Shown: positions 1 through 64,000 of the stretch, one piece after another | How the letters are laid out: the number at the start of each line of letters is the position of its first letter | Position numbering within the stretch: the stretch's first letter is position 1 | Origin: a phage | Direction: 5' to 3' (one strand) | DNA: 64,000 nucleotides | Sequence record: PZ495249.1 | The notes under the pieces: model-generated | The model's database searches: none | Told to the model about the DNA's origin: nothing | The model's input: the letters and a program-made list of their open reading frames with translations, nothing else | Made by a program: the position numbers and the translations under genes

Positions 1-2
1 TG

Positions 3-503
3 GAAGATAACAGCAATCTTTTCAGACTTGTTCGCATTGAAAACAACGGTGATTGGGTGTTTAAGGGTGTAACAACAGGAACTACTCAATTCTCTGGTGC
101 TGATATGGTGAAAACTGGTGAAGCCGTTATTACGCCAATGTACCCAGTTCTTCAAACAGAAAAACCAAAACGTGCCAAACGTAAAAAGGGTGAACGAAAC
201 AAAGCCCCAACTGTAAATAAAGCGACAATTACTTTCACAAGTGGAGAGCAGTATACAGTGAAAGACTTTATTTCCATCGAAGTAACTGCTGAGAAGGTTG
301 TCTTTATCATGGAAGATAACTGGAAAGATACTGTAAACTACCGTCAAGCAATCACCGTACCTAATGATGATGTTGCGCGTGTCAAAGTCCGTGGTGTTAA
401 CCATCAATTTGAACTGGATATGTCACTCACCAACTTGGGGACTGTGATCCTCGAAGCTGAGGGTGCAGAAATGTACACATCCTCCATTAACATGACTGTA
501 TAA
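3..503 (+). CDS. hypothetical protein, 5' end probably outside the window
   Basis: ORF 57..503 stays open in frame back to base 3; next gene starts 10 nt downstream with its own RBS. Confidence 0.5.
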   Translation, partial: EDNSNLFRLVRIENNGDWVFKGVTTGTTQFSGADMVKTGEAVITPMYPVLQTEKPKRAKRKKGERNKAPTVNKATITFTSGEQYTVKDFISIEVTAEKVVFIMEDNWKDTVNYRQAITVPNDDVARVKVRGVNHQFELDMSLTNLGTVILEAEGAEMYTSSINMTV

Positions 504-513
504 GGAGAAAGAA

Positions 514-1617
514 ATGTCTAAGAGTCCATTCCTGAATGCCGTGAAAGGCAATAAGCATGGTGCAAGTGTTCTGACCACTGTTGATGACAAACGCTCTGCA
601 CTGGCTCCAAGTGTGCTGGAAGCAAGCCCTGTGTTTGCTCCGGCAGTTGTTAAACCTGTACCTGCTCTTCCTGCAATGAGCCGCAAGGAGATTGATGGAG
701 TGGGCGCTGAGGCAGGACTAACTCTGCGTAGCCTCAACAGCGAAGTGCTGAAACACCAACGTGGTAATCAAGGCGGGGAGATGAATGAACGCCTCACTGC
801 CCTGATTAAACAGGCTAAACAGCTTGATCCTTCTTCAATCAAGCAGTCAAAAGGCGTTGGTAAATTCATCAAGAAGATCATGGGGCTGAAAGAAGATCTG
901 TTTGCTGAGTACGACAACGTTAACAACCGTATTGATGTTCTGGTGAAAGAACTGGAAGGTGATGTACGTAAAGAGGAAGATTCACTTGTCTATCTGGAAA
1001 AACTGAAATCCGCTATTGCTCAGTACGCCATGAGCCTTAACCGTGATGTGGAACTCCTGACGGACACCTACGCAAAAGAGGAAGCACGTTTCTTGAATAC
1101 ACCAGAGGAACAAGTGGAAACTCGTACCGAGATCCGTGATACCCTGGATATTCTGGAGATTCGTATTGCTGACCTTAAAGCACTGCGTCTGCTGTGTGTT
1201 CAGATGGGACCACGAGTGAACAGTATGATCAAGGTTAGCGAGATGCTTATGCGATCTGCTCGTAACATAGTGAACAACGTTATTCCGGCTTACTCTGCAA
1301 ACTTCTCAATGTATATTGAGAGCTTACGCCAGGCAGAAGCTGGTAAAACTCAGGCTAATGTGTTGGATGAATTCAACACTGCAATTCAAATGGGGAGCGA
1401 TTTGGCTGCACAAAACATTATCAATGCTACGGCTCTGTCTAACCGTCAGATTCTGGACATTGAAACCCTGCGTAAAGATCAGGAAAACCTGGTTAAAATG
1501 CTGGAAGAAACCAACCGCATCAATACCGAGGCTCGCGCCGCTCGTATTGATTACATCAACGAGGTTCAATCCCTGGAAGATGGGATGATCCAAAAAGTCA
1601 AATCTGGCTTAGTGTAA
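514..1617 (+). CDS. TelA-like (toxic anion resistance family) protein, tentative
   Basis: 367 aa, coiled-coil-rich all-alpha protein of typical TelA length; sits directly upstream of a vWA and a TerD gene; RBS aaggagaaagaa before ATG; no motif-level confirmation. Confidence 0.4.
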   Translation: MSKSPFLNAVKGNKHGASVLTTVDDKRSALAPSVLEASPVFAPAVVKPVPALPAMSRKEIDGVGAEAGLTLRSLNSEVLKHQRGNQGGEMNERLTALIKQAKQLDPSSIKQSKGVGKFIKKIMGLKEDLFAEYDNVNNRIDVLVKELEGDVRKEEDSLVYLEKLKSAIAQYAMSLNRDVELLTDTYAKEEARFLNTPEEQVETRTEIRDTLDILEIRIADLKALRLLCVQMGPRVNSMIKVSEMLMRSARNIVNNVIPAYSANFSMYIESLRQAEAGKTQANVLDEFNTAIQMGSDLAAQNIINATALSNRQILDIETLRKDQENLVKMLEETNRINTEARAARIDYINEVQSLEDGMIQKVKSGLV

Positions 1618-1626
1618 GGAGAAAAC

Positions 1627-1833
1627 ATGCGAATTCGTATTTATAAACTGGAAGATGGGTATGTAGCTGTTCGTTATGATGATGAAGAGCAGTTTGCAGG
1701 GAACAGTGATCATATTTTATCTTTCCCTAATCTGGAGCCTGTGTTGGCTGTTGGTCGTGAACTCTATGGTTATGACCAGTGTTCAGCAGAACGCTTTGAT
1801 GAACTTGAGTTGGTCAAGGAGTTTGAGGTATGA
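1627..1833 (+). CDS. hypothetical small protein
   Basis: 68 aa ORF; RBS ggagaaaac before ATG; tightly packed with neighbours. Confidence 0.45.
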   Translation: MRIRIYKLEDGYVAVRYDDEEQFAGNSDHILSFPNLEPVLAVGRELYGYDQCSAERFDELELVKEFEV

Positions 1834-2069
1834 AGATTGCTCTCGTAATTGCCGATTGCGGTGATGGTAGCGCCACTATTCGTTTCTTCAAAGATGTTGA
1901 CTTTGCGGAGAAGATCGCTTACCATGATTACTTCTGTGAAGAGTTAGCAATGAGCGAAGGTGGAACAATCATCGAAGTGCCTGATGACTTCAAACCACCC
2001 GCTGGTTGGTCAGATCAAGACTATCGTGAAGAAGTAGAACGTGCAGGGTTGGATTTAGACGATGAGTGA
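1830..2069 (+). CDS. hypothetical small acidic protein
   Basis: 79 aa ORF; ATGA start/stop overlap with upstream gene. Confidence 0.45.
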   Translation: MKIALVIADCGDGSATIRFFKDVDFAEKIAYHDYFCEELAMSEGGTIIEVPDDFKPPAGWSDQDYREEVERAGLDLDDE

Positions 2070-2268
2070 TAAAATTGTCTTGACACGCGAAGAGTTGAAG
2101 ACTATCATTGAAGACGCATTCATAGATGGTTGGAAGCAAGGGCAAGAATCGGATTGGTACGATGCAGAAGACTTTTTGCACTACCACGCCAATCCAGATG
2201 GTTCTGAGGAAGAAACTCAGTCTGAAACAACCATCGCAATCAAAAACTTAATGGAGGAAAAATTATGA
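2062..2268 (+). CDS. hypothetical small protein
   Basis: 68 aa ORF overlapping the stop of the upstream gene. Confidence 0.45.
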   Translation: MSDKIVLTREELKTIIEDAFIDGWKQGQESDWYDAEDFLHYHANPDGSEEETQSETTIAIKNLMEEKL

Positions 2269-3059
2269 GCGAGAAAATTAGTCTGGTGAAACGTCAGGAA
2301 CAACTGGTAATCAGCCTGAAAAAGAAAAAGATTGCACAGATCGTACTGCGCGTTGCATCTGCACTGGATATCTCCGGTAGTATGCACAGCCTATATCGTA
2401 ACGGGACTGTTAGCGATTTCGTTGGTAAACTCCTGCCGTTCGGTATGCAGTTTGACGATAACCAGCAGATCGATATGTGGGCGTTCAACAACTACTCTTC
2501 TGAACTGCCGCCAGCTACCGCTGACGTGTACGATGACTATGTAGGTAAATGTATGCGTAACGTATCCATCAATGGTGGCACGAGCTACGCACCAGTTATC
2601 CAGGCGATCTACGACGAATACTTTGGCTCTACGCCAATGAAAACTGTATCTCGTGAAGTTGAGGTACAAGAGCAGCGTCCGGTGAGCGGTTTCTTTGCCA
2701 AACTGACAGGTAAAACTGAAACCGTTACTGTCAAGAAAACGATCACAGAACAAGTACCAGATACCTCTGCGCCTGTGGATACCACACCTGCAATGGTGTT
2801 CTTCCAGACTGATGGTGAGAACAATGACGAATCCGCAGTACGCGCTGTACTGAACCGTAACAAAGGTAAACCTATCTACTGGTTCATGGTTGGTGTTGGT
2901 AATGCTCGCTTTAGCTTCCTGAAAGCTCTGGCAAATGAATACGATAACGTAGCTTTCATCGGCATTGATGACCTGGATCTGTCTGACGAGCAACTCTATG
3001 ACAAACTGCTGTCTGATGAGTTTGGTCAGTGGGTTGAGAAAGTAGGTGCAAAAAACTAA
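2265..3059 (+). CDS. von Willebrand factor A domain protein with TerD-like N-terminal ISLxK motifs
   Basis: MIDAS DISGS, then GGTSYAPVIQA and FFQTDGENND vWA motifs; N-terminus MSEKISLVK...ISLKK resembles the TerD N-terminus of the next gene; RBS ggagg. Confidence 0.75.
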   Translation: MSEKISLVKRQEQLVISLKKKKIAQIVLRVASALDISGSMHSLYRNGTVSDFVGKLLPFGMQFDDNQQIDMWAFNNYSSELPPATADVYDDYVGKCMRNVSINGGTSYAPVIQAIYDEYFGSTPMKTVSREVEVQEQRPVSGFFAKLTGKTETVTVKKTITEQVPDTSAPVDTTPAMVFFQTDGENNDESAVRAVLNRNKGKPIYWFMVGVGNARFSFLKALANEYDNVAFIGIDDLDLSDEQLYDKLLSDEFGQWVEKVGAKN

Positions 3060-3068
3060 AAATAGTTG

Positions 3069-3096
3069 TTGACTTACCCGAAGAAATACGTAGAAT
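3069..3096 (+). promoter_or_regulatory. sigma70-like promoter TTGACT-N16-TAGAAT upstream of terD
   Basis: -35 TTGACT at 3069..3074, -10 TAGAAT at 3091..3096. Confidence 0.45.
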
Positions 3097-3109
3097 AGAT
3101 TACATCAAA

Positions 3110-3130
3110 GGGGAAGAGCGGTTCTTCCCC
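3110..3130 (+). promoter_or_regulatory. leader hairpin in the terD 5' UTR
   Basis: Perfect 8 bp stem GGGGAAGA/TCTTCCCC with loop GCGGT between the promoter and the RBS. Confidence 0.4.
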
Positions 3131-3164
3131 CCAGTAAATGAAAACAGAAAGAAGGAGAACATAC

Positions 3165-3767
3165 ATGTCTGAGAAAATTTCCCTGAAAAAAGGTTCCACC
3201 GAAAAGATCTCCCTGAAAAAGATCGCACCTCTGCTGAAAGAGATTCGTCTGGAATTCTCCTGGAAATCATCCACTAAACTGGATCTGGACGTAAGCGCAC
3301 TGGTGTGCCGTCATAATGCCTCTGGTAATCCAGAAATGCTGTCTGCCCGTCACCTGGTTTGCTATGCAAACAAAGTTGATCCAGAGCGTTCAACCTTCGC
3401 TGGCGAAGATGTTCGTGATGGTACTGGCAACCTGGAGCAGATCGATGTTACTCTGAGTAAAATCTCCCAGAATGCAGATGAAATTGCATTCGTGATCACC
3501 ATCGACGATGAAACTGGTCAGAAGCGCCTCGGTCATGCCTCCGAAGGTATGCTGAAAATCTTCGACGCAGAACGTAACGTCGAGATCCTGGACTTTGACT
3601 TCCTTGCACCGGAAGTTGCTGGTAACACCATCTGTCACGTAGCTTCGCTGGTTCGCGAAGATGGCGAATGGAAACTGAAAGCCTACGGTGTTGGTAAAGC
3701 AGGTATGGATATCTGTGATGTGGTGGTAGCATTCGGTGGTGACGTCAACTGGTTTGACTGCCCGTAA
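3165..3767 (+). CDS. terD: TerD-family protein (tellurite resistance / stress response)
   Basis: Protein-level resemblance to E. coli TerD as recalled: MSEKISLKKG...ISLKK, DLDVSALVC, DGEWKLKAYGVGKAG; RBS agaaggagaa before ATG at 3165 (ORF track start 3138 is upstream of the RBS). Confidence 0.85.
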   Translation: MSEKISLKKGSTEKISLKKIAPLLKEIRLEFSWKSSTKLDLDVSALVCRHNASGNPEMLSARHLVCYANKVDPERSTFAGEDVRDGTGNLEQIDVTLSKISQNADEIAFVITIDDETGQKRLGHASEGMLKIFDAERNVEILDFDFLAPEVAGNTICHVASLVREDGEWKLKAYGVGKAGMDICDVVVAFGGDVNWFDCP

Positions 3768-3782
3768 GGATTAATCTGCCAC

Positions 3783-3800
3783 GGAGGGCGCAAGCCCTCC
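3783..3800 (+). terminator. GNRA-tetraloop hairpin after terD (terminator or processing site)
   Basis: GGAGGGC-GCAA-GCCCTCC; no T tract follows. Confidence 0.35.
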
Positions 3801-3828
3801 CCACTGAAACTTAAAGAAGGAGAATAAA

Positions 3829-4482
3829 ATGAGTGCATTAGAGAAACTGCGTAGCCTGTTCGAAGAAGATTTTGTTATTGATGTGGACTACAACGCAGCT
3901 AAGAGCCGCAAAGCTACAGCTTTATTTCAAGATGTAAGGGATATGGGTATTCATTTCACCGTCTGCGAGAATTTTGAAGATACTTGGATGGGTAAAACTG
4001 GTTTCACAATTGATAACTGGAACTATATGGGTATCAAAGACGGTGACACCGAGATCGATGACTGCGACTGGAGTGATCGTGATCCTCTCGAAGTAGAAGA
4101 GTTTGAAGAGATGGTTAGTGCAGCAATATCGGAATTCCAGTATCTGCAAAGTTTACCATCTTCAACCACTCTTGCAGTAGGTGTAAATACTGCTCCAGTG
4201 GCAATCGTGTTGGGTGATAATCTGGTAGTTAGCGGTGGTGTAGTTGTCGTCAACTATAAAAACGGTAGTTCTTACCACCTGGAACATGACGGTAAAGCTA
4301 CTCTGATCGTCGCAGACAAGGTGGTAGTCACAGAGCGTACTTTCCTGAAAGATGGTCAACCAGCCTACGAGCGTGTGACTGTCAAACTGGAATCTCTGGA
4401 TAATATTCAGAGCGACACCCTCAAGCTCACCGTCCTTGAAGATGGCGCTAAAGTGGACTTCACCACCACTTTCACACTGTAA
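3829..4482 (+). CDS. hypothetical protein
   Basis: 217 aa ORF; RBS aaggagaa; followed by an intrinsic terminator. Confidence 0.5.
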   Translation: MSALEKLRSLFEEDFVIDVDYNAAKSRKATALFQDVRDMGIHFTVCENFEDTWMGKTGFTIDNWNYMGIKDGDTEIDDCDWSDRDPLEVEEFEEMVSAAISEFQYLQSLPSSTTLAVGVNTAPVAIVLGDNLVVSGGVVVVNYKNGSSYHLEHDGKATLIVADKVVVTERTFLKDGQPAYERVTVKLESLDNIQSDTLKLTVLEDGAKVDFTTTFTL

Positions 4483-4485
4483 CAT

Positions 4486-4511
4486 GAGAGGGGCGAAAGC
4501 CCCTTTCTCTT
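4486..4511 (+). terminator. intrinsic terminator
   Basis: AGGGGC-GAAA-GCCCCT followed by TTCTCTT. Confidence 0.55.
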
Positions 4512-4569
4512 GCAAAATCCTCCCTCCTGTGATAGAATAATAGTTCGTAAAACAAAAAGGAGGCAAAAT

Positions 4570-5094
4570 TTGCTGATACGAAACTTTGTAACAATTGCGT
4601 TACTATCATTAACTGCTTTTACATTTACACCTGTAATCGGCGTTGCCGAAGCTGCAAACGTAAAGACCGCTAAAGTAGTCCACAAGTGTACAAAGCGAGA
4701 TACGAAAGAAAATCTTTTAGCTTGTGCAATGTACGCAGAGAGCCGTAACCAAGGAAAGAAAGGAATGGCTGCTGTCGGTAATGTTGTTCTGAATCGTGTT
4801 AACGATCCTCAGTTCCCTAAGACCGTCAAAGGTGTTCTCTTCCAACCAGGACAATTCTCATACACGTATAAAGGCGCATTTAATGTCGTCGAAAAGGACA
4901 GATGGCAGGAGGCAAAGCATATTGCTGATCGCTTAATCTACCTTGATAAGAACTTCCCCGAAGCTCGTGATGCAACAGATGTAACGAAAGGGGCTAAGTA
5001 TTTCAAAAAGAAGAATATCCGTACCCATTGGGAGAAGGATATGATCTTGGTGTACCGTTACAAGGAACATCAATTCTATATACCTAAGAGCTAA
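4570..5094 (+). CDS. SleB-like cell-wall hydrolase with N-terminal signal peptide (candidate secreted endolysin)
   Basis: AMYAESRNQ...GNVVLNRV...FPKTV...QPGQFS resembles the Hydrolase_2/SleB family; predicted signal peptide MLIRNFVTIALLSLTAFTFTPVIGVAEAA; probable TTG start at 4570 after RBS aggagg. Confidence 0.6.
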   Translation: MLIRNFVTIALLSLTAFTFTPVIGVAEAANVKTAKVVHKCTKRDTKENLLACAMYAESRNQGKKGMAAVGNVVLNRVNDPQFPKTVKGVLFQPGQFSYTYKGAFNVVEKDRWQEAKHIADRLIYLDKNFPEARDATDVTKGAKYFKKKNIRTHWEKDMILVYRYKEHQFYIPKS

Positions 5095-5103
5095 GGAGAA
5101 AAT

Positions 5104-5385
5104 ATGCAGGATAGACATGTAGTGGTGGCGAGTTATTTGATGATTGGACTCACTGAGGAGGATGCTCTGTACATCCGTAAACACCTCGAAAGTTATGGTC
5201 AGATGTTCGTGGAGGAAGATGAGAACCCAAACGTGTTTCACGTAGAGGTTATTCACGACTCTATCTATCCTTGCATAGCTCTCAAGGTTGATGCAGAGGT
5301 GTGGGAACGTTTTTCACGATCTCACGACATGGTAGAACTCAGTGCTACGATGGCACAGAATAACATCTTGGGAGCAGTACATTGA
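5104..5385 (+). CDS. hypothetical protein
   Basis: 93 aa ORF; RBS aaggagaaaat. Confidence 0.45.
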   Translation: MQDRHVVVASYLMIGLTEEDALYIRKHLESYGQMFVEEDENPNVFHVEVIHDSIYPCIALKVDAEVWERFSRSHDMVELSATMAQNNILGAVH

Positions 5386-5609
5386 TGGCAGATATCATCG
5401 AAGTTAATTTTCGTACTAAGAAACGTATTGAGAAGTACACAATCCTGAAAAATGTTTGCGTTGTGTGTTTCAACAGTGTAATCTATGACTCTCGTCGGGA
5501 AGATAACTCCCCGTATATTGAACTTGAAAAGAACAAAGGCAATTGTATCTGTAAAGATTGTGCCGTAGCCATTAAGGAGGTTGTTGATGCAAACGAATGG
5601 GACAAATGA
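5382..5609 (+). CDS. hypothetical small Cys-rich protein
   Basis: 75 aa ORF with CVVC...CICKDC spacing suggesting a zinc-binding fold; ATGA overlap with upstream gene. Confidence 0.4.
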   Translation: MMADIIEVNFRTKKRIEKYTILKNVCVVCFNSVIYDSRREDNSPYIELEKNKGNCICKDCAVAIKEVVDANEWDK

Positions 5610-5784
5610 TGTAGAGGTGTTTGATGACCTGACTCAGGTGACAGACGAGAAGCTCTTGAAGCTGCGCGATGTGGCTGGTGATCATCTCCAGGAGACTTTC
5701 ACAGAGTACATGGCTGCACGAGATCGCTCTATTGCCATTCAGTTGGAGCTACAGAATCGTGGCATTGTGAAGCCTAAAGATTAA
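5581..5784 (+). CDS. hypothetical small protein
   Basis: 67 aa ORF. Confidence 0.35.
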   Translation: MLMQTNGTNDVEVFDDLTQVTDEKLLKLRDVAGDHLQETFTEYMAARDRSIAIQLELQNRGIVKPKD

Positions 5785-5846
5785 TAGGCAATACCGATTG
5801 GACATTTCCACTGATCGGTGCTAAATTAACATTACAGGAGGGAGAA

Positions 5847-6410
5847 ATGATCTTCCACATTACTCCCTATCTTTCTGGTGATATCGGCAAAGGCATCAAC
5901 GATACCATCCGTGAACTGCCGGAAGATAGTTGGATTTGCTTGAGGGATATCGACACGATGTTCCTACTACCAGAACAACCGATGTGGCTTGAAACCCTCG
6001 TCCGTTCTAACCCAGAGTATGATGTTATTGGTGCATCATGCAACCGCTTGGGATCTACTTACCAATTGTTCGGTAACGAAATAAGTGACGATTCAGACAT
6101 ACGCAATCACATAGAAATTGCGAAAGCAGCCCGAACAGCCTGGGGCAATAGCATTGAAGATGTTCCTCTGGGAGTACCACTTGCAGGATTCTTCTTATTA
6201 TTCAGGAAGAGTTTGTGGCAAGAAATTCCATTCGAAGAAAGATCTATTCAATTCGATTTAATCTTCTCTAATACTCTACACGCAGCAGGAAAGCGATTAG
6301 GAATCATGCGAGGAATGTATCTGTTCCATACTTATCGTCTTGGAGCAATCGATCCACGTAGAGCCATTTCGCATCTCATTCACTGCCAGGATATGGAGAA
6401 GGTAATATGA
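5847..6410 (+). CDS. hypothetical protein, possible small GT-A-like glycosyltransferase
   Basis: 187 aa; RBS ggagggagaa; DxD-like RDID motif; first gene of a three-gene block. Confidence 0.3.
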   Translation: MIFHITPYLSGDIGKGINDTIRELPEDSWICLRDIDTMFLLPEQPMWLETLVRSNPEYDVIGASCNRLGSTYQLFGNEISDDSDIRNHIEIAKAARTAWGNSIEDVPLGVPLAGFFLLFRKSLWQEIPFEERSIQFDLIFSNTLHAAGKRLGIMRGMYLFHTYRLGAIDPRRAISHLIHCQDMEKVI

Positions 6411-6436
6411 TTGATAATTTAAGGAGGATGTTAAAC

Positions 6437-7405
6437 ATGCTTGTTCATAAGCCCCGCTTATATTGTGATAACAAGTTAGGGAGTGGGTGCGACTATCACC
6501 GAGTGGTGATGCCTTTTGCTGATAATAAATTCAAACCAAAAGAGAATGTATTGGTGTTCAACCGTATTTATTCTCGTGGTGCAGAAGAGGTTCGCCGTCT
6601 GAAAGAGCGTGGTGTTAAAGTGGTAGTAGATTTAGATGACTTCTATGAACTTAACCCTGAGCATTACCTGGCAAGCGTGTTCACAAGTCACACACAGAAC
6701 ATCATTGACATGGTGAAATTAGCAGATATTGTTATCGTCACCACTGAATATCTGGCTTACAAGGTAAGGCCACTGAATAGAAATGTGGTGGTTATCCGTA
6801 ACGCACTGCCTTTCGACACTGGTCAGTTTACCCTGAGTGAAGATAAAGAGTCAGACACTCCGCTGATATGGGCGGGTGGTGCAAGTCACTATCCTGATCT
6901 ATCTCTTGTCTCGAACAGTTTTGATGATGATTTGTTAACAATTGCCGGATATGAAGAGCACAAGTCTGCTCCTGCTGGTAGTCATCAGCAATTGACAACT
7001 GCCGAGTGGAGAAAAGTCAGACGTAAGCTACCAAATGCACAATACAAACCAGCAGTACATCATTTAGGCGAGTATATGTCGGTGTACGATGGTCATGCCG
7101 TAGCTATTGCTCCCTTGGTTGATAACGACTTCAATGCTTGTAAAAGCAACTTGAAGATCCTGGAGGCAGGAGCTAAGGGACTACCTATCATTTGTTCTAA
7201 GGTGTTACCATATTATAATCCGGTGGATGCTAACGTGGTGTTTTATGCTGAATCCCGCGCAGAATGGCACTACGAGGTGGTGAAACTTCTTCGTAATCCA
7301 AACTACGCAGAGGATCGTGGTTTAATGCTTGCAGAACACGTCAGAACACATTACAATCTTGATGATGCAAATGAATTGCGCCGACAAGTGATCGAAAGTT
7401 TATAA
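6437..7405 (+). CDS. putative GT-B glycosyltransferase, paralog A
   Basis: Shares DGH.V.IAPLVDN.FN.(A/C)KSNLKILEAGAKGLP.ICS and MDLDD blocks with the next gene; start chosen at third in-frame ATG by RBS spacing (6407 and 6428 also possible). Confidence 0.5.
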   Translation: MLVHKPRLYCDNKLGSGCDYHRVVMPFADNKFKPKENVLVFNRIYSRGAEEVRRLKERGVKVVVDLDDFYELNPEHYLASVFTSHTQNIIDMVKLADIVIVTTEYLAYKVRPLNRNVVVIRNALPFDTGQFTLSEDKESDTPLIWAGGASHYPDLSLVSNSFDDDLLTIAGYEEHKSAPAGSHQQLTTAEWRKVRRKLPNAQYKPAVHHLGEYMSVYDGHAVAIAPLVDNDFNACKSNLKILEAGAKGLPIICSKVLPYYNPVDANVVFYAESRAEWHYEVVKLLRNPNYAEDRGLMLAEHVRTHYNLDDANELRRQVIESL

Positions 7406-7413
7406 GGAGTTCT

Positions 7414-8358
7414 ATGCCTAACATTGTGCTTGACACACGCGACGGACATAATTATAGTGTCTGTGATTTCCATAGAATTATCCTTCCATACAAACGAGCG
7501 CTCACCATTAACCCACAACACAATATCTTCGTGTTCAATGGTGTGCCTACTCGTGGGAAGTCAGGATTCCTGGCTCTCAAACAACTTGGTTTCAAAATGG
7601 TTATGGATCTTGATGACTCTCTACATATTCCAGAAGGACATATGCTTGAGGACTTGTTTGATACCCGTATCCGTGATGACCTCAAGTGGTTTTTGGAACG
7701 GAGTGATTTGGTAACAACAACTACTCCTGCTCTCCAGAAAGAACTCTCAGAATATAATGACAACGTGCATATTGTGCCGAATGGTTTGCCTTTCGATGAA
7801 TGGCAATTCACCATAACAAAGGATCGTTATTCTAAGAGTCCACTGGTGTGGGCTGGCAGTGAAACCCATAAACATGACTTGGCAATCCTACCGCCCCTCG
7901 GTAAGATGCTAACACTCTGCGGATTCCGTAGAGACAAAGAAGAGCTAAGTAGCTTGCAATGGATATTGATACGAGAAGATATTCAACCTGATTGTATCTA
8001 TGAAGGTGTCCGACCATACGCCACTTACATGGAATCGTATGACGGTCATCAGGTGAGCATTGCTCCACTTGTGGATAATCCTTTTAATAATGCAAAAAGC
8101 AATCTCAAGATTCTTGAGGCTGGAGCCAAAGGCTTACCGCTGATTTGTTCTCCTCGTGAGAATTATTTCACCGAAGAGTTTAAGGATCTGGTTTACTTTG
8201 CCGATTCATTATCCGAATGGAAAGATCTGGTAGAATACTTAGTAGAGTCTCCAGATATTTGTGTTGAAAAGGGAATGGCCTTAGCCAAATATGTACGTGC
8301 TCAATACAGTATTGACGCATTAAACGAGACTCGTAGATTACTTATTGAGAGGTTGTAA
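7414..8358 (+). CDS. putative GT-B glycosyltransferase, paralog B
   Basis: Tandem paralog of 6437..7405 with the same conserved C-terminal block. Confidence 0.5.
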   Translation: MPNIVLDTRDGHNYSVCDFHRIILPYKRALTINPQHNIFVFNGVPTRGKSGFLALKQLGFKMVMDLDDSLHIPEGHMLEDLFDTRIRDDLKWFLERSDLVTTTTPALQKELSEYNDNVHIVPNGLPFDEWQFTITKDRYSKSPLVWAGSETHKHDLAILPPLGKMLTLCGFRRDKEELSSLQWILIREDIQPDCIYEGVRPYATYMESYDGHQVSIAPLVDNPFNNAKSNLKILEAGAKGLPLICSPRENYFTEEFKDLVYFADSLSEWKDLVEYLVESPDICVEKGMALAKYVRAQYSIDALNETRRLLIERL

Positions 8359-8627
8359 TGAACACATTCGATTTTGAATATAACTTGCCGTCCGGCACTC
8401 CTGTAATTGTCGAAGTAGATTTCTTCTACGAAGAACCAAATCCATTGTCTCGTGAAAGTGATTGGGACTTCTACGGTGGACTCATCATTGATGATGTTCG
8501 TGTCTATGATGGAATGGAAGAAATATCCAACGTAAGTATTACAGGTGCAGAAATAGCTTTCCAATTTAAGAAATACAAGGAAGACTTGGAACTTAATTAT
8601 GTAATGGAGAGCAACGAATATTTTTAA
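8358..8627 (+). CDS. hypothetical small protein
   Basis: 89 aa ORF; start overlaps upstream stop. Confidence 0.4.
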   Translation: MNTFDFEYNLPSGTPVIVEVDFFYEEPNPLSRESDWDFYGGLIIDDVRVYDGMEEISNVSITGAEIAFQFKKYKEDLELNYVMESNEYF

Positions 8628-8639
8628 CAGGAGAAACCA

Positions 8640-10409
8640 GTGACACATGTTGTAAATAAGTACGGCTTTAATATTGATTTGAGTCGAGAAGGTCACACTG
8701 GTTGTCCACGTTGTATGAAGAATGGTAGAGATCGTTCACAGAATAACTTGATGGTATATGGGTTAGATAGTGGCGGTGAGCACAAAGGAGCACACTGCTT
8801 CTCATGCGAATTTACCATTCCGAGTCAAGAATGGTTGGATGAACACGGTGAAGAAATTGAAGAGGAGGATATCTTGGGAAGCGAGTTCAACCCACAAATT
8901 CATGATAAACTGAAAGAACAAACCGGAACAAACCCACGAGGCTATCGTGGAATCCGAGAAGATATTTCAAAACCCCTGGGTGTACGTTATGGTTATGATG
9001 CTGAAACAGGCAATGTGACAGACACATATTATCCAACCACTAAGAGCTATCAGATCGCAGGTTATAAACACCGCATTGATCCGAAAGACTTTACGCAACC
9101 CGTAGGGGAAACAGGTAAAGAATGTGACCTGTTCGGTGAGTTTAAATATCGAAACCACAGTGGTACAATCGTCATCGTAGGTGGTGAGCATGACATGCTT
9201 GCAGCTACACAGATGCTGATGGATCATAACAAAGGTGGTAAATACCCTGTGCCAGCCGTTGTCTCTGGTACATGCGGTGAGAGTTCCCTGCACAAGCAAC
9301 TGCAATCACGCTACAAGTTCCTTGATCAGTTCAAGAAAATCATTCTCTGCATGGACAATGATGATGCTGGTAGAGCAGCAGTAGAGAAGTGTGTTAAGAT
9401 TCTACCTCGCAACAAAGTGTACGTGATGGACTTAACTGAGGTTAAAGATCCTAATCAGGCACTTGAAGAAGGGAAGGTTGATCACTTCATTGACCGATTC
9501 TTTAAAGCGAAGATGTACACCCCTGCTGGTGTATACGCATCAAACGTCCTGTACGAGGCTGCATTGGAATGTTTGGAGGCTAAGGTCATAACCCTACCGC
9601 CATTCATGCGACAGGCTGCTAACATGCTTGGAGGCGGTTTGGTGGAGGAAGAGATTACTGTTATTCTGGCTAAAACCAGTATCGGTAAAACTCTCCTGGT
9701 GAATGAGATCACCAAACACATTATCATGGCGCACCCAGAGCATACTCTTGGCGTTCTTTCCTTGGAGGCAACGTACAAGAAGTATTCTCGTAACTTGCTG
9801 TCATCTTTCCTGCACATTCCTCTGCACCGTAAAACGGCAGAAGAGAAACAGGAGATCCTGAAAGCGAATGAGGAGAGAATTCGTAACTTCTACGAGCACG
9901 AAGACGGCACTCCACGTTTCTACGTGTGTGATGACCGAGGAGCTAACGTAGACGTTATCAAGGAAAAGGTTCTGGAGATGATCATCTACTTCGGAGTGAC
10001 AATCCTTGTTATCGACCCTTATTCTGACTTGCTTTCTGGTATGGATGTTTCCGCGCAGGAAGAACTCGCAACTTGGCTGAAACGTATTATGAAAGAGTAC
10101 GGTATCACTATTATCGTAATCTCTCACGTTAAGAAGTCTTCCAATAACAGCAATGAACACATTGTGGAAGATGATGCAATGGGTAGTAGCTTCCTGGCTA
10201 AAGGTGCTGGTATCACCATCGCACTGGAACGTGACAAACAAGCAGAAGATCCAATGGAACGAAACCGTACATATTGCTACATCCTCAAGAACCGTGAGTT
10301 CTCTGAGACAGGTGCAGCAGGTAGTTTCTTCTATGAAATCAAGACTGCTACCCTTCATGATTACGATCAGTACATGAACAAACTGCCTGTACCCGAAGGT
10401 AGTTATTAA
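8640..10409 (+). CDS. bifunctional DNA primase-helicase (T7 gp4-like)
   Basis: N-terminal zinc ribbon CPRCMKNG...CFSCEF, central TOPRIM-like region, Walker A ILAKTSIGKT; GTG start after RBS aggaga. Confidence 0.85.
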   Translation: MTHVVNKYGFNIDLSREGHTGCPRCMKNGRDRSQNNLMVYGLDSGGEHKGAHCFSCEFTIPSQEWLDEHGEEIEEEDILGSEFNPQIHDKLKEQTGTNPRGYRGIREDISKPLGVRYGYDAETGNVTDTYYPTTKSYQIAGYKHRIDPKDFTQPVGETGKECDLFGEFKYRNHSGTIVIVGGEHDMLAATQMLMDHNKGGKYPVPAVVSGTCGESSLHKQLQSRYKFLDQFKKIILCMDNDDAGRAAVEKCVKILPRNKVYVMDLTEVKDPNQALEEGKVDHFIDRFFKAKMYTPAGVYASNVLYEAALECLEAKVITLPPFMRQAANMLGGGLVEEEITVILAKTSIGKTLLVNEITKHIIMAHPEHTLGVLSLEATYKKYSRNLLSSFLHIPLHRKTAEEKQEILKANEERIRNFYEHEDGTPRFYVCDDRGANVDVIKEKVLEMIIYFGVTILVIDPYSDLLSGMDVSAQEELATWLKRIMKEYGITIIVISHVKKSSNNSNEHIVEDDAMGSSFLAKGAGITIALERDKQAEDPMERNRTYCYILKNREFSETGAAGSFFYEIKTATLHDYDQYMNKLPVPEGSY

Positions 10410-10413
10410 TAAA

Positions 10414-10429
10414 AGGGGCGCAAGCCCCT
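10414..10429 (+). terminator. GNRA-tetraloop hairpin after primase-helicase
   Basis: AGGGGC-GCAA-GCCCCT; same family as 4486 and 13370. Confidence 0.35.
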
Positions 10430-10448
10430 TGACTTAGAGGAGAGAATT

Positions 10449-10766
10449 ATGATACAGTTAAAAGGTTCCGTAACGACAGTCGAGAGAATGGATGTAGAAG
10501 TTACCCCGCAGGAACTATCCAAACACACAATAAAGAACTTCACCCCTTACGAAATAACCCGCATGGCTTATGCAAGTTGGCTTGCTGGCAAGGGTATGGG
10601 GACAGATGTTCAACTCAAACAAAATTCCCTTGGTGCATATTATTTTCAAGAGTATGAAAATAATGGGAGCCATTATTCAGGTTATTACGAAGTGAGTAAT
10701 GCATACAAGGAAGGTGACGAAGTTATTTGGGAGCAATTCCATCAGCTACTTAATACATTAAAATAA
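10449..10766 (+). CDS. hypothetical protein
   Basis: 105 aa ORF; RBS gaggagaga. Confidence 0.45.
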   Translation: MIQLKGSVTTVERMDVEVTPQELSKHTIKNFTPYEITRMAYASWLAGKGMGTDVQLKQNSLGAYYFQEYENNGSHYSGYYEVSNAYKEGDEVIWEQFHQLLNTLK

Positions 10767-10778
10767 TTAGGAGGGAAA

Positions 10779-13364
10779 ATGGGAGCATTTACTTTCGACA
10801 TTGAAAGTAACAACTTGCTTAATGATGAGAGTGTGGATTACCTGTCAAGTCCTTATCGACTGAAAGACAGTTTCGAGATGCACTGTATTGTATGCGAGAG
10901 TCATGACACCGGAGAGATTATTGCTTTCCACGATGGAGACAAGTATCACTTCGATGGTCGTCCTTACGTAGAGACTGACGGGAAATACACTTACAGCCTG
11001 TTAGAATACGAACATCAGGATTACACCCATTTTCCAATGAGCGCATTCCGAGACTTCGTTAAAGGCACTGGTGTATTTGCCAACAAACCTCAGTACAAGA
11101 TTACGAAAGTAGTTGGTCATAACATTATCAACTTTGACTTGTTAGCCATTAAACTCTACTTTAAAATGAATTACAGCGTGAAATACAATACTTGGGATAA
11201 TCAGGATGTAGAAATCTGTGATACCATGATCCTGAGTAAAGTGCTGAACCCTGACCGTTTCGGTGGTCATAGCCTGGCGGAATTATCCAGCAAGGCAGGT
11301 GGTGATGTTAAGCTTGACTTCCGTAAAGATATTCCGGTTGAAGATCGATTCAAAACGTTTGCAGCAGACATGCTCTATTACTGTATTTACGATAACAAAT
11401 CGAACACCGCCGTATATAAATATCTGATGGAAGAATGGGGAGACTACGATAAATGGGCGGAACCATTTATTCTTGAACAACGTATTGCTGATATTATCAC
11501 TCGTCAGGAACACCGTGGCTTCGCTTTCAATATGAAACAAGCCGAAGAGAATATAAAAGATCTTGATTCTAAGATGGAAGCGTGTAGACTTGAGGCTGAA
11601 CCTATTCTTCCTCCGAAACCTGCAACGAAAGGTTATCTGAAAGACTTCATTCCGCCTAAACTCCAGTTTAAGAAGAATGGTGATCCAACGAGTAACATTA
11701 CGAAGTTTGCAGCTAAGCATGGTGGTGAACTGGTTGAACGTGAAGATGGATGGTGGTTGATCGCCTTGGATAAGGAAATGAAACTTCCTATCTCCAGTGA
11801 AGAGCCAATCTGTGAACCTACTGTTCCGGCTACACTGAACGACACGACACACATCAAGAACTGGCTGGTAGGATTAGGCTGGAGTCCTTCTGAGTACAAA
11901 GATAAAGACATTACGTTGAAGTCTGGTACTAAGATTAAAAAGGACGAGGCGCAGATGGAGAAAGCGATTCGCGATTACGTGGATCAAACTTTAGCATCAA
12001 ACTTCTGTCAAGATCGTTGTGACCACCTTGAATGTACGCCTGAAACTCTTGAGTGGAAGCTGCGTGACCGTATTGCTAAGGCAAAAGGTAAAGGTGTGAA
12101 GGTATTGACTAACCCATCATTCACCAAGGGGCAGGAGAAAGAGATTTGTCCTAACTTGGCTGAACTGGGTGAGAAGTTCCCGTATGCTACCCAGATCGTG
12201 GAATACCTGACGTACAAACACCGTCGAAACTCTATTCTCGGTGGTGGTGCAGATTGGGAAGATGATGAAGAGGATCAGGAATACAACAAAGGTTATCTTG
12301 CAGCAGTAAGGGCAGACGGGCGTATTCCAACGCCAGCGGCAACGTGTGACGCTGCTACTTCTCGTATGAAACACCGTCTTGTTGCTAACATTCCTCGTGT
12401 AACCTCTCTATACGGTTTCCAGATGCGTAACATGTTTGGTGTAGAGGTTCCGGCATACTTCCAGATTGGTTATGACTTTGACTCACTTGAGGCGAAGATT
12501 GAATCACATTACTGCTGGAGATATGAAGCAGAGCCGCATGAATATTGTAACGCTCTTCTGTTAGAAAAGCCGCACGATGTTCACTCAATGATGGCACGAC
12601 GCATTACAGAAACTATCGGACGTAAGTTTGAACGTGCTCCGGCTAAATCTGTTAAGTATGGTATCACATACGGCGCTCAGGCTGCGAAGGTGGCTAAGAC
12701 AATCGGTAGTGATATGCACACAGGCCAGATGGTTTATGATGCATTCTGGGAAGCTGCAAAGCCTCTCGCATTACTGAAAGAACGTCTGCATGACTTCTGG
12801 GTTAAAACAGGTAAGAAATACATTCTCGGTATCGACGGACGTAAAGTGCCTACCCGTTCTGCTCACGCTATCCTGAACTCACTTTTCCAGAGTGGCGGGG
12901 TAATCTGTGCGAAACGTGCAATGGTGATTTACGACGACCTGATCGAAGAAGAAGGGCTGGCAGTTGACTTCTTTGTTGACGATTGGAAAAACAAATCCTT
13001 CGTGCAGCAAATGATCGCTTACCACGATGAAGCACAACTTGAGGTTACTCGTGACCTGGTTGAGTTCAAATGGTTCTCCAAAGAATCTCTGGGCTGGATT
13101 CAAGTTGAGGATGAGAAAGAGCAGGAACGAATCGACAAAGAATGTATGGCTAAAGTAAATGCGTGGAAAGCTGAGGAAGAAACTCGTACTGGTAAGATCT
13201 GGGCTAACGTACACGAATCTCCGAAAGGTGGTTGGTTTACTGGCTACAGTCGTGCAGGTGAACTGGCATCCATCGCAGTTAAGAAAGCAGGTGAATTCTA
13301 TGGCCTGAACGTAGAACTGACAGCAGGTTATGACTTAGGTAATTCCTGGGCGTCCTGTCACTGA
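10779..13364 (+). CDS. DNA polymerase, family A, with 3'-5' exonuclease domain
   Basis: Exo I FDIESNN; motif A YDFDSLEAKI; motif B RAPAKSVKYGITYGAQAAK; motif C YHDEAQLEV; 861 aa. Confidence 0.9.
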   Translation: MGAFTFDIESNNLLNDESVDYLSSPYRLKDSFEMHCIVCESHDTGEIIAFHDGDKYHFDGRPYVETDGKYTYSLLEYEHQDYTHFPMSAFRDFVKGTGVFANKPQYKITKVVGHNIINFDLLAIKLYFKMNYSVKYNTWDNQDVEICDTMILSKVLNPDRFGGHSLAELSSKAGGDVKLDFRKDIPVEDRFKTFAADMLYYCIYDNKSNTAVYKYLMEEWGDYDKWAEPFILEQRIADIITRQEHRGFAFNMKQAEENIKDLDSKMEACRLEAEPILPPKPATKGYLKDFIPPKLQFKKNGDPTSNITKFAAKHGGELVEREDGWWLIALDKEMKLPISSEEPICEPTVPATLNDTTHIKNWLVGLGWSPSEYKDKDITLKSGTKIKKDEAQMEKAIRDYVDQTLASNFCQDRCDHLECTPETLEWKLRDRIAKAKGKGVKVLTNPSFTKGQEKEICPNLAELGEKFPYATQIVEYLTYKHRRNSILGGGADWEDDEEDQEYNKGYLAAVRADGRIPTPAATCDAATSRMKHRLVANIPRVTSLYGFQMRNMFGVEVPAYFQIGYDFDSLEAKIESHYCWRYEAEPHEYCNALLLEKPHDVHSMMARRITETIGRKFERAPAKSVKYGITYGAQAAKVAKTIGSDMHTGQMVYDAFWEAAKPLALLKERLHDFWVKTGKKYILGIDGRKVPTRSAHAILNSLFQSGGVICAKRAMVIYDDLIEEEGLAVDFFVDDWKNKSFVQQMIAYHDEAQLEVTRDLVEFKWFSKESLGWIQVEDEKEQERIDKECMAKVNAWKAEEETRTGKIWANVHESPKGGWFTGYSRAGELASIAVKKAGEFYGLNVELTAGYDLGNSWASCH

Positions 13365-13369
13365 TAAAC

Positions 13370-13386
13370 AGGGGCGAAAGCCCCTT
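13370..13386 (+). terminator. GNRA-tetraloop hairpin after DNA polymerase
   Basis: AGGGGC-GAAA-GCCCCTT. Confidence 0.35.
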
Positions 13387-13402
13387 ATTAGAGGAGAAAA
13401 CA

Positions 13403-13633
13403 ATGAAATTAGTATTCCAAACAGACGACATTTTCATGTTCACAAAGGATATGGGAACATATACAGGTGGACAGATTATCATCCTGGGAGATAAAAACGG
13501 ATCATCATTTAATATCTTAGGTGACATTCGTAAGGATGGGGAAGAAAAACCTGTGACTGTAACAGGTTCAGAGAGTTGGTTAGAAACTTTATACCAAACT
13601 GGTGTTATCAAATTTATTGGGGAGAAAAAATGA
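13403..13633 (+). CDS. hypothetical small protein
   Basis: 76 aa ORF; RBS gaggagaaaacaATG. Confidence 0.45.
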   Translation: MKLVFQTDDIFMFTKDMGTYTGGQIIILGDKNGSSFNILGDIRKDGEEKPVTVTGSESWLETLYQTGVIKFIGEKK

Positions 13634-13872
13634 AACTTGTAGAAACAGTAATCACTACCGTAGAATTTGAAGTAGGGGATGTAGTTATGTTCCTGGATGA
13701 AGTTGGCTTTTATAAATTGGGAGATGTAATTGTTCTCCGTAAAGATTCCGAGCCAGAGAGATTCAAAGCTGAGGGTGCAGGGTTTATTGCTGGAGAAGCT
13801 AATGTAACACAGAAATGGCTGCATGATCTTCTGAAAGAAGGTCGAGTGAAACTGTTAGGGGAGTTAAAATAA
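13631..13872 (+). CDS. hypothetical small protein
   Basis: Start chosen at ATG 13631 after RBS ggggagaaaaa; shares MKLV start and LLGELK-like end with the previous gene. Confidence 0.4.
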
Positions 13873-14510
13873 TGGCATTATTCATGACCGTAGATAATCA
13901 AAAGCAAGCAGCATCAGAACTTCTTTCTAAATTGAAGATGGTAGATCCGTTTGCTATGATCGCAGGTGGTGCTCCTCGTGACTGGTACTTTAACACCGTT
14001 GCCAAGGACTTGGACGTATATCTCCGTCTTCCTAACCACAATACCATTGGATTGGTAACTTCCTTGGCTGCAATGGTGGGGATTAAAGATTTCTACCCTA
14101 TCGACAAGATTAAGGAATCAACCTACGCAGAATTACCTAACCTGAAATGGGTGTTTGAAGGTCGTTACAACGGTGTTCAAGTTAATCTGATGGTTATGGA
14201 GAAGGGTGTACGCGAAGAAATTATCAAAGATTTCGACGTGGCTATCTGTCGGGCATGGTTTGATGGGATCGAGTGTCATTACAATGAAGAATTTCAATTC
14301 TGTGTGAAGACTCGTGTTTGCCTGGTTCATGAGAACTACACTGGTAAAGAAGCCCACCTGCGTAAGATGGCTAAACGTTTCCCACAATTCATGTTCTATA
14401 AGAAAGTGGAGATCCCAGAAGAACCGGACGTGAGCTTTGACGCACCTCCAAGCCACGCTAAGGCTGCACCGCTTCCTCGTAAGCTGCCTGATTTCTGTGA
14501 TGAAATTTAA
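13872..14510 (+). CDS. pol-beta-superfamily nucleotidyltransferase (CCA-adding / poly(A) polymerase head-domain-like)
   Basis: IAGGAPRDW...KDLDVYL fits the GGxxRD...DxD head motif of class II tRNA nucleotidyltransferases; 212 aa. Confidence 0.5.
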   Translation: MALFMTVDNQKQAASELLSKLKMVDPFAMIAGGAPRDWYFNTVAKDLDVYLRLPNHNTIGLVTSLAAMVGIKDFYPIDKIKESTYAELPNLKWVFEGRYNGVQVNLMVMEKGVREEIIKDFDVAICRAWFDGIECHYNEEFQFCVKTRVCLVHENYTGKEAHLRKMAKRFPQFMFYKKVEIPEEPDVSFDAPPSHAKAAPLPRKLPDFCDEI

Positions 14511-14514
14511 TAAA

Positions 14515-14550
14515 TAAGGGGTTGACAAGCCCCTCCATTTTATGTTAAGA
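14515..14550 (+). promoter_or_regulatory. hairpin whose loop carries TTGACA; possible promoter TTGACA-N18-TAAGAT
   Basis: GGGG-TTGACAAG-CCCC at 14515..14533 directly upstream of gene 14562. Confidence 0.25.
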
Positions 14551-14561
14551 TGAGGACTTGA

Positions 14562-14960
14562 ATGACAGATTCACGCGCTAAAATAACAGTCGAGACTTCT
14601 TACAGTCGTGAGATGAACAGTCTCGTTCTCGTTGAGAAAGAAGCACTTCCGCAAGACAATTCGTTCTTCATACAACTCCTGAGTATCACTGGCGGTGCAG
14701 TACGTTTAAGTGTACGTATCGACGATTCTCAGTTCTCAGAACAAACTGTCACCCGTAAAGAATTTACCCTGTTGCAAGACACACTCCGAAATATCTTAGA
14801 TACTCCAGGCAAAGCCGGAATCATTAATCTTGGTGGAAACAAGATTCAACTTCTGCATTTTGAAAATGGTGAAATCGGTGTGGGTATTGGGAAAGGTAAA
14901 TATCTGTTAGAACCAACAGATGCAATTCTATTAAGAGAATTCTGTGTCAAAGTAATGTAA
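14562..14960 (+). CDS. hypothetical protein
   Basis: 132 aa ORF. Confidence 0.45.
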   Translation: MTDSRAKITVETSYSREMNSLVLVEKEALPQDNSFFIQLLSITGGAVRLSVRIDDSQFSEQTVTRKEFTLLQDTLRNILDTPGKAGIINLGGNKIQLLHFENGEIGVGIGKGKYLLEPTDAILLREFCVKVM

Positions 14961-14977
14961 TCCAAAGAGGAGAATAT

Positions 14978-15886
14978 ATGCCAGTAATTAATTCCGAAAT
15001 CGACCGCAAGACTAAACAAGAAGCATTCTGGGCTGAGGGTATTGTAGAATACGTTAAGCTGGATAAGTTTGCAGAGATGAAAGTCTCTTACATTAAAGTC
15101 GCTGGTCAGCCGGATAAGAAAATTGAGTCCACTCACAAAGCTTCCATTCTTCTGAAAGAGAAAGGTGCTGGTAAGGATGATCCAGGTGTTTGGATCGGTC
15201 TGGGTGATGTTAAGCTGCATCCAGAGCATGAAAATCTGCAAGTCAAGAAAGACGACCAGTGGGTGACTATCGAACGTGGTGTTGAAATTACACTGGACGT
15301 TAAGCCTAATGAATGGCAGGGTAAAACTTATTACCAATCATCCAAAGGTAAGATCTTCGTTGTATCTACCGAAGGTGTTCAAGCTGCTGCTCCGAAAGCA
15401 GGAAAAGGTGGTGATAGCACTCCAGCTAAACAACCGTTCAAGAAACGCGATACCGTAGGTATTGAAACTGGTCACGCTGTTAACGGTGCTCTTGAGCTAA
15501 TCCGTGGTGGTGTGAAAGGTGATGCCTTTGAACTCGCAGGTGTAGTACAGTCTGCCACTGTAACGCTGAAAGCAGAAGTTGCTAAGGCTCGTGGTGTGGA
15601 TATCACTGATTACGATCTGGGTGCTTCTGTCGGTCATGCTATCCTGAATGCTTGCCGTGATCACTCTCGCGATGATGTGACCATTGACGAACTGATTGAA
15701 GCTGCTCGCGATGTGCTGGCGCTATCTGATAAGGTGGCTGCTGCAATCCGTGGTGATGCTCCTGTTGCTGAATCCAAACCAGCCGCAGAGAAGCCAAAGA
15801 CAACTCGTAAGCCAAAAGAGGCGGTAAAAGCTCCTGAGCCAGAGCCAGAACCTCCAATGGACTTCGACGACGATATTCCTTTCTAA
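14978..15886 (+). CDS. ssb: single-stranded DNA-binding protein
   Basis: Ends PMDFDDDIPF, the canonical acidic SSB C-terminal tail; Gly/Ala/Pro-rich linker; RBS agaggagaa; sits with polymerase and primase. Confidence 0.8.
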   Translation: MPVINSEIDRKTKQEAFWAEGIVEYVKLDKFAEMKVSYIKVAGQPDKKIESTHKASILLKEKGAGKDDPGVWIGLGDVKLHPEHENLQVKKDDQWVTIERGVEITLDVKPNEWQGKTYYQSSKGKIFVVSTEGVQAAAPKAGKGGDSTPAKQPFKKRDTVGIETGHAVNGALELIRGGVKGDAFELAGVVQSATVTLKAEVAKARGVDITDYDLGASVGHAILNACRDHSRDDVTIDELIEAARDVLALSDKVAAAIRGDAPVAESKPAAEKPKTTRKPKEAVKAPEPEPEPPMDFDDDIPF

Positions 15887-15899
15887 GGATAAAAATAAA

Positions 15900-15930
15900 G
15901 GGAGCCTCTTTCGAGGTTCCCTTTTTTATT
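15900..15930. terminator. bidirectional intrinsic terminator between the convergent plus and minus modules
   Basis: GGGAGCCTC-TTTC-GAGGTTCCC flanked by an A run upstream and TTTTTTATT downstream; SSB ends at 15886 and the minus-strand gene ends at 15929. Confidence 0.7.
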
Positions 15931-17080
15931 ACACAGCATTTACGGATAAGTAGGAGCTATCAGAAGCAACCACCGTACCTTGATATGTGGCAGTACATCC
16001 TATCCTGCACCCGCCATCGCCTACTCCAGTAATAAGACCATTACTATCAACCGTAGCCACTGTAGGATCTGTTGTGGTATAAGTGATAACCATATCTGAT
16101 AACGACGCTGCACCATCTGGTGTTATCGTTGCCACAAGTTGTTGTGTAGTCCCTACACTCATTGCACTCAAGCTTTCAGTGTACACGCTTAATGTAGATG
16201 CATAGCCTCCAGAACTATCAGAGAGCGTTGTTCCAACATTGTTTTTAGCTGTTAAACTTGCATCGAAACCACCTTCACTAACAAACGACATTAGCCCATT
16301 AGTATCAATGGTCATAATAGAAGTATTACTTGAAGCATAAACTTTATCTGTTATTGGTGCTCCGGTTGGAGTAACAGAGTATGTTAATTGTTTCGTGCCT
16401 CCCACTATTGCAATACCGATGGAATCTGTGGTAATGCTTGTGGCTGTCGGTACTATACTGGTCATGATAGTTAGATCGTCTATTTTACCACGCAGCATTA
16501 GCGCGTTATCTGTAGTCCCAGCAATACAGAAGGGATTAGCAGTATTTCCCCCGAAACCCTTAGAAATAGTTAAAACAGATCCGAGAAAGACATTATCTTT
16601 CTTCACATACAAGCTACTCCCTGACTTCGTTATTGTCAGTCGAAACCAAGTATTAACTGGTAGTGCAGCAGTCCCAAAACGAAATCTTTGGACTTCCCCT
16701 GTCGTGCTGTAGCCATCTATACTAACGGATGCGAATACTTGATACGTATTGTTTAAGGTTATCCACCAACTACCAGAACCAGCATTGTTATTCAAGTTAC
16801 CGCATAGAATAGCTTGAGAGGTGTTATCTAAATATAACCATGTGTCTATAAGTAGGTCGGTAGTAGTCCCAACCACAAGACCAGTAGGTAGGCCACCAGA
16901 CGGGTTTGTAACGGTTATTTTACTATTAGATGTTCCACTAAATATGAGCGAACCTTTCCCTGATGCCGAATCTGTAGACTCGGCAACACCTGCACCCAAG
17001 GTAACTACACCGAATTCTTGCAAGCGTTTAACGATGTAGTTTACGTAAGGCTTTCCTCCGGCGAGTAACACTTCAAGCAT
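15929..17080 (-). CDS. LamG/concanavalin-like domain protein with Ig-like repeats (virion-associated)
   Basis: 383 aa; N-terminal MLEVLLAGGKP motif shared with 55897..56553; Thr/Ser-rich beta-rich sequence. Confidence 0.5.
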   Translation of the reverse strand: MLEVLLAGGKPYVNYIVKRLQEFGVVTLGAGVAESTDSASGKGSLIFSGTSNSKITVTNPSGGLPTGLVVGTTTDLLIDTWLYLDNTSQAILCGNLNNNAGSGSWWITLNNTYQVFASVSIDGYSTTGEVQRFRFGTAALPVNTWFRLTITKSGSSLYVKKDNVFLGSVLTISKGFGGNTANPFCIAGTTDNALMLRGKIDDLTIMTSIVPTATSITTDSIGIAIVGGTKQLTYSVTPTGAPITDKVYASSNTSIMTIDTNGLMSFVSEGGFDASLTAKNNVGTTLSDSSGGYASTLSVYTESLSAMSVGTTQQLVATITPDGAASLSDMVITYTTTDPTVATVDSNGLITGVGDGGCRIGCTATYQGTVVASDSSYLSVNAV

Positions 17081-17089
17081 AAGTTCACC

Positions 17090-17758
17090 TTAACTAATAA
17101 ATGTATTAGGTACAGCAGGTAGATTCTGCTTACTTGTCGCCTCGTATGTTGCTTTCAAGACAGTCAGATAATTTTGTACCACAACACCCCATTGCTTCAT
17201 AGCTTCATCAATTAGGCCAAGGGTATCTGTTTTATTTAGTGGATTTGACACACCTTCTTTCAGATTGATCAGATAAGTATCGGTGGCAGTTCCGCTGGTA
17301 GCAGACGTTTTGATAATATTTAATAGTGCCATACCATCTGCTGTCATTTGCAGGGTGTAATTTTGACCTGCGTATGTAACAGTGATACCTGTGAAACCAT
17401 CTTGAATAAAGATGTTATACAAGTTAGCTGCTTGACCTTGTTTTCTTTGTGCAAGATCTGCTGCGGCTTCTTGTTCATCAAAATCACGTACAACATAAGT
17501 ACGGTAGAATTTACCATCTGCCCCTTGCACTGGAGTGACTTCTGTAATAACATCACCATCAGGAATAGGTGAATCGAAAATCACAGCATAACCAAACTCT
17601 TCAAGAATGTAATCTCGGCAAGGGTATGGATAACTGATGTTAGTGTTAGAAGCACGAATAGCAGGGAAATAAATAGGCCAAGAAAGATCAGCCATATTAA
17701 TTAACGGGGTGTAATCATAAACCAAAGTAAAATCTTCGATTGAAGTAGTTTCTTCCAT
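17090..17758 (-). CDS. hypothetical tail-fibre-associated protein
   Basis: 222 aa; RBS ggaggaata; immediately downstream of the collagen-like fibre gene. Confidence 0.4.
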   Translation of the reverse strand: MEETTSIEDFTLVYDYTPLINMADLSWPIYFPAIRASNTNISYPYPCRDYILEEFGYAVIFDSPIPDGDVITEVTPVQGADGKFYRTYVVRDFDEQEAAADLAQRKQGQAANLYNIFIQDGFTGITVTYAGQNYTLQMTADGMALLNIIKTSATSGTATDTYLINLKEGVSNPLNKTDTLGLIDEAMKQWGVVVQNYLTVLKATYEATSKQNLPAVPNTFIS

Positions 17759-17779
17759 CGTATTCCTCCGAATAAAAGA

Positions 17780-17799
17780 AGAGGGGATTTCTCCCCTCT
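17780..17799 (-). terminator. intrinsic terminator, copy 1 of an identical 20-nt hairpin
   Basis: AGAGGGGA-GAAA-TCCCCTCT (minus sense) followed by TCTTTTATT; identical to 20341..20360. Confidence 0.55.
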
Positions 17800-17803
17800 G
17801 TTA

Positions 17804-20296
17804 TTAAGCGTAACCACCTGGTTTGAAACCAAGTAGGCTCGTTCCGTCCCATAACAGACTAACTGTGCAACGTCCAGTGGTGTAGGTTGGAGCCGTTCCA
17901 TCTGTCCAGTTGATTGTGTTAGTCCATGACACTGAACCTGTATTACCAGTGAAGATAACAACAATGGTCATCGCTCTACCCGCTGGTAGGTTAGTAATCG
18001 TTAGGGTTTTGCTTGATGCCAGAGAGACAGTAAACACTTGTCCCTGACTTGCGTCAAGTGTAGCAGTTGCAGTAGATACAGCCAAATCGTAACGATTTAG
18101 ACGAGTCCACACACCACCGCTTTGCATGTAATATCCATCTGTGGTAGGGGCTTTCGCCAGTGTTTCTACCCAAGCTGTATCTTTACGTGCATAAACTTTC
18201 CCATCAGCAGGAGCATCTGAGATTCCTGGAGAAGGAATCGTAAACGCTGTCCAACCACCGTCTTTACGAGCGTACATAGAGCCATCGCTTGGTGCGTCAT
18301 AGACGTTACCACCACCCATGTAACCCATAGAAGCCCAGTTAAGGCTGCTGGTTTTCTGGAAGAACTGTAGTGTTAAGGAGTTTAGGAAGTAGTCGCCTAC
18401 ACGTCCGTCAGCAGGTCCAGGGTTACGCTGCAATACGATCCACAGTGTACCTTGATCACCCTTATCACCTTTCACACCCTGCGCACCTTGCGGTCCCGCT
18501 GGTCCCTGGATATTACCTGCGTTCTGGTATGATCCATTTCCTGAGCTATCTACGTTCCAAACCCAGAAGTTGCCATCAATCAGATAACCTTCACCGATGG
18601 TTCCAGTTGCAGGAAGATCTGCGGTTGAATCAAGTTCACCAAGGATCTTAACCCCTGGTCCCATAGGACCTGGAATACCCTGAATACCTTGTTCCCCTTG
18701 AATACCCTGCTCACCCTGGATACCTTGTGGACCGCTGTTCACGCCCATATCGATCCAAGCTGTACCGCTCCAGATGTATGAACGCTGGTGAATGTAGTAC
18801 ATGTCACCTTGAATGTTACCAGTGGTAGGTAGGTCTGAGGTGTTACTTAGTTCACCCTTCGCATGAATAGAATTACCAGTGGCTCCTGTTGCACCTTGTT
18901 CCCCTTGGATGCCACGAAGAACACCCATATCCACCCAACCTTCACTCTTGTCAAAGTTTAGCGTATAGATGTAAAGATTGCCAGTGTCTTCTAAGCTATA
19001 TGCGCTACCGTATGGAGGCTTAACTGGAAGATCGCTTGCAGATGGTACTTGACCTTTAGCGGTGATTGAGATACCTTGTAGAACACCAGCGTTGAGCCAT
19101 TCACCAGTTCCTGCAACAGGATCTATTGCTACCCAAATATAGATGTATTTATCAGGACCGACTAAGTAAGCTGTACCATAATTAACATCTTCCGGCGGAG
19201 GTAATTGACTTTCGTTATCTACTTCACCTACGATGTTAAGACCTGTACCAGGAACACCTTGGATACCAGGTACACCTTGCTCGCCTTGGATACCTTGTTC
19301 ACCTCTATCTCCTTTATCTCCCTTCAGAGATGCAAGGAAATCGGCTTCGGAACCAAAGTTACCAGCATTAATCCAGATTTGGTAAGCGGAGTCCCCGTCT
19401 TTACCATCTGCACCGTTTGTACCAGCATTACCTTTGTCTCCCTTATCCCCTTTGTCGCCTTTCGGACCGACAATAGCTCCCATGTCCACCCACGCAGTAC
19501 CGTTAGATACGTAGAGGTAGGTTCCATAGCTCCATGCCTGAGATACGTTAGCTGGAGATGGTAGTGGCAGTAGTCCAGGATCAGAGATAGCACCCTGATA
19601 ATCAAATCCGTTAGCGTTTACACCAGGATCACCTTTCTGTCCTTGTGGACTTGGATCACCTTTATCGCCCTTGATGGATTGAACGAAGTCAAGCTCTGTA
19701 CCTGTGTTACCAACGTCTAACCAACTTTGATACGCAGATTTACCTTCCGGTCCCACTTGACCAACAGGCGACCATTGGATACTATCCCATACCCACATTT
19801 GCTCTTGAACAATATATGCATCACCAGGAGAGTTTCCTGTCATAGGTAGGTCGGATACAGAATCAAAGCTTCCTTTGATTACAAGACCACTACCTGTATC
19901 TCCTTTCAGAGAATCAAGCCATTCTTGTTCAGTACCGACGAAGCCATTATCTACCGCAATATCATATGCAGATTTACCAGCTTCTGGAATTTGTGTAGCG
20001 AGGTCGTCGATCTCTTGTTGAATAGTTGTGAACTTGGCATTGATAATAGCAATATCGTCAGCTTTACCAACGTTAACCCAAGTGTTAACACCGATGCCAC
20101 CTGTAGAACCAGGGGTAGAGTTTGCTGGAACGACTTTCGGTAAAGCGCCCTTCCATTGATAGTAGTTACCGTCTGTATCGTACAGTAATACTTCTCTTGC
20201 ATTTGTTAATGTAAAGCCAGCTACAAAGCTTCTACGCTTTCTGTAGGTAGCTTCGACCATATCAGCAATAGCGCTATTAGGTCTTGTTAGAATCAT
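17804..20296 (-). CDS. tail fibre protein with collagen-like Gly-X-Y repeats
   Basis: 830 aa; GXY tracts such as GPQGIQGEQGIQGEQGIQGIPGPMGPG and GPKGDKGDKGDKGNAGTNGADGKDG. Confidence 0.7.
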   Translation of the reverse strand: MILTRPNSAIADMVEATYRKRRSFVAGFTLTNAREVLLYDTDGNYYQWKGALPKVVPANSTPGSTGGIGVNTWVNVGKADDIAIINAKFTTIQQEIDDLATQIPEAGKSAYDIAVDNGFVGTEQEWLDSLKGDTGSGLVIKGSFDSVSDLPMTGNSPGDAYIVQEQMWVWDSIQWSPVGQVGPEGKSAYQSWLDVGNTGTELDFVQSIKGDKGDPSPQGQKGDPGVNANGFDYQGAISDPGLLPLPSPANVSQAWSYGTYLYVSNGTAWVDMGAIVGPKGDKGDKGDKGNAGTNGADGKDGDSAYQIWINAGNFGSEADFLASLKGDKGDRGEQGIQGEQGVPGIQGVPGTGLNIVGEVDNESQLPPPEDVNYGTAYLVGPDKYIYIWVAIDPVAGTGEWLNAGVLQGISITAKGQVPSASDLPVKPPYGSAYSLEDTGNLYIYTLNFDKSEGWVDMGVLRGIQGEQGATGATGNSIHAKGELSNTSDLPTTGNIQGDMYYIHQRSYIWSGTAWIDMGVNSGPQGIQGEQGIQGEQGIQGIPGPMGPGVKILGELDSTADLPATGTIGEGYLIDGNFWVWNVDSSGNGSYQNAGNIQGPAGPQGAQGVKGDKGDQGTLWIVLQRNPGPADGRVGDYFLNSLTLQFFQKTSSLNWASMGYMGGGNVYDAPSDGSMYARKDGGWTAFTIPSPGISDAPADGKVYARKDTAWVETLAKAPTTDGYYMQSGGVWTRLNRYDLAVSTATATLDASQGQVFTVSLASSKTLTITNLPAGRAMTIVVIFTGNTGSVSWTNTINWTDGTAPTYTTGRCTVSLLWDGTSLLGFKPGGYA
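18460..19435 (-). repeat. coding collagen-like GXY repeat region inside the tail fibre gene
   Basis: Five or more interrupted Gly-X-Y tracts; approximate boundaries. Confidence 0.6.
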
Positions 20297-20340
20297 TTAT
20301 TACTCCTCGTTCGATTATTAAACGGTAGCATAGAAATTAA

Positions 20341-20360
20341 AGAGGGGATTTCTCCCCTCT
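20341..20360 (-). terminator. intrinsic terminator, copy 2 of the identical hairpin
   Basis: Same 20 nt as 17780..17799, placed right after the tailspike stop codon. Confidence 0.55.
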
Positions 20361-20362
20361 AT

Positions 20363-23300
20363 TTACGTCGTTGGTACATCGTTTGGAGTTGGACGAATTA
20401 CCGCAGTGTTACCCACTGAAACATTACTTGCGTCGTTAGGAACAGTTTTAATTCTAATTCCAGCCGCAGTAGCTGTTTGAATAGGATCGGCAATATCAAT
20501 CTTGACAGGGTTTGTCCACAGGTCATTATCTTGATATGGTGCGCGGGTAATTACAGTATCGAGATCTGCACCACCTGCACCTGCCCCAGGAATACGGATA
20601 CGTGTTCCGGCTGATAATGGGTAATGGTATAACCAAGAAGCGTTTGTCGCCGTTCCATTTGGTACTAAGTTCTGAGCCAGTGATTTATCGCCAACAGTTG
20701 TTGCACGAATTCCGAATGCTGCAATATCTGGGATATATGCACCACTTGTCGTAACAAGGAAGAACGTGTTATCTGCTTTAACGATCATGTCACCTTTATC
20801 AAACTCTTTCCCAGTTGGGAAGTGCAGACCATCAATGTTTCTGCTTGGGTTAGCTTCCAGGTAATAAACCTTTCCGGTAGAACCAAGAAGAGCACCAATT
20901 CCGCCAGCGATGTTGGTATACATGTTGGCTTCAACGTTACAGTTGACACGGTGAATGTCAGAGTAACGGCAACGGCTCCATGCTGGACGACCACTAACCA
21001 TTGTGTTACCATTTGGGTAGCAGTTTACGTTAACCATTTCAAGAACAGATTTCTCGCGACGGAAGAATCCATCGTAGAATGTACCTGGTCCTGACTCTGG
21101 TTGACCAACACACTCGAAGCTGTTACAAGTGATGTTTGACATTGACAGCCAAGAAGCAATACCGAATAGCTGTAGTGCAGCACAACGGATGTTCTCGAAG
21201 CTCACACGGTTTTCAAATCCTGGTCCTGCTGAAACACCTGCGAACACACGCCCTGTGCGGGTATGAACGTTCTTAACAGAGTAGTTGAAGCAAGGGTTTG
21301 AAGGTCTACCTTGTGGTGGCTGAACTGGTTGTCCATCCGGTCCCAATACTGGGTTAGTACCCCACTCCAAGTAAATCAGACGGATATTACTTGCTGGAGT
21401 GTTAGCATCAGTTTTAGGTTCACCGTAAACACCGTCAATCGTGAAGTCTTTGCTTCCGTACATTACCACTGCACCTGTTGCTAAACCAGTACCTGTCGAA
21501 ACAGTCTGATCAGGATCACCGTGGATGTTCTCAATAGTAATGTTACGTCCAACTTCTACGTGAACAATTTGACGACAACGTTTTGCAAACACGTTGCGGA
21601 TTGTGATATTCTTACAGTATTGACTGTCTGGGATATCGTAACCATATGGTCCCTGTCCTGCCACACCGATACCGATACCCCAGTTGGAGTTAGCGATAGG
21701 AGCGTTTGTACCGTCAATGTTAGACAGATAGATGTTCTCGATCACACAACCATCATCATAGTGTTTACTGATAACGTTAAGTTCGATAGCATCACCTTGC
21801 ATATCCATGAAGGTAAGGTTGCGGAATACACCACGAGTTACAGGCTCACCAGTACCTTGTTGAAGAATACCGTATAAACCGTTTTTGAAGGTACAGTTGT
21901 CAATCTCGAATGTACCCGTGATTGGGTTGCCCTGGAATACCAGGCTACCAACTTGTCCTGCGCGTGGCGCACCGTCCCACAGGCAGTCGTAGATACGAAC
22001 TGCACCACCCCAATACATAACGCGAGCGTTACGGAAGGTTACACCTTCTAAGGTAGCATTTTGTAAACGATAGTCACGTTGACCACGGAATACACCACCT
22101 TTCAGCGTGATACCAGTGATATCAAAGCTGCTTGTAGTGAAAGTCATGTCACACCCGTAGGCGTTCAACACTTTCCCTTTGCTGTTAGCAGTTGCTGTCA
22201 GAGCCGCCTGGAAAGCTGCTTCTGGTGTGGTGTATTTTGAATTGTTCGCAAACTCAGACAAGTAAACAACGTCGAACAGATCGTTGAATACACCACCGTG
22301 TGGTGTTAGAAGCGCTTCTGTGTTCGTCAGAACCCAAGTGGTAGGGCTAACCCCTCCGCTGCTTTCTAAAGTGTCTGTAGCTGAAATTGTCTTAGGTAGA
22401 GTACCAGCCCAACGATAACGACCTGAACCCATACCGATAGTTTGGTTCTTGATAGTTAAAGTAGCTGCGTTACCGAAGCTCGTTGGCAGGTGAACAAATT
22501 GTCCACGTTCAACAGCCAGTGCAGCAAGGTCAACTGTACCACCTGAGTAAGTTAACACACCTGTTGCAGAAAGGCTACCGAAGTTACCGCTAATACCTAC
22601 TGGTAGAGTGTACGCTGCTTGGGTTGTAGGATCGTAAAGAGCCTTAATCCCTGTTAGAGACTGCCCTGTTTGTGCTAAACCAACTTCTGCATCTTTCAGA
22701 CCGAACTTACGTGCCACAATCTGTGTTGGAACTTTACTCATCTGAGTCGTCAGATCAGAAGTAGTAGTTTCCAGTGCAGTAACACGGTTTGCCAGGTTAG
22801 GATCGTTATCTGCGGCAGCTACAATTTTACCAATGTACGCAAACAGTTTGTTAGGTAGTCCAGTAGCAGGATCTAAACCAAGAGGTTCAGAAAGAATGAT
22901 CTTGCTGTCCTGAATAGTATACGCATCACCAACAATCTGCACAACCCCGTTGATAGTTACGATAGCACTATCAAACACGTATGGAGGGCTGATAACTTTC
23001 TCATAACCTGTTGCGCCAGTGTACAACCAAGGGTATACTTCGTTAGCAAGCTGTTCAGTTTTCATAGCCCAGAGAACCCAGTTATTATCTCCTACTGGAG
23101 TCCCTTGCATAGGGATTGGGTTAGCGGTTGTCGCTGTTGGAGCGTAGTAATACCCACTCAGAATCCCATTCTGGAAGAAACGGAGTTGGTTAAATACTGT
23201 TTCATTAGTACCTGCCGCCCAAGCGACAGGGCTTTTGAAATAGAAGTTATCAAGCAACGCTTTACGCAGCGTAGGAATTAAACCTGTTTCAGTTTCAACC

Positions 23301-23407
23301 GTAGCTGTCGCAGCACCGTTAATAACATCGTGCAACTGGTTAGAAGAGAAAATAACCAGGTCAACACCCTGATCGAGTGTTGTAGCAGGATATGTTGGAA
23401 ATGCCAT
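20363..23407 (-). CDS. tailspike protein with right-handed beta-helix (pectate-lyase-like, candidate depolymerase)
   Basis: 1014 aa; long run of N/G/T/V-rich beta-helix-type repeats (NITIRN, NITIEN). Confidence 0.6.
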   Translation of the reverse strand: MAFPTYPATTLDQGVDLVIFSSNQLHDVINGAATATVETETGLIPTLRKALLDNFYFKSPVAWAAGTNETVFNQLRFFQNGILSGYYYAPTATTANPIPMQGTPVGDNNWVLWAMKTEQLANEVYPWLYTGATGYEKVISPPYVFDSAIVTINGVVQIVGDAYTIQDSKIILSEPLGLDPATGLPNKLFAYIGKIVAAADNDPNLANRVTALETTTSDLTTQMSKVPTQIVARKFGLKDAEVGLAQTGQSLTGIKALYDPTTQAAYTLPVGISGNFGSLSATGVLTYSGGTVDLAALAVERGQFVHLPTSFGNAATLTIKNQTIGMGSGRYRWAGTLPKTISATDTLESSGGVSPTTWVLTNTEALLTPHGGVFNDLFDVVYLSEFANNSKYTTPEAAFQAALTATANSKGKVLNAYGCDMTFTTSSFDITGITLKGGVFRGQRDYRLQNATLEGVTFRNARVMYWGGAVRIYDCLWDGAPRAGQVGSLVFQGNPITGTFEIDNCTFKNGLYGILQQGTGEPVTRGVFRNLTFMDMQGDAIELNVISKHYDDGCVIENIYLSNIDGTNAPIANSNWGIGIGVAGQGPYGYDIPDSQYCKNITIRNVFAKRCRQIVHVEVGRNITIENIHGDPDQTVSTGTGLATGAVVMYGSKDFTIDGVYGEPKTDANTPASNIRLIYLEWGTNPVLGPDGQPVQPPQGRPSNPCFNYSVKNVHTRTGRVFAGVSAGPGFENRVSFENIRCAALQLFGIASWLSMSNITCNSFECVGQPESGPGTFYDGFFRREKSVLEMVNVNCYPNGNTMVSGRPAWSRCRYSDIHRVNCNVEANMYTNIAGGIGALLGSTGKVYYLEANPSRNIDGLHFPTGKEFDKGDMIVKADNTFFLVTTSGAYIPDIAAFGIRATTVGDKSLAQNLVPNGTATNASWLYHYPLSAGTRIRIPGAGAGGADLDTVITRAPYQDNDLWTNPVKIDIADPIQTATAAGIRIKTVPNDASNVSVGNTAVIRPTPNDVPTT

Positions 23408-23748
23408 TAATTTTTGTCCTTACTTTGTGTGCGTTTAGTTATTTCCTCTAACATCATCTGGATAGTCGCATTCTTGAGATCCATAATCTTTTCGATTTTC
23501 TGTTCAAGAGCGGTATTGTTTGCCATCAGAGTAGAGTTTATCTGGTTCAGCATCTGAGCAAGTTCGGCTTTCGTTGCGTAAGTTGATTCGACAAAGACGA
23601 GTTTCTTTTCTAATTCTCGATACTTGTCTTCAACTTCTTCTAAATCCGATGACATGTCATCAACTTTCTGTTTGAAGAAGAACCAGATAACACCAATTAA
23701 AGGGAGTATCGTTTCCTTTGCGATATCCCATAGTTCGGTAATTTGCAT
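23407..23748 (-). CDS. hypothetical protein (possible fibre assembly factor)
   Basis: 113 aa; coiled-coil-like; start overlaps upstream stop. Confidence 0.35.
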   Translation of the reverse strand: MQITELWDIAKETILPLIGVIWFFFKQKVDDMSSDLEEVEDKYRELEKKLVFVESTYATKAELAQMLNQINSTLMANNTALEQKIEKIMDLKNATIQMMLEEITKRTQSKDKN

Positions 23749-23757
23749 GTGATCTCC

Positions 23758-24303
23758 TTATTTGGTTGGCAGGATAGGCCATTCAATATTAGTTGGATAG
23801 CCCTCTTGCGAAGTCACACGGCTTAGATATACCAAGTAACGTTGCAATTCTTTTAAGTAGGCAGCTTCTTCGTCAGTCATCATATCCAACTCTTTAGCCG
23901 CCTGTAACGGAGCCATAAGTTGAGAGACTTCGTTTTGTAATGTATCTGCTTTACTTTTTGCATTTGCAATCAGTTCTTCACGAGTTGGTATACGATCTTT
24001 TATTTTCCCTGTTCGAAGATCAAACACCTTGTTTTTGAAATCATCAATGACACCATCTAAATCAATATCGGCAATGCAAGCATTGATAGGCCACAAGCCA
24101 GATACATCCTTGGAGACGGATGTAATTACCCCAGACTGTTTATCGAAAACAATTTTCAGCTTATCATTATCAAACAAACGCTGGCATTCGTACCAATCTA
24201 CACCTTCTTGACTTTTCAGAAAAATGACGTTTAAAGTTTTCTGTAACTCCAGCTTGTCTTTATCTTCTGGGTTGTAAATTTTAAAATTTGTTAAAATAGT
24301 CAT
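23758..24303 (-). CDS. hypothetical protein (possible tail fibre chaperone)
   Basis: Start set at ATG 24303 (TAATG overlap with upstream stop) rather than ORF-track 24327. Confidence 0.4.
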   Translation of the reverse strand: MTILTNFKIYNPEDKDKLELQKTLNVIFLKSQEGVDWYECQRLFDNDKLKIVFDKQSGVITSVSKDVSGLWPINACIADIDLDGVIDDFKNKVFDLRTGKIKDRIPTREELIANAKSKADTLQNEVSQLMAPLQAAKELDMMTDEEAAYLKELQRYLVYLSRVTSQEGYPTNIEWPILPTK

Positions 24304-25358
24304 TATAATTGTCCCACCGTGTACCAATTTCCGTTAACATTCTTCTGGACAGGTTTGAAATATAATGTATCCCCGCCAGGGTTTTCACCCTCGAAGTAAT
24401 AACCCATTACAAAACCGCCACCATCTGCTAAGACAGCCTGATTGTGTTTAATAATCTTCGTGTACGTCGCGCCTAAGCGGATATCTATAACACAGTTAGC
24501 AAGAGTCCAGTTCCAGTTGTTAGAGATCTGCCCTTGCAGGTAGTCCTGTACGTTAGTAATACGGTTGTTAACTGCACCAATCTGAGAGTTGATGTAGTTA
24601 GTTAGGTTGGTATTAACGTTGTTGATGTTGTTTTGCAACGTCGTCTGTAACGTGTTTAAACGTGAGTTTAAATAGTCTAAACGAACAAGCGCATTCTGGT
24701 TCACTGTATCCTGTGCATCGTTTGTACGAGGACTTGTCAGGGTAACATAACCACCATCCCACATAGTAACAACAGCAGTTTGAGCACCGTTTGCAGGGTT
24801 AATACGTGCCATTGATAAATAACCACCACCCGCATAAGTGGATGAGAAGTTACCATTAGTCTGACCAGCGAAATTCTGAAAGAAGATCGTTGCAGCATCT
24901 GTTGTGCTTGTACCACAGACATAAATATCACCGCCCCAAATACCACCATTACCATCTCGCTTAACTAATACGTTAGGAGTGACAACATTACTTGTAGCAT
25001 CTGAGATATTCGCTGATAAGTGGTTGTGACTGTTATCTACCACCTGAATTGAAAGAGTAACCTCTTTGTTACCATTCCAAGTTACAGAACCCGTGGCATC
25101 ACCAGCCATTGTAATCTTAGTACCAACAAGCGGAAGATAGGTGTTTGGTAACGTTGGCATGAAGTCATCTACGATGTAGTGAATCCATAATCCAAGGTTA
25201 TTCAGCAGCCAGTTTAATTCTTCGCAAGTCATAATTTGACCGAAGTCCATACCCACTGTGCGGATAGTTTCTTTCGGTCTAATCTTGTTTGTGTTCCCTG
25301 TCCCTGGAAGCGTTACTGTTTGTGTCGCCCAATCAGGGTAGTATGTTGGCTTAGCCAT
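24303..25358 (-). CDS. tail fibre protein
   Basis: 351 aa; Asn/Thr/Gly-rich with C-terminal NxxN repeats; lies after the baseplate genes. Confidence 0.5.
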   Translation of the reverse strand: MAKPTYYPDWATQTVTLPGTGNTNKIRPKETIRTVGMDFGQIMTCEELNWLLNNLGLWIHYIVDDFMPTLPNTYLPLVGTKITMAGDATGSVTWNGNKEVTLSIQVVDNSHNHLSANISDATSNVVTPNVLVKRDGNGGIWGGDIYVCGTSTTDAATIFFQNFAGQTNGNFSSTYAGGGYLSMARINPANGAQTAVVTMWDGGYVTLTSPRTNDAQDTVNQNALVRLDYLNSRLNTLQTTLQNNINNVNTNLTNYINSQIGAVNNRITNVQDYLQGQISNNWNWTLANCVIDIRLGATYTKIIKHNQAVLADGGGFVMGYYFEGENPGGDTLYFKPVQKNVNGNWYTVGQL

Positions 25359-25367
25359 TTAAACTCC

Positions 25368-25997
25368 TTACTCTATTTGCGCTATTAGCATACACATGCG
25401 TCCAGTTTCTTCTCCGGTAGATTCCATGTATAGGGAACCCAGGCCACCAATCCCATGAGGGGGCTTAGTCGCGTAATAGGAAGTGAAACCGAAAGCCGAT
25501 CCAGACTTCGCTCCTAAACGGTAGCTACTTAAAATTGGGAAAACGTTAAGCAGTTGCGCAATAGCCTGATCAGATTGCAGACACAAGTTATAAAAGAATA
25601 CGTCGAAGGTTTTGTTTAACCCAACGTATGTGTTAATCGTAGATCTATCTGTACCTGTGAAACGAGCGAAAATATCAATAATGTCGCCTCGTGTACCAGA
25701 GGATGCAACACGATATGCCCTGATTTTTAAAATCGTTCTATACTCTTCATCGTCAGAACCATTTCGTTCGATCCCCATTTCTTCACCGATGATATCGAGA
25801 TATTCACCTGTAGCAGTGGAGATCAAACGGTGTTTAGCAAGATAGATCATTGCCTGATCTATCTTTTGCTTTTCACTTGAAATGACGTAAAGGAGCTTGA
25901 CAATGTTTTCAGAAGATTTAAAATCTTCAATCAGGAGGTTTTTAACATCTTCATTGATATTATCCCAAGTCGTTACATGGTCAACACTCACTGCCAT
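25368..25997 (-). CDS. baseplate protein (gpI-like position)
   Basis: 209 aa immediately downstream of the baseplate J-like gene. Confidence 0.4.
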   Translation of the reverse strand: MAVSVDHVTTWDNINEDVKNLLIEDFKSSENIVKLLYVISSEKQKIDQAMIYLAKHRLISTATGEYLDIIGEEMGIERNGSDDEEYRTILKIRAYRVASSGTRGDIIDIFARFTGTDRSTINTYVGLNKTFDVFFYNLCLQSDQAIAQLLNVFPILSSYRLGAKSGSAFGFTSYYATKPPHGIGGLGSLYMESTGEETGRMCMLIAQIE

Positions 25998-25999
25998 TT

Positions 26000-27487
26000 T
26001 TAGACTCCGTATTCGTATGAAATGTTTTCAAGGTCGAATGATGGTACAACGTTGTACGCAGGAACGATATCGCTCTCAGTGTATTTACTGTCATCCTCAG
26101 TATTAAGTTTAACATAAACACGCAGAGAAGTCAAGCGTCCAAACGCCAGAGCGGAATAAATTACCCCTTTAATCTGGTCGTTAGTAACAGTTGAACCTAA
26201 TTCGAAGTAAGCTTGCAGGTCAGAGAGAGCCTTGACAATGTTTTCTCTTTCTGTCGTACTTAGAGTAGAACCGTTAGCACTCTGATAAACCAGTTTCAGA
26301 GAGTAAACTTGGCTATCACCTGGAGAGAAACGAATAATCTCTTGACCACCGTCTTCCGTTGTGATAGTAATAGCTGTAGTCCCATAAGTCAGGGTGTTGA
26401 TTGGCTTAGTGTCATAAATAACTTTAGCCACTTCCTCAGCGTTACCACCGAATACGATAGTTTGGAAAGTAAAGGCTGGTGCATATGTCTGATCGTGCAG
26501 TGTCGGGTTATCATAAATCTTAACCTTAGTTACACCGTCAGTTAACAGCAGAGCTTTGACAATCGCAGCACGAGTAGCAGCATTTGCTTCATCAAGGTTG
26601 TCATTGAAACGTGAACGGAATTCCGCATCGGTTTCAACATCACGACCTGGGGAGAATGCATAGAAGTTACCAGTGTCTAAGTAACCCGCAAATGTTGAAG
26701 AGATACCAGTGATACTCTCCACGCCAACAGGGTTATATCCAGCCTCTGCACCAACGACAGGAATTTCACTCCACTTAATTCCGATAGGAATGGAAGCGTA
26801 GAATTTCATTGGAGTAACAAGCCCAACGGGATTAACGTTATCTGAGGTATTAAAACCTACGTATACGTTGCTTGAATCGTTCCATACAAGGTTTCTATCC
26901 GTGATAGATACGTTTGCCTTAATGAAATTCATTAAGTCTGTAATGAACGTTGTAGAGTTCGGATTTAGCGTTTTACTGTTCAGACCACCATCACTTGCGT
27001 TCTGCATGTAGAATGTAATAGCGTTTACACCAGATCCTGTTGCGTTAGCCTTGGAAATAGTGTATGCTCCAATCTTAGCATTAAGCATGGTAGGAGTGCT
27101 GACGTAATATGTCAAGTCGTTATCTGCATTGAAATAGGTTTCTGTGCCTAATTCATAAGTCCAAGCAGCTTTGTTGTTTGTCTTAACGTAAGCATAACCA
27201 CTACCAGCAGATGCACCTTGGCGGTAGAAACCACGTTTAGAGAAAATCTCGTCGAGGTAAATACCTTCTGCGCCATCTAAGGTTTGCGTGTTATAGACAC
27301 CCTGCATACCTTCCCACAATGTGTAGTCGGTGTATGCAACAATGCGGAACAACTGCCCGAAAACCGTATCTTCGGAAGTTGCAGTGTCTGCCCCGAAAGT
27401 GTTTTTCAGGGAAGTCATGTAGTTATTCAGAATGTCATCGAATGTCGGGATTACAAATCCCGCATCTGTTAGGCCATAATCTGCCAT
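26000..27487 (-). CDS. baseplate J-like protein
   Basis: 495 aa; size and position typical of Baseplate_J proteins. Confidence 0.5.
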   Translation of the reverse strand: MADYGLTDAGFVIPTFDDILNNYMTSLKNTFGADTATSEDTVFGQLFRIVAYTDYTLWEGMQGVYNTQTLDGAEGIYLDEIFSKRGFYRQGASAGSGYAYVKTNNKAAWTYELGTETYFNADNDLTYYVSTPTMLNAKIGAYTISKANATGSGVNAITFYMQNASDGGLNSKTLNPNSTTFITDLMNFIKANVSITDRNLVWNDSSNVYVGFNTSDNVNPVGLVTPMKFYASIPIGIKWSEIPVVGAEAGYNPVGVESITGISSTFAGYLDTGNFYAFSPGRDVETDAEFRSRFNDNLDEANAATRAAIVKALLLTDGVTKVKIYDNPTLHDQTYAPAFTFQTIVFGGNAEEVAKVIYDTKPINTLTYGTTAITITTEDGGQEIIRFSPGDSQVYSLKLVYQSANGSTLSTTERENIVKALSDLQAYFELGSTVTNDQIKGVIYSALAFGRLTSLRVYVKLNTEDDSKYTESDIVPAYNVVPSFDLENISYEYGV

Positions 27488-27735
27488 TAATCTTCCTCCT
27501 TCTTATCAGGGGCAGGTGTTCTGCCCCAACGTAGATCGATCAGATTCTTCATTAAGCGTGAAGGTGTGATCATGAAAACGAAAGCCCAACCCATCCACTC
27601 AGGGATCTCTTTTTCGATCCCTAAGAAGATGAACATTCCTGTCATGGTAAGCATTCCGACTGCGTTCCACACTTTGGTAGAACTAACTTTGCTGTTTGGA
27701 TAAGTACAAAACATTCCGATTAAAAATTTCTTCAT
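27487..27735 (-). CDS. small membrane protein
   Basis: 82 aa with two or three hydrophobic segments (GMLTMTGMFIFLGI, WMGWAFVFMITP); overlapping stops and starts with both neighbours. Confidence 0.45.
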   Translation of the reverse strand: MKKFLIGMFCTYPNSKVSSTKVWNAVGMLTMTGMFIFLGIEKEIPEWMGWAFVFMITPSRLMKNLIDLRWGRTPAPDKKEED

Positions 27736-30566
27736 TGGTTTTTTCTCAAGTCAATGCCAATATCTGGTAGGCTTGACTGCGGATTCAGTTCACGGTAAAG
27801 TGCATACAGACCGAAGCCACGTAGCAATTCACCTGCGTGGAAACCGAAGAACATGCCGTTGTCCGTATTGGCGCGAGGTGCAACACTCCAGCTTCCGTTC
27901 ATTGGATGATTAGGAGTCAGAATGATGTAATTTTCTTGGATCAGTTCGAAGCAACGATCAGCCACAATACCGATGTTAGGAATTTGATTTTCCAGACCAG
28001 CAAGACCAACATAAGAACATCCAGCCATCCACAACGCTGACATGTGACTTGTGAAGTCATCAATAGGTGCAAGCACTGTTCCATCTGGGTTAAAGATGGT
28101 TGGTGTACGTCCATCATTATGATCCTGGAACCATTTCAGGTAATCAACCCAGTTCTTAACAACTGTCAGTAGTTTAGGTGGAATAGGCTCGTTACGAGCT
28201 TTTAGTTCGTGCAGACAACGTGCAGCACAATAGAATGCGCGAGCTTCGTATCCATCCCAAGCTTTCTCGTTCCAGTGTTTCATTGTGAACTCATTGGTGT
28301 CACCGTATTTCTTAGCATCCCAACGATCCCATACGAATGCTTGAGCCATAGGACCAGGCATTACAGGATTGAATGTTGTGTAGAACCATTGTTGAGCGTC
28401 ATAAAGGAAGTTGATACTTTCATTCAGACGTGTATAATCAATGTTCTGACCTTTGAAGCAATACAGAGTAGGGTACTGGTATCCTGGGTATGGAAGTCCA
28501 CGCCATCCATCAAACAAAGCCGTATTAGGGTCACTGATGTTGGAGAACGGGATAATACCAGGTGTGTAGTACAAACTGTTTAGCTTATAGTCGATGATTA
28601 CACAATCACCAAGTTTGGCATTGTACGGATTGCTTCCCTGTACCGTGATACGGAAATACATGGTATAATCATCACCACTCGTAGAGGAGTAGGTGGTAGG
28701 TACGTCATTAACGCAATACCAATCAATTTTACCATTTACACCGTTCACTGGATCTGTATCCAGCACCAGGTTGATTTGATCTACATGGCTTAAATCAATA
28801 ACAGATGGTTTAGGATCTGTCTCTGGGTGGTTAGGCTGATAAGCACTTAATTTGAAGCTTGCTGGAGTTAGGTTTAATGTAGACCATGCACCACCAGTTT
28901 TCGGAACCATAGCCCACCATCTCCATCCGGCAGCATCTGTAATCGTGATATTAAAATCATCGTTGTAAGATCTGTACGATAGAGACTTTAAGTTTGTTGT
29001 CTCAGCATCAAGTAACCAGAAACCGATAGTGATACCACCATCGCCATCCATTGTTGCACTGCAAATCTGATCACTAATTCCTGATAGAATGTTAGTAGTA
29101 TACTGGAATTGTACCACAGTATTATCACCCCAGTCAACAACAATTCGTGGATCTGCAATAATATATTGACCACCACCAGGAGGAGTTGAACGGACGAAGT
29201 TATATAGCGGAATATCCATTGACTGAATCGCTGTTGTACCTAATGGCAAACCACAACGATACTCAACTAAATCATTCTCAGTTTTTGATTTACTCAGTGA
29301 TAATTCAGGGCGGAACAGCAGACCATTACCTGCATCATCTACACCGGAGAATTGAACACGGAGTTTAGAATTCTGATCTACACGGAACCAGATTGCTTGT
29401 TGTTCCAGTGTAGTTTGTGCAGCCACATTCTGACGAATTGTGATATAACCCTTTGAGTCACGTCCATATACCGGAGTAGCATCTGAGGGGTATGTGTAAT
29501 CATAACTGATACCGTCAGTAAATGGAATAGCTGCCATTGTTGATTTACGGAAGAATTTATCAAAACGGTCAATATCTGAATAGTCGATACATACCATTAA
29601 TGAAGACTGCCAGCAAAGCCAGTATTTTCTTTCTCCAGTAATTTTATACATGATGTAGTTAACATCGCACCACCATGTCTCAGCATCCGAGGCATTGTCT
29701 GCGAAGTCAAGAGAAATAGGAACGTTCACAGGACGGTTATGCCACATTTCATTACGTCCCATTAAATATCCACCTTTATCCACCGGATTGCAAGTTGCGT
29801 AATTGAACTTGTGGTTTCCATTTAATGTTGTGTTCTTTAACTGAACTGTTCCATATTCGGCAACAGAATACCCTTCTTGGATAATATTTCCGTCCCAATC
29901 CACTTTACGTCCCAGGCGGTCGATAATCCAATCCACATCATATTGCTGTCCCTTAGCATCCCAGTTTGTTGATCCGTCAGCGTTAGCAGCATATACTGTT
30001 GCGTTAACAGAATTCCAACCTAAGTTACCGTCGAAAGCGAACCATGCTTTGTCCAGATATTCACCCCAATGCGGAGCACCGTGAGGAATAACAGTACGCC
30101 CGTTTGTCCATGTCATCATGCTTCCTTTGAAGCCACCATGAGTAGGATATCCGTCATCGGTTAACGGGTAGTGTGCCAGGCGCGGTTCTTTCCCGTTAAT
30201 GATCCAGTTAGGACGATATTTAGCCGGAGGATCAGGAATAGGTTGACCACCGAAGAAGTGATCAATATAGGCTTGCCAGTATTTCTTAGCAGAGTCTAAA
30301 TATTTCTTATCCCCCGTAGCAAGATATGCATAGGCACATCCAAGAATCAGCACTGATTGACCTTCGGTAGTAGCGTCACCATTTGGCTGACCTTCTTGAC
30401 CTGTCCAGTTAATAAAGTGTCTGTTGTTCGCTAATACGAATTGTGGGTTGAATACGTAGTGTTGAACTGTAGGATCAATAGTCAAACCCGTATTACGATC
30501 AAGGAACTGAATATGTCCCTCAATCAATTGAAAAGCATTGTCAATATTGTGCTGTGTTCTTGACAT
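27732..30566 (-). CDS. large baseplate/tail-associated protein, function unknown
   Basis: 944 aa, Trp/Tyr/Asn-rich; embedded among baseplate genes. Confidence 0.5.
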   Translation of the reverse strand: MSRTQHNIDNAFQLIEGHIQFLDRNTGLTIDPTVQHYVFNPQFVLANNRHFINWTGQEGQPNGDATTEGQSVLILGCAYAYLATGDKKYLDSAKKYWQAYIDHFFGGQPIPDPPAKYRPNWIINGKEPRLAHYPLTDDGYPTHGGFKGSMMTWTNGRTVIPHGAPHWGEYLDKAWFAFDGNLGWNSVNATVYAANADGSTNWDAKGQQYDVDWIIDRLGRKVDWDGNIIQEGYSVAEYGTVQLKNTTLNGNHKFNYATCNPVDKGGYLMGRNEMWHNRPVNVPISLDFADNASDAETWWCDVNYIMYKITGERKYWLCWQSSLMVCIDYSDIDRFDKFFRKSTMAAIPFTDGISYDYTYPSDATPVYGRDSKGYITIRQNVAAQTTLEQQAIWFRVDQNSKLRVQFSGVDDAGNGLLFRPELSLSKSKTENDLVEYRCGLPLGTTAIQSMDIPLYNFVRSTPPGGGQYIIADPRIVVDWGDNTVVQFQYTTNILSGISDQICSATMDGDGGITIGFWLLDAETTNLKSLSYRSYNDDFNITITDAAGWRWWAMVPKTGGAWSTLNLTPASFKLSAYQPNHPETDPKPSVIDLSHVDQINLVLDTDPVNGVNGKIDWYCVNDVPTTYSSTSGDDYTMYFRITVQGSNPYNAKLGDCVIIDYKLNSLYYTPGIIPFSNISDPNTALFDGWRGLPYPGYQYPTLYCFKGQNIDYTRLNESINFLYDAQQWFYTTFNPVMPGPMAQAFVWDRWDAKKYGDTNEFTMKHWNEKAWDGYEARAFYCAARCLHELKARNEPIPPKLLTVVKNWVDYLKWFQDHNDGRTPTIFNPDGTVLAPIDDFTSHMSALWMAGCSYVGLAGLENQIPNIGIVADRCFELIQENYIILTPNHPMNGSWSVAPRANTDNGMFFGFHAGELLRGFGLYALYRELNPQSSLPDIGIDLRKNQ

Positions 30567-31039
30567 TAAATAACTCCTGCTGTCGCTAACTTACCTGTCC
30601 AGGTAGCGCCGTTGTCATAGCTGGTGAACTCGAAAGTGTCAACAGCCCCTTGTGCATAACTCAACACCGGATCACGTCCATAGCTCCACTTGACAGAAGG
30701 AGGCCATGATACTAAATTAGCACCACTGCCTTGTTTCAATGCCAATACAAACGTCTGAACCACGTTCGTAGTTACAGGAATGTTTGTGAAGCTGATTGTA
30801 CATGTTGAGGATGATAGTGTGGCAGTGAAATAGTCTGCCGTGTTTAAGTCTAAAGATAAAGCACTACCTACTGTTCCTCTTACAGAGAGGCGGTTACGCA
30901 CCACCCCTCCTCCGGCAAGAAGAACTTTCAAGGCAGTTTTCTTAGTGATACCCGCTTGGTCAGTAATGAAGAAATCATTATCTCCTACTGACGTTGTTTG
31001 GGAAAGATCACTAACCTTGATTGTTGTTAGATCTGCCAT
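30566..31039 (-). CDS. hypothetical tail/baseplate protein
   Basis: 157 aa; translationally coupled to neighbours. Confidence 0.4.
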   Translation of the reverse strand: MADLTTIKVSDLSQTTSVGDNDFFITDQAGITKKTALKVLLAGGGVVRNRLSVRGTVGSALSLDLNTADYFTATLSSSTCTISFTNIPVTTNVVQTFVLALKQGSGANLVSWPPSVKWSYGRDPVLSYAQGAVDTFEFTSYDNGATWTGKLATAGVI

Positions 31040-31667
31040 TTATACTGTTAACTCCCATAGTTGCAGTAATACCGAAGCCATTATCATTCGCCAATGCTTT
31101 ACCACCCTCGTTGACCATGATTTTCTCAACGAGTCCTTCTTCAACCCATTCATTCCACCAGGTAGAATATGTTCCTCTTGGTAGCCCAACAAAGTTGATG
31201 AAGCGGTATAGACGGTTAGAAGAATCGACAATTTCGAATGCTTCACAAGTGATCGAAGCGTTATCATCCCCAGATTCAGGATAAATAAATTCTTCGGAAG
31301 GTTGTGTGTTAAATACTGAGGTAACAGTATCTGCACCAACTGTAACAGTGACATTCATAGAGTAATATCTTTCATCACGATCAAAGTAGGACGTGTATGA
31401 ATTGATATTGTCTACGTAAATGTTGTTAGCAATTTCAGCCAGGAAGATTCTGTCCACAACTTCTTTCTTCTTAGCCACACCTACAATTTCTTGGAGATAT
31501 GGTACACCGAATTGAGAATTTAGGAACCACTCTCCACGATATGTTTTAAGAGTGATACCTAAAGTTTGAGCAGCAATTTCCGTCTTCGTTGTCGTTAGTG
31601 TAAGATCCCCGTTCGCAAGAACGAGGTCATTATTACTACCTAACTTTAGATCAAATGGAATACCCAT
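31011..31667 (-). CDS. hypothetical baseplate protein
   Basis: 218 aa. Confidence 0.4.
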   Translation of the reverse strand: MGIPFDLKLGSNNDLVLANGDLTLTTTKTEIAAQTLGITLKTYRGEWFLNSQFGVPYLQEIVGVAKKKEVVDRIFLAEIANNIYVDNINSYTSYFDRDERYYSMNVTVTVGADTVTSVFNTQPSEEFIYPESGDDNASITCEAFEIVDSSNRLYRFINFVGLPRGTYSTWWNEWVEEGLVEKIMVNEGGKALANDNGFGITATMGVNSINGRSNNNQG

Positions 31668-31669
31668 TA

Positions 31670-32404
31670 TTATTCTCCAGTAGGTGGATCAGATTCACGA
31701 GAACTATTACCGCTCTGAACGTTACGGACTGTGTGGGTGTGGTTATGGAATCCAATACCGTTACCATCAGTCATCTTACCGCTTTCGTCGATAATTAAGC
31801 CGTTAATGTTTACTACGCCACCTTTCCATGTTAACTTACCGCCAGAGATGGTTAATGTTCCTGTACCATCCGTGATAGTTATTCCAGAAGGTGTCATATC
31901 CATTTTCATGCCTTGGCTATTGTAAATGGAAATAGTACCTGTCGGGTCGAATGAGGCGTATGTATTTTTATTGTTTGAGATAACCACTTTATCGGAGTCA
32001 ACTGGTTCAGTCGAATCGGTTGCAGTAGAAATCTTAGGAATGAAGCAAGCCGGATAAAGCCCACACGGTTGAATTAAAGTGCTTCCACTGGAAGAGTCAC
32101 CAGATGTTTGGAATGCATTAGATGGATCTCGTTCAGAGAAGATCACCACTCCAATATCCCCCGCTTTAATCGGGAATGAAATGCGTCCAGTACCACCACC
32201 ATTTACCATAAAGGGTACATCGTGGAATGTTGGGTAGTCAATTTCATCATCAGTAGAACGTGTGTTCTTTACGATAGATTCCAGTGTAACTGTTTTACCG
32301 CCGTAATCAACGCCTGTAACACGTACAGGCAATGATGTATGAACTTCCGCAAGTTGCTCCAGCATTAAACCTCGAAGAGAGGTTACAAAATTAAGAGCGT
32401 CCAT
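31670..32404 (-). CDS. baseplate central spike (gpV-like) with C-terminal His-rich apex
   Basis: 244 aa; C-terminal GIGFHNHTHTV motif resembles metal-binding spike tips. Confidence 0.45.
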   Translation of the reverse strand: MDALNFVTSLRGLMLEQLAEVHTSLPVRVTGVDYGGKTVTLESIVKNTRSTDDEIDYPTFHDVPFMVNGGGTGRISFPIKAGDIGVVIFSERDPSNAFQTSGDSSSGSTLIQPCGLYPACFIPKISTATDSTEPVDSDKVVISNNKNTYASFDPTGTISIYNSQGMKMDMTPSGITITDGTGTLTISGGKLTWKGGVVNINGLIIDESGKMTDGNGIGFHNHTHTVRNVQSGNSSRESDPPTGE

Positions 32405-33423
32405 TATTTACCTTTCTTGATAATTGCGGATACAGATACAGACTCAACTTCTGTTGTCCAATCTTTCCCTTCTTTGTCGCCAGTGTGTGTCACAGACACA
32501 ACTTTAAATCCACCATCATAATCATGACTCTTGAGCCAAACTGTTTTCTCTGGTAGAATAGCACCATTCATTTCACATTTGAATTTAACACCATCAGTAG
32601 GTTTCTTAGCCTTCTTAGAAGACTTGGTAACTTTCTGGGTTGGTTTAATATCGTTGTGGAAAGGTTCGGGACTTCCTATTAAACCTGTCTCTGGGCTAAT
32701 GTACGCACAACGTGCGCTTGACATTTGAGAACGAGGTGTAACATAAACTGAACCATCTTGAATAGACACGTTATGATCGATACTTCGACAAATATGTTCA
32801 AGATAGTGCGAAGTGTTTCCGCACATCGCTGTGGCTGATGAAAGTGTTTGGTCTGTGTCAATGTGAATATTACCCTCGGTTGTACCGAGATCTTTCACCA
32901 GGTCACTTACTACTTTCTTAACCTTAGTACCTTTTGGATAACTACGACTTGTACGGGCTTCGGCAATGTTAATGCCACCATCAAGGCAATGTAACACTGT
33001 CTTGCGTTCCGTGTTATTGAATGTGTCACTTACCCATTGCACAGTTCCTTTGAAAATCATAACTAAATCTTGACCTTCATATCCAACTGCCAATGCAACT
33101 GCCAAGTTGTTTCGGATAGAACGGTTAATATAGTTTACTGTGTCATCTGATAAGTTATAAATAGTAATCTCTGCCTGATTAGGATCTTTATTATTATCTT
33201 TCTTTACTGTGAAAGATATTTGATGTTCCGTAAGTAGATATAAATTAGCAGACGACTTTGTTGTACTTGAAATCTTTGTGTCCAAATCAACTGTCGATTT
33301 AAATGAAGAGTTCTTAGTACGTTTCTTTGAAGTATCGGTAGCTGTACCGATTAGAAGCTTATAGGCTCTATTTAAGTTAGGAGCCGGAGCTTTCGTATAT
33401 TGTCTTTCTGTTGTATCTGCCAC
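32404..33423 (-). CDS. baseplate hub / tail protein
   Basis: 339 aa; position between spike and tape measure. Confidence 0.4.
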   Translation of the reverse strand: MADTTERQYTKAPAPNLNRAYKLLIGTATDTSKKRTKNSSFKSTVDLDTKISSTTKSSANLYLLTEHQISFTVKKDNNKDPNQAEITIYNLSDDTVNYINRSIRNNLAVALAVGYEGQDLVMIFKGTVQWVSDTFNNTERKTVLHCLDGGINIAEARTSRSYPKGTKVKKVVSDLVKDLGTTEGNIHIDTDQTLSSATAMCGNTSHYLEHICRSIDHNVSIQDGSVYVTPRSQMSSARCAYISPETGLIGSPEPFHNDIKPTQKVTKSSKKAKKPTDGVKFKCEMNGAILPEKTVWLKSHDYDGGFKVVSVTHTGDKEGKDWTTEVESVSVSAIIKKGK

Positions 33424-33434
33424 GTAACCTCCTA

Positions 33435-33854
33435 TTAAGCTTGATCAGATACTGCATCTATGTAGACAAGTGCAAAACGTTTATCTAATCCGGTTGTTGT
33501 GAAACCTGGTCTTCCGTTCATCTTCACTGTGTCTACCAAGAAAAGCTGTCCATCTGGTACTGATTCTAAATGTTTGTACGGCAACAGTAAGTCTAAACCG
33601 TTTGTAATCTTGAAGGTAATACTCGGATCATCCCCAGATAACCCCAACTGACATTGCCAGGATTCATCTCTGGTGTTCCAACGCAGACGAATATCGTAAT
33701 CTACTCCATCCAGTGTTACGGTGTAAGTTTGATCTGGGTATTCTTCTGTCTTGAGATACCATGCGAAATATGTTGAACGGTCGTCAAGGAATACTGCTTT
33801 GTAGCCAGTGTTCGTTGTTGTACGGCTGGCTTGAGAGAATGAAGAAATAGCCAT
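33435..33854 (-). CDS. hypothetical tail protein
   Basis: 139 aa. Confidence 0.4.
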   Translation of the reverse strand: MAISSFSQASRTTTNTGYKAVFLDDRSTYFAWYLKTEEYPDQTYTVTLDGVDYDIRLRWNTRDESWQCQLGLSGDDPSITFKITNGLDLLLPYKHLESVPDGQLFLVDTVKMNGRPGFTTTGLDKRFALVYIDAVSDQA

Positions 33855-34558
33855 TATCTTCCTGTCGGACCTCCGTTGTTAAGATTAGACGTTCCTGTTG
33901 TATCACCAGTACGCTGAGTTAAATCACCCTGTGGTGCAACAACCTTCTGCTTAACTGTGCCACCGACGTTCTTGTTGGCTTTGGTTTTAGTTGCAATTAT
34001 GTTTGTTTCGCCATAGGATACAAGACGAATTTGCTCAAACTCCAATTCAAATTGCATGGCATATTCAGATTGATAGTCGTAAGAAATTCCCTTGAGGATC
34101 ACATTTTCATAAACTCTATGTTCTGTGATAAGAATAATTGGTTGACGCGCATCAAAAATCTGGTCAAGATAGGTGATAGCCTGACTAATACGTGTTCCGT
34201 TAACTCCTGCACTGTAGAGCATGTCCCTCATAAGACGGACAGGCGTTTCAGTTATCATACCCGATAATGTGAATGTGTTGTTCTTAATTTGCACATGGTC
34301 TGATACGTCAGCGCCATTTTCTACAGGATAACTTGTAACGTCTGCTTGACGTTTAATCCCTACACTCGGAACGGCATCGAACACAATGGCTTGAAAGTTC
34401 TGAATGTACTGATCGCTGGAACTGTTGTAGATGCTTGCAAGAATACAAAATCCGTTTTCACTTTTTACCGTAGAACTGGTATTACTATTCTGCGTAGAGT
34501 TAATGGCTCTTTCCATTTCGGACATTTCGCCAGTGTTTTGGCTTGGTTGTGTTGCCAT
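33854..34558 (-). CDS. hypothetical tail protein
   Basis: 234 aa; preceded by a promoter-like element. Confidence 0.4.
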   Translation of the reverse strand: MATQPSQNTGEMSEMERAINSTQNSNTSSTVKSENGFCILASIYNSSSDQYIQNFQAIVFDAVPSVGIKRQADVTSYPVENGADVSDHVQIKNNTFTLSGMITETPVRLMRDMLYSAGVNGTRISQAITYLDQIFDARQPIILITEHRVYENVILKGISYDYQSEYAMQFELEFEQIRLVSYGETNIIATKTKANKNVGGTVKQKVVAPQGDLTQRTGDTTGTSNLNNGGPTGR

Positions 34559-34603
34559 GTTTTACCTCTTAGTTAGTTTAGGGTGGATCTTCCCATATGA
34601 CTT

Positions 34604-34633
34604 ATTTTAACACATATAGCAAGAGTTTGTCAA
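34604..34633 (-). promoter_or_regulatory. sigma70-like promoter TTGACA-N18-TAAAAT with TGT extended -10 (minus sense)
   Basis: Reverse complement of 34628..34633 is TTGACA and of 34604..34609 is TAAAAT; sits between the tape-measure terminator and the next gene. Confidence 0.4.
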
Positions 34634-34646
34634 GAGAAACGAAAAA

Positions 34647-34668
34647 ACCCCGCCGAAGCGAGGTTTAT
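34647..34668 (-). terminator. intrinsic terminator after the tape measure gene
   Basis: Minus sense CCTCGC-TTCG-GCGGGG followed by TTTTTTC. Confidence 0.5.
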
Positions 34669-34670
34669 CA

Positions 34671-36629
34671 TTATCCGCCAGTTGATGAACCACCACTTGA
34701 CATTTGTAATGTCAGTGACTGAGTGTATGAGTTACTGAATTCATTCATACGAGCATCAAACATGTTCTGGAATCCGTAGCTGTCTGGTGTAATCAGAACT
34801 TGGAACGCCTCTTTAGGGATCGTCAGAGTGTTCTGTACTAATAGTTGAGACTGCGTAGGACGATAAGAGTTAGCACCAAGAGTTGCTTGGTTAGCAGCAA
34901 AACTGTATGGGTCCATACTTGCGTAGCTGTTTGCAAATCCAACCTGGTTCGGACCGAGAGCAGCCTGTCCAGCCATAAGGTTAGGATCTTGTACGCCAGG
35001 GATCATGTTCAGATTGGCTGCGCTATTCATCATACTATTCCAACGAGCTACCAACCAACCAACTGCACTATCTTCATAGTACAAGCCGTTATCGGAAAGT
35101 TTTTCATGCTTATTCTCAGGATTAATACTTACAACCCAACTTGCAAGAGATGCAAGAGCGACAGCAATTTCACCCGCTGATTTACCGATCTCTTTCGCTG
35201 CATTCATGAATAGAGGAACATTCTTCTGGAACTCAGGAGCTTCCTTCATTGCATCCATGAAACCAACCACCATGTTAGCGCTAAAACCGTCACCGAACTG
35301 ATTCATTTTCTCTGAAAGAATAACGTACTGTTGAGCGGCTTTGATTTGTTGATCAGTTAGCGCACCACCAGTTTGAGTTAACTGGCGAACCATGTCCATG
35401 TACTCTTTACCGTTGTCCAGGAACATACGTTGGTAGTGCATTAAGTCATCACCTAAGTTTTCCATTAGACGACCAATCTGCGCAGAGTTCATACCACGAC
35501 GCTGACCTTCATTCACAGTTGCCTGGATAAAGTCAAGAGGTCTGTTCTGGAATTGTTTAAGCTGATCAATGTTCCAACCAAACTGGTTCATGATATCGTT
35601 AATACCGCTATCACCACCTTTCCACTTCCCTGATTTTTGGTCAAAGGTAGAGTTCATCGCAGAGTTACCTAAGCGTTCACGAACGTCTTTGATGTTGTCG
35701 ATTGCTTTGATGATGTTAGCTGAGTCAACACCGTTCACACGTCCCCAGGCTTGCATAGCTAAGATTGCGTTAGGGTTAGTCTGTACGTTCTGAGCACCAC
35801 GAGAAATCATGTTGGTACGTTCAGCACTCTTCGACATTGTTTCCTGAATACGGCGTAGTCCTTCAACCACTCCAGCACCAAGAATAGCCCCTGCAATCAT
35901 GCTTGGGTTAAGTCCTAAACCACCTTCTTTGATTCTATCATAACGACGAGCACGATCTCTTGCTCTTTGATCCTGTTCACGCTTCTGTTCACGTTCACGA
36001 AGTTTACGTTCTCTTTCACGTTGACGAATACGGGCTTTTGCGATAGCCTCTTCTTCACGTTTGACACGGCGACGGCCTCTCACTTCATCTTCGATCTCTG
36101 CGTTCTTAGCGCGGTGAGAACGACGAATGTTATCAAGCTGATGAGCCATTGTTTGGTTTAAACGTTGAAGAGTGATTTGCTCTTGACGATATAAATCTAA
36201 CGTCTGTGAGACAATACGGTTTGCTTGTTGGAGTGTAGCGTTATCGGCTTTTGGAAGCTGTGCTGCTCGGAACGAGAAGTTTTCCATCTTCATGTTCGCG
36301 ATATCATTTCTACGTACAGCCGGATCTACCTTCGGTGGTTTTGGCGGCTTAGGTGGACGTGGAGGAGGTGGCGCGGGTGGTGGATTACCACCGCCAGCAC
36401 CTGGAGGAGGATTGCCCCCTCCGGCTCCGCGCATAGCGTCACGAATACGTTTAGCGTAACGTTCCATCTCTTGCATCTGGCGTCTAATCTTCGTCATGTT
36501 CAATGACGGTTGAATACCTTCCGCAAAATTTTTGATACCTTGGATGGAATCCTTTGCCTCTTTCAGACTCTGTTTATCCACCGTAAAGGTAACGGTGTTT
36601 TTGATTTTCGAAGTGTTAATTTCTAACAA
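34671..36629 (-). CDS. tail tape measure protein
   Basis: 652 aa; Lys/Arg/Glu coiled-coil tract, Pro/Gly-rich GGGNPPPGAGGGNPPP segment; located after the chaperone frameshift pair. Confidence 0.65.
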   Translation of the reverse strand: MLEINTSKIKNTVTFTVDKQSLKEAKDSIQGIKNFAEGIQPSLNMTKIRRQMQEMERYAKRIRDAMRGAGGGNPPPGAGGGNPPPAPPPPRPPKPPKPPKVDPAVRRNDIANMKMENFSFRAAQLPKADNATLQQANRIVSQTLDLYRQEQITLQRLNQTMAHQLDNIRRSHRAKNAEIEDEVRGRRRVKREEEAIAKARIRQRERERKLREREQKREQDQRARDRARRYDRIKEGGLGLNPSMIAGAILGAGVVEGLRRIQETMSKSAERTNMISRGAQNVQTNPNAILAMQAWGRVNGVDSANIIKAIDNIKDVRERLGNSAMNSTFDQKSGKWKGGDSGINDIMNQFGWNIDQLKQFQNRPLDFIQATVNEGQRRGMNSAQIGRLMENLGDDLMHYQRMFLDNGKEYMDMVRQLTQTGGALTDQQIKAAQQYVILSEKMNQFGDGFSANMVVGFMDAMKEAPEFQKNVPLFMNAAKEIGKSAGEIAVALASLASWVVSINPENKHEKLSDNGLYYEDSAVGWLVARWNSMMNSAANLNMIPGVQDPNLMAGQAALGPNQVGFANSYASMDPYSFAANQATLGANSYRPTQSQLLVQNTLTIPKEAFQVLITPDSYGFQNMFDARMNEFSNSYTQSLTLQMSSGGSSTGG

Positions 36630-36644
36630 GGGATTCCTCCGCTA

Positions 36645-36995
36645 TTACTCGTTAGGGATCATATTCTTGAAGACATTATCCAGTTGTTTAACTGTACGTT
36701 GTTGTCCTCGTTTAATATCATGATCTTTGGCATAAAGCGCCTCAACATATTCTTCGTAAGTCAGATATTCATACAACTTGAGAAGATAGTCCACCCCGTA
36801 GTTATCCAGCGTGTACAATGTTTCAGAGGTGTGTTTCACTACTTTACAGAGAATAACTTCATACCATGTTAAGCTAATTGTTTGCGAGGCAATGTCAATT
36901 GCATGTTTAATGGCTGGATTTAGCTCTTCGCCAGGCTCTCTATTCCTTTGAACTGTGTCAACAGTTTTCCGAAACCTCGTTTGAAAAAAGGGGAA
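36645..36995 (-). CDS. -1 frame extension of the tail assembly chaperone (GT-like product)
   Basis: The -1 frame is open from the slippery site at 36993..36999 down to the stop at 36645 and contains ORF 36645..36839. Confidence 0.55.
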   Translation of the reverse strand, partial: FPFFQTRFRKTVDTVQRNREPGEELNPAIKHAIDIASQTISLTWYEVILCKVVKHTSETLYTLDNYGVDYLLKLYEYLTYEEYVEALYAKDHDIKRGQQRTVKQLDNVFKNMIPNE

Positions 36996-37402
36996 TAGTT
37001 CACCTCAAGAACTTTCGCAGTTAATTCAATTACGAGTTCAGGGTGAGCAAAGAATAATTCGTCGAAGTTTTCTGATACGTTATGACCAGATTCAGTATAA
37101 ACCTCATCAAGAATTTTCTGGAGGAATAACGCCAGGTTCTTTTCTTCCAATCCTGAGAATAGCTGAATAAGTGCCATCGCAATACGCGCTTCAAGATCCT
37201 CGTCTGCTGACGAAGTAGCCGTGTCATACATGATCATTGGGACAGCTAATACGCTTCCCAGTTCAGGAATCCTTTCAAATACTTTGGTTGGACTCCATTT
37301 TAAAATTCTGAATCGGACAGAACGACCTTCATCAAGTTCAATGTCTACGATTTCTTCTGGACGTGCATACTTTTGGATAGTATTATCTTTCTGTTTTTCC
37401 AT
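36920..37402 (-). CDS. tail assembly chaperone (G-like, 0-frame product)
   Basis: Sits between tube and tape measure; start set at ATG 37402 after RBS gagagaggaatatata; slippery heptamer 18 codons before its stop. Confidence 0.6.
   Translation of the reverse strand: MEKQKDNTIQKYARPEEIVDIELDEGRSVRFRILKWSPTKVFERIPELGSVLAVPMIMYDTATSSADEDLEARIAMALIQLFSGLEEKNLALFLQKILDEVYTESGHNVSENFDELFFAHPELVIELTAKVLEVNYSPFFKRGFGKLLTQFKGIESLAKS
36993..36999 (-). other. programmed -1 ribosomal frameshift slippery heptamer T_TTT_TTC
   Basis: Minus sense ccT TTT TTC in the X_XXY_YYZ register of the 0 frame. Confidence 0.55.
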
Positions 37403-37425
37403 TATATATTCCTCTCTCAAAAAAT

Positions 37426-37446
37426 AAAGGGCATTGCTGCCCTTTT
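37426..37446 (-). terminator. intrinsic terminator after the tail tube gene
   Basis: Minus sense AAAGGGCA-GCAA-TGCCCTTT followed by ATTTTTT. Confidence 0.5.
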
Positions 37447-37449
37447 ATA

Positions 37450-37929
37450 TTACTGAATGGTCAGCGCAGAAATTGAGTTCAGCGCGTTAACGCCAACACC
37501 AATTGTTGAGCGAAGCAGAGTCGCATCTTGCAGACCGATTACCCACTGGTTTTCCTGAATAGTGTCACCGATGGTATCGTCTGGTTGACTTTGAATCCAA
37601 CCAATGGTAGTAATGTAGTAACCGCGAGGGTCTTCCAGGTATACGCTGAAAGCTACTGCGCGAGTAGAATACATTTGCTGTGCATAGGCTGAAAGAACTT
37701 CATTAGCCGGAGATGTACGTTGCAAAGACATAGTTAGCGTACCAAGACGGTTACGGCTAAGCGCTAATGAAACATCACCATCAGTACCAGCATATGGGTT
37801 GATGATATCGTTGGTTTTAGATACTACGATCTTAGTATCTGAGGCAAAGCCCCACGGTTCCCAACCACCCAGAGAAAGAATTACCTGAGAAGGGTCGTAG
37901 GCCATCATGCCTGTAAGCATTTTATCCAA
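37450..37929 (-). CDS. tail tube protein
   Basis: 159 aa directly downstream of the sheath gene. Confidence 0.55.
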   Translation of the reverse strand: MDKMLTGMMAYDPSQVILSLGGWEPWGFASDTKIVVSKTNDIINPYAGTDGDVSLALSRNRLGTLTMSLQRTSPANEVLSAYAQQMYSTRAVAFSVYLEDPRGYYITTIGWIQSQPDDTIGDTIQENQWVIGLQDATLLRSTIGVGVNALNSISALTIQ

Positions 37930-37955
37930 AGTGGATCTCCTTTACTTGTGTATAA

Positions 37956-37973
37956 GCGGGGCTTTCACCCCGC
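37956..37973 (-). promoter_or_regulatory. hairpin between sheath and tube genes (possible attenuator)
   Basis: GCGGGG-loop-CCCCGC, 6 bp GC stem, no strong T tract. Confidence 0.3.
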
Positions 37974-37979
37974 CCTCGA

Positions 37980-39386
37980 TTATGAGGATACTGTAGTGCT
38001 GTTAGAGTTCTGTACGTTGGCAGTACGGTTCGTTAGAACGTTCACCTGCACTTTAACGTAGTGGAAGAATCCAGCATATACATACTCAATCACCATACCG
38101 TCTACCAGGCGCTGGTTGATTTGCGCATCGGTCATGTCGGCACGAGATGGGATGTAAACCGTTGGTTTCAGACTCACAAGCAGTCCAGTTTCTTCTGAGG
38201 TAACTACTTCGTTAGAAATAGAACCGTTACGAATACCCACTTGGATTGGGTTTGCCATTACCGCTTGACGAATCAGAGCGATACCAGCAGATGTTGCACG
38301 AACACCGCTTCCAAGCATTGATTGCTGCTTGAACAGAGTGAATAGAGATTCTTCTGTACGAGCTTTGAACCACAGTGAGTGAACAACGTAGTCAACGAAG
38401 AACCCATTAACCATGAAGCCATCACGATAGAACAGTACGCCGTGTTCTTTACGGTAGATGTTACCATTCTGTTGAACAATATAGTTCTCGGAAGTCTGAT
38501 CCAGTTTTTCAATCTCAATACCAACCAGAGTCTTACCGTGAAGGGTAGTCGTACCAGGTTGAGCAGAGCAGATTGAACCTACAACCGCAGCTTCTGGGAA
38601 TACAGTGTCAGCTTTCGTCATCCACAGGGCAAAACAAGTGTTCACATAACCCATGTCGCCAAGGCGTTCAAGGATGTTATCTGTGGCCTTAGTTTTGATG
38701 CCAGGTTCAGAGCTTGAGAAGAAGTACACTTTATCGTGTTCTTCAACATACCCTGCTACGTCAATGATATCCTGATCTACGTGAGAATCAGAAACTACCC
38801 AGAAGTAACTGTTATCTTCGTTAGAGATTGCTGTCAGATCTTCGAGAATAGAGTTCTCATAAGTTGTTACGCTTGTGAAACCTTGGCTTGATACGGAAGC
38901 AAATTTACCTGCTTTCGGTGCGAAGGTCATCTTAGCTCCATCGTTTGCCACGGTGAAGAAAGCGTTATAAGTTGTGTCTGCGTTGATCATTTCGGTTAAA
39001 CCTACTACGATCTCTTGCGCAGTTGCAGTGTCGTCAGAAACGAACTTGAAGTCCTTGCTCTTAGTACCGTTCTTGATAGTTACAATGTAGGTGTAGCTAT
39101 CTGTTACAATCGGTGTTAGAGTGAACTGGTCAACGTCACGTTTACCAACGATTACTTGTTGTGGTGCGAACAGTCCATCAAATAGCAGTTTTGCCATTTT
39201 ATAAGCTGGATCGCTCGTACTGAAACCTGCCGCCAGAAGTGCATCTGACGAAGTGAAGTAGTCAACTAAATTACCTGTTACAGAATGCCCTGTAAGAATT
39301 AGCGGAATGTCGAACTGAACTTCACTAATTGCAGTAGCACCGTAGGTAAGAGTAACGGAAACTACCTTTTCGCGAAAAGTTGCCAT
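37980..39386 (-). CDS. tail sheath protein
   Basis: 468 aa; size and position upstream of tube typical of contractile tail sheath. Confidence 0.6.
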   Translation of the reverse strand: MATFREKVVSVTLTYGATAISEVQFDIPLILTGHSVTGNLVDYFTSSDALLAAGFSTSDPAYKMAKLLFDGLFAPQQVIVGKRDVDQFTLTPIVTDSYTYIVTIKNGTKSKDFKFVSDDTATAQEIVVGLTEMINADTTYNAFFTVANDGAKMTFAPKAGKFASVSSQGFTSVTTYENSILEDLTAISNEDNSYFWVVSDSHVDQDIIDVAGYVEEHDKVYFFSSSEPGIKTKATDNILERLGDMGYVNTCFALWMTKADTVFPEAAVVGSICSAQPGTTTLHGKTLVGIEIEKLDQTSENYIVQQNGNIYRKEHGVLFYRDGFMVNGFFVDYVVHSLWFKARTEESLFTLFKQQSMLGSGVRATSAGIALIRQAVMANPIQVGIRNGSISNEVVTSEETGLLVSLKPTVYIPSRADMTDAQINQRLVDGMVIEYVYAGFFHYVKVQVNVLTNRTANVQNSNSTTVSS

Positions 39387-39420
39387 TTATGCTCCTGTTA
39401 GAAACTTTATTCCAATGAAT

Positions 39421-40098
39421 TTATCCGTTAGGATTATTAAATAATGATCCATCACTTGGCACATAAACCCCGTTAGGATTATGAGTGACGTAAACTCTAT
39501 CCAATGTTAAATCCAATGGATAAGGATCATCGTAAGTATCTCTGAATGAAAGAATGTGCATGTTGATTGCTTCAATTGGTGTGGTATCGAGGTCTTCGAT
39601 AATCATCTGCGTATTGAAGGTCATAAACATACGCGCTCTTGGTTCAGTTTTATCTCCATCCAGTACGGTGTTAGCTTGTGCAATATTACTTGCAGATAAG
39701 AAGCCAAGCCCTTTGGAATAAAGATACTGGTATTTTAATTCCTCTGCACCACGAAGAGCAGCCAGAACGTAAGTCATTAACGTCATCGGTCTACCACGAA
39801 CAGCAACAAGTTCTATTTCATACGTGTTGTCCATTGCATAGGATTGAGCCGATTGCGTGAATGAATATCTTTGTGACCACCCGCCTGAGTCATCAGACGA
39901 AACGATCCGTAGTGCCAGGTAGGGTGTTGTTGGTTTGACGAATGGTTTGTCCATTACATAAACCGGAAGCCCCGTTAATCTCTGTAAGAAACTCCCGATA
40001 TTAAGCAGGATGTTATTTTCATACAGTTCAATTTGTTCGTAGATATTAGCCAAAGTTGCCACCTTGTTCCGAATAAGAATATGTGTTGCTTTGGTCAT
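39421..40098 (-). CDS. hypothetical head-tail joining / tail completion protein
   Basis: 225 aa between the connector genes and the sheath. Confidence 0.35.
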   Translation of the reverse strand: MTKATHILIRNKVATLANIYEQIELYENNILLNIGSFLQRLTGLPVYVMDKPFVKPTTPYLALRIVSSDDSGGWSQRYSFTQSAQSYAMDNTYEIELVAVRGRPMTLMTYVLAALRGAEELKYQYLYSKGLGFLSASNIAQANTVLDGDKTEPRARMFMTFNTQMIIEDLDTTPIEAINMHILSFRDTYDDPYPLDLTLDRVYVTHNPNGVYVPSDGSLFNNPNG

Positions 40099-40489
40099 CT
40101 AAGATAGCCACACAATGTGTGTGAATCAGGAAGGAAGTTCTTGTCCAATCCTTTAAAGAGTAAATGGAGTACCACAGACCGTCAATTAAGATCATGTCCG
40201 GTAGTTGATTCGTTCCTTGCTGGATGCCTCTGATATCTGTTTTAGTCCAGAAGCTGTATTGAGCCTTAGATCTGTAACCTTCTGGAAGCGCCTGGAGAGT
40301 CTTGCCTGAAATAGGTTGCAAGCTCGCTGCTTCGATGGTAAATTCTTCGTAATCGACAGAGTTACCCATGTTGGCAATTGGCGAATCAGGATCTGAGACA
40401 TAGATTCTTCTACGTCCCTGATATGTTGTAAGATCAAGGAGAGTAAATTGGTCTAATAGCATTAGTATCTCCTTTTTAGTATACATCAA
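40046..40489 (-). CDS. hypothetical head-tail connector protein
   Basis: 147 aa; overlaps the downstream gene start. Confidence 0.35.
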   Translation of the reverse strand: MMYTKKEILMLLDQFTLLDLTTYQGRRRIYVSDPDSPIANMGNSVDYEEFTIEAASLQPISGKTLQALPEGYRSKAQYSFWTKTDIRGIQQGTNQLPDMILIDGLWYSIYSLKDWTRTSFLIHTHCVAILDDQSNTYSYSEQGGNFG

Positions 40490-40507
40490 AAACAGACTTA
40501 TTGCAAG

Positions 40508-40996
40508 TTATTTTTTCTTGCGACCACGCTTAACGTCTGACTCAATCGAGTTAATCAAGTGAGCAGTGTCGATAAGAATGTGAGTTGACATGTTGCCTCT
40601 GTCTTGACGAATCTTAATTGTCACAGGAGACAGCGGTTTATAACGTTGCAATGCAATTGCTTGCGCAATCCCTTCTCGTGTTGCCTTGGCAATAGGTTCG
40701 AATGCGCCCAATCCTTTACCTCTTAGCAGATAATCTCTGAACACGGATTGCCAGTGTTTAGGTATTTCTTTCGAAGCATGAAGCGCCCCGTCTGTTAAGA
40801 AGGGACGCGCAGGAACATTGTTGCTCTCGTTACCGAATTGTTGAATGGCAGCGATAGTAGGGATTGTGAGATCTGATTCAGGATGCATTTTCGGTTGAAG
40901 GAAACCTGCCTCTATTTCAATATAGTCCAGGGCTTCCATCTTGCGGAAATAATCTTCGAGAGACATATCATCGCCTTTAAGGATCTCACATTTCAT
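40508..40996 (-). CDS. hypothetical head-tail connector protein
   Basis: 162 aa. Confidence 0.35.
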   Translation of the reverse strand: MKCEILKGDDMSLEDYFRKMEALDYIEIEAGFLQPKMHPESDLTIPTIAAIQQFGNESNNVPARPFLTDGALHASKEIPKHWQSVFRDYLLRGKGLGAFEPIAKATREGIAQAIALQRYKPLSPVTIKIRQDRGNMSTHILIDTAHLINSIESDVKRGRKKK

Positions 40997-41544
40997 TATT
41001 TGTCTCTTCTGTAATAGCCTATGTTGCCATAATTACGGAGATAATTAATGTTACGTGTTTGTCTATCAACACTTGCAACCCCTCCGAGTCCGTTAACGGA
41101 ATCAGGATCACTGTTGACACGATCAATTTCACGAGCGCTAACGCCACCAACAATCACTTTACTCGTTACGCCACGTCCAGAAGCACAACCAGGAATCATC
41201 ATGTCACCATTGATATATCCATTGTAGATATCTTCCCAAGGTGATTTATATTCTGTTTGTCCGTTACTGAACACAACTTCAACTTGCACCTCTCCGACTT
41301 TTTCTTTGCGAGAGAGAGCACCACCAGATTGACTATTATGATTTAGTATATCGGTGTTCCACAGGTATTCAAGAACAGAGATTAAACTGTTCCACAGTAC
41401 AGCACATTTATTCGAGTCTTCATTCCCAAGAATATCAATCCAAGTTTGGATAATTGGGATTAGCACTTCATCCGGCAATACTTCCTGTGAAGGACTAAAT
41501 ACCAGGATACGAATCATAGGTGCGAGTTCAGTAGCAATAAGCAT
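40996..41544 (-). CDS. hypothetical head completion protein
   Basis: 182 aa. Confidence 0.35.
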   Translation of the reverse strand: MLIATELAPMIRILVFSPSQEVLPDEVLIPIIQTWIDILGNEDSNKCAVLWNSLISVLEYLWNTDILNHNSQSGGALSRKEKVGEVQVEVVFSNGQTEYKSPWEDIYNGYINGDMMIPGCASGRGVTSKVIVGGVSAREIDRVNSDPDSVNGLGGVASVDRQTRNINYLRNYGNIGYYRRDK

Positions 41545-41554
41545 TACTCACTCC

Positions 41555-41914
41555 TTATTTTTTAAGGGATGTGCGTTGAGATCTTTTCTTAGCTGGAGTA
41601 TCTACGGCTTTAACTTCAATCTTTTCCGCAGGGGCTTGCTCGTCTAATTTGGTATAGTCTTCAAAGCTCACCAGGTAATAACCAACGTGTTCTTCGCTGC
41701 TGAATGGAAGCACTTTAAGACCAGTTTCTTCACGTAGACGCACAAGGAAGTGTACAAAGTTTCCACCAAGTGCTACTCTACCATCAGTTGTGTAGAAGGA
41801 CATTGGCGGCGCAACGCTCAGAGTCTTACCTGCATCGAGAGATGGGGCAAGAGAGGCGAAGTCCATGATCATTTCATGGTATGAAAAATAACGTTTTAGT
41901 TCAGGGCTTGACAT
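41555..41914 (-). CDS. hypothetical head protein
   Basis: 119 aa downstream of the capsid terminator. Confidence 0.35.
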   Translation of the reverse strand: MSSPELKRYFSYHEMIMDFASLAPSLDAGKTLSVAPPMSFYTTDGRVALGGNFVHFLVRLREETGLKVLPFSSEEHVGYYLVSFEDYTKLDEQAPAEKIEVKAVDTPAKKRSQRTSLKK

Positions 41915-41948
41915 TTGAGTTCTCCTCGTTTATATTCTTCTCATAACA

Positions 41949-41975
41949 AAAAAGCCCACCCGCAAGGGGCAGGCT
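41949..41975 (-). terminator. intrinsic terminator after the major capsid gene
   Basis: GC-rich hairpin with GCAA/TTGC loop followed by TTTTTTGTT on the minus strand. Confidence 0.55.
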
Positions 41976-41993
41976 TTTTAGAATCCGTTAGGA

Positions 41994-42995
41994 TTAAGCA
42001 GTAGTCAGACGAACAACCAGTTCTGGGCGAGTGTTAACTGCCAGAAGAGAGAATTCAGACTGTAGCTGAACTGTACGGTGTTCTGATACCATGAAGGTAT
42101 ACAGTTCACGAGCAACAGTGTTCGCCAGTTCAGGTGTGTCAGCAGGAGCGTAGTGCGCCTGGAACATATCTGGGATACCCATTGGCAGCACGAATGCTTC
42201 ACCAGCAGGGATGTTTCCGTGGATATCTTCGATGTAAGTTACACCGTTCCATTCGAACACTTGAACGTCCATGTTGCCACTCAGACGGTCACGCAGCAGG
42301 TTTGGAGTACCTTGGAAATACTGGTACGCCTGACGCACGAACGGAGAGTTCACCAGAGAGGCGAAGAACTCGCGAGAGCACAGAGCGATGATACGAGTAG
42401 CGGTAGAACCGTCTTGTTTCTCGTCGATGATGTACGCACGAGCTTCCTGTTCTACAGTTGCCGCAGGGGAAACAGTAGTAGAAGTGAAGTCGATTGGTAC
42501 AACTTTCTGTGTTGCGTTCCATTCTGTGTACCAGTTGTACGCAGAGTTAGCTGCACCACCTGGTCCATTGTACGCGAAACCACGTACTGCATCAGCAAAG
42601 ATAGTTTCTTTGGTTTTGGCTACGTCGCGCATGATTTGAGTCATGTAGCGGTTAACAACTTCCGCTTCGGTACGAAGACTATCGTTGATACCAGCCATAG
42701 CGAAGCTACGGAAGGATTGGATATCCTGTGCCTTAATGTTCTTATCCAGAGGGAAGAACGGAATACGGAAGACTTTAACGCTTGGTGCGTCCATAGTCAG
42801 GAAGTTACGTTCACCACCACGTTCACGGGCAGGAATCAGACCATCAGCGTTTTTCTGTTTACCGATTTCGATAGCAGTAGTCGCGTGATAGTGAGTGTCG
42901 AACAGGCCAAGACTTGCGATCAGAGTATCAGGGGTGTCCTGTAACTCGATCATTGGGCTAAAGTCTACAACCTGGTCCAGAATAATAGCTGGCAT
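41994..42995 (-). CDS. major capsid protein (lambda gpE-like family)
   Basis: 333 aa; preceded by a small decoration-like gene and a scaffold gene; followed by a strong terminator. Confidence 0.6.
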   Translation of the reverse strand: MPAIILDQVVDFSPMIELQDTPDTLIASLGLFDTHYHATTAIEIGKQKNADGLIPARERGGERNFLTMDAPSVKVFRIPFFPLDKNIKAQDIQSFRSFAMAGINDSLRTEAEVVNRYMTQIMRDVAKTKETIFADAVRGFAYNGPGGAANSAYNWYTEWNATQKVVPIDFTSTTVSPAATVEQEARAYIIDEKQDGSTATRIIALCSREFFASLVNSPFVRQAYQYFQGTPNLLRDRLSGNMDVQVFEWNGVTYIEDIHGNIPAGEAFVLPMGIPDMFQAHYAPADTPELANTVARELYTFMVSEHRTVQLQSEFSLLAVNTRPELVVRLTTA

Positions 42996-43016
42996 GTATT
43001 AATCTCCTATTAATAA

Positions 43017-43409
43017 TTAAGAAGTGAAAACGACTTTTTCAGTCAGTTTCAGATCGTGAGTTTCCAGAGCAGCTACACCAGCGTCGTCGATCAGATTACC
43101 ATTTTTGTAGTAAACTGCGAAACGGTTTAGAGTCAGGTCACGTACACCAACAACTGCGGTGAAAGTGTCACCCACAGCTACATCGTCGATACCGAACAGT
43201 GCATCAGTCCATAGAAGAACTTTAACAGCACCAGAGGCAGCGGTAGCTTCCGTGTTGTCGGCTTGCAGTACAGAACCAATTTTCATGGTTGCAGTTTTAA
43301 CCAGGTTTACTTCGCGAACGCAGTGTCCAAGGTCAGAACTGAATACTCCACCCAGAACAAGGTGTCCGAATTCCTGGCGGTAGTTAGATAATGAAATTCC
43401 AGTTGCCAT
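43017..43409 (-). CDS. head decoration protein (gpD-like position)
   Basis: 130 aa immediately upstream of the capsid gene. Confidence 0.45.
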   Translation of the reverse strand: MATGISLSNYRQEFGHLVLGGVFSSDLGHCVREVNLVKTATMKIGSVLQADNTEATAASGAVKVLLWTDALFGIDDVAVGDTFTAVVGVRDLTLNRFAVYYKNGNLIDDAGVAALETHDLKLTEKVVFTS

Positions 43410-43427
43410 TAATTAAATCTCCTGAGA

Positions 43428-44558
43428 TTATTTCTGGGCTTTAGATTTTTTAAGTTCAGCGGCTTTCTGACGAATCAGATCAGAGGCAGATTTAGCAACT
43501 TGTTCTTGGTTGTTAACATCAACACCAACTTCTTTGCCAAATTCTTTCTTCACTGCTTCAACTTCTTCGCGAGCTTTCTCAAATGCAACAACAATAGTTT
43601 CAGCGATATCTTTGTTTTCGATCAGGTATTTAACCAGCGCTTCTACTTTGTCTTCTGCTACGAAATCATAAGATTTGATTACGGTAGCGTATTCGTCTTC
43701 AACACGAGCCAGTTCAGCTTTACGCAGTTCTTCTGCTGCTGCCTGTGCCTTAGCGATTTCTTCCTGAGCAGCGGCTTCGGCTTCTGCTTTCGCTTCGGCT
43801 TTTGCTTTTGCAATTTCTTCTGCTACCTGAGCTTTAATTAGCTCTTGGATTTCCGCAGATTTCAGGATTTCGTCTTTGTCGATATTTTCCAAAGGGATAT
43901 CTCCTTTATTTATGTCGGTTGTGTTTGCAGGGGAATTTGTATTTCCTTCTGCTGGATTATCCTCTGCAATCACAGAGTTCTTATCGGCGCGAGCATCAGA
44001 TGCTTTCACCAGGTAATCTTTTACATGATCAAATTTAATAGCACCTTTAACAAGGTTGCCTAATGCATCGTCGATCAGGTTATCAAAGAAATCCAGAGAG
44101 ACTAAAACATCACCGTCAACTACTTGATAATCTGTTGTCTGCACTACCGGATTAGCCACATCACCAACTTCAACAAGAAGTCCATTCAGTGTAAACTCAG
44201 TAGAGAACATTCCGTAGTCGCTACAGAAAATTACGATACCATTATCAAAGTCGGCATCCACAACATATACCCAATCCCAACCTGATTCGTATTTCTCACG
44301 AACAGCTTCTTGCAGAAGTGACATTAGTTGGTTAAGGTATGATTTACGTAGTTCGGTAACATCTTCACCCATCTTTTCGAGAGCTTCTAATTTCTCAAGA
44401 TTGATTTCAGGGTTGTCACCAGATTTGAAAAGTAAGGGGGTATTAAACCCAGAAGCTGCACCGCCTTGGAAATCGAAGGTATATGCGATGTGCGCTCCGC
44501 ATGAGTCTTCCGTAGCTTTACTTGAAAAGTCTACGTCAGTTAAATAAGTATGTGCCAC
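43428..44558 (-). CDS. capsid scaffolding protein (possibly protease-scaffold)
   Basis: 376 aa with C-terminal Ala/Glu/Lys coiled coil AEEIAKAKAEAKAEAEAAAQEEIAKAQAAAEELRKAE. Confidence 0.5.
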   Translation of the reverse strand: MAHTYLTDVDFSSKATEDSCGAHIAYTFDFQGGAASGFNTPLLFKSGDNPEINLEKLEALEKMGEDVTELRKSYLNQLMSLLQEAVREKYESGWDWVYVVDADFDNGIVIFCSDYGMFSTEFTLNGLLVEVGDVANPVVQTTDYQVVDGDVLVSLDFFDNLIDDALGNLVKGAIKFDHVKDYLVKASDARADKNSVIAEDNPAEGNTNSPANTTDINKGDIPLENIDKDEILKSAEIQELIKAQVAEEIAKAKAEAKAEAEAAAQEEIAKAQAAAEELRKAELARVEDEYATVIKSYDFVAEDKVEALVKYLIENKDIAETIVVAFEKAREEVEAVKKEFGKEVGVDVNNQEQVAKSASDLIRQKAAELKKSKAQK

Positions 44559-44560
44559 GA

Positions 44561-45040
44561 TTAGTCCTTCTTGACTATTCTACCCATAGCGCCAATGCTC
44601 AAGCCTTTAAGAACTCCGTCCTTACGTGCTTGGTATAGCTCTGCGTCGTAGAATTGGATTTTAACGAGAGGTGTACCTTCAACAACGAGTTCGTCACCAA
44701 TATAACAATCAACTTCATTAACCCATGCTTTAACTGGTTTAAATTTGTCAGTGTTTTTCAAGTGACCAAGATTGCCACTTACGTTGGCAATGTTTGCGTT
44801 GAAGTTGTCAACCATCTTTCTGATCTCAAGGTCAGACATACGTTCACCGTGAAGGTCGTCGTATTCTGGTGGACAATACATCACTTCGATAACTTGCATT
44901 TGTTCTTCATCAAACTTATTGTGTTTGATTACTTGCGCAGGTGTATCTTCTGGTGTAGAATCTTGTTGAGATGTGGAATCCTTACCCATAGCTTTAAAGG
45001 TTTCGAATAGATTCCAAAGTGTGTCTTTATTCAGTTCCAT
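44561..45040 (-). CDS. hypothetical head morphogenesis protein
   Basis: 159 aa between portal and scaffold. Confidence 0.35.
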   Translation of the reverse strand: MELNKDTLWNLFETFKAMGKDSTSQQDSTPEDTPAQVIKHNKFDEEQMQVIEVMYCPPEYDDLHGERMSDLEIRKMVDNFNANIANVSGNLGHLKNTDKFKPVKAWVNEVDCYIGDELVVEGTPLVKIQFYDAELYQARKDGVLKGLSIGAMGRIVKKD

Positions 45041-45076
45041 GAGGTTCCTCGTAAAAACAAATATCCCATAAATCTT

Positions 45077-45105
45077 AGTCTACAGGATATTCGCTTATTT
45101 GTCAA
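45077..45105 (-). promoter_or_regulatory. sigma70-like promoter TTGACA-N17-TAGACT in the AT-rich gap downstream of portal
   Basis: Minus sense TTGACA at 45100..45105, TAGACT at 45077..45082; 95 nt AT-rich intergenic region. Confidence 0.3.
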
Positions 45106-45135
45106 TACCTAAATTAAAAATTTTTCAAATTATTT

Positions 45136-46704
45136 TTAATTCGATAAATTTGCTGCTGAGTTGTCGGTTGCTGATGGGCTTGTTGAAGTGCCGTTTCCGG
45201 CTCCTGCTGCGAGTCCATCCCCAGAGCGTGAGGTTTTATCCGGTAAGAACGTAGCTGAGAACTCAGCCCACTTCTCAGGGCTTGTCACAATATCATCAGG
45301 GATACGATAGTTGATTCCACACATTGCGTAGAACTGGTTCATAACTTCTGGTGTCACTGCGATAGCTCCGGCTGCTACCAGTTGCTGGATAGCTTTGGCA
45401 TTTACCTCGATATTAGGATCGCCAATGTCATCACTGACAAACTTAGGCATATCTTCATCAGATAAGAAAATACCGTTAAGGCGAAGCATCTGCGGAATTA
45501 ACTGCGTATTGATGGCTTCTACCACGATATCAACATCACGTTCAATAAAGTGTGATAGTAATGTTTGTTTGTTATCGGATAATGCAAAACTACCTGCATC
45601 TCCGTCACCCATAATCAGAACACCTGCACCGAAACGGTTAAAGATATCCAGCTTACGCTGTTTGATTAGGGCTTGTGTGTCAAACTGTTTACCTGTACCT
45701 TGAACACCCTGGAAAGCAAGATCATATTGACGCATTACCGTTCCTTCGTAAACGTCAGAAGGTAGCACCATGTATGACTGCTCACCTGCGTGTAGGTTGG
45801 CAATATTAGCCTGTAGCACACGTAGAGATTGTGCCTCATCACCTTCTGGGTTCAGAGATGCACGATTAAGAATGTCGCTTGGAACCATCAGCACTGGCAT
45901 ACCGCCAAGGTCTTTTGATACCCCAACAACTTCGTATTCTTGGATCAGAGATTTCTCACGCCATGATCTGTACACTGCTAACAGTGGACTCACACCGAGA
46001 GGGTTATTCTCTGTAATATTGCTCCCGACATAAAGCACCTTATCCATCGGGATTTCTTTACGACCAAGCAGAGATACGTTAGTGCCTGGTGTCACCATAG
46101 ATCCGGTGATATTCTGGTTCACCGTAAGAATTGTGCGACCATCAGCAGAATAAGTGAAAGGCTCTGATAGATCAATTGTATCCTGGGGTCTAAACGCCAA
46201 TTTAGTAATGCGATAGTAACCGAAATACGGACTCTTTGGATCTTCGTCAAGTTCAAATACTTTCTCCGCAAACGCGAAACCAAACTGCTTGTATGTCAGT
46301 AATGAACGAACATACTGGCGAAGTGGAGCGTTCATGTTACGCAGAGCGAAGTCAACAAATTTTGCAGCCTTTCTTGACTTAGCTGATTTAACGTTGTATT
46401 CTATTGTGAAATCAAAGAATGCTCTGTCTACAAAGATATAGGTAGCGTCAAGAGCAGTTGCTACGTCTGGGTCTTCGCCCATCTCTTTGTACGTGCGGAT
46501 ATTCTCTGGGAAGCGAGTTTCATATGGCTGCATGAAATTCGTAAAGGCTTTGATTGAATTAAGCCCGATAGTACCAATTTCAGGCGACAGGAGTAAACTC
46601 TTTTCCTGCTGTGCTGTCTTAGTCGGTGAAAGTGTGGCTTTATTCGTCGTACCTTTGTTCCAGTAATCCGATTTTTTAGTGTACTTACGTTTTTCCGTTG
46701 ACAC
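45136..46704 (-). CDS. portal protein
   Basis: 522 aa directly downstream of the large terminase. Confidence 0.55.
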   Translation of the reverse strand: MSTEKRKYTKKSDYWNKGTTNKATLSPTKTAQQEKSLLLSPEIGTIGLNSIKAFTNFMQPYETRFPENIRTYKEMGEDPDVATALDATYIFVDRAFFDFTIEYNVKSAKSRKAAKFVDFALRNMNAPLRQYVRSLLTYKQFGFAFAEKVFELDEDPKSPYFGYYRITKLAFRPQDTIDLSEPFTYSADGRTILTVNQNITGSMVTPGTNVSLLGRKEIPMDKVLYVGSNITENNPLGVSPLLAVYRSWREKSLIQEYEVVGVSKDLGGMPVLMVPSDILNRASLNPEGDEAQSLRVLQANIANLHAGEQSYMVLPSDVYEGTVMRQYDLAFQGVQGTGKQFDTQALIKQRKLDIFNRFGAGVLIMGDGDAGSFALSDNKQTLLSHFIERDVDIVVEAINTQLIPQMLRLNGIFLSDEDMPKFVSDDIGDPNIEVNAKAIQQLVAAGAIAVTPEVMNQFYAMCGINYRIPDDIVTSPEKWAEFSATFLPDKTSRSGDGLAAGAGNGTSTSPSATDNSAANLSN

Positions 46705-46803
46705 TCCAATCTCCTTAGATTGATGCTGGACAAATAAAACTACCCCAATAAAGGGGTAGACTCTAAAGTTACTTTAACATACTTTGACAACTTTTGTCAA
46801 GCT

Positions 46804-48897
46804 TTATCTGCGACGAGTAGACCAAGGCTGAGCGAAGGAAGCCCTTGAACTGTTTTGCAGTTTTCCGTATCCGGTGGTTGCTCCCATCGGTGTAGGAATG
46901 GCTACAGCTTTGAATACTTGCTCTTTTGACAATGTGTTGAAGCATGATGCCGCAGCATCGGGAATATCGTCTTTAAGCGTTGCGGTAGAACGTTCCCCGT
47001 TGAACGATTCGAGTTCTTTGTAAAAGTGATCCAAAGTCTCTTTGTTCGGGAATGATTCTTCAACGATGTAAACGAAACCATTCTGACATGCACTACTGAA
47101 CGGCATGAAACGCTGGAGCTTCTTCTTGTTACCAGGCATTGCGTCCGGCTTAACAATGAATCCCTCTGCGATCAATTTCTTCGCTGACTCGGTGTATTCA
47201 ATTAAACCTGCACCAGATGGATCTTTCGGTAACACTACCGTCACTTCATCACCATCAATTTTACATTGCTGGAGAATCAGATTATCACGATCACCTGGTA
47301 GGCGACGGAATCGACCAAAGATCTTGCTGTCTTTATCCTTAGCGTCATAATCATAATCACCAAAGATATAAATATTCCCGTCCGAGTCTTTCGCCATCTT
47401 AACAGATGTTGTATAGTCAGGGTAACGATAAGATTCAGTTGGAACAGAAACAGCCTTATCCCATGCTCGCATGTATTTCAGGTTGTTTGGCAGATCTGCA
47501 AACTTGATTACGTTCAGCCATTCGCGCTGGAAGAAACTCTCTTCTTGCGCACGAGCAAACCAGCAACCATCCAGAAGCTGTGCTCTCTTAACCGCAGTCT
47601 GAGATTTCAGAGCAGCAAGATATTTAGGGTTGAGGCGAATCAATTCAGGGTTATCGAAGATTGTACCACCGATGAACACGAAACTCTGTGGTTCAATGTC
47701 AACCATCTCTCCGGTGTTTGGGTTGATGATTTGACAGTTGTCAGGATACTTCTCTTTGAGTTCTTCTGCTGTCTCAGCAAATACTGGTTCATCTTGAACG
47801 ATGATGAAGTAAAGCTGCTTACCGCACATATCTTCACGAGGGAATCCCGCTTCATCCAGATATGGCAACACCCAATTCAATACCCAACTATCTGCATCAG
47901 GGTTACAGGTGCAAAGCATGAATGACGTTTCAGATTCAGAACGAAGACGACCAAGCAGGTATAGGAATTCATACTGTGTGAAGTGTGTCAATTCGTCGAA
48001 ACCAATCATAGAATACTGTGTACCCTGATGGTTAGTCTCTGCTGTTACGTTATCATTCTCTAAGTGGTCAAACTTGAGCGTACCACCTTTCGTTGCTCTG
48101 AATTCCATCTCCATTGCCTGTTCACGAACGTGCGGGCGTAGTGGAGAATATAGTTTCTTAGCCTCAGAGAACAAGCCCCCTGGTTTACGGTGAGCAGTGG
48201 TATTCTTACGGAATAAGATTCCCCCGAAGAGAGGATCTTTGTATGCGTATTTAAGCGCCTTTAAAAGCAGTAGGCGAGACTTACCGCTATTGCCAGTAAC
48301 GAAGATGTGATCGCCACGTCTAAAGACAACATAGCTACTTGGAGTTTCAAAACAGTATTTCTTATCATCGGTTGTCATTACCTCGTGAATTTTCAGGTGA
48401 GTGCTTGGCTTACCTTGAATGTTAAACGGTACACGCTTTCCAAACGGGTTTTCAATATATCCTCTGAGAGGATGCCCTGCTTGTTGTAACGCGATCAGAT
48501 CCCCAACAAGGATCTCGAAATGCTTCTTGGATTTCTTCTTCTTGTAGAATACAAATCGGTGTTCCATACTCAATTCTTGGAATACACCAACACCATTCGT
48601 AATACGATGTAAGTTGTCACTTGTTTCATGTTCTACGAAATACGGTGAAGTTAGTTCAAGACGTTTATTACGAGGATTGTATTGATAAATATCCTCTCCT
48701 GAATATCCGCTGATTGGCTTCCAGCCATCCACTGTCAGATATTCTGTTTCTGCACTGACACATCCCGCAGCCCCACCGTAAATCATTAGCTCCGGCATTA
48801 AATCCATCGCCAGTGTTTGTTTACCTGGTTGTGCTTTTACTTCAATGTCAGCATCTGCCAACGACATATTGGCCTTAGCTTTTGGTGTCCTTGCCAC
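46804..48897 (-). CDS. terL: terminase large subunit interrupted by a candidate mini-intein
   Basis: Walker A split as YGGAAG / SGKS by a 158-codon insert; Walker B IGFDELTHF; CTCNP motif; GTG start after RBS aggagg. Confidence 0.75.
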   Translation of the reverse strand: MARTPKAKANMSLADADIEVKAQPGKQTLAMDLMPELMIYGGAAGCVSAETEYLTVDGWKPISGYSGEDIYQYNPRNKRLELTSPYFVEHETSDNLHRITNGVGVFQELSMEHRFVFYKKKKSKKHFEILVGDLIALQQAGHPLRGYIENPFGKRVPFNIQGKPSTHLKIHEVMTTDDKKYCFETPSSYVVFRRGDHIFVTGNSGKSRLLLLKALKYAYKDPLFGGILFRKNTTAHRKPGGLFSEAKKLYSPLRPHVREQAMEMEFRATKGGTLKFDHLENDNVTAETNHQGTQYSMIGFDELTHFTQYEFLYLLGRLRSESETSFMLCTCNPDADSWVLNWVLPYLDEAGFPREDMCGKQLYFIIVQDEPVFAETAEELKEKYPDNCQIINPNTGEMVDIEPQSFVFIGGTIFDNPELIRLNPKYLAALKSQTAVKRAQLLDGCWFARAQEESFFQREWLNVIKFADLPNNLKYMRAWDKAVSVPTESYRYPDYTTSVKMAKDSDGNIYIFGDYDYDAKDKDSKIFGRFRRLPGDRDNLILQQCKIDGDEVTVVLPKDPSGAGLIEYTESAKKLIAEGFIVKPDAMPGNKKKLQRFMPFSSACQNGFVYIVEESFPNKETLDHFYKELESFNGERSTATLKDDIPDAAASCFNTLSKEQVFKAVAIPTPMGATTGYGKLQNSSRASFAQPWSTRRR
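48289..48762 (-). mobile_element. candidate mini-intein (Hint domain, no endonuclease domain) in the terminase P-loop
   Basis: Begins with Cys (CVSAETEYLTVDGW), ends with Asn followed by Ser; 158 aa; removal restores GGAAGSGKS. Confidence 0.55.
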
Positions 48898-48905
48898 TTA
48901 TCCTC

Positions 48906-49235
48906 CTACTTGGAAATGATACCTTTCTCTTGCAATGTTCTGATATAATTCTGCAAGGATGTTAGTTTAGCTCTATCTTTACTCCACAACACATTGTTTG
49001 AGGCTTGGTTATCAACCACCTCAGAACGGCTCACGCCGCGCTCTATCTGTTTTGTAGTGTAAGGAATAGGGTGAGATGGGTTATCCATGTCTGTAGCGTC
49101 TGGAGCCTTAATCTGCTCCGTTGCTACCGCTTTGCATTGATCAATTAGAATCGGTTGGGAAGCTTTCGTTGATGATGCGCAGCCCGTCATCGCGAGGGGC
49201 AAAGCAAGACATAGAGCCAGCAGAAGTTTTCGCAT
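48906..49235 (-). CDS. o-spanin (Rz1-like outer-membrane lipoprotein)
   Basis: MRKLLLALCLALPLAMTGC signal peptide with lipobox Cys; start lies inside the i-spanin gene in another frame. Confidence 0.6.
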   Translation of the reverse strand: MRKLLLALCLALPLAMTGCASSTKASQPILIDQCKAVATEQIKAPDATDMDNPSHPIPYTTKQIERGVSRSEVVDNQASNNVLWSKDRAKLTSLQNYIRTLQEKGIISK

Positions 49236-49584
49236 AGTCAGTCTTCTCTTGGTTAGTCTTCCTTTCTTTCTTATCAAGTTGCTCACGAAGATCTTTGTTC
49301 GTTGCTGAAAGAGAGGTGATTTGTTTATTAAGATCAGTTCTGTCCTTGTCGGCTTGTGCCTGGAGAACATCAAACTGTTGTTTAGCTTTTGCCTGATTAT
49401 TCTTATCAACTTGCACTTGATATGCAATACCAGCACCATACCCTTCTTGGTATATGCTGTCTCGGATACTTGCTGCACATAGATATAGAACAATCACAGA
49501 TGCAATGATGAGAATAGCACTTCTCACCCACTTATTCTGAAATATCTTCGCCAGTAGGCTCAGGAATGTCGTCATAATCTGCAA
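49141..49584 (-). CDS. i-spanin (Rz-like)
   Basis: N-terminal transmembrane helix SAILIIASVIVLYLCAASI followed by a charged coiled coil. Confidence 0.6.
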   Translation of the reverse strand: MQIMTTFLSLLAKIFQNKWVRSAILIIASVIVLYLCAASIRDSIYQEGYGAGIAYQVQVDKNNQAKAKQQFDVLQAQADKDRTDLNKQITSLSATNKDLREQLDKKERKTNQEKTDYAKTSAGSMSCFAPRDDGLRIINESFPTDSN

Positions 49585-49947
49585 ACCTTATCTTCGGGAG
49601 ACTCGGTGAATTATTCTTGATTTGTTTCACTGCCATTGGCTGAGCTTCTTGAAGAATCTCTTCCCATGTCTTTTCCGTCATCATAATCTAATTCCTCATC
49701 GAGATCCCAGTTACGGGAATAATCATTCTTCTTGTCACGGTGGACAGAAGAACGGTTAAAGTCATTCTTTGCTACATAGTTTCTCATACTTTCCTCCTTT
49801 TCTTTGATCTTATCACAAAACGCACAGTAATTGCAAGCATTTTAAACGAAAAAATCCCCTAACCTTTCGGAGAGGGGCGTTAAATAACGAGGAGGATGGG
49901 AGCAAGGCTCCCAAGAGAGGAGAGATGTTAATCAAGCAGACACTTGA

Positions 49948-50247
49948 TTAGATTGAGATTTTAAGACGTTCAGTACCAGCAGACTCAGGCGTTTCCTCGT
50001 CGGCTTCTTCCATTGCTTCGTAATGTTCTTCCAGCCATCCTTCGACTTGCTCTTTGACAGTCTTCGCTGCTTGGAAGCGCAGATTCTTGGGTGCTTGATC
50101 GTCCATAACAAGTTCGACGATATATTTCATAGCAGCCAGATATTTATCTGCGAACAGTTCCTTTACTTGTGCCTGGGCAGCGTCCATCGCGTAGATTTGC
50201 TGCATCTCGGCTGTTGGTCTACCACGACCACGTTTTAGTTTTGGCAT
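49948..50247 (-). CDS. hypothetical small DNA-binding protein (possible terminase small subunit)
   Basis: 99 aa; basic N-terminus MPKLKRGRGRP, acidic C-terminus. Confidence 0.3.
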   Translation of the reverse strand: MPKLKRGRGRPTAEMQQIYAMDAAQAQVKELFADKYLAAMKYIVELVMDDQAPKNLRFQAAKTVKEQVEGWLEEHYEAMEEADEETPESAGTERLKISI

Positions 50248-50321
50248 AATTGCACCTCCTAATAATTCATTTTAACATGAAATTATTAGTTTGTAAAGTA
50301 ATTTGTTTTGGACAAAAGAAA

Positions 50322-50338
50322 ACCCGCCGGAGCGGGTT
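50322..50338 (-). terminator. intrinsic terminator at the 3' end of the tRNA array
   Basis: Minus sense AACCCGC-TCCG-GCGGGTT followed by TTCTTTTGT. Confidence 0.55.
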
Positions 50339-50449
50339 ATCAGATTTGCGTTTAGAAGTCGCAACCCTTCACTCTTAGAAGGAACCAGGCAAGGTCTTCG
50401 AAGATACCGCTGGAGCGGAATTTGGTATTCAGACTTGCGTCTTCAATAT

Positions 50450-50524
50450 TGGTTGTAGCAGATGGAATCGAACCATCATCAATCGGTTATCAGCCGAACG
50501 TATTAGCCGTTATACTATGCCACA
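50450..50524 (-). tRNA. tRNA-Ile (anticodon GAT)
   Basis: 7 bp acceptor with encoded CCA, loop CTGATAA, T arm GATGG-TTCGATT-CCATC; hand-folded. Confidence 0.55.
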
Positions 50525-50530
50525 ATTGTT

Positions 50531-50613
50531 TGGCATCCAGGTGAGGAATCTAACCCCTTGAAACTGGTTTTGGAGGCCAGCAACGGGAACACCCATTTTT
50601 AATCTACCCAGAT
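50531..50613 (-). tRNA. tRNA-like element, possibly Trp (CCA) with aberrant D region
   Basis: Acceptor pairs with two G/U wobbles; loop CTCCAAA; T loop TTAGATT lacks C56; D region about 7 nt too long. Confidence 0.25.
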
Positions 50614-50619
50614 ATTGTT

Positions 50620-50695
50620 TGGAGGCGGGAGCCGGAATCGAACCGACCTGCGACAAGCATATGAAACTTGTGAGTTCCCAGAACTCTATCCCGCA
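50620..50695 (-). tRNA. tRNA-Met (anticodon CAT) with U1/C72 mismatch
   Basis: Loop TTCATAT, T arm GTCGG-TTCGATT-CCGGC, CCA encoded. Confidence 0.5.
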
Positions 50696-50776
50696 CTTTT
50701 GGTTGATAGTAAGAGAATCAAACTCTTCTCACAACGCCGTATGAAAGCGTCCGAAACATCAGCTTCACACTATCAA

Positions 50777-51040
50777 TTAAACACGATGGATTATTTTAAC
50801 TGTCTCACCCTTATCATTCATAAGGTAGGCACTTTCATTCCTATGAATAAAGTCCGTAGAGTTGCCACTAATGACACTTGCAATAACACCATCCAGCTTA
50901 TCATAACCTTCAAAATGATATTGGATGTGTATATTTCCATCAAGTTCTATATAATGTTCTTCTTCATCTACCTCGTAAGGTACTGAGTCATAAATTTTTG
51001 TCCCTTTGGGGAACTTGCGAACTATTTTCAATGTATACAT
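50777..51040 (-). CDS. hypothetical protein inside the tRNA array
   Basis: 87 aa; RBS gaaggaaa. Confidence 0.4.
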   Translation of the reverse strand: MYTLKIVRKFPKGTKIYDSVPYEVDEEEHYIELDGNIHIQYHFEGYDKLDGVIASVISGNSTDFIHRNESAYLMNDKGETVKIIHRV

Positions 51041-51124
51041 AGTATTTCCTTCGTAGTGTTTATATTAGTAATATGCCGTCCCAAGCCGAACGGCGATTAG
51101 TGTTTTAGCTTGGCATTGATAATA

Positions 51125-51199
51125 TGGTACTTCCTGGAGGAATCGAACCACCGACGCTCACCTTGTAAGGATGACGTTCTACCATTGAACTAAGGAAGT
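51125..51199 (-). tRNA. tRNA-Val (anticodon TAC)
   Basis: D arm GTTC-AATGGTA-GAAC, loop CTTACAA, T loop TTCGATT. Confidence 0.6.
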
Positions 51200-51272
51200 A
51201 TGGCGGGGATTTTCCGCACTGTCTATCGCGATATGGACTCGGACAGTGTTCTCGGCTAAATACCCCATTGTT

Positions 51273-51359
51273 TGGTACATCAGGTCAGACTCGAACTGAC
51301 ACGCCCTCACGAGCACTGGAACCTAAATCCAGGGCGTCTACCAATTTCGCCACTGATGC
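51273..51359 (-). tRNA. tRNA-Leu (anticodon TAG), long variable arm
   Basis: Loop TTTAGGT, 15 nt variable arm, T loop TTCGAGT. Confidence 0.6.
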
Positions 51360-51367
51360 ATTTAATT

Positions 51368-51444
51368 TGGTGGAGAAGTGGAGAATCGAACTCCATACTC
51401 GAAGGTGCAAACCTCGTGTTTTAACCGAATATTACTACATCCCC
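51368..51444 (-). tRNA. tRNA-Ala (anticodon TGC)
   Basis: Loop TTTGCAC; G3/U70 wobble in the acceptor stem (Ala identity element); T arm TGGAG-TTCGATT-CTCCA. Confidence 0.6.
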
Positions 51445-51506
51445 AATTTGTATACACTACACAGAAGATAGGTCTGATTGCCTCGGCAGTTGCCGTAGTG
51501 TTTATC

Positions 51507-51582
51507 TGGTACGGATGGAAGGAGTCGAACCTCCGACGCAGGGCTTCGTAGACCCTCGTTCTATCCACTGAACTACACCCGT
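51507..51582 (-). tRNA. tRNA-Arg (anticodon ACG)
   Basis: D arm GTTC-AGTGGATA-GAAC, loop CTACGAA, T arm GGAGG-TTCGACT-CCTTC. Confidence 0.7.
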
Positions 51583-51588
51583 ATTGTT

Positions 51589-51663
51589 TGGTGCAGAGTG
51601 TTGGTAACGATCCAACCTGTGTGGCTTTTCAGACCACCACTAATCCATCTCAGTTAACTCTGC
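51589..51663 (-). tRNA. tRNA-Phe (anticodon GAA)
   Basis: Loop CTGAAAA; T loop ATCGTTA (A54/U58 covariation). Confidence 0.6.
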
Positions 51664-51669
51664 ATAATC

Positions 51670-51745
51670 TGGTCAGTGAGAGAGGACTCGAACCTCCAAC
51701 AGCTACGCCCCAAACGTAACACTCTACCACTTGAGCTACTCACTG
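51670..51745 (-). tRNA. tRNA-Pro (anticodon TGG)
   Basis: C1-G72 first pair typical of bacterial tRNA-Pro; loop TTTGGGG. Confidence 0.6.
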
Positions 51746-51752
51746 ATAAATC

Positions 51753-51827
51753 TGGCTACAGGTCTTGGGATCGAACCAAGTCATACGGTGGTCAAAGCAC
51801 CGTGCCTTCCCATTTGGCTACCCTGTA
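51753..51827 (-). tRNA. tRNA-Gln (anticodon TTG)
   Basis: U1-A72 and 3 bp D stem GCC/GGC as in E. coli tRNA-Gln; loop CTTTGAC. Confidence 0.6.
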
Positions 51828-51834
51828 ATTAAAT

Positions 51835-51922
51835 TGGTATCGTGGACGAGATTCGAACTCGCAAGGGATTACTCCCGCCAGATTGAAAGTCTGGTTACTT
51901 AGGCCGTTTTGTATACCACGAT
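51835..51922 (-). tRNA. long-variable-arm (type II) tRNA with anticodon loop CTTTCAA (anticodon TTC); isotype ambiguous
   Basis: Perfect acceptor ATCGTGG/CCACGAT, anticodon stem CCAGA/TCTGG, 15 nt variable arm with GGGA-GTAA-TCCC stem, T arm GCGAG-TTCGAAT-CTCGT. Confidence 0.45.
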
Positions 51923-52025
51923 ATAAAATTTCTTAAAGAGAACTGCTGAAAGTTGAAGGAGAAAACCATGAGCGAAAAGAGAAAAGGTTTCCAGCAGTTC
52001 CATTTAAAAAATCTCGTAGGGTTGT

Positions 52026-52104
52026 TGGCGCGGGTGACAGGATTCGAACCTGCGACGAACTGGGTGGAAGCCAGACACTCTACCAAACTGAGTTACACAC
52101 GCGC
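52026..52104 (-). tRNA. tRNA-Gly (anticodon TCC)
   Basis: Loop CTTCCAC, T arm GCAGG-TTCGAAT-CCTGT; D region slightly long. Confidence 0.5.
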
Positions 52105-52170
52105 TGATTAACAACTCTATAATACTACTCTACTACATTTTAGCCCTCGTTGTCAAGGGCTTTTGACAAA

Positions 52171-52497
52171 TTATTTCAGAAGTTTTTCCAAACCTTGCTT
52201 CATCGCATACTCTATGAAGAAGTTTAGTTCACCGATTAACTCTGGTTCCCACTGGTCTTCCAAGCCATAACATGAACAATGTCCACCATGAACTTCATAA
52301 AACTTATTGTCACGCTTATCGTAGAAGTAAACATCGGATGATCCAGTGTAGCACTCATACGTATAATCTGCGTACAGGATGATAATATCATCTTCTGTTA
52401 GATCAACATGATAATCACTCATCACTTGATCGAAGTCTGAAAAGTCGTTATCATACACGTCAACATGCAGATACTTTTCTAATTCTTGTTTATCCAT
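52171..52497 (-). CDS. hypothetical acidic protein inside the tRNA array
   Basis: 108 aa; strong RBS aagaggaggaaac; HGGHCSCYG motif. Confidence 0.5.
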   Translation of the reverse strand: MDKQELEKYLHVDVYDNDFSDFDQVMSDYHVDLTEDDIIILYADYTYECYTGSSDVYFYDKRDNKFYEVHGGHCSCYGLEDQWEPELIGELNFFIEYAMKQGLEKLLK

Positions 52498-52737
52498 GTT
52501 TCCTCCTCTTTAGAATATGTGGGGCAGTGACGGATACCCCTTTGGGTGACAAACCCTACGTTCGGAAGCTCGGTCAGACTGACACAAAACACGAAGTCAA
52601 ATGTCCTTCCTCCCTGCTGTCGATTGGAGAGAGCCGATCCCCTCTGAACTTCATTTAAGCGCGATACCACTTAGGGCTGTCTAACACTTTCCTGAACTTA
52701 CCAATCCACCTAATCCCAGTCACGGTTTCGGATTTTC

Positions 52738-52813
52738 TGGTGCTCCCACACTGAATCGAACAGTGATTTGCGGGTTACAAAGCCGCAGTAATAGGCCATT
52801 ATACGATAGGAGC
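52738..52813 (-). tRNA. tRNA-Thr (anticodon TGT)
   Basis: T arm CACTG-TTCGATT-CAGTG, loop TTTGTAA closed by a C/C mismatch. Confidence 0.55.
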
Positions 52814-52819
52814 AAATTT

Positions 52820-52895
52820 TGGCGGGCAATATTGGATTCGAACCAATTACCATTCGGTTAACAGCCGACCGCACATCCGTATGTGCTTATCACCC
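52820..52895 (-). tRNA. tRNA-Asn (anticodon GTT)
   Basis: Loop CTGTTAA, T arm ATTGG-TTCGAAT-CCAAT, acceptor with two G/U pairs. Confidence 0.55.
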
Positions 52896-52973
52896 ATGTT
52901 CTTCGTTAAGAGTAGGCGCGTTTCATCAGTCGCCTCGTGTTATTTTCTCCTGTTTCCAGGCTCCCTTTAGTGC

Positions 52974-53096
52974 TCGCGAGGGAGGGATTCGAACCACTCA
53001 CCTCTGCCAGAGCCAACCAGATCTTTCGGGTAATTACTCCGTCCAACCATTTGATTAACCTGCTGGCAGCGTCCATCGCCCTTAGACTGCCTCGCG
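52974..53096 (-). ncRNA. tRNA-like element, 123 nt, perfect 7 bp acceptor but weak T stem (pseudo-tRNA or tRNA with insertion)
   Basis: Acceptor CGCGAGG/CCTCGCG, T loop TTCGAAT present, about 35 nt more than a type II tRNA. Confidence 0.2.
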
Positions 53097-53136
53097 TCTG
53101 TCAATTCAGATGCCACTAAAGCTCTCTCAACTAATT

Positions 53137-53220
53137 TGGTGTGGGTAGATGGATTCGAACCACCGCGCCTTTCGGATCAGATTTACAGTCTGGTGCATTC
53201 AGCCACTCTGCCATACCCAC
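53137..53220 (-). tRNA. tRNA-Tyr (anticodon GTA), long variable arm
   Basis: Loop CTGTAAA, T arm GGTGG-TTCGAAT-CCATC, CCA encoded. Confidence 0.7.
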
Positions 53221-53226
53221 ATTGTT

Positions 53227-53303
53227 TGGTGCGCCGGAAAGGATTCGAACCTTTAGTCCTCTCATTAAAAGTGAGATGCCTTATCCAGTTTAGCTACCGA
53301 CGC
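53227..53303 (-). tRNA. tRNA-Lys (anticodon TTT)
   Basis: D arm GCTA-AACTGGATAA, loop CTTTTAA, T arm AAAGG-TTCGAAT-CCTTT. Confidence 0.7.
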
Positions 53304-53443
53304 ATAAATTTTCTTTAGGATAGGAAGTGTGGGGCACTTCACTATTTATATCGGTGATGGTTGCCGCCATCTGCCGAAAGTTTACTCTATCTAAGTAAGA
53401 GTCGAAACGCTACACGAATAGTATTTCTATCATAAAGAAAACT

Positions 53444-53529
53444 TGGCGGAAGAGGGGAGGGTTGAACTCCCACGCCCTTTCGGACGGCAGTTTAGCAAAC
53501 TGCTATGGCTACCATTTCATCACTCTTCC
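53444..53529 (-). tRNA. tRNA-Ser (anticodon GCT), long variable arm
   Basis: Loop TTGCTAA, 14 nt variable arm, T arm GGGAG-TTCAACC-CTCCC. Confidence 0.65.
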
Positions 53530-53537
53530 ATTTTGTT

Positions 53538-53614
53538 TGGCAGTCGCGACGGGTTACGATCCCGCATTCTCTCCCGTGACAGGGGAGTACCATTACCAAG
53601 CCAGCCCCGCGACT
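53538..53614 (-). tRNA. tRNA-Asp (anticodon GTC)
   Basis: Anticodon arm CTCCC-CTGTCAC-GGGAG; T loop ATCGTAA. Confidence 0.65.
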
Positions 53615-53621
53615 ATTAATT

Positions 53622-53711
53622 TGGAGGAAGATAATGGAGTCGAACCATCACCGTATCACTACAATGGGCCAGGGTTCAAATCTGGTTGCGTACCACTACG
53701 CCCTATCTTCC
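53622..53711 (-). tRNA. tRNA-Ser (anticodon TGA), long variable arm
   Basis: Acceptor GGAAGAT/ATCTTCC, loop TTTGAAC, long variable arm. Confidence 0.55.
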
Positions 53712-53775
53712 AATCTATACTTCTTAGTCTATCATACTTTTCAATCGGTTGTCAATAGCTTTTTGAAAATTATTT

Positions 53776-53853
53776 TGGTCGGGGAGATAGGACTCGAACC
53801 TACATTTCCTCCATTACGCTATACGGCTTAGAAGACCGCCACGGTACACCCCG
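53776..53853 (-). tRNA. tRNA-like element, possibly Arg (TCT), with aberrant D region
   Basis: T arm GTAGG-TTCGAGT-CCTAT and arm GCGGT-CTTCTAA-GCCGT present, but no canonical D arm and 19 nt between anticodon and T arms. Confidence 0.3.
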
Positions 53854-53881
53854 ATCTCTTAGTGCTGACTATAACATAACT

Positions 53882-54052
53882 TATTCGTTACTGTCAAGCT
53901 CTTTTTTAATTTCTTTTCTTGCTTTCTGACGTTCAGTGGCTTTACACACTTCCTGCCAAGATTCGTACTCGTCACCTTTACGGTAGCCACGGCTACGACA
54001 AAGGGAGCAGAGACAACCTTCTTGACGATATTTCAAACCATGAGGTTTCATA
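53882..54052 (-). CDS. hypothetical small Cys-rich protein (not in ORF track, 56 aa)
   Basis: ATG after strong RBS aaggaggatatATG; MKPHGLKYRQEGCLCSLCRSRGYRKGDEYESWQEVCK. Confidence 0.4.
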
Positions 54053-54064
54053 TATCCTCCTTAA

Positions 54065-54139
54065 TTGGTGAGCATTACCAGATTCGAACTGGTGTCTTTC
54101 GGGTTTAGAATCCTACGCTTTACCGCTAAGCTAAATGCC
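54065..54139 (-). tRNA. tRNA with anticodon CTA (candidate amber suppressor); low-confidence fold
   Basis: Acceptor GGGCATT/AATGCTC, D arm GCTT-AGCGGTA-AAGC, T arm ACCAG-TTCGAAT-CTGGT, loop TTCTAAA; anticodon stem has two mismatches. Confidence 0.35.
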
Positions 54140-54371
54140 CTTCGTAAATGTCACGACTATCAGGATCGTGATACAATTCTGCAATTTCTTTACTTAAAGT
54201 AGCTCTCAGTATAATCCCTTTGTGCGAAACAATCAAGTAGATTTTCGTTTCACTTACATCTCCAGGGGCTAAGAGTTTACCTCTTACAATCCGCAAACGT
54301 TCTGCTGAATACCCTTCTTCGAGATCAGCCAACATATCTGCCAACGATTTAGAGAAAGTTAACCGATGCAA
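54126..54371 (-). CDS. hypothetical protein (TTG start, weak)
   Basis: 81 aa ORF with weak RBS; 3' end overlaps the CTA tRNA. Confidence 0.25.
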   Translation of the reverse strand: MHRLTFSKSLADMLADLEEGYSAERLRIVRGKLLAPGDVSETKIYLIVSHKGIILRATLSKEIAELYHDPDSRDIYEGHLA

Positions 54372-55459
54372 GGTATTACTTTCACGGTTTACAATTCCCC
54401 AGATACGATCATCCAGTTTGCAACTTCCTGACTCACAATTAGTCTATGACATTTTCGTTCTCCTGTTTGTTAATAAAACATATAAAGAAGGACAATGATC
54501 AGGTGACGTTTGCCAACGCCCTGCCGAAGTTCCGAAGATTGCAAGTCTTCGCTTGAACCGCATTTCATCAGGAGTAACGTATGATCAGTACGTTTTTCCG
54601 AAATGCTCACACCCCACGGTGCTGACAGTTTTAACACCAATCAATGCCTTTCTTTATATGTTCTGTCGATGGTGGAGGACGGTACGGGATTTTAACCCGT
54701 CTAAACTGGTTTGCAATCAGCCACATAGACACTCTGACAACCGTCCCATCGAAAAGCCAGTCTGTTCCTGGCTGTCACCACAGTTTTAACATTCTGTGGC
54801 TTGAACGTAGGAGCTATTCGATGCTGGCATTCTCCCGTAGCTCTGCCTTTATAGGGGTATGAACCCGTAGGGCGCACCTTATTGTTCCGTTCAAGGGATC
54901 ATGTTGAATGTTAACCTCTGCTTTTCCTTTAGGTTATTCGGAGAGGTACAACGATTGGGTTAGCGAAGCCCAAACACCTCCAGAGCAAACAACAATCTCC
55001 AAAACTGGTGTGACTGGTGGGGCATGATCCCACATCATCTCCTTCACAGGGAGGAACGTTAACCAGCTTACGCTCACAGTCACCATTGTTTGTAGTGTCT
55101 CCAAGGCTTCCTATTCCATCCTAAGATGATCCACCCCTTCAACTAACGCGCTACATCCCTACGAAGAATGAACGTCATTCTCATCGTCTGAAATCTTGTT
55201 CAGAGCATACCACTGCGGAGATTAACCCGCTTCTCATCCTACGTGGTCGGTAGTAGTTGTCAATCAAACAACTCGTAAAATATATTCTCGTAAGAACACA
55301 TATTGCGAGAGTTTGGCACCAGGAGGAGGAGTCGAACACTCCTAATCAGGTCATGACTCCTGACTATCTCAAACCAAACACTGTTGTGTCGGCTATTGCA
55401 TAACAGCGAGCGCTCACTCCTATGCAGACCTTCACCAGTGTCGAGATCCTGGTATTGTT

Positions 55460-55550
55460 TGGTACGGGTGACGAGATTCGAACTCGTAAGATCATCAAAG
55501 ACCTGGGGGATTTTAAGTCCCATGTGTACTGCCAATACCACCACACCCGC
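55460..55550 (-). tRNA. tRNA-Leu (anticodon TAA), long variable arm
   Basis: Anticodon arm GGGA-CTTAAAA-TCCC as in E. coli Leu-UAA; T arm ACGAG-TTCGAAT-CTCGT; 91 nt. Confidence 0.7.
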
Positions 55551-55558
55551 TTTATTTA

Positions 55559-55741
55559 TTATCGACGAAGAATATCAATCACTTCGCCAAGCAACGCACT
55601 GTACGCCGCATCTTCGAGAATATCCTTCTGGAGTTCACTGTCAATCCCTGTTACGCTCTCGACAGTATCTGTTACCGGAGATACAACATCACGAGCAACG
55701 CTGGTAACATCATCAAGCACTTCACCGATAAATCCGAACAT
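55559..55741 (-). CDS. hypothetical small acidic protein
   Basis: Start set at ATG 55741 after RBS aaagaggagaa. Confidence 0.4.
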   Translation of the reverse strand: MFGFIGEVLDDVTSVARDVVSPVTDTVESVTGIDSELQKDILEDAAYSALLGEVIDILRR

Positions 55742-55760
55742 AATATTCTCCTCTTTAAGT

Positions 55761-55838
55761 TGGTGGTTCCACCTGGTTTCGAACCTGGACACTCTCGGTT
55801 ATGAGCCGAGTGCTCTGACCTACTTGAGCTATGGAACC
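55761..55838 (-). tRNA. tRNA with anticodon CAT (elongator Met or Ile2)
   Basis: Perfect acceptor GGTTCCA/TGGAACC, anticodon arm CTCGG-CTCATAA-CCGAG, T loop TTCGAAA. Confidence 0.6.
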
Positions 55839-55896
55839 AATATGCCTACCTTAACACAGATAGGCTTTCATTGTCAATACCTTATCGTAAAATATT

Positions 55897-56553
55897 TTAA
55901 TCTACGACAAACGGTGTAGTTGGAACAGAGAAGTTAGCATTATATCTGGCAACTTTACTGATGCGGATCTGATCAATATCACCAAACATTGTAGCTTCAC
56001 CAAAGCCGATTCGAGCTATGGCTGTAGCCAGTCCCCAACCGCCAGAAGCAAATCCAGCGCCAGTTACAGCCGTCGAACCATTGACATACAACTTAGTTAC
56101 ACCGTCCTTGTTAACCAAGGCAATGTGTGTCCAGTTAGTAAGAGGCCAAAAGTTACCATTGAAAGTTAATCCGGCAGATTGATCTCTCAAAGTAATGGTT
56201 CCACCATTGTTTCGCAAATAACTCTGTGTATTGTTACCAGCAAAGTATAACCACCAAGATCCAGCAATACTGTTGTTTCTTGACCACCATTCAATTGTGT
56301 AGTCTTGATTAGCAGCAAAAACCAAATCTGCTCTTTCGGATGCAATCATTTCGAAATAGTTCGGTGAACTTGTGCAAGTAAACATCTTATTGTTAAACTT
56401 TGCCACACTCGAAGTCGTTACCGTTGGTACTTTCGAAAAGGCTCGCGTTGGCTTTGCCTGGTCTACACCACCTTTATCTGCCTGTAACAGTAATAGTGTA
56501 CTGTTTGGCTGAGGTGTTGGTGGCTTGCCACCTGCTAACATTGTTTCTAACAT
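55897..56553 (-). CDS. LamG/concanavalin-like domain protein, paralog of 15929..17080
   Basis: 218 aa; N-terminal MLETMLAGGKP shared with the other LamG gene; Trp/Asn/Gly-rich lectin-like sequence. Confidence 0.5.
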   Translation of the reverse strand: MLETMLAGGKPPTPQPNSTLLLLQADKGGVDQAKPTRAFSKVPTVTTSSVAKFNNKMFTCTSSPNYFEMIASERADLVFAANQDYTIEWWSRNNSIAGSWWLYFAGNNTQSYLRNNGGTITLRDQSAGLTFNGNFWPLTNWTHIALVNKDGVTKLYVNGSTAVTGAGFASGGWGLATAIARIGFGEATMFGDIDQIRISKVARYNANFSVPTTPFVVD

Positions 56554-56570
56554 GCTTTACCCTTAAGTTC

Positions 56571-56840
56571 TCAAGAGAAGATAGCAAGTTCCTCATCACC
56601 TTCTGCGCGACGTTCAAACAGGACAGTAGCCAATGCACAAGCATTACCTTCTGTACGTTCTAAACCCATTATATCCATTGTCGCCAAGAAGTCAAGAAAT
56701 TCTGCGTCTTCATTCAAAATAAAACCTTCACCAGATGGATTAGGTGTGACTGCCTTTTCAGGCTCAAATACTAAAATTGTTGATCCGTCAGTACCCACTA
56801 ACAAGTGTTTGTTCAGGGTGTCGATATCGATCATTTCCAT
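56571..56840 (-). CDS. hypothetical protein
   Basis: 89 aa ORF. Confidence 0.4.
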   Translation of the reverse strand: MEMIDIDTLNKHLLVGTDGSTILVFEPEKAVTPNPSGEGFILNEDAEFLDFLATMDIMGLERTEGNACALATVLFERRAEGDEELAIFS

Positions 56841-56842
56841 TA

Positions 56843-56938
56843 TTGCTCTCCTCTTTCTCGGTATCCTGCTATGTAACCAGCAGCGAATGACACTACTGCG
56901 ATAAAGACACCGACACCAAACAGCATTTCAGTAGTCAT
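56843..56938 (-). CDS. hypothetical single-pass membrane micro-protein (32 aa, not in ORF track)
   Basis: MTTEMLFGVGVFIAVVSFAAGYIAGYRERGEQ read on the minus strand. Confidence 0.25.
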
Positions 56939-56947
56939 GGTATCTCC

Positions 56948-57166
56948 TTAATTATAATCTGAGTCGTCCTCACCAACGGAGGTGAGAAGCAAGTCTGTTA
57001 TCATTTGATGCTGATAAACCCTTTCGGGAGTATCATCGAAAGCCAAGCCTGTACATATCGAACAGAGATCCGACTCTTGAATAGTTCCTGTCCTATCTCG
57101 ACGGGAGTGATTCTTCAAGTGCCTATTACAGGCTCGGCATCGAAAGTAAAAATTGTTTTGTGACAT
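56948..57166 (-). CDS. hypothetical zinc-ribbon protein
   Basis: 72 aa with CRACNRH...CSICTG Cys pairs. Confidence 0.4.
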   Translation of the reverse strand: MSQNNFYFRCRACNRHLKNHSRRDRTGTIQESDLCSICTGLAFDDTPERVYQHQMITDLLLTSVGEDDSDYN

Positions 57167-57244
57167 AATTCCTTCATACCCCAGAGTGGGGAGTTATCGG
57201 CATCTCCTCACTCTTATATTAACATGAAGGAATCATTTAGTCAA

Positions 57245-58942
57245 CTATTTCACCTCAATCAGATGATTCATAACCTCTTTATCCAGACGCGCACGAATAT
57301 CGTTGAAATCTTCATCTCGACCGTTCACCTGCGGAATCAGCACATCTCCGTTACGGAAGATTGGCTGCAACAGGTTATCTTCATCGTTGATCTCGTTGAA
57401 GGAGATGTTGTCAACCTGACGGATAACACCATCGTCACCACGAACAACTTTGATGAAGCCTTTCGCAGAGCGTTTACCTGGATCAGTTTTCGGCTCTTTG
57501 CTCACCATGATTTCGTAATCGTCAATGAAGCAACCAGTAGCTTTCACAGCAATACCGAAGGTATCACGAGTGTTGAACTGGTAGGTGAAGCTACCAACAC
57601 CGAATACGATGTTTGAGGAAGCAAAACCGTTACGTTTCAGACGAGACAGAATTTCAATCTCACGCTGAACAGTGATTGAATCACCGTAAATCATGCCGAT
57701 ATGAGTATCCAGCACTTTGTAACCTTTGTTGTTCACTTCACCACCGAAGATTTCCCACAGGATCTGGATAGAACCTACCGCCTCATGGCGTGGAATCTCA
57801 CGGTCTTCGTCGATCAGCCAGTAAATATTCTCTTCTTTCAGGAACGCAACTTCTGTCAGGATATGACGAGAAGTGTTAATGAAGTGTTCACGATTCTCGA
57901 ACTCTTCAATATGATAACCAGCAACAACATGTACCGGATTACCTGAGTCAGGGCGAATAACCAGGCGACCATCACGAGCCATAATCTCTTCTTTCAGTTC
58001 GCTCAGGATGCGAGTCAGTACAGTCCAGTAATCGTAGGAGTCAGCAACGTAAGAGCAGAAACCTTTAGGAACCACTTTGGTAATAAAGTGCAGCAGGAAT
58101 TCTTTCTCTGCAAGATAACGGAGGCCATCAACATCACCTGCGAGGTGAGGGAAATGCTCTTCGAGATCTTTTACGATACGACTGATGTTTGTAGTTGCCA
58201 CAGAGTGCTCAGACGCAGGGATACTACCAGCAACGAAATCATCTTCATCAATACCGTAGTATTCGTAAACCGCGTCGATTGCCAGAATGTTATCTGTACC
58301 AGTGAACGCTGCCAGGTGAGCGATACCGCTCTTATAGCCGTCTTCAATACAAGATAAACCGCGCAAACTGAAATCGTGACACTGGAAATTAACGTGATCC
58401 ACATTGTCACAAGTTGCCAGTGCATATGACATTGCCACACGCTTGTACTGGAACGCAGCAGTTGCGTTGGTGATCGCTTTCCAGCTTTCGGTTGACATTA
58501 CGGTTTCAACGTAGTTAGTCACCCAGAAGAATTTCTCAATCGTATTGTGAATGGTATAAACCGGAACACCAATCGGAGACAGAATACCTTCTGGCAGAGC
58601 ACGAATTTCCAGAGGCAGGTAGCCTAAATCGTGCAGTTCACCCCAACATTCAGCGCTTGGCGCAGATTCACCGAGTGATTTTTTAGCCATGCGATCAAAA
58701 CGCTTAACGGCTGCTTCTCGCTTCATCTTGAAGAATTTCTTCCACATGCCTACCATTGAGTCCATCACCATACGGCGGAAGCCGATGACGATAACACCGC
58801 GAGCATTTTTATCTGCGTAATGCGCAAAGTTCTTGTCATTACGTGGAGTCAGGTTAGAGAAGATCAGTTTAGTGTTTGGATTGTACATTGGCTTGTGACC
58901 AGGTTTGTACCAATCGGCAGCAGACGGTGCATAAATTTCCAT
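57245..58942 (-). CDS. nadV: nicotinamide phosphoribosyltransferase (NAMPT/NadV)
   Basis: 565 aa; NAMPT-family motifs recalled by eye (GTDNILAIDAVYEYYGI, FGVGSFTYQ); RBS aaggagaaaca. Confidence 0.8.
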   Translation of the reverse strand: MEIYAPSAADWYKPGHKPMYNPNTKLIFSNLTPRNDKNFAHYADKNARGVIVIGFRRMVMDSMVGMWKKFFKMKREAAVKRFDRMAKKSLGESAPSAECWGELHDLGYLPLEIRALPEGILSPIGVPVYTIHNTIEKFFWVTNYVETVMSTESWKAITNATAAFQYKRVAMSYALATCDNVDHVNFQCHDFSLRGLSCIEDGYKSGIAHLAAFTGTDNILAIDAVYEYYGIDEDDFVAGSIPASEHSVATTNISRIVKDLEEHFPHLAGDVDGLRYLAEKEFLLHFITKVVPKGFCSYVADSYDYWTVLTRILSELKEEIMARDGRLVIRPDSGNPVHVVAGYHIEEFENREHFINTSRHILTEVAFLKEENIYWLIDEDREIPRHEAVGSIQILWEIFGGEVNNKGYKVLDTHIGMIYGDSITVQREIEILSRLKRNGFASSNIVFGVGSFTYQFNTRDTFGIAVKATGCFIDDYEIMVSKEPKTDPGKRSAKGFIKVVRGDDGVIRQVDNISFNEINDEDNLLQPIFRNGDVLIPQVNGRDEDFNDIRARLDKEVMNHLIEVK

Positions 58943-59011
58943 TTGTTTCTCCTTTCTCTTGTTTGTTTCGATGAGGAGAAGATTAAGTTATCCTCTCCAC
59001 AAAGTCAACAC

Positions 59012-59911
59012 TTATTTGTAATTTTTACGAAGATTGCCGTTCAGAATGAAATTCTGGAGCGCTTGTTGGTTTAACACCAGTTTACCTGTCTCGTCAACAT
59101 TATTCTCCCACACATTGAAAGAATGGATGCAATCAAAGTGCTCATTTAGTTCTTTCATACCCTTAGAGAAGATACCGTGGGTAACGAACAGTTCAATCTT
59201 ACCAGCGTTACGTTCACGCAATACTTTGGCAAGCTCAATGAAAGTACGACCACCATCGCAGATATCATCCACGATCATCAAATTCTTACCGCAGAAGTCC
59301 TCGACGTTGATGTTGGTCTTGACAATATCTCCGGTCTTCGTATCACGGATTTTCTCTGCACAGTGTACAATGAGTTGCATTGGTTTAGCCAGTTTGAAGA
59401 TTTTCTTCAAGGCTCCACCGTCTGGACTAACCAGATCAAACTCTTCCATACGGAGTTTCCAGTTAATCGCGAACATTGCAATCTCTTCTTGTGGGATAAC
59501 AAACAAGTTATGGATTACAGCCGGAGTTACATCACTGTGCGGATCAGCAACAGTCACACGGTCAAAGTTAAGGTTGTTAAGTGCTTCTGCAAACGCACCG
59601 ATACCATTGGCTTCACCTGGTTCACACACTCGGTCTTGTCGAGCATATGGCACATAGAGCATAACAAGCTCTGTTGTGTGAGGGATGAATTTAAGAATGT
59701 TATCAATTGCATTCTTAGTCATCAGCAACACCATGAAGTCATTACCTGATCTTACTTCGTGATGGATAATCACACGAGAACCTGGTTCAGTTAATGCAAT
59801 CATCGTGTCTGCATCAACACGTACATGTTCTTCTCCGCCAGAGAAGGTGAATGTTTTGATTGGTACAGGATAAACTTCACTGTTGTGTGGGTGCATGATA
59901 TCAATCTTCAT
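59012..59911 (-). CDS. prs: ribose-phosphate pyrophosphokinase (PRPP synthetase)
   Basis: PRPP-binding loop NLMIVDDICDGGRTF, conserved YARQDRV; start set at ATG 59911 after RBS gaggagg. Confidence 0.8.
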   Translation of the reverse strand: MKIDIMHPHNSEVYPVPIKTFTFSGGEEHVRVDADTMIALTEPGSRVIIHHEVRSGNDFMVLLMTKNAIDNILKFIPHTTELVMLYVPYARQDRVCEPGEANGIGAFAEALNNLNFDRVTVADPHSDVTPAVIHNLFVIPQEEIAMFAINWKLRMEEFDLVSPDGGALKKIFKLAKPMQLIVHCAEKIRDTKTGDIVKTNINVEDFCGKNLMIVDDICDGGRTFIELAKVLRERNAGKIELFVTHGIFSKGMKELNEHFDCIHSFNVWENNVDETGKLVLNQQALQNFILNGNLRKNYK

Positions 59912-60113
59912 TGTCTTCCTCCTCTTCTTCAATTTCTTCAATTTCACTTAAACGATCAAGAATTGTCTGAGCCTGGTCCCAGAGAGCATCATAGGCTCTA
60001 CGCTCACGAGGAGATAGCTGTGAAGGTCTGAAATCATCTTGGTACATCTTATCAATAATATCTTGCATATCGTTCGATGTATTCTCGAACATACAATAAC
60101 TCATGTTTGACAT
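59901..60113 (-). CDS. hypothetical acidic protein
   Basis: 70 aa with poly-Glu C-terminus. Confidence 0.35.
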   Translation of the reverse strand: MSNMSYCMFENTSNDMQDIIDKMYQDDFRPSQLSPRERRAYDALWDQAQTILDRLSEIEEIEEEEEDNED

Positions 60114-60378
60114 ATCTTTCTCCTTGGTTAGTTGATGGACAGGAGTATAGATATGTAAGATCAGTAAGTCAACTACTTTCTTAGTATGAATTAATTAAGG
60201 AATAGATTGACTCAGGTATGTTAGATCTGATACATTGACAGACATGAAAGATATCTATACAGACAACTCTACTGTCTAAGAGATCTAAGTGAAACAGAAT
60301 GAGAGAATCTCCCCTCGCTTCGCTCGGCAAACTTCGTGTTTAGGGTAGCATGTTTCAAAACAAAAGTCAATACCTCAA

Positions 60379-60528
60379 AGGAGAAAAATGAAAATTAATT
60401 TAGAACAAGTAAAAGACCTCACACCTAAGTATAAGAGAGGCGGTGCATCACGCCGTAGAACGCTGCGTGAGGGCATTGACAAGCCACGGTTAGTGGTTTA
60501 TCATCCAGAGAAAGAAAACGGCTCATAA
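60379..60528 (+). CDS. hypothetical small basic protein (49 aa, not in ORF track)
   Basis: RBS caaaggagaaaaATG; first plus-strand gene after the divergent intergenic region. Confidence 0.35.
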   Translation, partial: RRKMKINLEQVKDLTPKYKRGGASRRRTLREGIDKPRLVVYHPEKENGS

Positions 60529-60546
60529 CGCGATACAGGAGGTCTG

Positions 60547-60849
60547 ATGGACTTTACGCACACAACTTTGATGGGAGAGCTTCACGGATTCTACAATGGT
60601 GAAGTTTTCTGTGCTGCTTACCACGACGATGATATGTCAGTGGAATGGGAGCAACTTGAATTTATCTCGGAGAAAGCCAGTGTGATGGTTGACTTCGACC
60701 ACATCGAGTGGTACATTGGCAACTCTGTTAAGGTGGTAGGTTTGGATCGTAACCAGATCATTGATCTTGATTGCAAATTAATCAACTTCCAATTTGGGAA
60801 TAAGATTCCCTTGGAGCGACAATTACAACTCGTTTGTGAGGAGGAGTGA
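60547..60849 (+). CDS. hypothetical protein
   Basis: 100 aa; RBS aggaggtctg. Confidence 0.45.
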   Translation: MDFTHTTLMGELHGFYNGEVFCAAYHDDDMSVEWEQLEFISEKASVMVDFDHIEWYIGNSVKVVGLDRNQIIDLDCKLINFQFGNKIPLERQLQLVCEEE

Positions 60850-61073
60850 TGAGTAAATATCAAAAAGGTATCTGGTATCCTTGGGGAGAAAGCGGGGATA
60901 AGCGTAATGGTTTCCCGCCTGTCCCGCTTGGTACAAAAGTAACTGTTCGTCATCGTGACGGTGACGTGATTCCTGATCAGTTTGTAGGGTATGGTGCTGC
61001 CGAAACATGGGTAGTAATCAATGACCGTTACTGGGACGGTGATATCATGGCTTTTATGGTTGAGGAGGAATGA
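60846..61073 (+). CDS. hypothetical protein
   Basis: 75 aa; ATGA overlap. Confidence 0.45.
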   Translation: MMSKYQKGIWYPWGESGDKRNGFPPVPLGTKVTVRHRDGDVIPDQFVGYGAAETWVVINDRYWDGDIMAFMVEEE

Positions 61074-61285
61074 TGGAGACTATCTACCGTGTAACCCTGG
61101 GTGGTATTCATGATGTTAAATCGACGTACAACTACGCAGAGGCGAAGGAACACTTCCTTATGTGGGTTCAAGAGGAGATTATGGATGAAAAGGTGGCTTA
61201 TAAAAGTGTGACGCTAACTGCCGATCATGAGCCAATCCTGGAGTATATTCGTCAACCCTACCCAGAGGAGTTTGACAATGAGTAA
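61070..61285 (+). CDS. hypothetical protein
   Basis: 71 aa; ATGA overlap. Confidence 0.45.
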   Translation: MMETIYRVTLGGIHDVKSTYNYAEAKEHFLMWVQEEIMDEKVAYKSVTLTADHEPILEYIRQPYPEEFDNE

Positions 61286-61517
61286 ACATCCGATCACAGG
61301 TGTTACCTACTCTTGCGTTGGTAAGGGTGGACTGTATTCAGTGCTAAGTTTCCCTACCCCTGCTGGTGTATCGAAGGTATTTGATCCTATTGTGATCTAC
61401 GAAGACCTTCGTACTGGTGCGCAATATTGGCGTTTTCAGGGCGATTTCTTAGATCGTATGGAGGTGGTGAGTGGCGAAAACACCGAAGAAGCAATCCGCT
61501 CGAAAACCCGCTACTAA
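61279..61517 (+). CDS. hypothetical protein
   Basis: Start set at ATG 61279 (MSKHPITG). Confidence 0.4.
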
Positions 61518-61809
61518 GCGTACAACGCCAGCTAAATCGCAAACTGCACCGAAACCTAAGTTTGACACGGAGGCATTTGTCTTTGACACACCGATTGAGA
61601 AGATTGAAGAGGCGCTCCAACGCCTTGAAGAGCAGGAGGCAGATCCTATGGCTGAACCTCTCACGCAGGATCAACTCTACTGGTGGGGATGGTGGACATT
61701 GCACATGCCTGATGCAAAAAGACGTGGCATGACTACGGTTCCGATTTGTGCGAAAGAGTCTGCGGTGTTGGGGCTTTACGAGAAACCGAAAGGGAGGAAG
61801 AAGAAATGA
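61471..61809 (+). CDS. hypothetical basic protein
   Basis: GTG start after RBS ggaggtg; Lys/Arg-rich N-terminus. Confidence 0.4.
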   Translation: MAKTPKKQSARKPATKRTTPAKSQTAPKPKFDTEAFVFDTPIEKIEEALQRLEEQEADPMAEPLTQDQLYWWGWWTLHMPDAKRRGMTTVPICAKESAVLGLYEKPKGRKKK

Positions 61810-61961
61810 AACTACGTATCACTGATATCCGAGCGTTTGACAACTATCACATAGCCTTGTCAATTCTTGGCGCACATAATGTAGGTGATGTGTTGGAGTA
61901 TAACGAACATATGCCTATCTTCGATATCTTGATCGAAAAAGGTTGGGTGCAAAAGGTATGA
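61806..61961 (+). CDS. hypothetical small protein
   Basis: Start ATG 61806 after RBS gggaggaagaagaa. Confidence 0.4.
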   Translation: MKLRITDIRAFDNYHIALSILGAHNVGDVLEYNEHMPIFDILIEKGWVQKV

Positions 61962-62302
61962 GAATCTGGCTTGATGATTTACGTGATCCAAGAGATTACG
62001 GATACCCTGATGCCATCTGGGTTAAAAACTCCATTGATTTCAAGCTGCAACTTATTGATTGTCTGCTTATGGAAGATGATGGTGATAGCCTGGTAGCGAT
62101 CCACTTTGACAACGATATTGGAGAAAAGACCGAAGGTTATCACCTCTTCTTAAAAGTGGAGGAGATCATTCATGCTGGAAAATTCAAGGGCTTGAAAGAA
62201 ATCTTTGTCCATACGTCGAATTCAGGGGCGGCTCAGAAATTTATGCTTGCAAAAGACGGGTTAGCTCGTTATGATGTGAACATAATTCGTAAATACTATT
62301 GA
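61958..62302 (+). CDS. hypothetical protein
   Basis: Start ATG 61958 overlapping upstream stop. Confidence 0.4.
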   Translation: MRIWLDDLRDPRDYGYPDAIWVKNSIDFKLQLIDCLLMEDDGDSLVAIHFDNDIGEKTEGYHLFLKVEEIIHAGKFKGLKEIFVHTSNSGAAQKFMLAKDGLARYDVNIIRKYY

Positions 62303-62314
62303 GGAGAGATAACA

Positions 62315-62481
62315 TGTGGAGCACACCATCAAGAGGCCAACTGCCTAACCAAAACGAAGTTGTTGTGGCTGTCAGTCCAGAGGGTAAGGAATTGGAGATG
62401 TACCGAATTGGCAATCTGTGGTTCCCTGTCGGTGACACATGTTATGTCTACTGGACACCTGTAATGTGGAGGAATAAGTAA
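62315..62481 (+). CDS. hypothetical small protein
   Basis: Start ATG 62315 after RBS gaggagag. Confidence 0.4.
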
Positions 62482-63044
62482 TGTTTGTGACGAGTGATCG
62501 CCACTTCTGGCATGATAAAGTGCTGGATTTTCAGGCGCATACCCGCCCATTCTCTGATTTAGAAGAGATGCATGAGGCATATATTAAAGAGTGGAACGCC
62601 TGTGCAACCAAACCTGGGGTGAAAATGTTCCACTTGGGAGATTTCAGTTTTGGTCTTCAAGACCAGACAGAAGAAATCTGCAAGCGTTTGCAGGGTGATA
62701 TCACCTTCATCGTTGGCAACCATGACCGCAGCTATACCCGTTCCGTAATGGAAAAGTATGGGCGTGTCGTCTGGTATGATGAAGTGAAATATCAGAAACA
62801 CTTCTTTGTATTGAGCCACTACCCTATGCTCACCTGGAACAAATCCCACAAGGGGAGTATCATGTTACATGGTCACGAGCATGGCAACTTGGTGCATCTC
62901 GAAGAGGAGCGTGGTAAAACTATGGATGTGGGCGTAGACGTTCACGGTCGCTTCTTACATTTCGATGAAATCATTGAGATTATGAAAGACCGTCCTATGC
63001 GCATGGATCATCGTAAATTTAGAGGGGAGGATATTATCCGATGA
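62481..63044 (+). CDS. calcineurin-like metallophosphoesterase
   Basis: GDFSFG, GNHD and GHEH metal-binding motifs in order; 187 aa. Confidence 0.65.
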   Translation: MFVTSDRHFWHDKVLDFQAHTRPFSDLEEMHEAYIKEWNACATKPGVKMFHLGDFSFGLQDQTEEICKRLQGDITFIVGNHDRSYTRSVMEKYGRVVWYDEVKYQKHFFVLSHYPMLTWNKSHKGSIMLHGHEHGNLVHLEEERGKTMDVGVDVHGRFLHFDEIIEIMKDRPMRMDHRKFRGEDIIR

Positions 63045-63201
63045 GTACAATTTATATACTGTTTGCTCTGTTCACCTACGGTGAGAGTAACAGTTCTTTT
63101 GATAAGGAATTCAACTCACAAGGTGCTTGTATCATGGCTATGAATGAAGGTGTCAGTAAGCGGATATTTACCCGCGCAATGTGCGTACCGAAGGGCTGAT
63201 T

Positions 63202-63444
63202 ATGCGTATACCTGATGATTTTTATACCCACGAAGATACGTGGAGAAAGGCTCTTGAGCGTCTGATCGAACTGGAGCCAGTAACGGGTGAACCTGATGAA
63301 GATAACAGAGGGTTCTGGCAACATGAATTGAATGCGTTCAACCGCGCCTATGCAGAACTTCATGAAGGTTGTCCTCATGATGGCGCTACCTACTATGATA
63401 TGAGTGGGCGTGAACGCTGCGGAATGTGTGGAGGTGACATGTGA
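63202..63444 (+). CDS. hypothetical protein
   Basis: Start ATG 63202 after RBS aaggg; C-terminal CPHDG...CGMCGG. Confidence 0.4.
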   Translation: MRIPDDFYTHEDTWRKALERLIELEPVTGEPDEDNRGFWQHELNAFNRAYAELHEGCPHDGATYYDMSGRERCGMCGGDM

Positions 63445-63632
63445 GTACACTGAAACGTGGAGACACTGTTATGTTGAAATTCCCATTAGGTGGTACTTGG
63501 AGAAAACTTCTTCTGGTAGAACAAACACCGTACTTGGATAATAAAGTCGATGTAATCTACTTTGATACGCAAGAACGTATTTGTCGTGATCGCCTCCACA
63601 TTGATCTTGTAGAGAAAGTAGGAGAAGATTAA
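63441..63632 (+). CDS. hypothetical small protein
   Basis: 63 aa; ATGA overlap. Confidence 0.4.
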   Translation: MSTLKRGDTVMLKFPLGGTWRKLLLVEQTPYLDNKVDVIYFDTQERICRDRLHIDLVEKVGED

Positions 63633-63817
63633 TGAAAAGTTTTGTAGTTCCTTGGTTAGATTGTCCTTGCACATCTCATAATATTGAGGTAAGCTCGGAG
63701 AAAGGTGATGAACTCTATCTTTACTTTGGCGATGAAGTGAAGTGTCTCGATTGTGGTCGAGAGGGTGTCATTGAAACAGATGATTGCTGCGCATACGCAG
63801 TGTGGGAGGATGATTGA
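63632..63817 (+). CDS. hypothetical zinc-ribbon protein
   Basis: 61 aa; CPC...CLDCGREG...DCCAY. Confidence 0.4.
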   Translation: MKSFVVPWLDCPCTSHNIEVSSEKGDELYLYFGDEVKCLDCGREGVIETDDCCAYAVWEDD

Positions 63818-63993
63818 TGGCTGATTTCAGCTCGACAAAACGGAATGCTTCTCTTGAGGATTGGGGAGAAGCTCTTGAGTGTATGGTTGAACTTAACGGT
63901 AAATCGTTCGACATTACAGAAATGGAGATCGAGGCAGCTTATGAAGCATATAAGCGTGTAGACGATTTCTATTATGAAGAATGGGAGGACTGA
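63817..63993 (+). CDS. hypothetical small acidic protein
   Basis: 58 codons with ATGA overlaps at both ends. Confidence 0.35.
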   Translation: MADFSSTKRNASLEDWGEALECMVELNGKSFDITEMEIEAAYEAYKRVDDFYYEEWED

Positions 63994-64000
63994 TGAGTAC

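What the first reader, a model, noticed from the sequence alone, without database searches (positions are those of the whole stretch)
54065..54139. Possible amber-suppressor tRNA (anticodon CUA)
A tRNA-like sequence with good acceptor, D and T arms has the loop TTCTAAA, placing CTA at positions 34-36 with U33 and A37 in place. The anticodon stem has two mismatches, so the fold is uncertain. Nothing in this window suggests TAG recoding in the phage genes themselves.
Basis: partly seen in the sequence, partly recalled or inferred. Interest (0 to 1): 0.55.

Follow-up and report, generated by a model that had tools for sequence, protein, structure and literature searches.

The report
Suppressor tRNA paired with amber-gated gene
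The phage really does carry a conserved tRNA that reads the UAG stop codon, and it overlaps the only gene in the genome that has a UAG built in at its third codon; the same pairing recurs in very different phages, which points to a small built-in translational switch that has not been described in the papers I could search.

Summary
A canonical tRNA with anticodon CUA lies on the minus strand at 54066-54140 (ARAGORN; Rfam tRNA 60.2 bits). The two anticodon-stem mismatches are real. It is not tRNA-Pyl, and the phage, a Klebsiella-type Stephanstirmvirinae, uses TAG as an ordinary stop (9 of 82 ORFs). Relatives already annotate this tRNA as tRNA-Pyl or tRNA-Sup-CTA.

The new point is the gene just upstream (54452-54126, minus strand). 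It begins SD-ATG-TCA-TAG. Protein-coding conservation starts immediately after that TAG, with no conserved start codon for another 36 codons. Its own stop lies inside the tRNA.

This gate is invariant in 12 related genomes. A sister phage, FKP3, lacks the gene and the tRNA as one clean block.

Homologues in Acinetobacter T4-like phages, Pseudomonas phages, a phage annotated as infecting Synechococcus and metagenomic phages also carry a stop at codons 2-7:
- TAG in 14 lineages, six of them with an unrelated CUA tRNA nearby.
- TGA in two lineages, both with a UCA tRNA nearby.
- TAA in one lineage.

Most likely the tRNA is a working suppressor whose dedicated client is this stop-gated gene. The protein's function and the inserted amino acid are unknown.

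The parts
54066..54140 (-). tRNA with anticodon CUA (amber-suppressor type), with encoded CCA and discriminator A73
   Evidence: ARAGORN. Rfam RF00005 60.2 bits. Cloverleaf. Thirteen near-identical copies.
54106..54108 (-). Anticodon CTA, in the loop TTCTAAA
   Evidence: Invariant in all 13 copies.
54126..54452 (-). Amber-gated ORF (family phrog_29342): ATG 54452-54450, TCA, in-frame TAG, 105 sense codons 54443-54129, stop TAG 54128-54126
   Evidence: Codons 4-28 vary at codon positions 1/2/3 in 7/2/20 columns, with 17 synonymous-only and 4 non-synonymous columns.
54444..54446 (-). The gate: in-frame TAG at codon 3, followed by A
   Evidence: Invariant in 12 genomes (11 distinct ORF sequences) of the clade. 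The same feature occurs in distant homologues.
54459..54464 (-). Shine-Dalgarno AGGAGA, six bases before the ATG of the gated ORF
   Evidence: It is the only SD + ATG + short leader + TAG + long ORF arrangement in the window and in the whole KP2025 genome.
54126..54140 (-). 15-nt overlap: the last four sense codons and the stop codon of the gated ORF are nt 1-15 of the tRNA
   Evidence: Sequence. The same kind of overlap (6 nt) occurs in the distant homologue L026, which has a different tRNA sequence.
53881..54051 (-). Downstream small ORF (56 aa, phrog_14783), whose SD follows the tRNA's CCA directly. It is context only; this gene differs between relatives.

Best explanation
The tRNA is a functional phage-encoded amber suppressor. 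Together with the gene immediately upstream it forms a two-part cassette.

Ribosomes start at the SD-ATG of that gene and meet UAG at codon 3. They either terminate, releasing only fMet-Ser, or, when charged tRNA(CUA) is available, insert an amino acid and go on to make a 107-residue protein of unknown fold. The protein is therefore made only when, and in proportion to how much, UAG is being read through. This is a translational gate or sensor, not genome-wide recoding.

What is shown:
- The tRNA, its conservation and the gate.
- Coding conservation right after the gate.
- Loss of the ORF and the tRNA as one block in a sister phage.
- Recurrence of the gate in unrelated phages.
- The match between stop type and suppressor anticodon.

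What is inferred:
(a) That the tRNA is charged and decodes the gate. A73 and U35 make Lys the best guess for the amino acid, with Gln the alternative.
(b) That in this clade the overlap sets up a competition, because the ORF ends inside the tRNA. RNase P cutting at the tRNA 5' end would remove the ORF's last four codons and its stop. Ribosomes finishing the ORF would unfold the 5' half of the tRNA. That would give negative feedback on suppressor maturation.
(c) That the protein deals with consequences of read-through. In other phages its homologues sit next to tmRNA-like genes called by ARAGORN, an RF-1-domain (ArfB-like) protein or a PTH2 peptidyl-tRNA hydrolase.
For: The tRNA is real and under selection.

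The gate: AGGAGAA-N3-AAA-ATG-TCA-TAG is invariant in 12 genomes. Codons 4-28 after the TAG vary 7/2/20 by codon position. The first conserved canonical in-frame start is codon 40, and the TTG that ORF finders pick is CTC in L014, L022 and L023 and TTA in others. Independent gene callers produced 'MSQTNCE...HLAQR' by reading TAG as Gln.

This is the only such gene in the window and in the 149.5-kb KP2025 genome.

FKP3, of the same proposed genus, lacks the ORF and the tRNA as one block of about 400 nt, with the junction at the SD.

Homologues at 31-57% identity:
- L026 has M-T-TAG, and its ORF overlaps a CUA tRNA of different sequence.
- BUCT-ZZ01, KARL-1, Acj9, vB_AciJM_313 and Astolliot each have a TAG gate with a CUA tRNA 25-600 nt away. 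L045-47 have a TAG gate with a CUA tRNA 2.2 kb away, the only tRNA in 12 kb.
- L050 and L062 have TGA gates, with a UCA tRNA 2.7 kb and 95 nt away respectively.

No mismatched pairing of stop and anticodon was seen. Gates are TAG in 14 of 17 lineages, although TAG ends only about 10% of genes. As a conservative check on an earlier tally, P(12 or more of 14) is about 1e-8 to 1e-10.

Some members have further internal in-frame stops (L043, L049, L027), which re-initiation cannot explain.

The base after every gate is a purine. From my own knowledge, that context favours suppression in E. coli.

Amber codons at position 2 of a reporter are efficiently suppressed in E. coli (PMC5389517).
Against: - No experimental evidence of charging, decoding or read-through exists.
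- The anticodon stem has only three Watson-Crick pairs, and the free-energy fold does not form the cloverleaf.
- An active suppressor would also extend the roughly 10% of phage genes, and the host genes, that end in TAG. The read-through tails show no sign of back-up stops.
- In 10 of the 14 gate sequences tabulated, and in Acj9 and vB_AciJM_313 (GTN), the codon after the gate is AUN, AUG or GUN. It aligns with the start Met of ungated homologues, which keeps re-initiation alive as a rival for those lineages. In this window the codon is ACT.
- In eight TAG-gated lineages and the single TAA-gated one, no suppressor was found in the sequence available. That sequence was 1-12 kb for most of them. 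For Slickus01 it was the first 45 kb.
- The protein has no recognisable fold or family, so its role is guesswork.
Confidence: 0.6

Rival explanations
1. Mini-ORF with re-initiation. ATG-TCA-TAG is a genuine two-codon leader ORF that loads ribosomes, and the main ORF starts at the next codon by termination-reinitiation. On this view the CUA tRNA has nothing to do with the gene.
For: In many lineages the codon after the stop is ATT, ATA, ATC, ATG or GTG, and it aligns with the initiator Met of ungated homologues. All three stop codons occur as gates.
Against: In this clade the next codon is ACT or ACG. It is AAT or AAC in Astolliot and L056, and GTT in L026. None of these is a start codon. This model does not explain four things:
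- The 14 of 17 bias to TAG.
- The neighbouring cognate suppressors, including the two TGA/UCA pairs.
- The internal in-frame stops in L043, L049 and L027.
- The loss of the ORF and the tRNA together in FKP3.
Confidence: 0.15
2. General-purpose suppressor. The tRNA exists to read through host or phage UAG stops at large, for host manipulation, insurance against nonsense mutations, or as a first step toward recoding. Its neighbour's TAG would be a tolerated by-product.
For: Suppressor tRNAs are occasionally seen in standard-code phages and have been proposed as precursors of recoding (bioRxiv 10.1101/2021.08.26.457843; PMC8386662). TAG ends 9-10% of phage genes, so read-through would have many targets.
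Against: A tolerated accident would not be invariant at codon 3 in 11 distinct sequences. It would not recur at codons 2-7 in more than 14 lineages whose tRNAs have unrelated sequences. There is no pattern in the read-through tails of TAG-ended genes.
Confidence: 0.12
3. Non-decoding tRNA-like RNA. It would be a decaying tRNA gene, or a decoy or target mimic, for example for a host anticodon nuclease, that never enters the ribosome.
For: There are two mismatches in the anticodon stem, and the fold is no more stable than shuffles. One relative (L037) has a 1-nt deletion in the anticodon loop, and ARAGORN then reads it as Arg-tct. Phage tRNAs are known to counter tRNA-targeting defences, as cited in PMC11726925.
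Against: The tRNA is the most uniformly conserved one in a mosaic cluster. All tertiary-interaction nucleotides, U33, A37 and the encoded CCA are intact. Changes occur only at unpaired positions. A decoy does not explain the cognate stop codon in the neighbouring gene.
Confidence: 0.08
4. A true pyrrolysine tRNA, as the ARAGORN and GenBank label 'tRNA-Pyl' suggests.
For: Only the CUA anticodon.
Against: It has none of the tRNA-Pyl hallmarks. It has a 5-bp anticodon stem, a 5-nt variable loop, and normal G18 G19 and T-loop. The hosts are Enterobacteria, which have no Pyl system (my own knowledge).
Confidence: 0.01

Closest known systems
Suppressor tRNAs of stop-codon-recoded phages (crAss-like, Lak and others; genetic code 15)
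   Same: A phage-encoded tRNA(CUA) in a standard-code host. In-frame TAG in a phage gene, proposed to make its expression depend on the tRNA (bioRxiv 10.1101/2021.08.26.457843).
   Different: Here exactly one small gene is gated, at its third codon. TAG remains a normal stop for about 10% of genes. The client gene and the tRNA are physically coupled and are lost together.
Autoregulation of E. coli prfB (RF2) through an early in-frame UGA (my own knowledge)
   Same: An in-frame stop early in an ORF turns the efficiency of termination into a signal that sets the gene's own expression.
   Different: prfB escapes the stop by +1 frameshifting and senses its own product. Here the escape is presumed to use a dedicated suppressor tRNA, and the protein's relation to termination is unknown.
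Classical bacterial and T4 amber suppressors (supE, supF, Su7, T4 psu1+) (my own knowledge; McClain 1970 is cited in PMC8386662)
   Same: A normal class I tRNA body with a CUA anticodon, A37 and, in this window, A38. Presumably charged by a host synthetase.
   Different: Those are laboratory mutants of sense tRNAs. This one is a wild-type, conserved gene with no detectable sense-anticodon relative.
Orphan suppressor tRNAs annotated in standard-code phages, such as tRNA-Sup-TTA of Klebsiella phage phiKp24 (PMC8386662)
   Same: A lytic phage of Enterobacteria with a large tRNA set and one stop-reading tRNA of unknown purpose.
   Different: No client gene was reported for those. Here a client is identified.
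tRNA-Pyl
   Same: The CUA anticodon only.
   Different: The architecture differs and there is no Pyl machinery. The name is an artefact of the software label.

Membership tests
Canonical elongator tRNA (Rfam RF00005) | Cloverleaf scoring above the family's gathering threshold | tested here: met
   60.2 bits against a gathering score of 29, with full-length model match 1-71.
Canonical elongator tRNA (Rfam RF00005) | Conserved tertiary nucleotides (U8, A14, G18 G19, U33, T-loop UUCGAAU) and a 7-bp acceptor stem | tested here: met
   Sequence and ARAGORN drawing.
Canonical elongator tRNA (Rfam RF00005) | Stable 5-bp anticodon stem | tested here: inconclusive
   Only 3 Watson-Crick pairs (A28.G42 and A31.C39 are mismatched), and the MFE fold omits the stem. 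The mismatches are conserved in all 13 copies, and CUA tRNAs of other lineages also have mismatched stems.
Amber suppressor tRNA | Anticodon CUA at positions 34-36 of a 7-nt loop with U33 and a purine at 37 | tested here: met
   Loop UUCUAAA, or UUCUAAC in some relatives.
Amber suppressor tRNA | Is aminoacylated and inserts an amino acid at UAG in vivo | not testable with these tools
   Supported only indirectly, by the cognate in-frame TAG in the adjacent conserved ORF.
tRNA-Pyl | 6-bp anticodon stem, 3-nt variable loop, small D loop lacking G18 G19, and an atypical T loop | tested here: not met
   5-position anticodon stem, 5-nt variable loop AAGAC, G18 G19 present, T loop UUCGAAU.
tRNA-Pyl | Accompanied by pylS and pylBCD | not tested
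   The ORFs of the window were not all screened. None of the annotated products in KP2025 suggests them.
Stop-codon-recoded phage (TAG reassigned, code 15) | Many genes with in-frame TAG, and TAG avoided as a terminator | tested here: not met
   TAG ends 9 of 82 ORFs (window) and 24 of 248 (KP2025). All other TAG-split frames are antisense to longer ORFs. Only one gated gene exists.
Stop-gated small-protein family (phrog_29342 and relatives; defined here) | Protein homology: CxxxxC near the N-terminus, the [LI][HY]R[LI]TFSKSLA motif, and about 100 aa | tested here: met
   phrog_29342 E = 4e-08. 25 homologues. 205 cluster representatives at E <= 1e-3.
Stop-gated small-protein family (phrog_29342 and relatives; defined here) | SD + ATG + 0-5 codons + in-frame stop directly before the conserved N-terminus | tested here: met
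   Window: ATG TCA TAG. The same layout occurs in 17 lineages. Some members are ungated (L053, P0028, P0032).
Stop-gated small-protein family (phrog_29342 and relatives; defined here) | A cognate suppressor tRNA gene in the neighbourhood | tested here: met
   In the window the tRNA overlaps the ORF. Elsewhere, CUA tRNAs lie near 6 TAG-gated lineages and UCA tRNAs near 2 of 2 TGA-gated lineages. The other nine lineages were not decidable: the sequence available was short, and Slickus01 has no CUA tRNA in its first 45 kb.

The most novel reading that the evidence does not exclude
The stop-gated gene plus its cognate suppressor tRNA is a mobile, self-contained read-through sensor cassette that has spread among unrelated large tRNA-rich phages. 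Suppressor activity switches on a protein that acts on termination or ribosome rescue. In this clade, translation of that protein feeds back on maturation of the overlapping tRNA. Such one-gene cassettes would be the missing first step on the path by which phages come to reassign stop codons.
Probability: 0.3. Interest if true: 0.88.

Novelty: new variant of a known kind. Interest (0 to 1): 0.72.

Why it matters
Suppressor tRNAs in phages that otherwise use the standard code have been treated as curiosities or annotation noise. This one is labelled tRNA-Pyl or tRNA-Sup in its close relatives; the counterpart in Astolliot is labelled tRNA-Leu, ARAGORN reads the L037 variant as Arg, and the one in vB_AciJM_313 is unannotated. 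The paper on the closest phage does not mention it.

This analysis shows that the tRNA comes with a dedicated client: a conserved gene whose third codon is the very stop the tRNA reads. The same arrangement recurs in Klebsiella, Acinetobacter and Pseudomonas phages and in a phage annotated as infecting Synechococcus. That gives these tRNAs a concrete and testable job.

It offers a natural single-gene example of tRNA-gated translation in culturable phage-host pairs. It also fits the proposed order of events in the evolution of recoding, with the suppressor acquired first and in-frame stops appearing later.

There is a practical consequence too. The gene is truncated or missing in current annotations, because gene callers start it 25-39 codons too late.

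Tried and rejected
1. Origin of the tRNA.
   - blastn against 50,697 phage records found only the four Klebsiella phages.
   - Nothing was found in 5,426 E. coli genomes.
   - It has no close paralogue in the window's own cluster.
   - Degenerate D-arm and anticodon-arm patterns hit unrelated Trp, Gly and Asn tRNAs.
   - Acceptor-stem patterns hit unrelated tRNA-Val(GAC), which I take to be a coincidence of stems.
   - No relative with a sense anticodon was found.
2. 'The CUA tRNA replaces a missing tRNA-Trp'. I dropped this because a Trp-anticodon tRNA-like gene exists at 50540-50608.
3. Programmed C-terminal extension of TAG-ended genes.
   - Read-through tails are 0-22 codons in the window.
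   - They do not differ from the tails after TAA or TGA.
   - The conserved TAG stops of the baseplate-wedge and NAMPT genes have no conserved extension.
4. Apparent long in-frame read-throughs in KP2025 (15081-15701, 72099-72359, 124163-124372). These are just neighbouring genes that happen to share a frame.
6. Bacterial copies of the family: none in 185,579 species genomes with the motif used.
7. P0026, a 1825-aa 'hit', is a repetitive sequence and I judged it spurious.
8. A tRNA-like stretch just upstream of the gate in Slickus01 is not recognised by ARAGORN or Rfam.
9. Literature searches found no description of a suppressor tRNA coupled to a stop-gated neighbouring gene. The library does not cover most subscription journals.

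Full report
THE OBSERVATION

ARAGORN reports anticodon cta and prints 'tRNA-Pyl', which is only its label for that anticodon. Rfam's tRNA model gives 60.2 bits, the fourth best score among about 25 tRNAs clustered at 50450-55838.

Read as a cloverleaf:
- Acceptor stem of 7 bp with G2.U71, discriminator A73, and an encoded CCA.
- A normal D arm with G18 G19, a 5-nt variable loop, and T loop UUCGAAU.
- Anticodon loop UUCUAAA.

Free-energy folding does not form that stem, and the energy is not better than shuffles (z = -0.29). The structure therefore rests on the covariance model and on conservation.

WHAT THE WINDOW IS, AND HOW CONSERVED THE tRNA IS

The window is from a phi92-like myovirus (Stephanstirmvirinae). 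Its closest relatives are Klebsiella phages KP2025, KP13-26 and phi1_175008, at about 84% identity in this region. Those records already annotate the tRNA as tRNA-Pyl or tRNA-Sup-CTA. The paper describing phi1_175008 does not discuss it (PMC11726925). Phage phi92 itself lacks it.

Thirteen copies were collected from GenBank, IMG/VR and metagenomes. They differ only at positions 16, 26 and 38, all unpaired, and CTA is invariant. The tRNA cluster around it is mosaic, with many tRNAs replaced by different alleles between relatives. This is the only tRNA that stays at 96-99% identity in all four relatives compared. At the flanks' 16% divergence, three or fewer changes in 75 nt has a probability of about 0.001.

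IS THE GENOME RECODED?

No. TAG ends 9 of 82 long ORFs in the window and 24 of 248 in KP2025. Read-through tails after TAG are no shorter or longer than after TAA or TGA. Every frame that would merge across a TAG lies antisense to a longer ORF, with one exception. That exception is the ORF next to the tRNA.

THE NEIGHBOURING GENE

ORF finders give an 81-aa ORF (54371-54126, TTG start) that matches phrog_29342, a family of unknown function.

An alignment of nine relatives shows that this TTG is CTC in L022 and L023 and TTA in L005, L020 and L025. It also shows that the reading frame is conserved much further upstream. The frame runs back to an invariant AGGAGAA-N3-AAA-ATG-TCA-TAG-AC. That is a strong Shine-Dalgarno, an ATG (54452-54450), a Ser codon and an in-frame TAG (54446-54444).

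Across 11 distinct sequences, the 25 codons between the TAG and the old 'start' vary at codon positions 1/2/3 in 7/2/20 columns. There are 17 synonymous-only columns against 4 non-synonymous ones, including an AGT/TCA serine switch. This stretch is therefore translated in this frame. The first conserved canonical start after the TAG is codon 40.

The ORF ends ...GAA GGG CAT TTA GCT TAG. Its last four sense codons and its stop are nt 1-15 of the tRNA.

A scan for 'SD + ATG + up to 8 codons + TAG + long ORF' finds only this gene, both in the window and in the complete KP2025 genome.

FKP3 belongs to the same proposed genus and has no CUA tRNA. It lacks the ORF and the tRNA together as one clean block, with the junction at the SD.

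THE SAME ARRANGEMENT ELSEWHERE

Protein searches found 25 close and 205 more distant cluster representatives. Many database entries read 'M-x-Q-...' because the gene callers had translated TAG as Gln. This was verified on DNA for P0021 and P0055. Reading the DNA of each lineage gave the following.

TAG gates with a CUA tRNA close by:
- L026: ATG ACA TAG. Its ORF overlaps by 6 nt a CUA tRNA of quite different sequence.
- BUCT-ZZ01 (a phage annotated as infecting Synechococcus): MGSDGS-TAG, with a CUA tRNA about 575 nt upstream.
- Acinetobacter T4-like phages KARL-1, Acj9 and vB_AciJM_313: M-K-H-TAG, with a CUA tRNA 25-360 nt upstream.
- Pseudomonas phage Astolliot: M-K-E-TAG, with a CUA tRNA about 280 nt upstream that GenBank calls tRNA-Leu.
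- IMG/VR contigs L045-47: M-K-TAG. The only tRNA in 12 kb is CUA.

TAG gates with no suppressor in the sequence held:
- L031-36, L043, L048, L056, L063, L069 and Slickus01. Most of these are contigs or loci of 1-12 kb.

TGA gates, both with a UCA tRNA:
- L050: M-T-W-S-TGA, with the tRNA 2.7 kb away.
- L062: M-TGA, with the tRNA 95 nt away.

One TAA gate:
- L052.

Some members are ungated (L053, P0028, P0032). Others carry internal in-frame stops (L027 has TGA at codon 60; L049 and L043 have TAG).

No gate was found next to a non-cognate suppressor. TAG accounts for 14 of 17 gates, although it ends only about a tenth of genes. One search computed this for an earlier tally of 12 of 14, giving P of about 1e-8 to 1e-10. 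The six CUA tRNAs are unrelated in sequence. All have A73, an encoded CCA and A37 A38, and several have mismatched anticodon stems. The family was not found in bacterial genomes.

HOW IT MOST LIKELY WORKS

The simplest reading is that the tRNA is a working amber suppressor and the adjacent gene is its client. Ribosomes that start at the ATG either terminate at codon 3, at trivial cost, or pass it when charged tRNA(CUA) is present. Amber codons at position 2 of a reporter are efficiently suppressed in E. coli (PMC5389517). Every gate is followed by a purine. From my own knowledge, that context favours suppression.

Three further steps are inference.
- The amino acid. A73 together with U35, and the fact that tRNA-Lys(CUU) is the only class I, A73 tRNA one mutation away from CUA, make Lys my best guess. 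Gln is the alternative, because GlnRS and LysRS are the enzymes known to charge many CUA tRNAs (my own knowledge).
- Feedback through the overlap. The ORF ends inside the tRNA, so RNase P cleavage would leave a non-stop message, and terminating ribosomes would unfold the 5' half of the tRNA. That could give negative feedback on suppressor maturation in this clade and in L026. In the other lineages the tRNA lies upstream and does not overlap.
- The role of the protein. Homologues sit beside an RF-1-domain (ArfB-like) protein in KARL-1, a PTH2 hydrolase in Mx1, and tmRNA-like genes called by ARAGORN in BUCT-ZZ01 and L069. This hints that the protein handles consequences of read-through and is induced by read-through itself. 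Its AlphaFold model is confident (pLDDT 87), but it matches nothing known.

RIVALS

Re-initiation after a two-codon leader ORF is the main alternative. In many lineages the codon after the gate is AUN, AUG or GUG, and it aligns with the initiator Met of ungated homologues. Several observations count against it:
- In this window the codon after the gate is ACT.
- It does not explain the TAG bias.
- It does not explain the cognate suppressors, or the TGA/UCA pairs.
- It does not explain the internal stops.
- It does not explain the joint loss of ORF and tRNA in FKP3.

A general-purpose suppressor, a non-decoding decoy or decaying gene, and a true tRNA-Pyl were also considered. They are less likely for the reasons given in their entries.

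COMPARISON AND NOVELTY

Phage suppressor tRNAs and TAG-recoded phage genes are known, and orphan suppressors in standard-code phages have been noted. This tRNA is already annotated in relatives.

What I could not find described is a single conserved stop-gated gene coupled to its cognate suppressor, recurring across unrelated standard-code phages. I rate it a new variant of a known kind. The claim rests on comparative sequence evidence only, and the experiments listed would settle it quickly.

Noticed in passing
window 54475-54666 (-): A conserved non-coding stretch of about 190 nt lies between tRNA-Cys and the gated ORF. It folds, by RNAalifold on 9 relatives, into a multi-helix structure closed by a long-range stem. 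Several pairs change on both sides (for example 27-170, 41-146, 75-93, 79-89, 112-139, 151-162), and there are two CUGAUCA motifs. It has no Rfam match. It is also present in FKP3, which lacks the cassette. It may be a small stable RNA or a leader.
   Followed up: partly
window 50540-50608 (-), extending to about 50536-50612: A tRNA-like gene with a Trp anticodon (loop CUCCAAA), missed by ARAGORN. Its only hit is the tRNA-Sec model, at 26.8 bits. It has a 6-bp D stem with a 4-nt loop, a 4-bp T stem, acceptor AUCUGGG/CCUGGAU, then G and CCA. Its shape recalls the non-canonical phage tRNAs of PMC5389517.
   Followed up: partly
window 53779-53853 (-): Rfam reports a tRNA hit (33.7 bits) that ARAGORN does not call. 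It sits where relatives have tRNA-Arg(TCT), but it is only about 30% alignable to theirs. The loop CTTCTAA gives anticodon TCT, and the D and variable regions are odd.
   Followed up: no
window 54676-54746 (-): tRNA-Cys(GCA), found by Rfam (42.1 bits) but not by ARAGORN in the window. ARAGORN does call the orthologue in relatives.
   Followed up: no
window 52026-55838 compared with L001, L002, L003, L005: The tRNA cluster is a mosaic. Individual tRNAs (Gly, Thr, Asn, Tyr, Leu-taa, Met) are either near-identical or essentially unalignable between close relatives, as if alleles are swapped one gene at a time.
   Followed up: no
L001 2173-3603, L002 1735-3165, L003 2171-3601 (absent from the window between 53711 and 53779): Relatives carry a 476-aa DUF2828 protein inside the tRNA cluster, and the window lacks it. 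In Myxococcus phage Mx1, a homologue of the gated ORF sits near a TROVE-domain protein.
   Followed up: no
L037 4196-4271: A metagenomic relative keeps the M-S-TAG gate, but its tRNA has a 1-nt deletion in the anticodon loop and a longer D loop. ARAGORN then reads it as Arg(tct). It may be a decaying or re-registered suppressor.
   Followed up: no
L038 1964-2382 and L069 5511-5944: ARAGORN calls tmRNA genes directly downstream of the gated ORF in Synechococcus phage BUCT-ZZ01 and in an IMG/VR contig. The predicted tags are ANDETFSMALAA and ANDNFTFGEFALAA.
   Followed up: no
L041 1790-2026; L039 1193-1453: In Acinetobacter phage KARL-1 the gene after the gated ORF is a 78-aa RF-1-domain protein (Pfam PF00472, E = 9e-12). 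In Mx1 the gene before it is a PTH2 peptidyl-tRNA hydrolase.
   Followed up: partly
L027 4001-4318 (also L028-L030): One branch of the family has a normal N-terminus (MLPCNTGSCK) but an in-frame TGA at codon 60, and conserved protein sequence continues after it. It was seen on 10 contigs, and no suppressor tRNA lies within 8 kb.
   Followed up: no
L010 29166-32147 compared with window 10779-13364: The KP2025 DNA polymerase is annotated in two pieces separated by 477 nt. The window has one 861-aa ORF. This could be an intron, an intein or an annotation split; I did not examine it.
   Followed up: no
L051 about 20990-21060: In Alishewanella phage Slickus01, which has an M-K-R-L-K-TAG gate, there is a stretch with a tRNA-like acceptor and T arm (ending ...GGTGACTGACCA) just upstream of the gate. 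Neither ARAGORN nor Rfam recognises it, and no CUA tRNA was found in the first 45 kb.
   Followed up: partly

What the first reader, a model, noticed from the sequence alone, without database searches (positions are those of the whole stretch)
54440..55310. ORF-poor 0.85 kb stretch with hairpins inside the tRNA array
No minus-strand ORF of 60 aa or more and no canonical tRNA lies here, in an otherwise densely packed genome, and the plus-strand ORFs look random. Hairpins such as ACGGG-ATTTTAA-CCCGT and CGAAGA-TTGCAAG-TCTTCG and a 143-nt tRNA-like element at 55313..55455 suggest degenerate tRNA genes or one or more structured non-coding RNAs.
Basis: seen in the sequence. Interest (0 to 1): 0.45.

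Follow-up and report, generated by a model that had tools for sequence, protein, structure and literature searches.

The report
Undescribed structured RNA in phage tRNA array

Summary
The stretch is ORF-poor and its hairpins are real, but it is not tRNA-free. It contains tRNA-His(GUG) at 55006-55083 and tRNA-Cys(GCA) at 54673-54746, both on the minus strand.

The second hairpin belongs to a ~195-nt structured RNA ("RNA-1", 54470-54666, minus). It has a long closing helix and four inner hairpins, with a folding z-score of -5.7. In 14 distinct homologs, 94% of pair cells are paired and 53 of 71 pairs show compensatory changes. Rfam 15 has no match.

Every copy found lies inside a phage tRNA array on the tRNA strand. 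Hosts are Stephanstirmvirinae, Vequintavirinae (PVP-SE1) and N4-like Ithacavirus. GenBank leaves the region blank or calls it "hypothetical protein".

The adjacent 143-nt element (55313-55455) is a tRNA derivative with an encoded CCA end and a hairpin inserted in its D loop. Its architecture matches T4 RNA C.

The rest of the stretch (54747-55005 and 55084-55312) is lineage-specific spacer without an overall structure signal.

Most likely RNA-1 is a stable RNA released by tRNA processing; its function is unknown.

The parts
54470..54666 (-). RNA-1: a ~195-nt structured RNA. Closing helix P1 has up to 28 pairs; P2 leads into a junction carrying hairpins P3, P4 and P5; hairpin P6 sits between P2 and P1.
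   Evidence: MFE z = -5.7. RNAalifold on a MAFFT alignment of 6 sequences gives 64 pairs, 17 of them compensatory. The covariance model scores 219.7 bits on the minus strand and 27 bits on the plus strand. In 14 homologs, 94.2% of cells are paired against 38-46% in slid controls, and 53 of 71 pairs are compensatory against 10-16. No Rfam match. No conserved ORF.
54673..54746 (-). tRNA-Cys(GCA) with an encoded CCA and a non-canonical T loop (UUAAAAU).
   Evidence: Rfam tRNA 42.1 bits. ARAGORN with the -ps option. Annotated as tRNA-Cys in phi1_175008, KP2025 and KP13-26.
54747..55005 (-). Spacer between tRNA-His and tRNA-Cys, including a 246-bp block (54756-55001) that is absent from all isolate relatives. 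Two hairpins lie at its 3' end; one covaries.
   Evidence: His and Cys are about 10 bp apart in relatives. The block is present in metagenome loci L069 (92% identity, full length) and L110 (partial). A 2-nt indel in L110 breaks the only ORF. MFE z = -0.27. No Rfam hit.
55006..55083 (-). tRNA-His(GUG) with G-1, an encoded CCA and a non-canonical T loop (AUCAUGC).
   Evidence: ARAGORN default settings. Rfam 44.6 bits. 94-96% identical to relatives.
55084..55264 (-). Variable spacer with a sigma-70-like promoter match (TTGACA-16-TAGGAT, 55263..55236) that could drive His, Cys and RNA-1.
   Evidence: Shared only with L069, at 96% identity. MFE z = -0.70 for 55084-55312 as a whole. Promoter scan. 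The promoter role is inferred.
55265..55312 (-). Conserved 48-nt block that follows tRNA-Leu or RNA-2 in all Klebsiella-type relatives. It forms an AU-rich hairpin followed by a U-run and may be a weak terminator or a processing site.
   Evidence: Alignment A1. Fold. The function is inferred.
55313..55455 (-). RNA-2: a 143-nt tRNA-derived RNA. It has a 7-bp acceptor stem followed by G and CCA, a T arm, a strictly invariant anticodon-like hairpin (UCAGG-AGUCAUGA-CCUGA, 8-nt loop), and a ~55-nt hairpin inserted in the D loop.
   Evidence: MFE z = -4.3. Clean presence/absence indel flanked by CCAAAC. RNAalifold on 6 sequences gives 50 pairs, 12 compensatory. Its covariance model also picks up dozens of ordinary tRNAs at 12-24 bits. 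Same architecture as T4 rnaC.
55460..55550 (-). tRNA-Leu(UAA), lying 4 nt upstream of RNA-2.
54126..54452 (-). Gene immediately downstream of RNA-1. It has a Shine-Dalgarno sequence, then ATG TCA TAG with an in-frame amber at codon 3, then 105 conserved codons. Its 3' end overlaps the suppressor tRNA.
   Evidence: Context only; it is not part of RNA-1.
54066..54140 (-). tRNA with a CUA anticodon (amber suppressor; ARAGORN labels it 'tRNA-Pyl').
   Evidence: Rfam 60.2 bits.

Best explanation
The stretch is a continuation of the phage's minus-strand tRNA operon, not a gap in it.

Read 5' to 3' on the minus strand it contains:
- a promoter-like site;
- tRNA-His;
- a lineage-specific ~250-nt spacer;
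- tRNA-Cys;
- 8 nt later, RNA-1, a ~195-nt RNA gene.

RNA-1 folds into a long helix that pairs its own 5' and 3' ends. That helix encloses a compact multi-helix core with invariant junction nucleotides: UUAAAAC, GCAC..GUGUGA, and the loops U.GC and GGC.

Shown here: the structure is under purifying selection on the minus strand only. The element is not coding. It always sits in phage tRNA arrays on the tRNA strand, next to a tRNA or within about 150 nt of one. It occurs in three unrelated phage taxa.

Inferred: RNA-1 is co-transcribed with the tRNAs and cut out by the host tRNA-processing enzymes (RNase P at the next tRNA's 5' end, RNase E and 3' exonucleases elsewhere). The closing helix protects its ends, so it accumulates as a stable trans-acting RNA. 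It probably works as the RNA part of a ribonucleoprotein that acts on tRNA or translation metabolism, or on host tRNA-targeting defences. This would make it a counterpart of T4 RNA C and RNA D, whose role is also unknown.

The neighbouring 143-nt RNA-2 is a tRNA derivative of the T4 RNA C type.
For: Structure: MFE z = -5.7. An unbiased MAFFT/RNAalifold run gives 17 compensatory pairs in 6 sequences. With a named structure, 91% of cells are paired against about 41% in slid controls. With 14 sequences the figures are 94.2% against 38-46%, and 53 of 71 compensatory pairs against 10-16. In FBKp34 and PVP-SE1 the P1 sequence is entirely different but still pairs.

Strand: 219.7 bits on the minus strand against 27 bits on the plus strand. 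Several G-U pairs are invariant.

Not coding: the longest sense-strand stop-free run is 25 aa in three homologs.

Context: every copy lies inside a tRNA array on the tRNA strand. It directly follows tRNA-Cys in the window, L110 and L129. It directly follows tRNA-Asn in L019. It follows a tRNA-like element in PVP-SE1. It directly precedes tRNA-Gly in FBKp34 and L028.

Independence from the downstream gene: the downstream neighbour differs between phages.

Distribution: Stephanstirmvirinae, Seunavirus and Ithacavirus. None of the 52 GTDB loci that match the seed pattern is a homolog, and E. coli genomes give no match.

Precedent: T4 RNAC and RNAD are small RNAs transcribed from the tRNA region with unknown roles (PMC3014915; PMC9697503).
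Against: There are no expression data, so the ends, stability and abundance of the RNA are all inferred.

No partner protein is identified. The only candidate, a DUF2828/DUF7788 protein with weak similarity to the Ro60 vWA domain, is encoded near RNA-1 in some relatives but is absent from this window.

The distance to the upstream tRNA is not constant; it is 100-150 nt in FBKp34, L028 and L062.

Alignments A5 and A6 were fitted to the model, which inflates the pair counts. The MAFFT-based results are the unbiased ones, and they rest on only 6 related sequences.
Confidence: 0.62

Rival explanations
1. RNA-1 is a cis-acting part of the tRNA precursor. It would act as a folding or processing module that orders RNase E and RNase P cleavage or protects neighbouring tRNAs, and it would be degraded afterwards rather than acting in trans.
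For: It always sits inside tRNA arrays and often abuts a tRNA end. No partner or target has been identified.
Against: A spacer needs a stable fold at most. It does not need invariant unpaired junction nucleotides and loops kept across three phage taxa. Most inter-tRNA spacers in these same arrays are 5-10 nt with no such module. Related arrays without RNA-1 exist (EmilieFrey, 4MG).
Confidence: 0.15
2. RNA-1 is a 5'-leader (riboswitch-like or protein-binding) that controls the gene downstream, here the amber-codon gene at 54452-54126.
For: RNA-1 ends about 10 nt before that gene's Shine-Dalgarno sequence in the window, KP2025 and KP13-26. Conserved junction nucleotides are typical of aptamers.
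Against: The downstream neighbour is not conserved. phi1_175008 has a 166-nt zinc-ribbon ORF there, FKP3 and Tr1 have different genes, FBKp34 and L028 have tRNA-Gly, and L019 has a spacer followed by tRNA-Arg. There is no expression platform that overlaps the ribosome-binding site.
Confidence: 0.06
3. The stretch holds degenerate tRNA genes; RNA-1 would be a decayed tRNA or tRNA pair.
For: It lies in a tRNA array. Two of its hairpin loops look like anticodon loops (CUGAUCA, CUUGCAA). Several odd tRNA-like genes lie nearby, including RNA-2, 52971-53097 and 53779-53853.
Against: There is no tRNA-clan hit on RNA-1 even at E<=10 with lax filters. ARAGORN finds nothing there at -ps80. The fold is a ~28-bp helix plus a five-helix core rather than a cloverleaf, and it is under strong purifying selection, so it is not decaying.
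Confidence: 0.05
4. It is a DNA-level element. The palindromes, including two invariant CTGATCAT motifs with GATC, would be protein-binding or replication/packaging sites, and the hairpins would be incidental inverted repeats.
For: TGATCA and TTGCAA are DNA palindromes, and they are invariant in the Klebsiella, Citrobacter and window group.
Against: The strand asymmetry argues against it: 219.7 bits against 27 bits, and invariant G-U pairs that would be A-C mismatches on the other strand. The CUGAUCA loop is absent from the PVP-SE1, FBKp34 and Ithacavirus versions although the fold is kept.
Confidence: 0.03
5. It encodes small proteins, as several GenBank records annotate the region ('hypothetical protein' in FKP3, phi1_175008 PQ360875, Tr1, GEC_vB_MG and the K54 phages).
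For: Stop-free runs of 56-62 aa exist in some homologs. Deposited annotations call CDSs there.
Against: No frame stays open in all homologs. The longest sense run is only 25 aa in KP2025, FKP3 and L110. Indels are not multiples of three, and substitutions come as paired compensatory changes.
Confidence: 0.02

Closest known systems
Bacteriophage T4 RNA C (species 1, rnaC) and RNA D (species 2, rnaD)
   Same: They are small RNAs encoded in the phage tRNA cluster on the tRNA strand, next to tRNAs, with unknown function (PMC3014915; PMC9697503). RNA-2 (143 nt) has the same architecture as rnaC (139 nt): an acceptor-like stem, a long hairpin where the D arm would be, an anticodon-like hairpin and a T arm.
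   Different: No sequence homology was detected. The RNA-2 model does not reach rnaC at E<=1. The RNA-1 models find nothing on rnaC or rnaD; only short weak matches elsewhere in the T4 locus. RNA-1 has a different fold from both (a ~28-bp terminal helix plus a multi-helix core) and no tRNA-like 3' end.
Bacterial and phage Y RNAs (YrlA) bound by Ro60/Rsr
   Same: RNA-1 shares the overall plan of a long helix formed by the 5' and 3' ends plus a multi-hairpin domain. In phi1_175008, KP2025 and KP13-26 a DUF2828/DUF7788 protein with weak similarity to the Ro60 vWA domain is encoded about 1 kb away on the same strand (criteria from PMC4201824).
   Different: There is no Rfam Y_RNA or YrlA match. 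The GNCGAAN0-1G motif is not conserved. The conserved loops are not like T or D arms. No such protein is encoded in this window, and RNA-1 occurs in phages that lack it nearby (FBKp34, FKP3).
Transfer RNA (Rfam RF00005)
   Same: tRNA-Cys and tRNA-His in the stretch are members (42.1 and 44.6 bits). RNA-2 keeps the acceptor stem, the NCCA end, the T arm and an anticodon-like arm.
   Different: RNA-1 is not a member. RNA-2 is not recognised by ARAGORN or by the Rfam tRNA model. It carries a ~55-nt insertion in the D loop and has an 8-nt anticodon loop.
Large phage-associated structured RNAs found near tRNAs (ROOL, GOLLD) and HDV-like 'theta' ribozymes next to phage suppressor tRNAs (recalled from the literature, not tested beyond Rfam)
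   Same: They are phage-encoded, sit next to tRNA genes, have conserved complex folds, and their function is unknown or processing-related.
   Different: There is no Rfam match to any of them. RNA-1 is much smaller than ROOL or GOLLD and has no HDV-like double pseudoknot.

Membership tests
tRNA (RF00005), for 54673-54746 and 55006-55083 | Cloverleaf covariance-model score above the curated gathering score (29 bits) | tested here: met
   42.1 bits (Cys) and 44.6 bits (His). ARAGORN finds His with default settings and Cys with -ps.
tRNA (RF00005), for RNA-1 (54470-54666) | Any tRNA-clan match | tested here: not met
   No tRNA-clan hit on 54470-54666 at E<=10 with lax filters. ARAGORN at -ps80 -i finds nothing there.
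Any curated RNA family (Rfam 15, 4227 models), for RNA-1 | Match at or near the gathering score | tested here: not met
   The best match is DUF2800 RNA at 15.3 bits against a gathering score of 60.2 (E = 5.8), and it covers one hairpin only. The divergent homologs L019 and L022 give no hits either.
Y RNA / YrlA | Conserved GNCGAAN0-1G Ro-binding motif near the 5' end, and stem-loops like T and D arms (PMC4201824) | tested here: not met
   The motif is absent from the conserved columns of A6. The invariant nucleotides are UUAAAAC, GCAC..GUGUGA, U.GC and GGC. There is no Rfam Y RNA hit.
Y RNA / YrlA | Encoded within 4 kb of a Ro60/TROVE ortholog on the same strand | tested here: inconclusive
   Not met in this window: tblastn with the KP2025 DUF2828 protein finds nothing. 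Met in a loose sense in phi1_175008, KP2025 and KP13-26, but there the protein matches only DUF2828 and DUF7788, with a sub-threshold vWA_Ro60 hit of 19.1 bits against a cutoff of 27.7.
T4 RNA C-type tRNA-cluster RNA, for RNA-2 | Encoded in the tRNA cluster on the tRNA strand, with a tRNA-like acceptor and T arm and a long extra hairpin | tested here: met
T4 RNA C-type tRNA-cluster RNA, for RNA-2 | Detectable sequence or profile homology to T4 rnaC | tested here: not met
   Model R3 does not report L013 1409-1547 at E<=1, although it does report T4 tRNAs. The MAFFT alignment shares only the T loop.
T4 RNA C/D-type tRNA-cluster RNA, for RNA-1 and RNA-2 | Accumulates as a stable small RNA processed from the tRNA precursor | not testable with these tools
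   This needs a Northern blot or RNA-seq of infected cells.
Cis-regulatory leader or riboswitch, for RNA-1 | Fixed position upstream of homologous genes | tested here: not met
   The downstream neighbour varies: the amber gene, a zinc-ribbon ORF, other ORFs, tRNA-Gly, or a spacer followed by tRNA-Arg.
Protein-coding gene, for RNA-1 | An open frame conserved among homologs | tested here: not met
   The longest sense-strand stop-free stretch is 25 aa in three homologs, and the frames differ between homologs.

The most novel reading that the evidence does not exclude
RNA-1 is the RNA component of a previously unrecognised phage system that acts on the host's tRNA or translation machinery. It could be a decoy or inhibitor of tRNA-targeting defence nucleases, a partner of Ro-like DUF2828 proteins, or a new ribozyme that acts on tRNA precursors. 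Two observations fit a complex tertiary fold or oligomerisation rather than a simple stable hairpin. First, its junction nucleotides are invariant. Second, in the window's group of phages two loops display self-complementary hexamers (UGAUCA, UUGCAA).
Probability: 0.15. Interest if true: 0.8.

Novelty: new variant of a known kind. Interest (0 to 1): 0.55.

Why it matters
Phage tRNA clusters have recently gained attention as counter-measures against host tRNA-cleaving defences. The small non-tRNA RNAs encoded in them, however, have had no assigned function since they were found in T4 (RNA C and RNA D).

RNA-1 is a second, structurally unrelated RNA family in the same niche, and it offers three things:
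- Clear covariation support.
- Presence in cultured phages of three taxa that infect Salmonella, Klebsiella and Citrobacter (PVP-SE1, FSL SP-058, FBKp34 and others), so it can be deleted and tested.
- A correction to current annotation, which leaves the region blank or calls it a hypothetical protein.

It also shows that default tRNA finders miss real tRNAs in these arrays, such as the tRNA-Cys with its odd T loop, and miss tRNA derivatives with large insertions.

Tried and rejected
1. Exact-pattern scan of IMG/VR with GGCATTGATTGGNGTTAAAAC returned 0 hits. I replaced it with a gapped core pattern.

2. Fetching relatives through the NAMPT protein in IMG/VR gave only one locus. The protein search of GenBank phages led to EmilieFrey and 4MG, whose tRNA regions lack RNA-1.

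3. The Y-RNA idea failed. There is no Rfam hit, no Ro-binding motif and no DUF2828/TROVE gene in the window.

4. Homology of RNA-1 or RNA-2 to T4 rnaC or rnaD was not detected. Only the architecture of RNA-2 resembles rnaC.

5. I first took the 246-bp block at 54756-55001 to be unique to this phage. That was wrong: metagenome loci L069 and L110 carry it. It has no overall structure signal, no intact ORF, no Rfam hit and no copy elsewhere in the window.

6. A second copy of RNA-1 inside the spacers was not found. An unfiltered covariance-model scan finds only a 19-bit partial match to a plain long hairpin at 51921-52016.

7. No bacterial or prophage copies were found: 0 of 52 GTDB loci that match the seed pattern, and no E. 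coli genome.

8. Literature searches found no description of this RNA. The catalogue of ~10,000 candidate viral structured RNAs (PMC10690425) could contain it, but its supplementary data are not held.

Full report
**Setting.** The window comes from a large myovirus related to the Stephanstirmvirinae. Its terminase and portal genes are only about 79% identical to the nearest isolates. All genes around the finding are on the minus strand.
- ARAGORN finds 23 tRNA genes between 50450 and 55838.
- The nearest GenBank relatives for this locus are Klebsiella phages phi1_175008, KP2025, KP13-26, FKP3, FBKp34 and KP13-16, and Citrobacter phage Tr1, at 77-90% identity.
- An IMG/VR contig (L010) and metagenome contigs (L069, L110, L129, L147) are closer.

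**Checking the observation.** The stretch 54440-55310 has no minus-strand ORF of 60 aa or more, and the quoted hairpins exist. It is not free of tRNAs.
- ARAGORN with default settings calls tRNA-His(GUG) at 55006-55083; Rfam scores it 44.6 bits.
- Rfam finds tRNA-Cys(GCA) at 54676-54746 with 42.1 bits, above the gathering score of 29.
- ARAGORN recovers tRNA-Cys at 54673-54746 with a relaxed threshold, and relatives annotate it as tRNA-Cys.
- The first hairpin (ACGGG-ATTTTAA-CCCGT) is the T arm of this tRNA-Cys. Its loop UUAAAAU is non-canonical, which may explain why the default run missed it.

**The structured RNA (RNA-1).** When the minus strand between tRNA-Cys and the next gene is aligned with relatives, invariant blocks alternate with blocks that change in a paired way.
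- The segment 54465-54675 folds at -69.9 kcal/mol, with z = -5.7 and 0 of 200 shuffles as good.
- RNAalifold on a plain MAFFT alignment of six sequences predicts 64 pairs, 17 with compensatory changes.
- For the structure I named, 91.4% of pair cells are standard pairs against about 41% when partners are slid. 21 pairs have changes on both sides against 1-6.
- A covariance model scores the window at 219.7 bits on the minus strand and 27 bits on the plus strand. It also found divergent copies that BLAST had missed, in FBKp34 and KP13-16 (53-54 bits).
- A gapped core pattern scanned over IMG/VR, metagenomes and GTDB genomes, followed by model searches, added Salmonella-phage and metagenomic copies. 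None of the 52 GTDB loci that match the seed pattern was a homolog.
- With 14 distinct sequences, 94.2% of cells pair (38-46% slid) and 53 of 71 pairs show compensatory change (10-16 slid). That alignment was fitted to the model, so the six-sequence MAFFT result is the unbiased figure.

**Fold of RNA-1**.
- Closing helix P1 has up to 28 pairs. It is completely different in sequence in the FBKp34 and PVP-SE1 type, yet still paired.
- A conserved single-stranded UUAAAAC follows P1.
- Helix P2 leads into a junction with three hairpins. P3 is GCAC(N)-loop-(N)GUGU followed by GA. P4 varies in length.
- Hairpin P6, with a GGCA or GGCG loop, lies between P2 and P1.

**RNA-1 is not coding and not a known family.** In three homologs the longest sense-strand stop-free run is 25 aa. 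Rfam 15 has no match for the window copy or for two divergent copies.

**Context and distribution of RNA-1.** Every copy lies inside a tRNA array on the tRNA strand.
- It starts 8 nt after the CCA of tRNA-Cys in the window, and directly after tRNA-Cys in L110 and L129.
- It directly follows tRNA-Asn in L019, which is Salmonella phage FSL SP-058.
- It follows a 105-nt tRNA-like element in PVP-SE1.
- It directly precedes tRNA-Gly in FBKp34 and L028.
- What follows RNA-1 differs between phages, so it is not a leader for one fixed gene.
- BLAST with the three sequence types shows carriers in Stephanstirmvirinae (Klebsiella, Citrobacter), Vequintavirinae/Seunavirus (Salmonella PVP-SE1 and relatives) and Schitoviridae/Ithacavirus (Salmonella FSL SP-058, SP-076, TR2). 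The region is unannotated or labelled 'hypothetical protein' in these records.
- It is absent from the tRNA regions of EmilieFrey, 4MG and T4 and from complete E. coli genomes.

**The 143-nt element (RNA-2, 55313-55455).**
- It is a clean presence/absence insertion next to tRNA-Leu, flanked by CCAAAC.
- It has a 7-bp acceptor stem followed by G and CCA, and a T arm. That arm is fully canonical in the divergent L147 and L069 version (GGAGG-UUCGAAU-CCUUC).
- It has a strictly invariant hairpin UCAGG-AGUCAUGA-CCUGA and a ~55-nt hairpin inserted in the D loop.
- RNAalifold on a MAFFT alignment gives 12 compensatory pairs out of 50.
- Its covariance model also picks up dozens of ordinary tRNAs at 12-24 bits, which shows it derives from a tRNA. 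The model does not pick up T4 rnaC.
- T4 rnaC (139 nt) has the same architecture. T4 RNAC and RNAD remain of unknown function (PMC3014915; PMC9697503).

**The rest of the stretch.**
- In all isolate relatives and in L010, tRNA-His and tRNA-Cys are about 10 bp apart. The window has 259 nt there, 54747-55005. The block is shared with L069 (92% identity) and partly with L110.
- This block shows no global structure signal (z = -0.27). A 2-nt indel breaks its only ORF, and it has no Rfam hit. One hairpin near its 3' end does covary among the three copies.
- For 55084-55312 as a whole z = -0.70. The variable part (about 55092-55264) is shared only with L069. It carries a sigma-70-like promoter match at 55263-55236.
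- The 48-nt block at 55265-55312 is conserved in all Klebsiella-type relatives. It may be a weak terminator or a processing site.

**Mechanism.** The following steps are shown:
- a selected minus-strand RNA fold;
- non-coding status;
- obligate residence in phage tRNA operons;
- spread across three phage taxa.

The following steps are inferred:
- co-transcription with the tRNAs;
- excision by RNase P, RNase E and exonucleases;
- stabilisation by the terminal helix;
- action in trans, probably as part of a ribonucleoprotein linked to tRNA metabolism or to defence evasion.

Rival readings are scored lower, for the reasons given under each: processing spacer, leader of the downstream gene, decayed tRNAs, DNA site, small proteins.

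**Comparison with known systems.** The closest known kind is the T4 RNA C/RNA D class of RNAs encoded in tRNA clusters. RNA-2 resembles RNA C in architecture but shows no detectable homology to it. RNA-1 shares only the genomic niche. The Y-RNA/YrlA comparison fails on the motif, on Rfam, and on the absence of a Ro-like gene in this window (PMC4201824).

**Verdict.** The main result is an apparently undescribed, well-supported structured RNA family in phage tRNA arrays, with function unknown.

Noticed in passing
window 54126-54452 (-) and 54066-54140 (-): The gene just downstream of RNA-1 starts with a Shine-Dalgarno sequence and ATG TCA TAG. It continues in frame for 105 codons whose differences from relatives are almost all synonymous. 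The amber at codon 3 is conserved in 8 distinct phages. The gene's 3' end overlaps the phage's own CUA-anticodon (amber suppressor) tRNA. This looks like a suppressor-dependent gene. The tRNA's anticodon stem appears, by hand parsing, to have two mismatches.
   Followed up: partly
window 53779-53853 (-): Rfam calls a tRNA here (33.7 bits) that ARAGORN misses with default settings. Relaxed ARAGORN calls it tRNA-Tyr with an 'intron'. It has an acceptor stem, a T arm and an encoded CCA, but an odd anticodon region. A strong sigma-70-like promoter match lies just upstream (53897-53868).
   Followed up: partly
window 52971-53097 (-); also L010 17458-17584: The RNA-2 model weakly matches (about 12-13 bits) a ~127-nt tRNA-like element in the gap between tRNA-Tyr and tRNA-Asn. 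It has the acceptor stem CGCGAGG/CCUCGCG and a GGUUCGAAUCC T loop.
   Followed up: partly
window 51921-52016 (-): A long, nearly perfect hairpin lies between tRNA-Gly and tRNA-Glu (MFE z = -5.0). It is the only other weak hit of the RNA-1 model in the window, and only the stem matches.
   Followed up: partly
window 54676-54746 and 55006-55083: Both tRNAs in the stretch have non-canonical T loops: UUAAAAU in tRNA-Cys and AUCAUGC in tRNA-His, instead of UUCRANY.
   Followed up: no
window 54578-54584, 54539-54545 and about 55351-55358 (minus strand): Three hairpin loops display self-complementary hexamers: UGAUCA (RNA-1 P4), UUGCAA (RNA-1 P5) and UCAUGA (RNA-2 anticodon-like loop). CUGAUCAU also recurs in the 3' strand of P1. 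This could allow loop-loop dimerisation, but the P4 motif is missing from the PVP-SE1, FBKp34 and Ithacavirus versions.
   Followed up: partly
L147 1459-1569 (also L069); L010 12584-12658; L022 5994-6079; L062 4505-4594: Relatives carry further odd tRNA-like genes. One is a ~105-nt element with three extra hairpins and a CCA end, between tRNA-Leu and RNA-2. Others are genes ARAGORN reports with 2- or 4-base 'anticodons' (ga, ggca, gtac).
   Followed up: no
L002 1-1103 / L009 484-1914 (KP2025); also phi1_175008 and KP13-26: A 476-aa protein is encoded next to tRNA-Arg, about 1 kb from RNA-1 on the same strand. It matches DUF2828 and DUF7788, with a weak sub-threshold hit to the Ro60 vWA domain. 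The window phage lacks it near its array: that segment is replaced by about 150 nt (53713-53863), and tblastn finds nothing in the 64-kb window.
   Followed up: partly
GenBank records PP895363, PQ360875, OR515479, MW006477, PQ569687-92: CDSs annotated as 'hypothetical protein' overlap RNA-1 homologs. These are probably mis-annotations of a non-coding RNA.
   Followed up: partly
window 46804-48897 versus 50450-55838; L022; L062; L006: In several carrier lineages the tRNA array that holds RNA-1 lies within a few kb of the large terminase gene.
   Followed up: no

What the first reader, a model, noticed from the sequence alone, without database searches (positions are those of the whole stretch)
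57245..59911. NAD+ salvage pair (NadV and PRPP synthetase), a candidate NAD+-reconstitution module
NAMPT and Prs are adjacent and co-oriented; Prs supplies the PRPP that NadV needs to make NMN from nicotinamide. Phage NAD+ salvage genes have been proposed to restore NAD+ when host defence systems degrade it. No NMN adenylyltransferase is recognisable in this window.
Basis: partly seen in the sequence, partly recalled or inferred. Interest (0 to 1): 0.55.

Follow-up and report, generated by a model that had tools for sequence, protein, structure and literature searches.

The report
Phage NARP1 NAD+-rebuilding gene pair
The two genes are real and intact, but they are best read as a further copy of the already described phage NARP1 pathway, which rebuilds NAD+ directly from ADP-ribose and nicotinamide after host defences destroy it, rather than as a classical PRPP synthetase plus NadV salvage pair.

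Summary
Observation confirmed: two adjacent, co-oriented minus-strand genes, 59012-59911 (299 aa, Prs-like) and 57245-58942 (565 aa, Nampt-like), 69 nt apart, in a phi92-like (Stephanstirmvirinae) phage genome.

Interpretation partly right. The module almost certainly restores NAD+ against NAD+-depleting defence, but the proposed chemistry (Prs makes PRPP, NadV makes NMN, an NMNAT is missing) is probably wrong. The pair matches NARP1 (Osterman et al.): Adps pyrophosphorylates ADP-ribose to ADPR-PP, and Namat joins ADPR-PP to nicotinamide to give NAD+ directly, so no NMNAT is needed.

Evidence:
- The large protein's best solved-structure match is SPbetaL1 Namat (387 bits, against about 179 for human Nampt).
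- It carries the Namat-specific motif GSFTYQFNTRD and the structure's NAD+-contact residues (three conservative substitutions).
- The small protein scores 239 bits on an Adps profile against 78 on a Prs profile.
- It sits in the Adps clade (99.7% bootstrap) and keeps the catalytic lysine.
- Its phi92-like relatives (66-72% identical) are already catalogued as NARP1.

No Macro (Adpp) or RyR (RyDEP) accessory gene lies nearby. Close relatives carry a NadR-like NMNAT, PnuC and Sir2 elsewhere in their genomes.

Verdict: new member of a known kind, low interest. No biochemistry was done on these proteins.

The parts
59012..59911 (-). adps: ADP-ribose pyrophosphokinase (ADPR-PP synthetase), 299 aa, Prs-like fold. 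First enzyme of NARP1.
   Evidence: ORF and start codon.

Scores against curated Prs models lie in the range of validated Adps proteins. TIGR01251 gives 104 bits, against 96-139 for SPbetaL1, FADO, Bas63 and muut Adps and 423 for E. coli Prs. PRK01259 gives 81 bits, against 533 for E. coli Prs.

Home-made profiles, trained without this protein or its two closest relatives, give Adps 239.5 bits and Prs 78.5 bits. An NJ tree supports the Adps|Prs split in 99.7% of 300 bootstraps.

The catalytic Lys (SPbetaL1 K162) corresponds to K187. Adps-type motifs are present: DPHS, K-I-R-D-x-x-T-G and DDICDGGRTF.

The protein is 66% identical to phage muut Adps, whose partner Namat is listed as 'Adps-associated' in Osterman Table S2.
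57245..58942 (-). namat: nicotinamide ADP-ribose transferase, 565 aa, Nampt-like fold. Second enzyme of NARP1.
   Evidence: Best solved-structure match is SPbetaL1 Namat, PDB 9W5X/9W5W, at E=1.5e-114 and 387 bits, against about 179 bits for human Nampt. The PDB codes are confirmed as Namat.

blastp gives 362-375 bits to the three experimentally tested Namats (Bas63, SPbetaL1, FADO) and 188 bits to KVP40 Nampt.

The SCH motif G450-S-F-T-Y-Q-F-N-T-R-D460 fits the Namat consensus GSX-phi-X-phi-X-phi-TRD. KVP40 Nampt has GGGLLQQLDRD at the same place (motif defined in PMC12774641).

Of the 20 NAD+/nicotinamide-contact residues of the crystal structure, 17 are identical and 3 are conservatively replaced (R40 to K37, A362 to S422, Y396 to F456), each as in other Namats. 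The conserved set includes D10, Y12, F191, R194, D217, R330, D332, G420-D421, T458-R459-D460. The catalytic His is H246.

The protein is 72% identical to muut Namat, labelled 'Adps-associated' in Osterman Table S2.
58943..59011 (-). Intergenic spacer between adps and namat, carrying the namat ribosome-binding site (AAAGGAG, then 7 nt, then ATG) and a short imperfect hairpin.
   Evidence: Read directly. Related Klebsiella phages carry a 67-aa ORF or an HNH endonuclease at this position, so the junction tolerates insertions.
59901..60113 (-). Small, very acidic ORF (70 aa, net charge -15) whose stop codon overlaps the adps ATG by 11 nt. Probably co-transcribed and translationally coupled. Function unknown. 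Not a general NARP1 component.
   Evidence: PHROGs 26791 and 8760, both of unknown function. Conserved (87.5% over the first 56 residues) upstream of adps in the Klebsiella relatives, but absent from the muut, Bas63, SPbetaL1 and FADO loci.
60144..60172 (-). Sigma-70-like promoter candidate (TTGACT, 17 nt, TATACT) upstream of the small ORF. Possible promoter of the ORF70-adps-namat unit.
   Evidence: 10 of 12 matches. Weak evidence only: the number of promoter-like sites in the region does not exceed the number found in shuffled sequence.

Best explanation
The pair is a NARP1 (NAD+ reconstitution pathway 1) operon of a phi92-like myovirus.

When a host SIR2-, TIR- or SEFIR-type defence system cleaves NAD+ into ADP-ribose and nicotinamide, the pathway would run in two steps:
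1. The Prs-like enzyme (Adps, 59012-59911) uses ATP to add a pyrophosphate to the 1'' position of ADP-ribose, giving ADPR-PP.
2. The Nampt-like enzyme (Namat, 57245-58942) displaces that pyrophosphate with nicotinamide, regenerating NAD+ in one step.

No PRPP, NMN or NMN adenylyltransferase is involved.

Shown here: gene integrity, clade membership, conservation of catalytic and ligand-contact residues, and operon arrangement.

Inferred by homology to tested proteins 31-40% identical: the two reactions themselves and the anti-defence phenotype.
For: (1) The published system has this exact anatomy, a 'Prs'-annotated gene directly upstream of a 'Nampt'-annotated gene. It was shown by genetics, metabolomics and purified enzymes to be Adps + Namat.

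(2) Namat. The best PDB hit is the Namat crystal structure, at twice the score of any Nampt. The Namat-specific selectivity-clamp helix motif GSFTYQFNTRD is present. The NAD+-contact residues are kept: 17 of 20 identical and 3 conservatively replaced. The biochemically confirmed Nampt of KVP40 lacks the aromatic residues.

(3) Adps. Profile log-odds favour Adps by 161 bits. The Adps|Prs bipartition has 99.7% bootstrap support. The catalytic Lys is present. The loop that binds the ribose-5-phosphate phosphate in Prs (DTGGT) is replaced by the Adps-type DGGRT. Curated Prs models score the protein like validated Adps and about four-fold below a true Prs.

(4) The nearest catalogued homologues (muut, phi92, ECGD1; 66% and 72% identity) have their Namat listed as 'Adps-associated' in the original paper's Table S2.

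(5) In that paper, 97% of Adps-clade genes lie next to a Namat. Here the two genes are 69 nt apart.
Against: No experiment exists for these two proteins or for any Stephanstirmvirinae NARP1. The tested systems (Bas63, SPbetaL1, FADO) are only 31-40% identical.

The variable clamp loop (SCL) is longer here (…PRNDKNFAHYADKNA…). The residue after the Lys is Asn, not the aromatic residue seen in Bas63 (K-W), so the adenine-stacking residue cannot be named.

Namat retains PRPP-to-NMN side activity in vitro. Close relatives encode a NadR-like NMNAT elsewhere, so some flux through NMN cannot be excluded.

My Prs reference set was small: 8 sequences, mostly actinobacterial, plus E. coli and one partial archaeal sequence.
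Confidence: 0.87

Rival explanations
1. The small protein is a true PRPP synthetase, the large one a true Nampt/NadV making NMN, and an NMN adenylyltransferase (host NadD/NadR, or a phage NadR-like enzyme encoded elsewhere) finishes NAD+.
For: Generic family annotations say Prs and Nampt. NCBIfam NF006629 is passed, 446 bits against a cut-off of 405. Namat enzymes can make NMN from PRPP in vitro. The five closest cultured relatives encode a NadR-like NMNAT and PnuC.
Against: NF006629 is passed equally by validated Namats and by KVP40 Nampt, so it does not discriminate. The small protein lies in the Adps clade, not the Prs clade, and SPbetaL1 Adps gave no product in the assay meant to test Prs activity. 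The large protein carries the adenine clamp motif that Nampts lack. Bas63 NARP1 still works in a pncC nadR double-knockout host. In the relatives, NadR lies about 73 kb away next to PnuC, which is the arrangement of a separate nicotinamide-riboside salvage module.
Confidence: 0.08
2. The pair is a general auxiliary metabolic module. It raises PRPP, nucleotide or NAD+ supply for phage replication and has no specific link to host defence.
For: Large lytic phages carry many nucleotide-metabolism genes. Relatives have RNR, thymidylate synthase and MazG. KVP40 NARP2 raises NAD+ even without a defence system.
Against: ADPR-PP formation by NARP1 was seen only when a defence system was active and supplied ADP-ribose. 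The Adps clade is almost exclusive to phages.
Confidence: 0.03
3. The genes are decaying or catalytically dead remnants.
For: None found.
Against: Both reading frames are intact, with good ribosome-binding sites. All catalytic and ligand-contact residues examined are conserved. Identical proteins recur on several independent metagenome contigs.
Confidence: 0.02

Closest known systems
NARP1 of Escherichia phages muut, phi92 and ECGD1 (Stephanstirmvirinae), catalogued but untested in Osterman et al. Tables S1/S2
   Same: Same gene order and orientation, with a tRNA cluster nearby. Adps is 66% identical and Namat 72% identical. Both Namat insertions and the same SCL sequence type (NDKNFAHYAD) are shared.
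   Different: These phages have no detectable homologue of the acidic 70-aa ORF upstream of adps. The window is closer to Klebsiella phages phi1_175008 and KP2025 (Namat 84%, about 83% nucleotide identity), which are annotated only as Prs/Nampt.
NARP1 of Escherichia phage Bas63 (JohannRWettstein, Felixounavirus), tested by genetics and metabolomics
   Same: Adps directly upstream of Namat. Adps motifs DPHS, KVRNxKTG and DDICDGGRTF. Namat carries insertions at the same two sites, Lys at SCL position 3, and the motif GSYTYQYMTRD.
   Different: Only 37% (Adps) and 40% (Namat) identical. Bas63's second Namat insertion is about twice as long. Bas63 has K-W in the SCL where the window has K-N-F.
NARP1 of Bacillus phage SPbetaL1, tested with purified enzymes; Namat crystal structures 9W5X/9W5W
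   Same: All residues that contact nicotinamide, both ribose-phosphates and the adenine are identical or conservatively replaced. The catalytic Lys of Adps is present.
   Different: SPbetaL1 Namat is 491 aa and lacks both insertions. It uses Arg40 rather than Lys in the SCL. Its Adps has DDLSSFGGTF rather than DDICDGGRTF.
NARP2 of Vibrio phage KVP40 (Nampt/NadV plus the bifunctional Nmnat NatV)
   Same: Same Nampt fold and the same overall purpose of rebuilding NAD+ during infection.
   Different: KVP40 Nampt prefers PRPP, lacks the aromatic clamp (GGGLLQQLDRD), and is only 31% identical (188 bits). It is paired with an Nmnat rather than a Prs-like gene.
NARP1-AP (with the Macro-domain phosphatase Adpp) and NARP1 + RyDEP (with an RyR-domain glycosidase)
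   Same: Same Adps + Namat core.
   Different: No Macro or RyR domain was found in the flanking genes or within 10 kb on the source contig. This is the plain two-enzyme form. By inference it should not rescue NAD+ from aRES, which yields ADPR-1''-phosphate.

Membership tests
Namat (NARP1 nicotinamide ADP-ribose transferase) | Closer in sequence to validated Namats than to validated Nampts | tested here: met
   387 bits to the SPbetaL1 Namat structure against about 179 to human Nampt. 362-375 bits to the Bas63, SPbetaL1 and FADO Namats against 188 to KVP40 Nampt.
Namat (NARP1 nicotinamide ADP-ribose transferase) | [quoted passage not shown] | tested here: met
   Residues 450-460 read GSFTYQFNTRD, with F452 and F456 at positions 3 and 7. 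Motif definition is in PMC12774641.
Namat (NARP1 nicotinamide ADP-ribose transferase) | Selectivity-clamp loop (SCL) supplying an adenine-stacking residue. Position 3 is R, K or Y; when it is K or Y, the next residue stacks. | tested here: inconclusive
   Position 3 is K37, which is allowed. The next residue is N38, followed by F39, and the loop is 5 residues longer than in SPbetaL1. The stacking residue cannot be assigned from sequence. The paper itself describes the SCL as variable.
Namat (NARP1 nicotinamide ADP-ribose transferase) | Intact Nampt-like catalytic core (SPbetaL1 F189, D215, R306, catalytic His) | tested here: met
   F191, D217, R330 and H246 are present.
Namat (NARP1 nicotinamide ADP-ribose transferase) | Prefers ADPR-PP over PRPP and produces NAD+ | not testable with these tools
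   Needs purified enzyme and LC-MS.
Adps (NARP1 ADPR-PP synthetase) | Falls in the phage Adps clade, separate from cellular Prs | tested here: met
   Adps profile 239.5 bits against Prs profile 78.5 bits. Leave-out controls behave as expected. The NJ bipartition has 99.7% support from 300 bootstraps. Prs sampling was small, at 8 sequences.
Adps (NARP1 ADPR-PP synthetase) | A Namat gene within 10 genes (true of 97% of the clade) | tested here: met
   Namat is the next gene downstream, 69 nt away.
Adps (NARP1 ADPR-PP synthetase) | Catalytic lysine equivalent to SPbetaL1 K162 | tested here: met
   K187, in the sequence AEKIRDTKTGDIV.
Adps (NARP1 ADPR-PP synthetase) | Pyrophosphorylates ADP-ribose and does not act as a Prs | not testable with these tools
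   Needs an enzyme assay. No Adps structure has been solved.
Prs (ribose-phosphate diphosphokinase, cellular type) | Reaches the curated cut-off of at least one equivalog or subfamily Prs model | tested here: not met
   TIGR01251 104 bits against a cut-off of 113. PRK00934 95 against 296. PRK01259 81 against 297. E. coli Prs scores 423 on TIGR01251 and 533 on PRK01259. Caveat: two other Adps proteins (Bas63 at 138.5, muut at 119) pass the loose TIGR01251 cut-off, so that cut-off alone does not separate the clades.
Prs (ribose-phosphate diphosphokinase, cellular type) | Prs-type motifs: N-terminal strand-helix segment, DLH(A/T), the DTGGT ribose-5-phosphate loop, and the C-terminal SVSxLF | tested here: not met
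   The window protein has DPHS and DGGRT instead, and lacks both the N-terminal segment and the C-terminal motif.
NARP2 (Nampt + Nmnat) | A KVP40-clade Nampt together with an Nmnat in the same genome | tested here: not met
   The large protein is not in the KVP40 Nampt clade. No Nmnat is present in the window or within 10 kb of the pair. Relatives do have a NadR-type NMNAT, but it is paired with PnuC.
NARP1-AP / NARP1 + RyDEP (extended forms) | A Macro-domain Adpp or an RyR-domain glycosidase in or next to the operon | tested here: not met
   No such Pfam hit in the flanking ORFs or on the source contig within 10 kb.

The most novel reading that the evidence does not exclude
In this Klebsiella-type phi92-like lineage, NARP1 could be a three-gene unit. 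Under this reading the translationally coupled, highly acidic 70-aa protein (59901-60113) is a new accessory of NAD+/ADP-ribose counter-defence, for example an inhibitor of a host NADase or ADP-ribosyltransferase.

The reason to consider it: the protein's close homologues in Rak2-like jumbo phages are coupled in the same way to an ADP-ribosylglycohydrolase gene.

A weaker variant of the same idea: the long SCL and the two Namat insertions shift substrate range towards other ADP-ribose derivatives.
Probability: 0.06. Interest if true: 0.5.

Novelty: new member of a known kind. Interest (0 to 1): 0.15.

Why it matters
It matters mainly as an annotation correction. Public records and metagenome pipelines still label these genes 'ribose-phosphate pyrophosphokinase' and 'nicotinamide phosphoribosyltransferase'. 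That labelling leads readers to look for a missing NMNAT and to mis-model the pathway.

Recognising the pair as plain NARP1 gives testable predictions for this phage group, which includes Klebsiella phages of therapeutic interest:
- It should resist SIR2-, TIR- and SEFIR-type NAD+-depleting defences.
- Lacking Adpp, it should stay sensitive to aRES.

The lineage also appears to combine NARP1 with a NadR/PnuC module and a Sir2-like gene. This would make it a convenient place to ask whether the different phage NAD+ modules are redundant or complementary. None of this is new biology in kind.

Tried and rejected
(1) Classical Prs + NadV reading. Rejected on clade membership and motifs.

(2) Extended NARP1 forms. 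I looked for a Macro (Adpp) or RyR (RyDEP) neighbour and found none.

(3) NMNAT, NadR or Nudix in the window. None was found in 30 scanned ORFs or in the contig's precomputed Pfam hits. The structural block at 17.8-48.9 kb was not scanned with Pfam.

(4) The acidic ORF70 as a NARP1 component.
- Its close homologues sit next to an ADP-ribosylglycohydrolase in several jumbo phages.
- GAP32, CBB and fHe-Yen9-04 lack that neighbour.
- 40 more distant viral loci show no Adps, Namat, ARH, NMNAT or PnuC within 5 kb, and no shared neighbour family.
- The association is lineage-specific and may be coincidental.

(5) cREC_REC + phosphoesterase as a recycler of ADPR-cyclic-phosphate. I considered this, but the two genes lie in the divergent transcription unit. 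They sit next to a ligase (PF01068 on the source contig; 'RNA ligase' in muut). From my own recollection of the RNA-repair literature, that is the usual RNA-repair cassette.

(6) Recovering the rest of the source genome to look for NadR.

(7) Structure prediction was not run. It would have needed a very costly database search to build an alignment, and it would not change the verdict.

Full report
**What is there.** On the minus strand, the window carries a 565-aa ORF at 57245-58942 and a Prs-like ORF at 59012-59947. The longer GTG-initiated form of the second ORF is not the gene. An ATG at 59911 is preceded by GAGGAGG, and an independent metagenome gene call gives the same 299-aa product. The finding's coordinates are exact.

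The large protein matches Pfam NAPRTase (E=1.9e-35), NCBIfam NF006629 (446 bits, cut-off 405) and PHROG 448 (E=4e-181). The small one matches Pribosyl_synth, Pribosyltran and PHROG 619 (E=9e-84). The genes are 69 nt apart, and the downstream gene has its own ribosome-binding site. A 70-aa acidic ORF (59901-60113) ends 11 nt inside the Prs-like gene. A sigma-70-like site (60172-60144) lies just upstream of that ORF. This is weak evidence, because promoter-like sites are no commoner here than in shuffled sequence.

**Where it comes from.** The region is about 83% identical in DNA to Klebsiella phages KP2025, phi1_175008, KP13-26 and FKP3, which belong to the Stephanstirmvirinae, a group of roughly 150-kb myoviruses. 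The exact proteins occur on JGI and Logan metagenome contigs of up to about 153.7 kb. There they are labelled 'nicotinamide phosphoribosyltransferase' and 'ribose-phosphate pyrophosphokinase'. The pair lies between a block of 23 tRNA genes and a divergently transcribed block of small early-type genes.

**What it is.** Osterman et al. (bioRxiv 10.1101/2024.02.11.579819) started from this same anatomy in phage Bas63, a 'Prs' gene followed by a 'Nampt' gene, and showed that both annotations mislead.
- Deleting the pair sensitised Bas63 to SIR2-HerA.
- Protection did not need host pncC or nadR.
- ADPR-pyrophosphate appeared in infected cells.
- The purified SPbetaL1 homologue of the first gene gave no product in the assay meant to test Prs activity, and pyrophosphorylated ADP-ribose instead (Adps).
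- The second enzyme made NAD+ from ADPR-PP plus nicotinamide, and preferred ADPR-PP over PRPP (Namat).

They named the pathway NARP1 and found it in 4.3% of phages. A structural study (PMC12774641) then defined what separates Namat from Nampt. Namat has an adenine 'selectivity clamp' made of a variable loop (SCL) and a conserved helix (SCH). The helix carries the motif GSX-phi-X-phi-X-phi-TRD.

**Namat test.** The window's large protein hits the SPbetaL1 Namat structures 9W5X/9W5W at E=1.5e-114 (387 bits), against about 179 bits for human Nampt. By blastp it scores 362-375 bits against the three experimentally tested Namats and 188 bits against the biochemically confirmed KVP40 Nampt.

I aligned it with these proteins. 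Of the 20 residues that contact nicotinamide, the two ribose-phosphates or the adenine in the crystal structure, 17 are identical:
- D10, Y12, F191, S192, R194, D217 and A243;
- R330 and D332;
- G420 and D421;
- G450, S451 and F452;
- T458, R459 and D460.

Three are conservatively replaced, each as in other Namats: K37, S422 and F456. The catalytic His is H246. Residues 450-460 read GSFTYQFNTRD, an exact fit to the Namat motif, whereas KVP40 has GGGLLQQLDRD.

The extra length (565 aa against 491) comes from two insertions, after the catalytic His and after the RPDSG segment. Bas63, muut and the Klebsiella phages have insertions at the same sites.

The one feature I could not settle is the SCL. 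Position 3 is Lys, which is allowed, but it is followed by Asn-Phe in a longer loop, so the stacking residue is unknown.

**Adps test.** Pairwise scores alone discriminate poorly: 132 bits to Bas63 Adps, 83 to SPbetaL1 Adps, 71 to FADO Adps and 61 to E. coli Prs. I therefore assembled 16 Adps-clade and 8 Prs sequences. They came from fetched loci, from the paper's Table S1, and from one PDB alignment.

Profiles built without the window protein or its two closest relatives score it at 239.5 bits (Adps) against 78.5 bits (Prs). Leave-out controls give the same pattern for Bas63, SPbetaL1 and FADO Adps, and the reverse pattern for E. coli and Thermoplasma Prs. An NJ tree separates Adps from Prs in 99.7% of 300 bootstraps and places the window protein with muut and phi1_175008 in 100%.

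Curated NCBIfam Prs models score it like validated Adps (TIGR01251: 104 bits, against 96-139) and about four-fold below E. coli Prs (423). The ATP-side motifs are kept: the YARQDR flexible loop, SPDGGA, and the catalytic K187, which corresponds to SPbetaL1 K162. The loop that binds the 5-phosphate of ribose-5-phosphate in Prs (DTGGT) is the Adps-type DGGRT, DLH(A/T) is DPHS, and the Prs N-terminal segment and C-terminal SVSxLF motif are missing.

Linking these changes to accommodation of the AMP moiety is my inference. No Adps structure exists.

**Already catalogued relatives.** Table S2 of the original paper lists the Namat genes of phi92, muut and ECGD1 as 'Adps-associated', and Table S1 lists their Adps genes. 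The window's proteins are 72% (Namat) and 66% (Adps) identical to those of muut. This is therefore a further member of a lineage already counted as NARP1.

**Extended forms and the NMNAT question.** Two 2026 preprints describe add-ons to NARP1. One is a Macro-domain phosphatase, Adpp, that lets NARP1 cope with aRES, which produces ADPR-1''-phosphate. The other is an RyR-domain glycosidase, RyDEP, that feeds cyclic ADPR signals into NARP1. Neither domain occurs in the flanking genes or within 10 kb on the source contig. This is the plain two-enzyme form, and by inference it should be aRES-sensitive.

The closest cultured relative, phi1_175008, encodes three further NAD+-related genes:
- a NadR-like NMNAT and a PnuC-like transporter about 73 kb from NARP1;
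- a Sir2-like protein.

The NadR gene is 88-100% conserved in all five Klebsiella relatives. At about 57% identity it also occurs in many rV5-like phages, including PVPSE1, which also has Adps. By synteny it would lie about 15-17 kb beyond window position 1. I could not reach that part of the source genome. The Osterman preprint mentions NadR plus a transporter as an untested third pathway.

This co-occurrence is the only real support for the classical-salvage rival, which I put at 0.08.

**The small acidic ORF.** Its homologues, 72-77% identical, occur in Rak2-like jumbo phages. In Serratia phage BF, Salmonella phage Munch and others, the homologue directly follows and overlaps an ADP-ribosylglycohydrolase gene. 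That is suggestive.

However, GAP32, CBB and fHe-Yen9-04 lack that neighbour. Forty more distant viral loci have no NAD- or ADPR-related gene within 5 kb and no common neighbour. The ORF is also absent from the muut, Bas63, SPbetaL1 and FADO loci. I treat it as a lineage-specific passenger of unknown function and keep the accessory-factor idea only as the low-probability novel reading.

**Verdict.** The best explanation is NARP1 (confidence 0.87, resting on homology and conserved determinants, not on assays of these proteins). Novelty: new member of a known kind. Interest: low (0.15). Its value is mainly as an annotation correction and as a source of a few testable predictions.

Noticed in passing
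window 59901-60113 (-): A 70-aa protein with net charge -15, translationally coupled to adps. Homologues 72-77% identical occur in Rak2-like jumbo phages. In several of them (Serratia BF gp349/350, Salmonella Munch 372/373) the homologue overlaps the end of an ADP-ribosylglycohydrolase gene. More distant homologues show no such link.
   Followed up: partly
outside the window; Klebsiella phage phi1_175008 PQ360875: 125896-126963, 124463-125155, 16312-17190: The closest cultured relatives carry a NadR-like NMN adenylyltransferase, a PnuC-like transporter and a Sir2-like protein in addition to NARP1. The lineage therefore seems to stack several NAD+-related modules. Whether the window's own genome does so could not be checked.
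   Followed up: partly
window 54066-54140 (-): Among the 23 tRNA genes at 50450-55838 is one with anticodon CTA, which ARAGORN labels tRNA-Pyl. This would be an amber-suppressor-type tRNA.
   Followed up: no
window 514-3767 (+): Three consecutive genes with tellurite-resistance-type domains: TelA (514-1617), a vWA-TerF-like protein (2265-3059) and TerD (3138-3767). They are followed by a cell-wall hydrolase and two glycosyltransferase-like genes.
   Followed up: no
window 61955-62302 (+) and 62481-63044 (+); ligase just beyond the window end (L059 4001-5119): A cREC_REC ('cyclic-phosphate processing receiver') protein, a metallophosphoesterase (PHROG 547) and, on the source contig, an ATP-dependent ligase (PF01068) lie close together. 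This looks like an RNA-repair-type cassette rather than part of NARP1. One relative's annotation calls the cREC homologue a 'nudix hydrolase', which Pfam does not support.
   Followed up: partly
window 57245-59911 (PHROG scan): PHROG 12872 (profile length 547, named as a Nampt) is matched by the Adps protein over profile positions 12-222 and by Namat over positions 221-541. This suggests the family contains fused or mis-joined Adps-Namat proteins.
   Followed up: no
window 58943-59011; L001 14031-14234; Klebsiella phage FKP3: The adps-namat junction is variable. It is a 69-nt spacer here, carries a 67-aa ORF in phi1_175008, and carries an HNH endonuclease in FKP3.
   Followed up: no
window 56948-57166 (-) and 56571-56840 (-): A 72-aa Cys-rich (zinc-ribbon-like) protein and an 89-aa protein directly downstream of namat. 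Both are also found in phi1_175008 and in muut, where the first is unannotated. The first is about 80% identical in DNA in phiWec and Pseudomonas PsgM04F phages, even where the NARP1 genes themselves are too diverged for megablast.
   Followed up: partly
window 55897-56553 (-): A 218-aa LamG/concanavalin-like domain protein sits between tRNA genes and the NARP1 block. One relative annotates its counterpart as 'baseplate wedge protein'.
   Followed up: no
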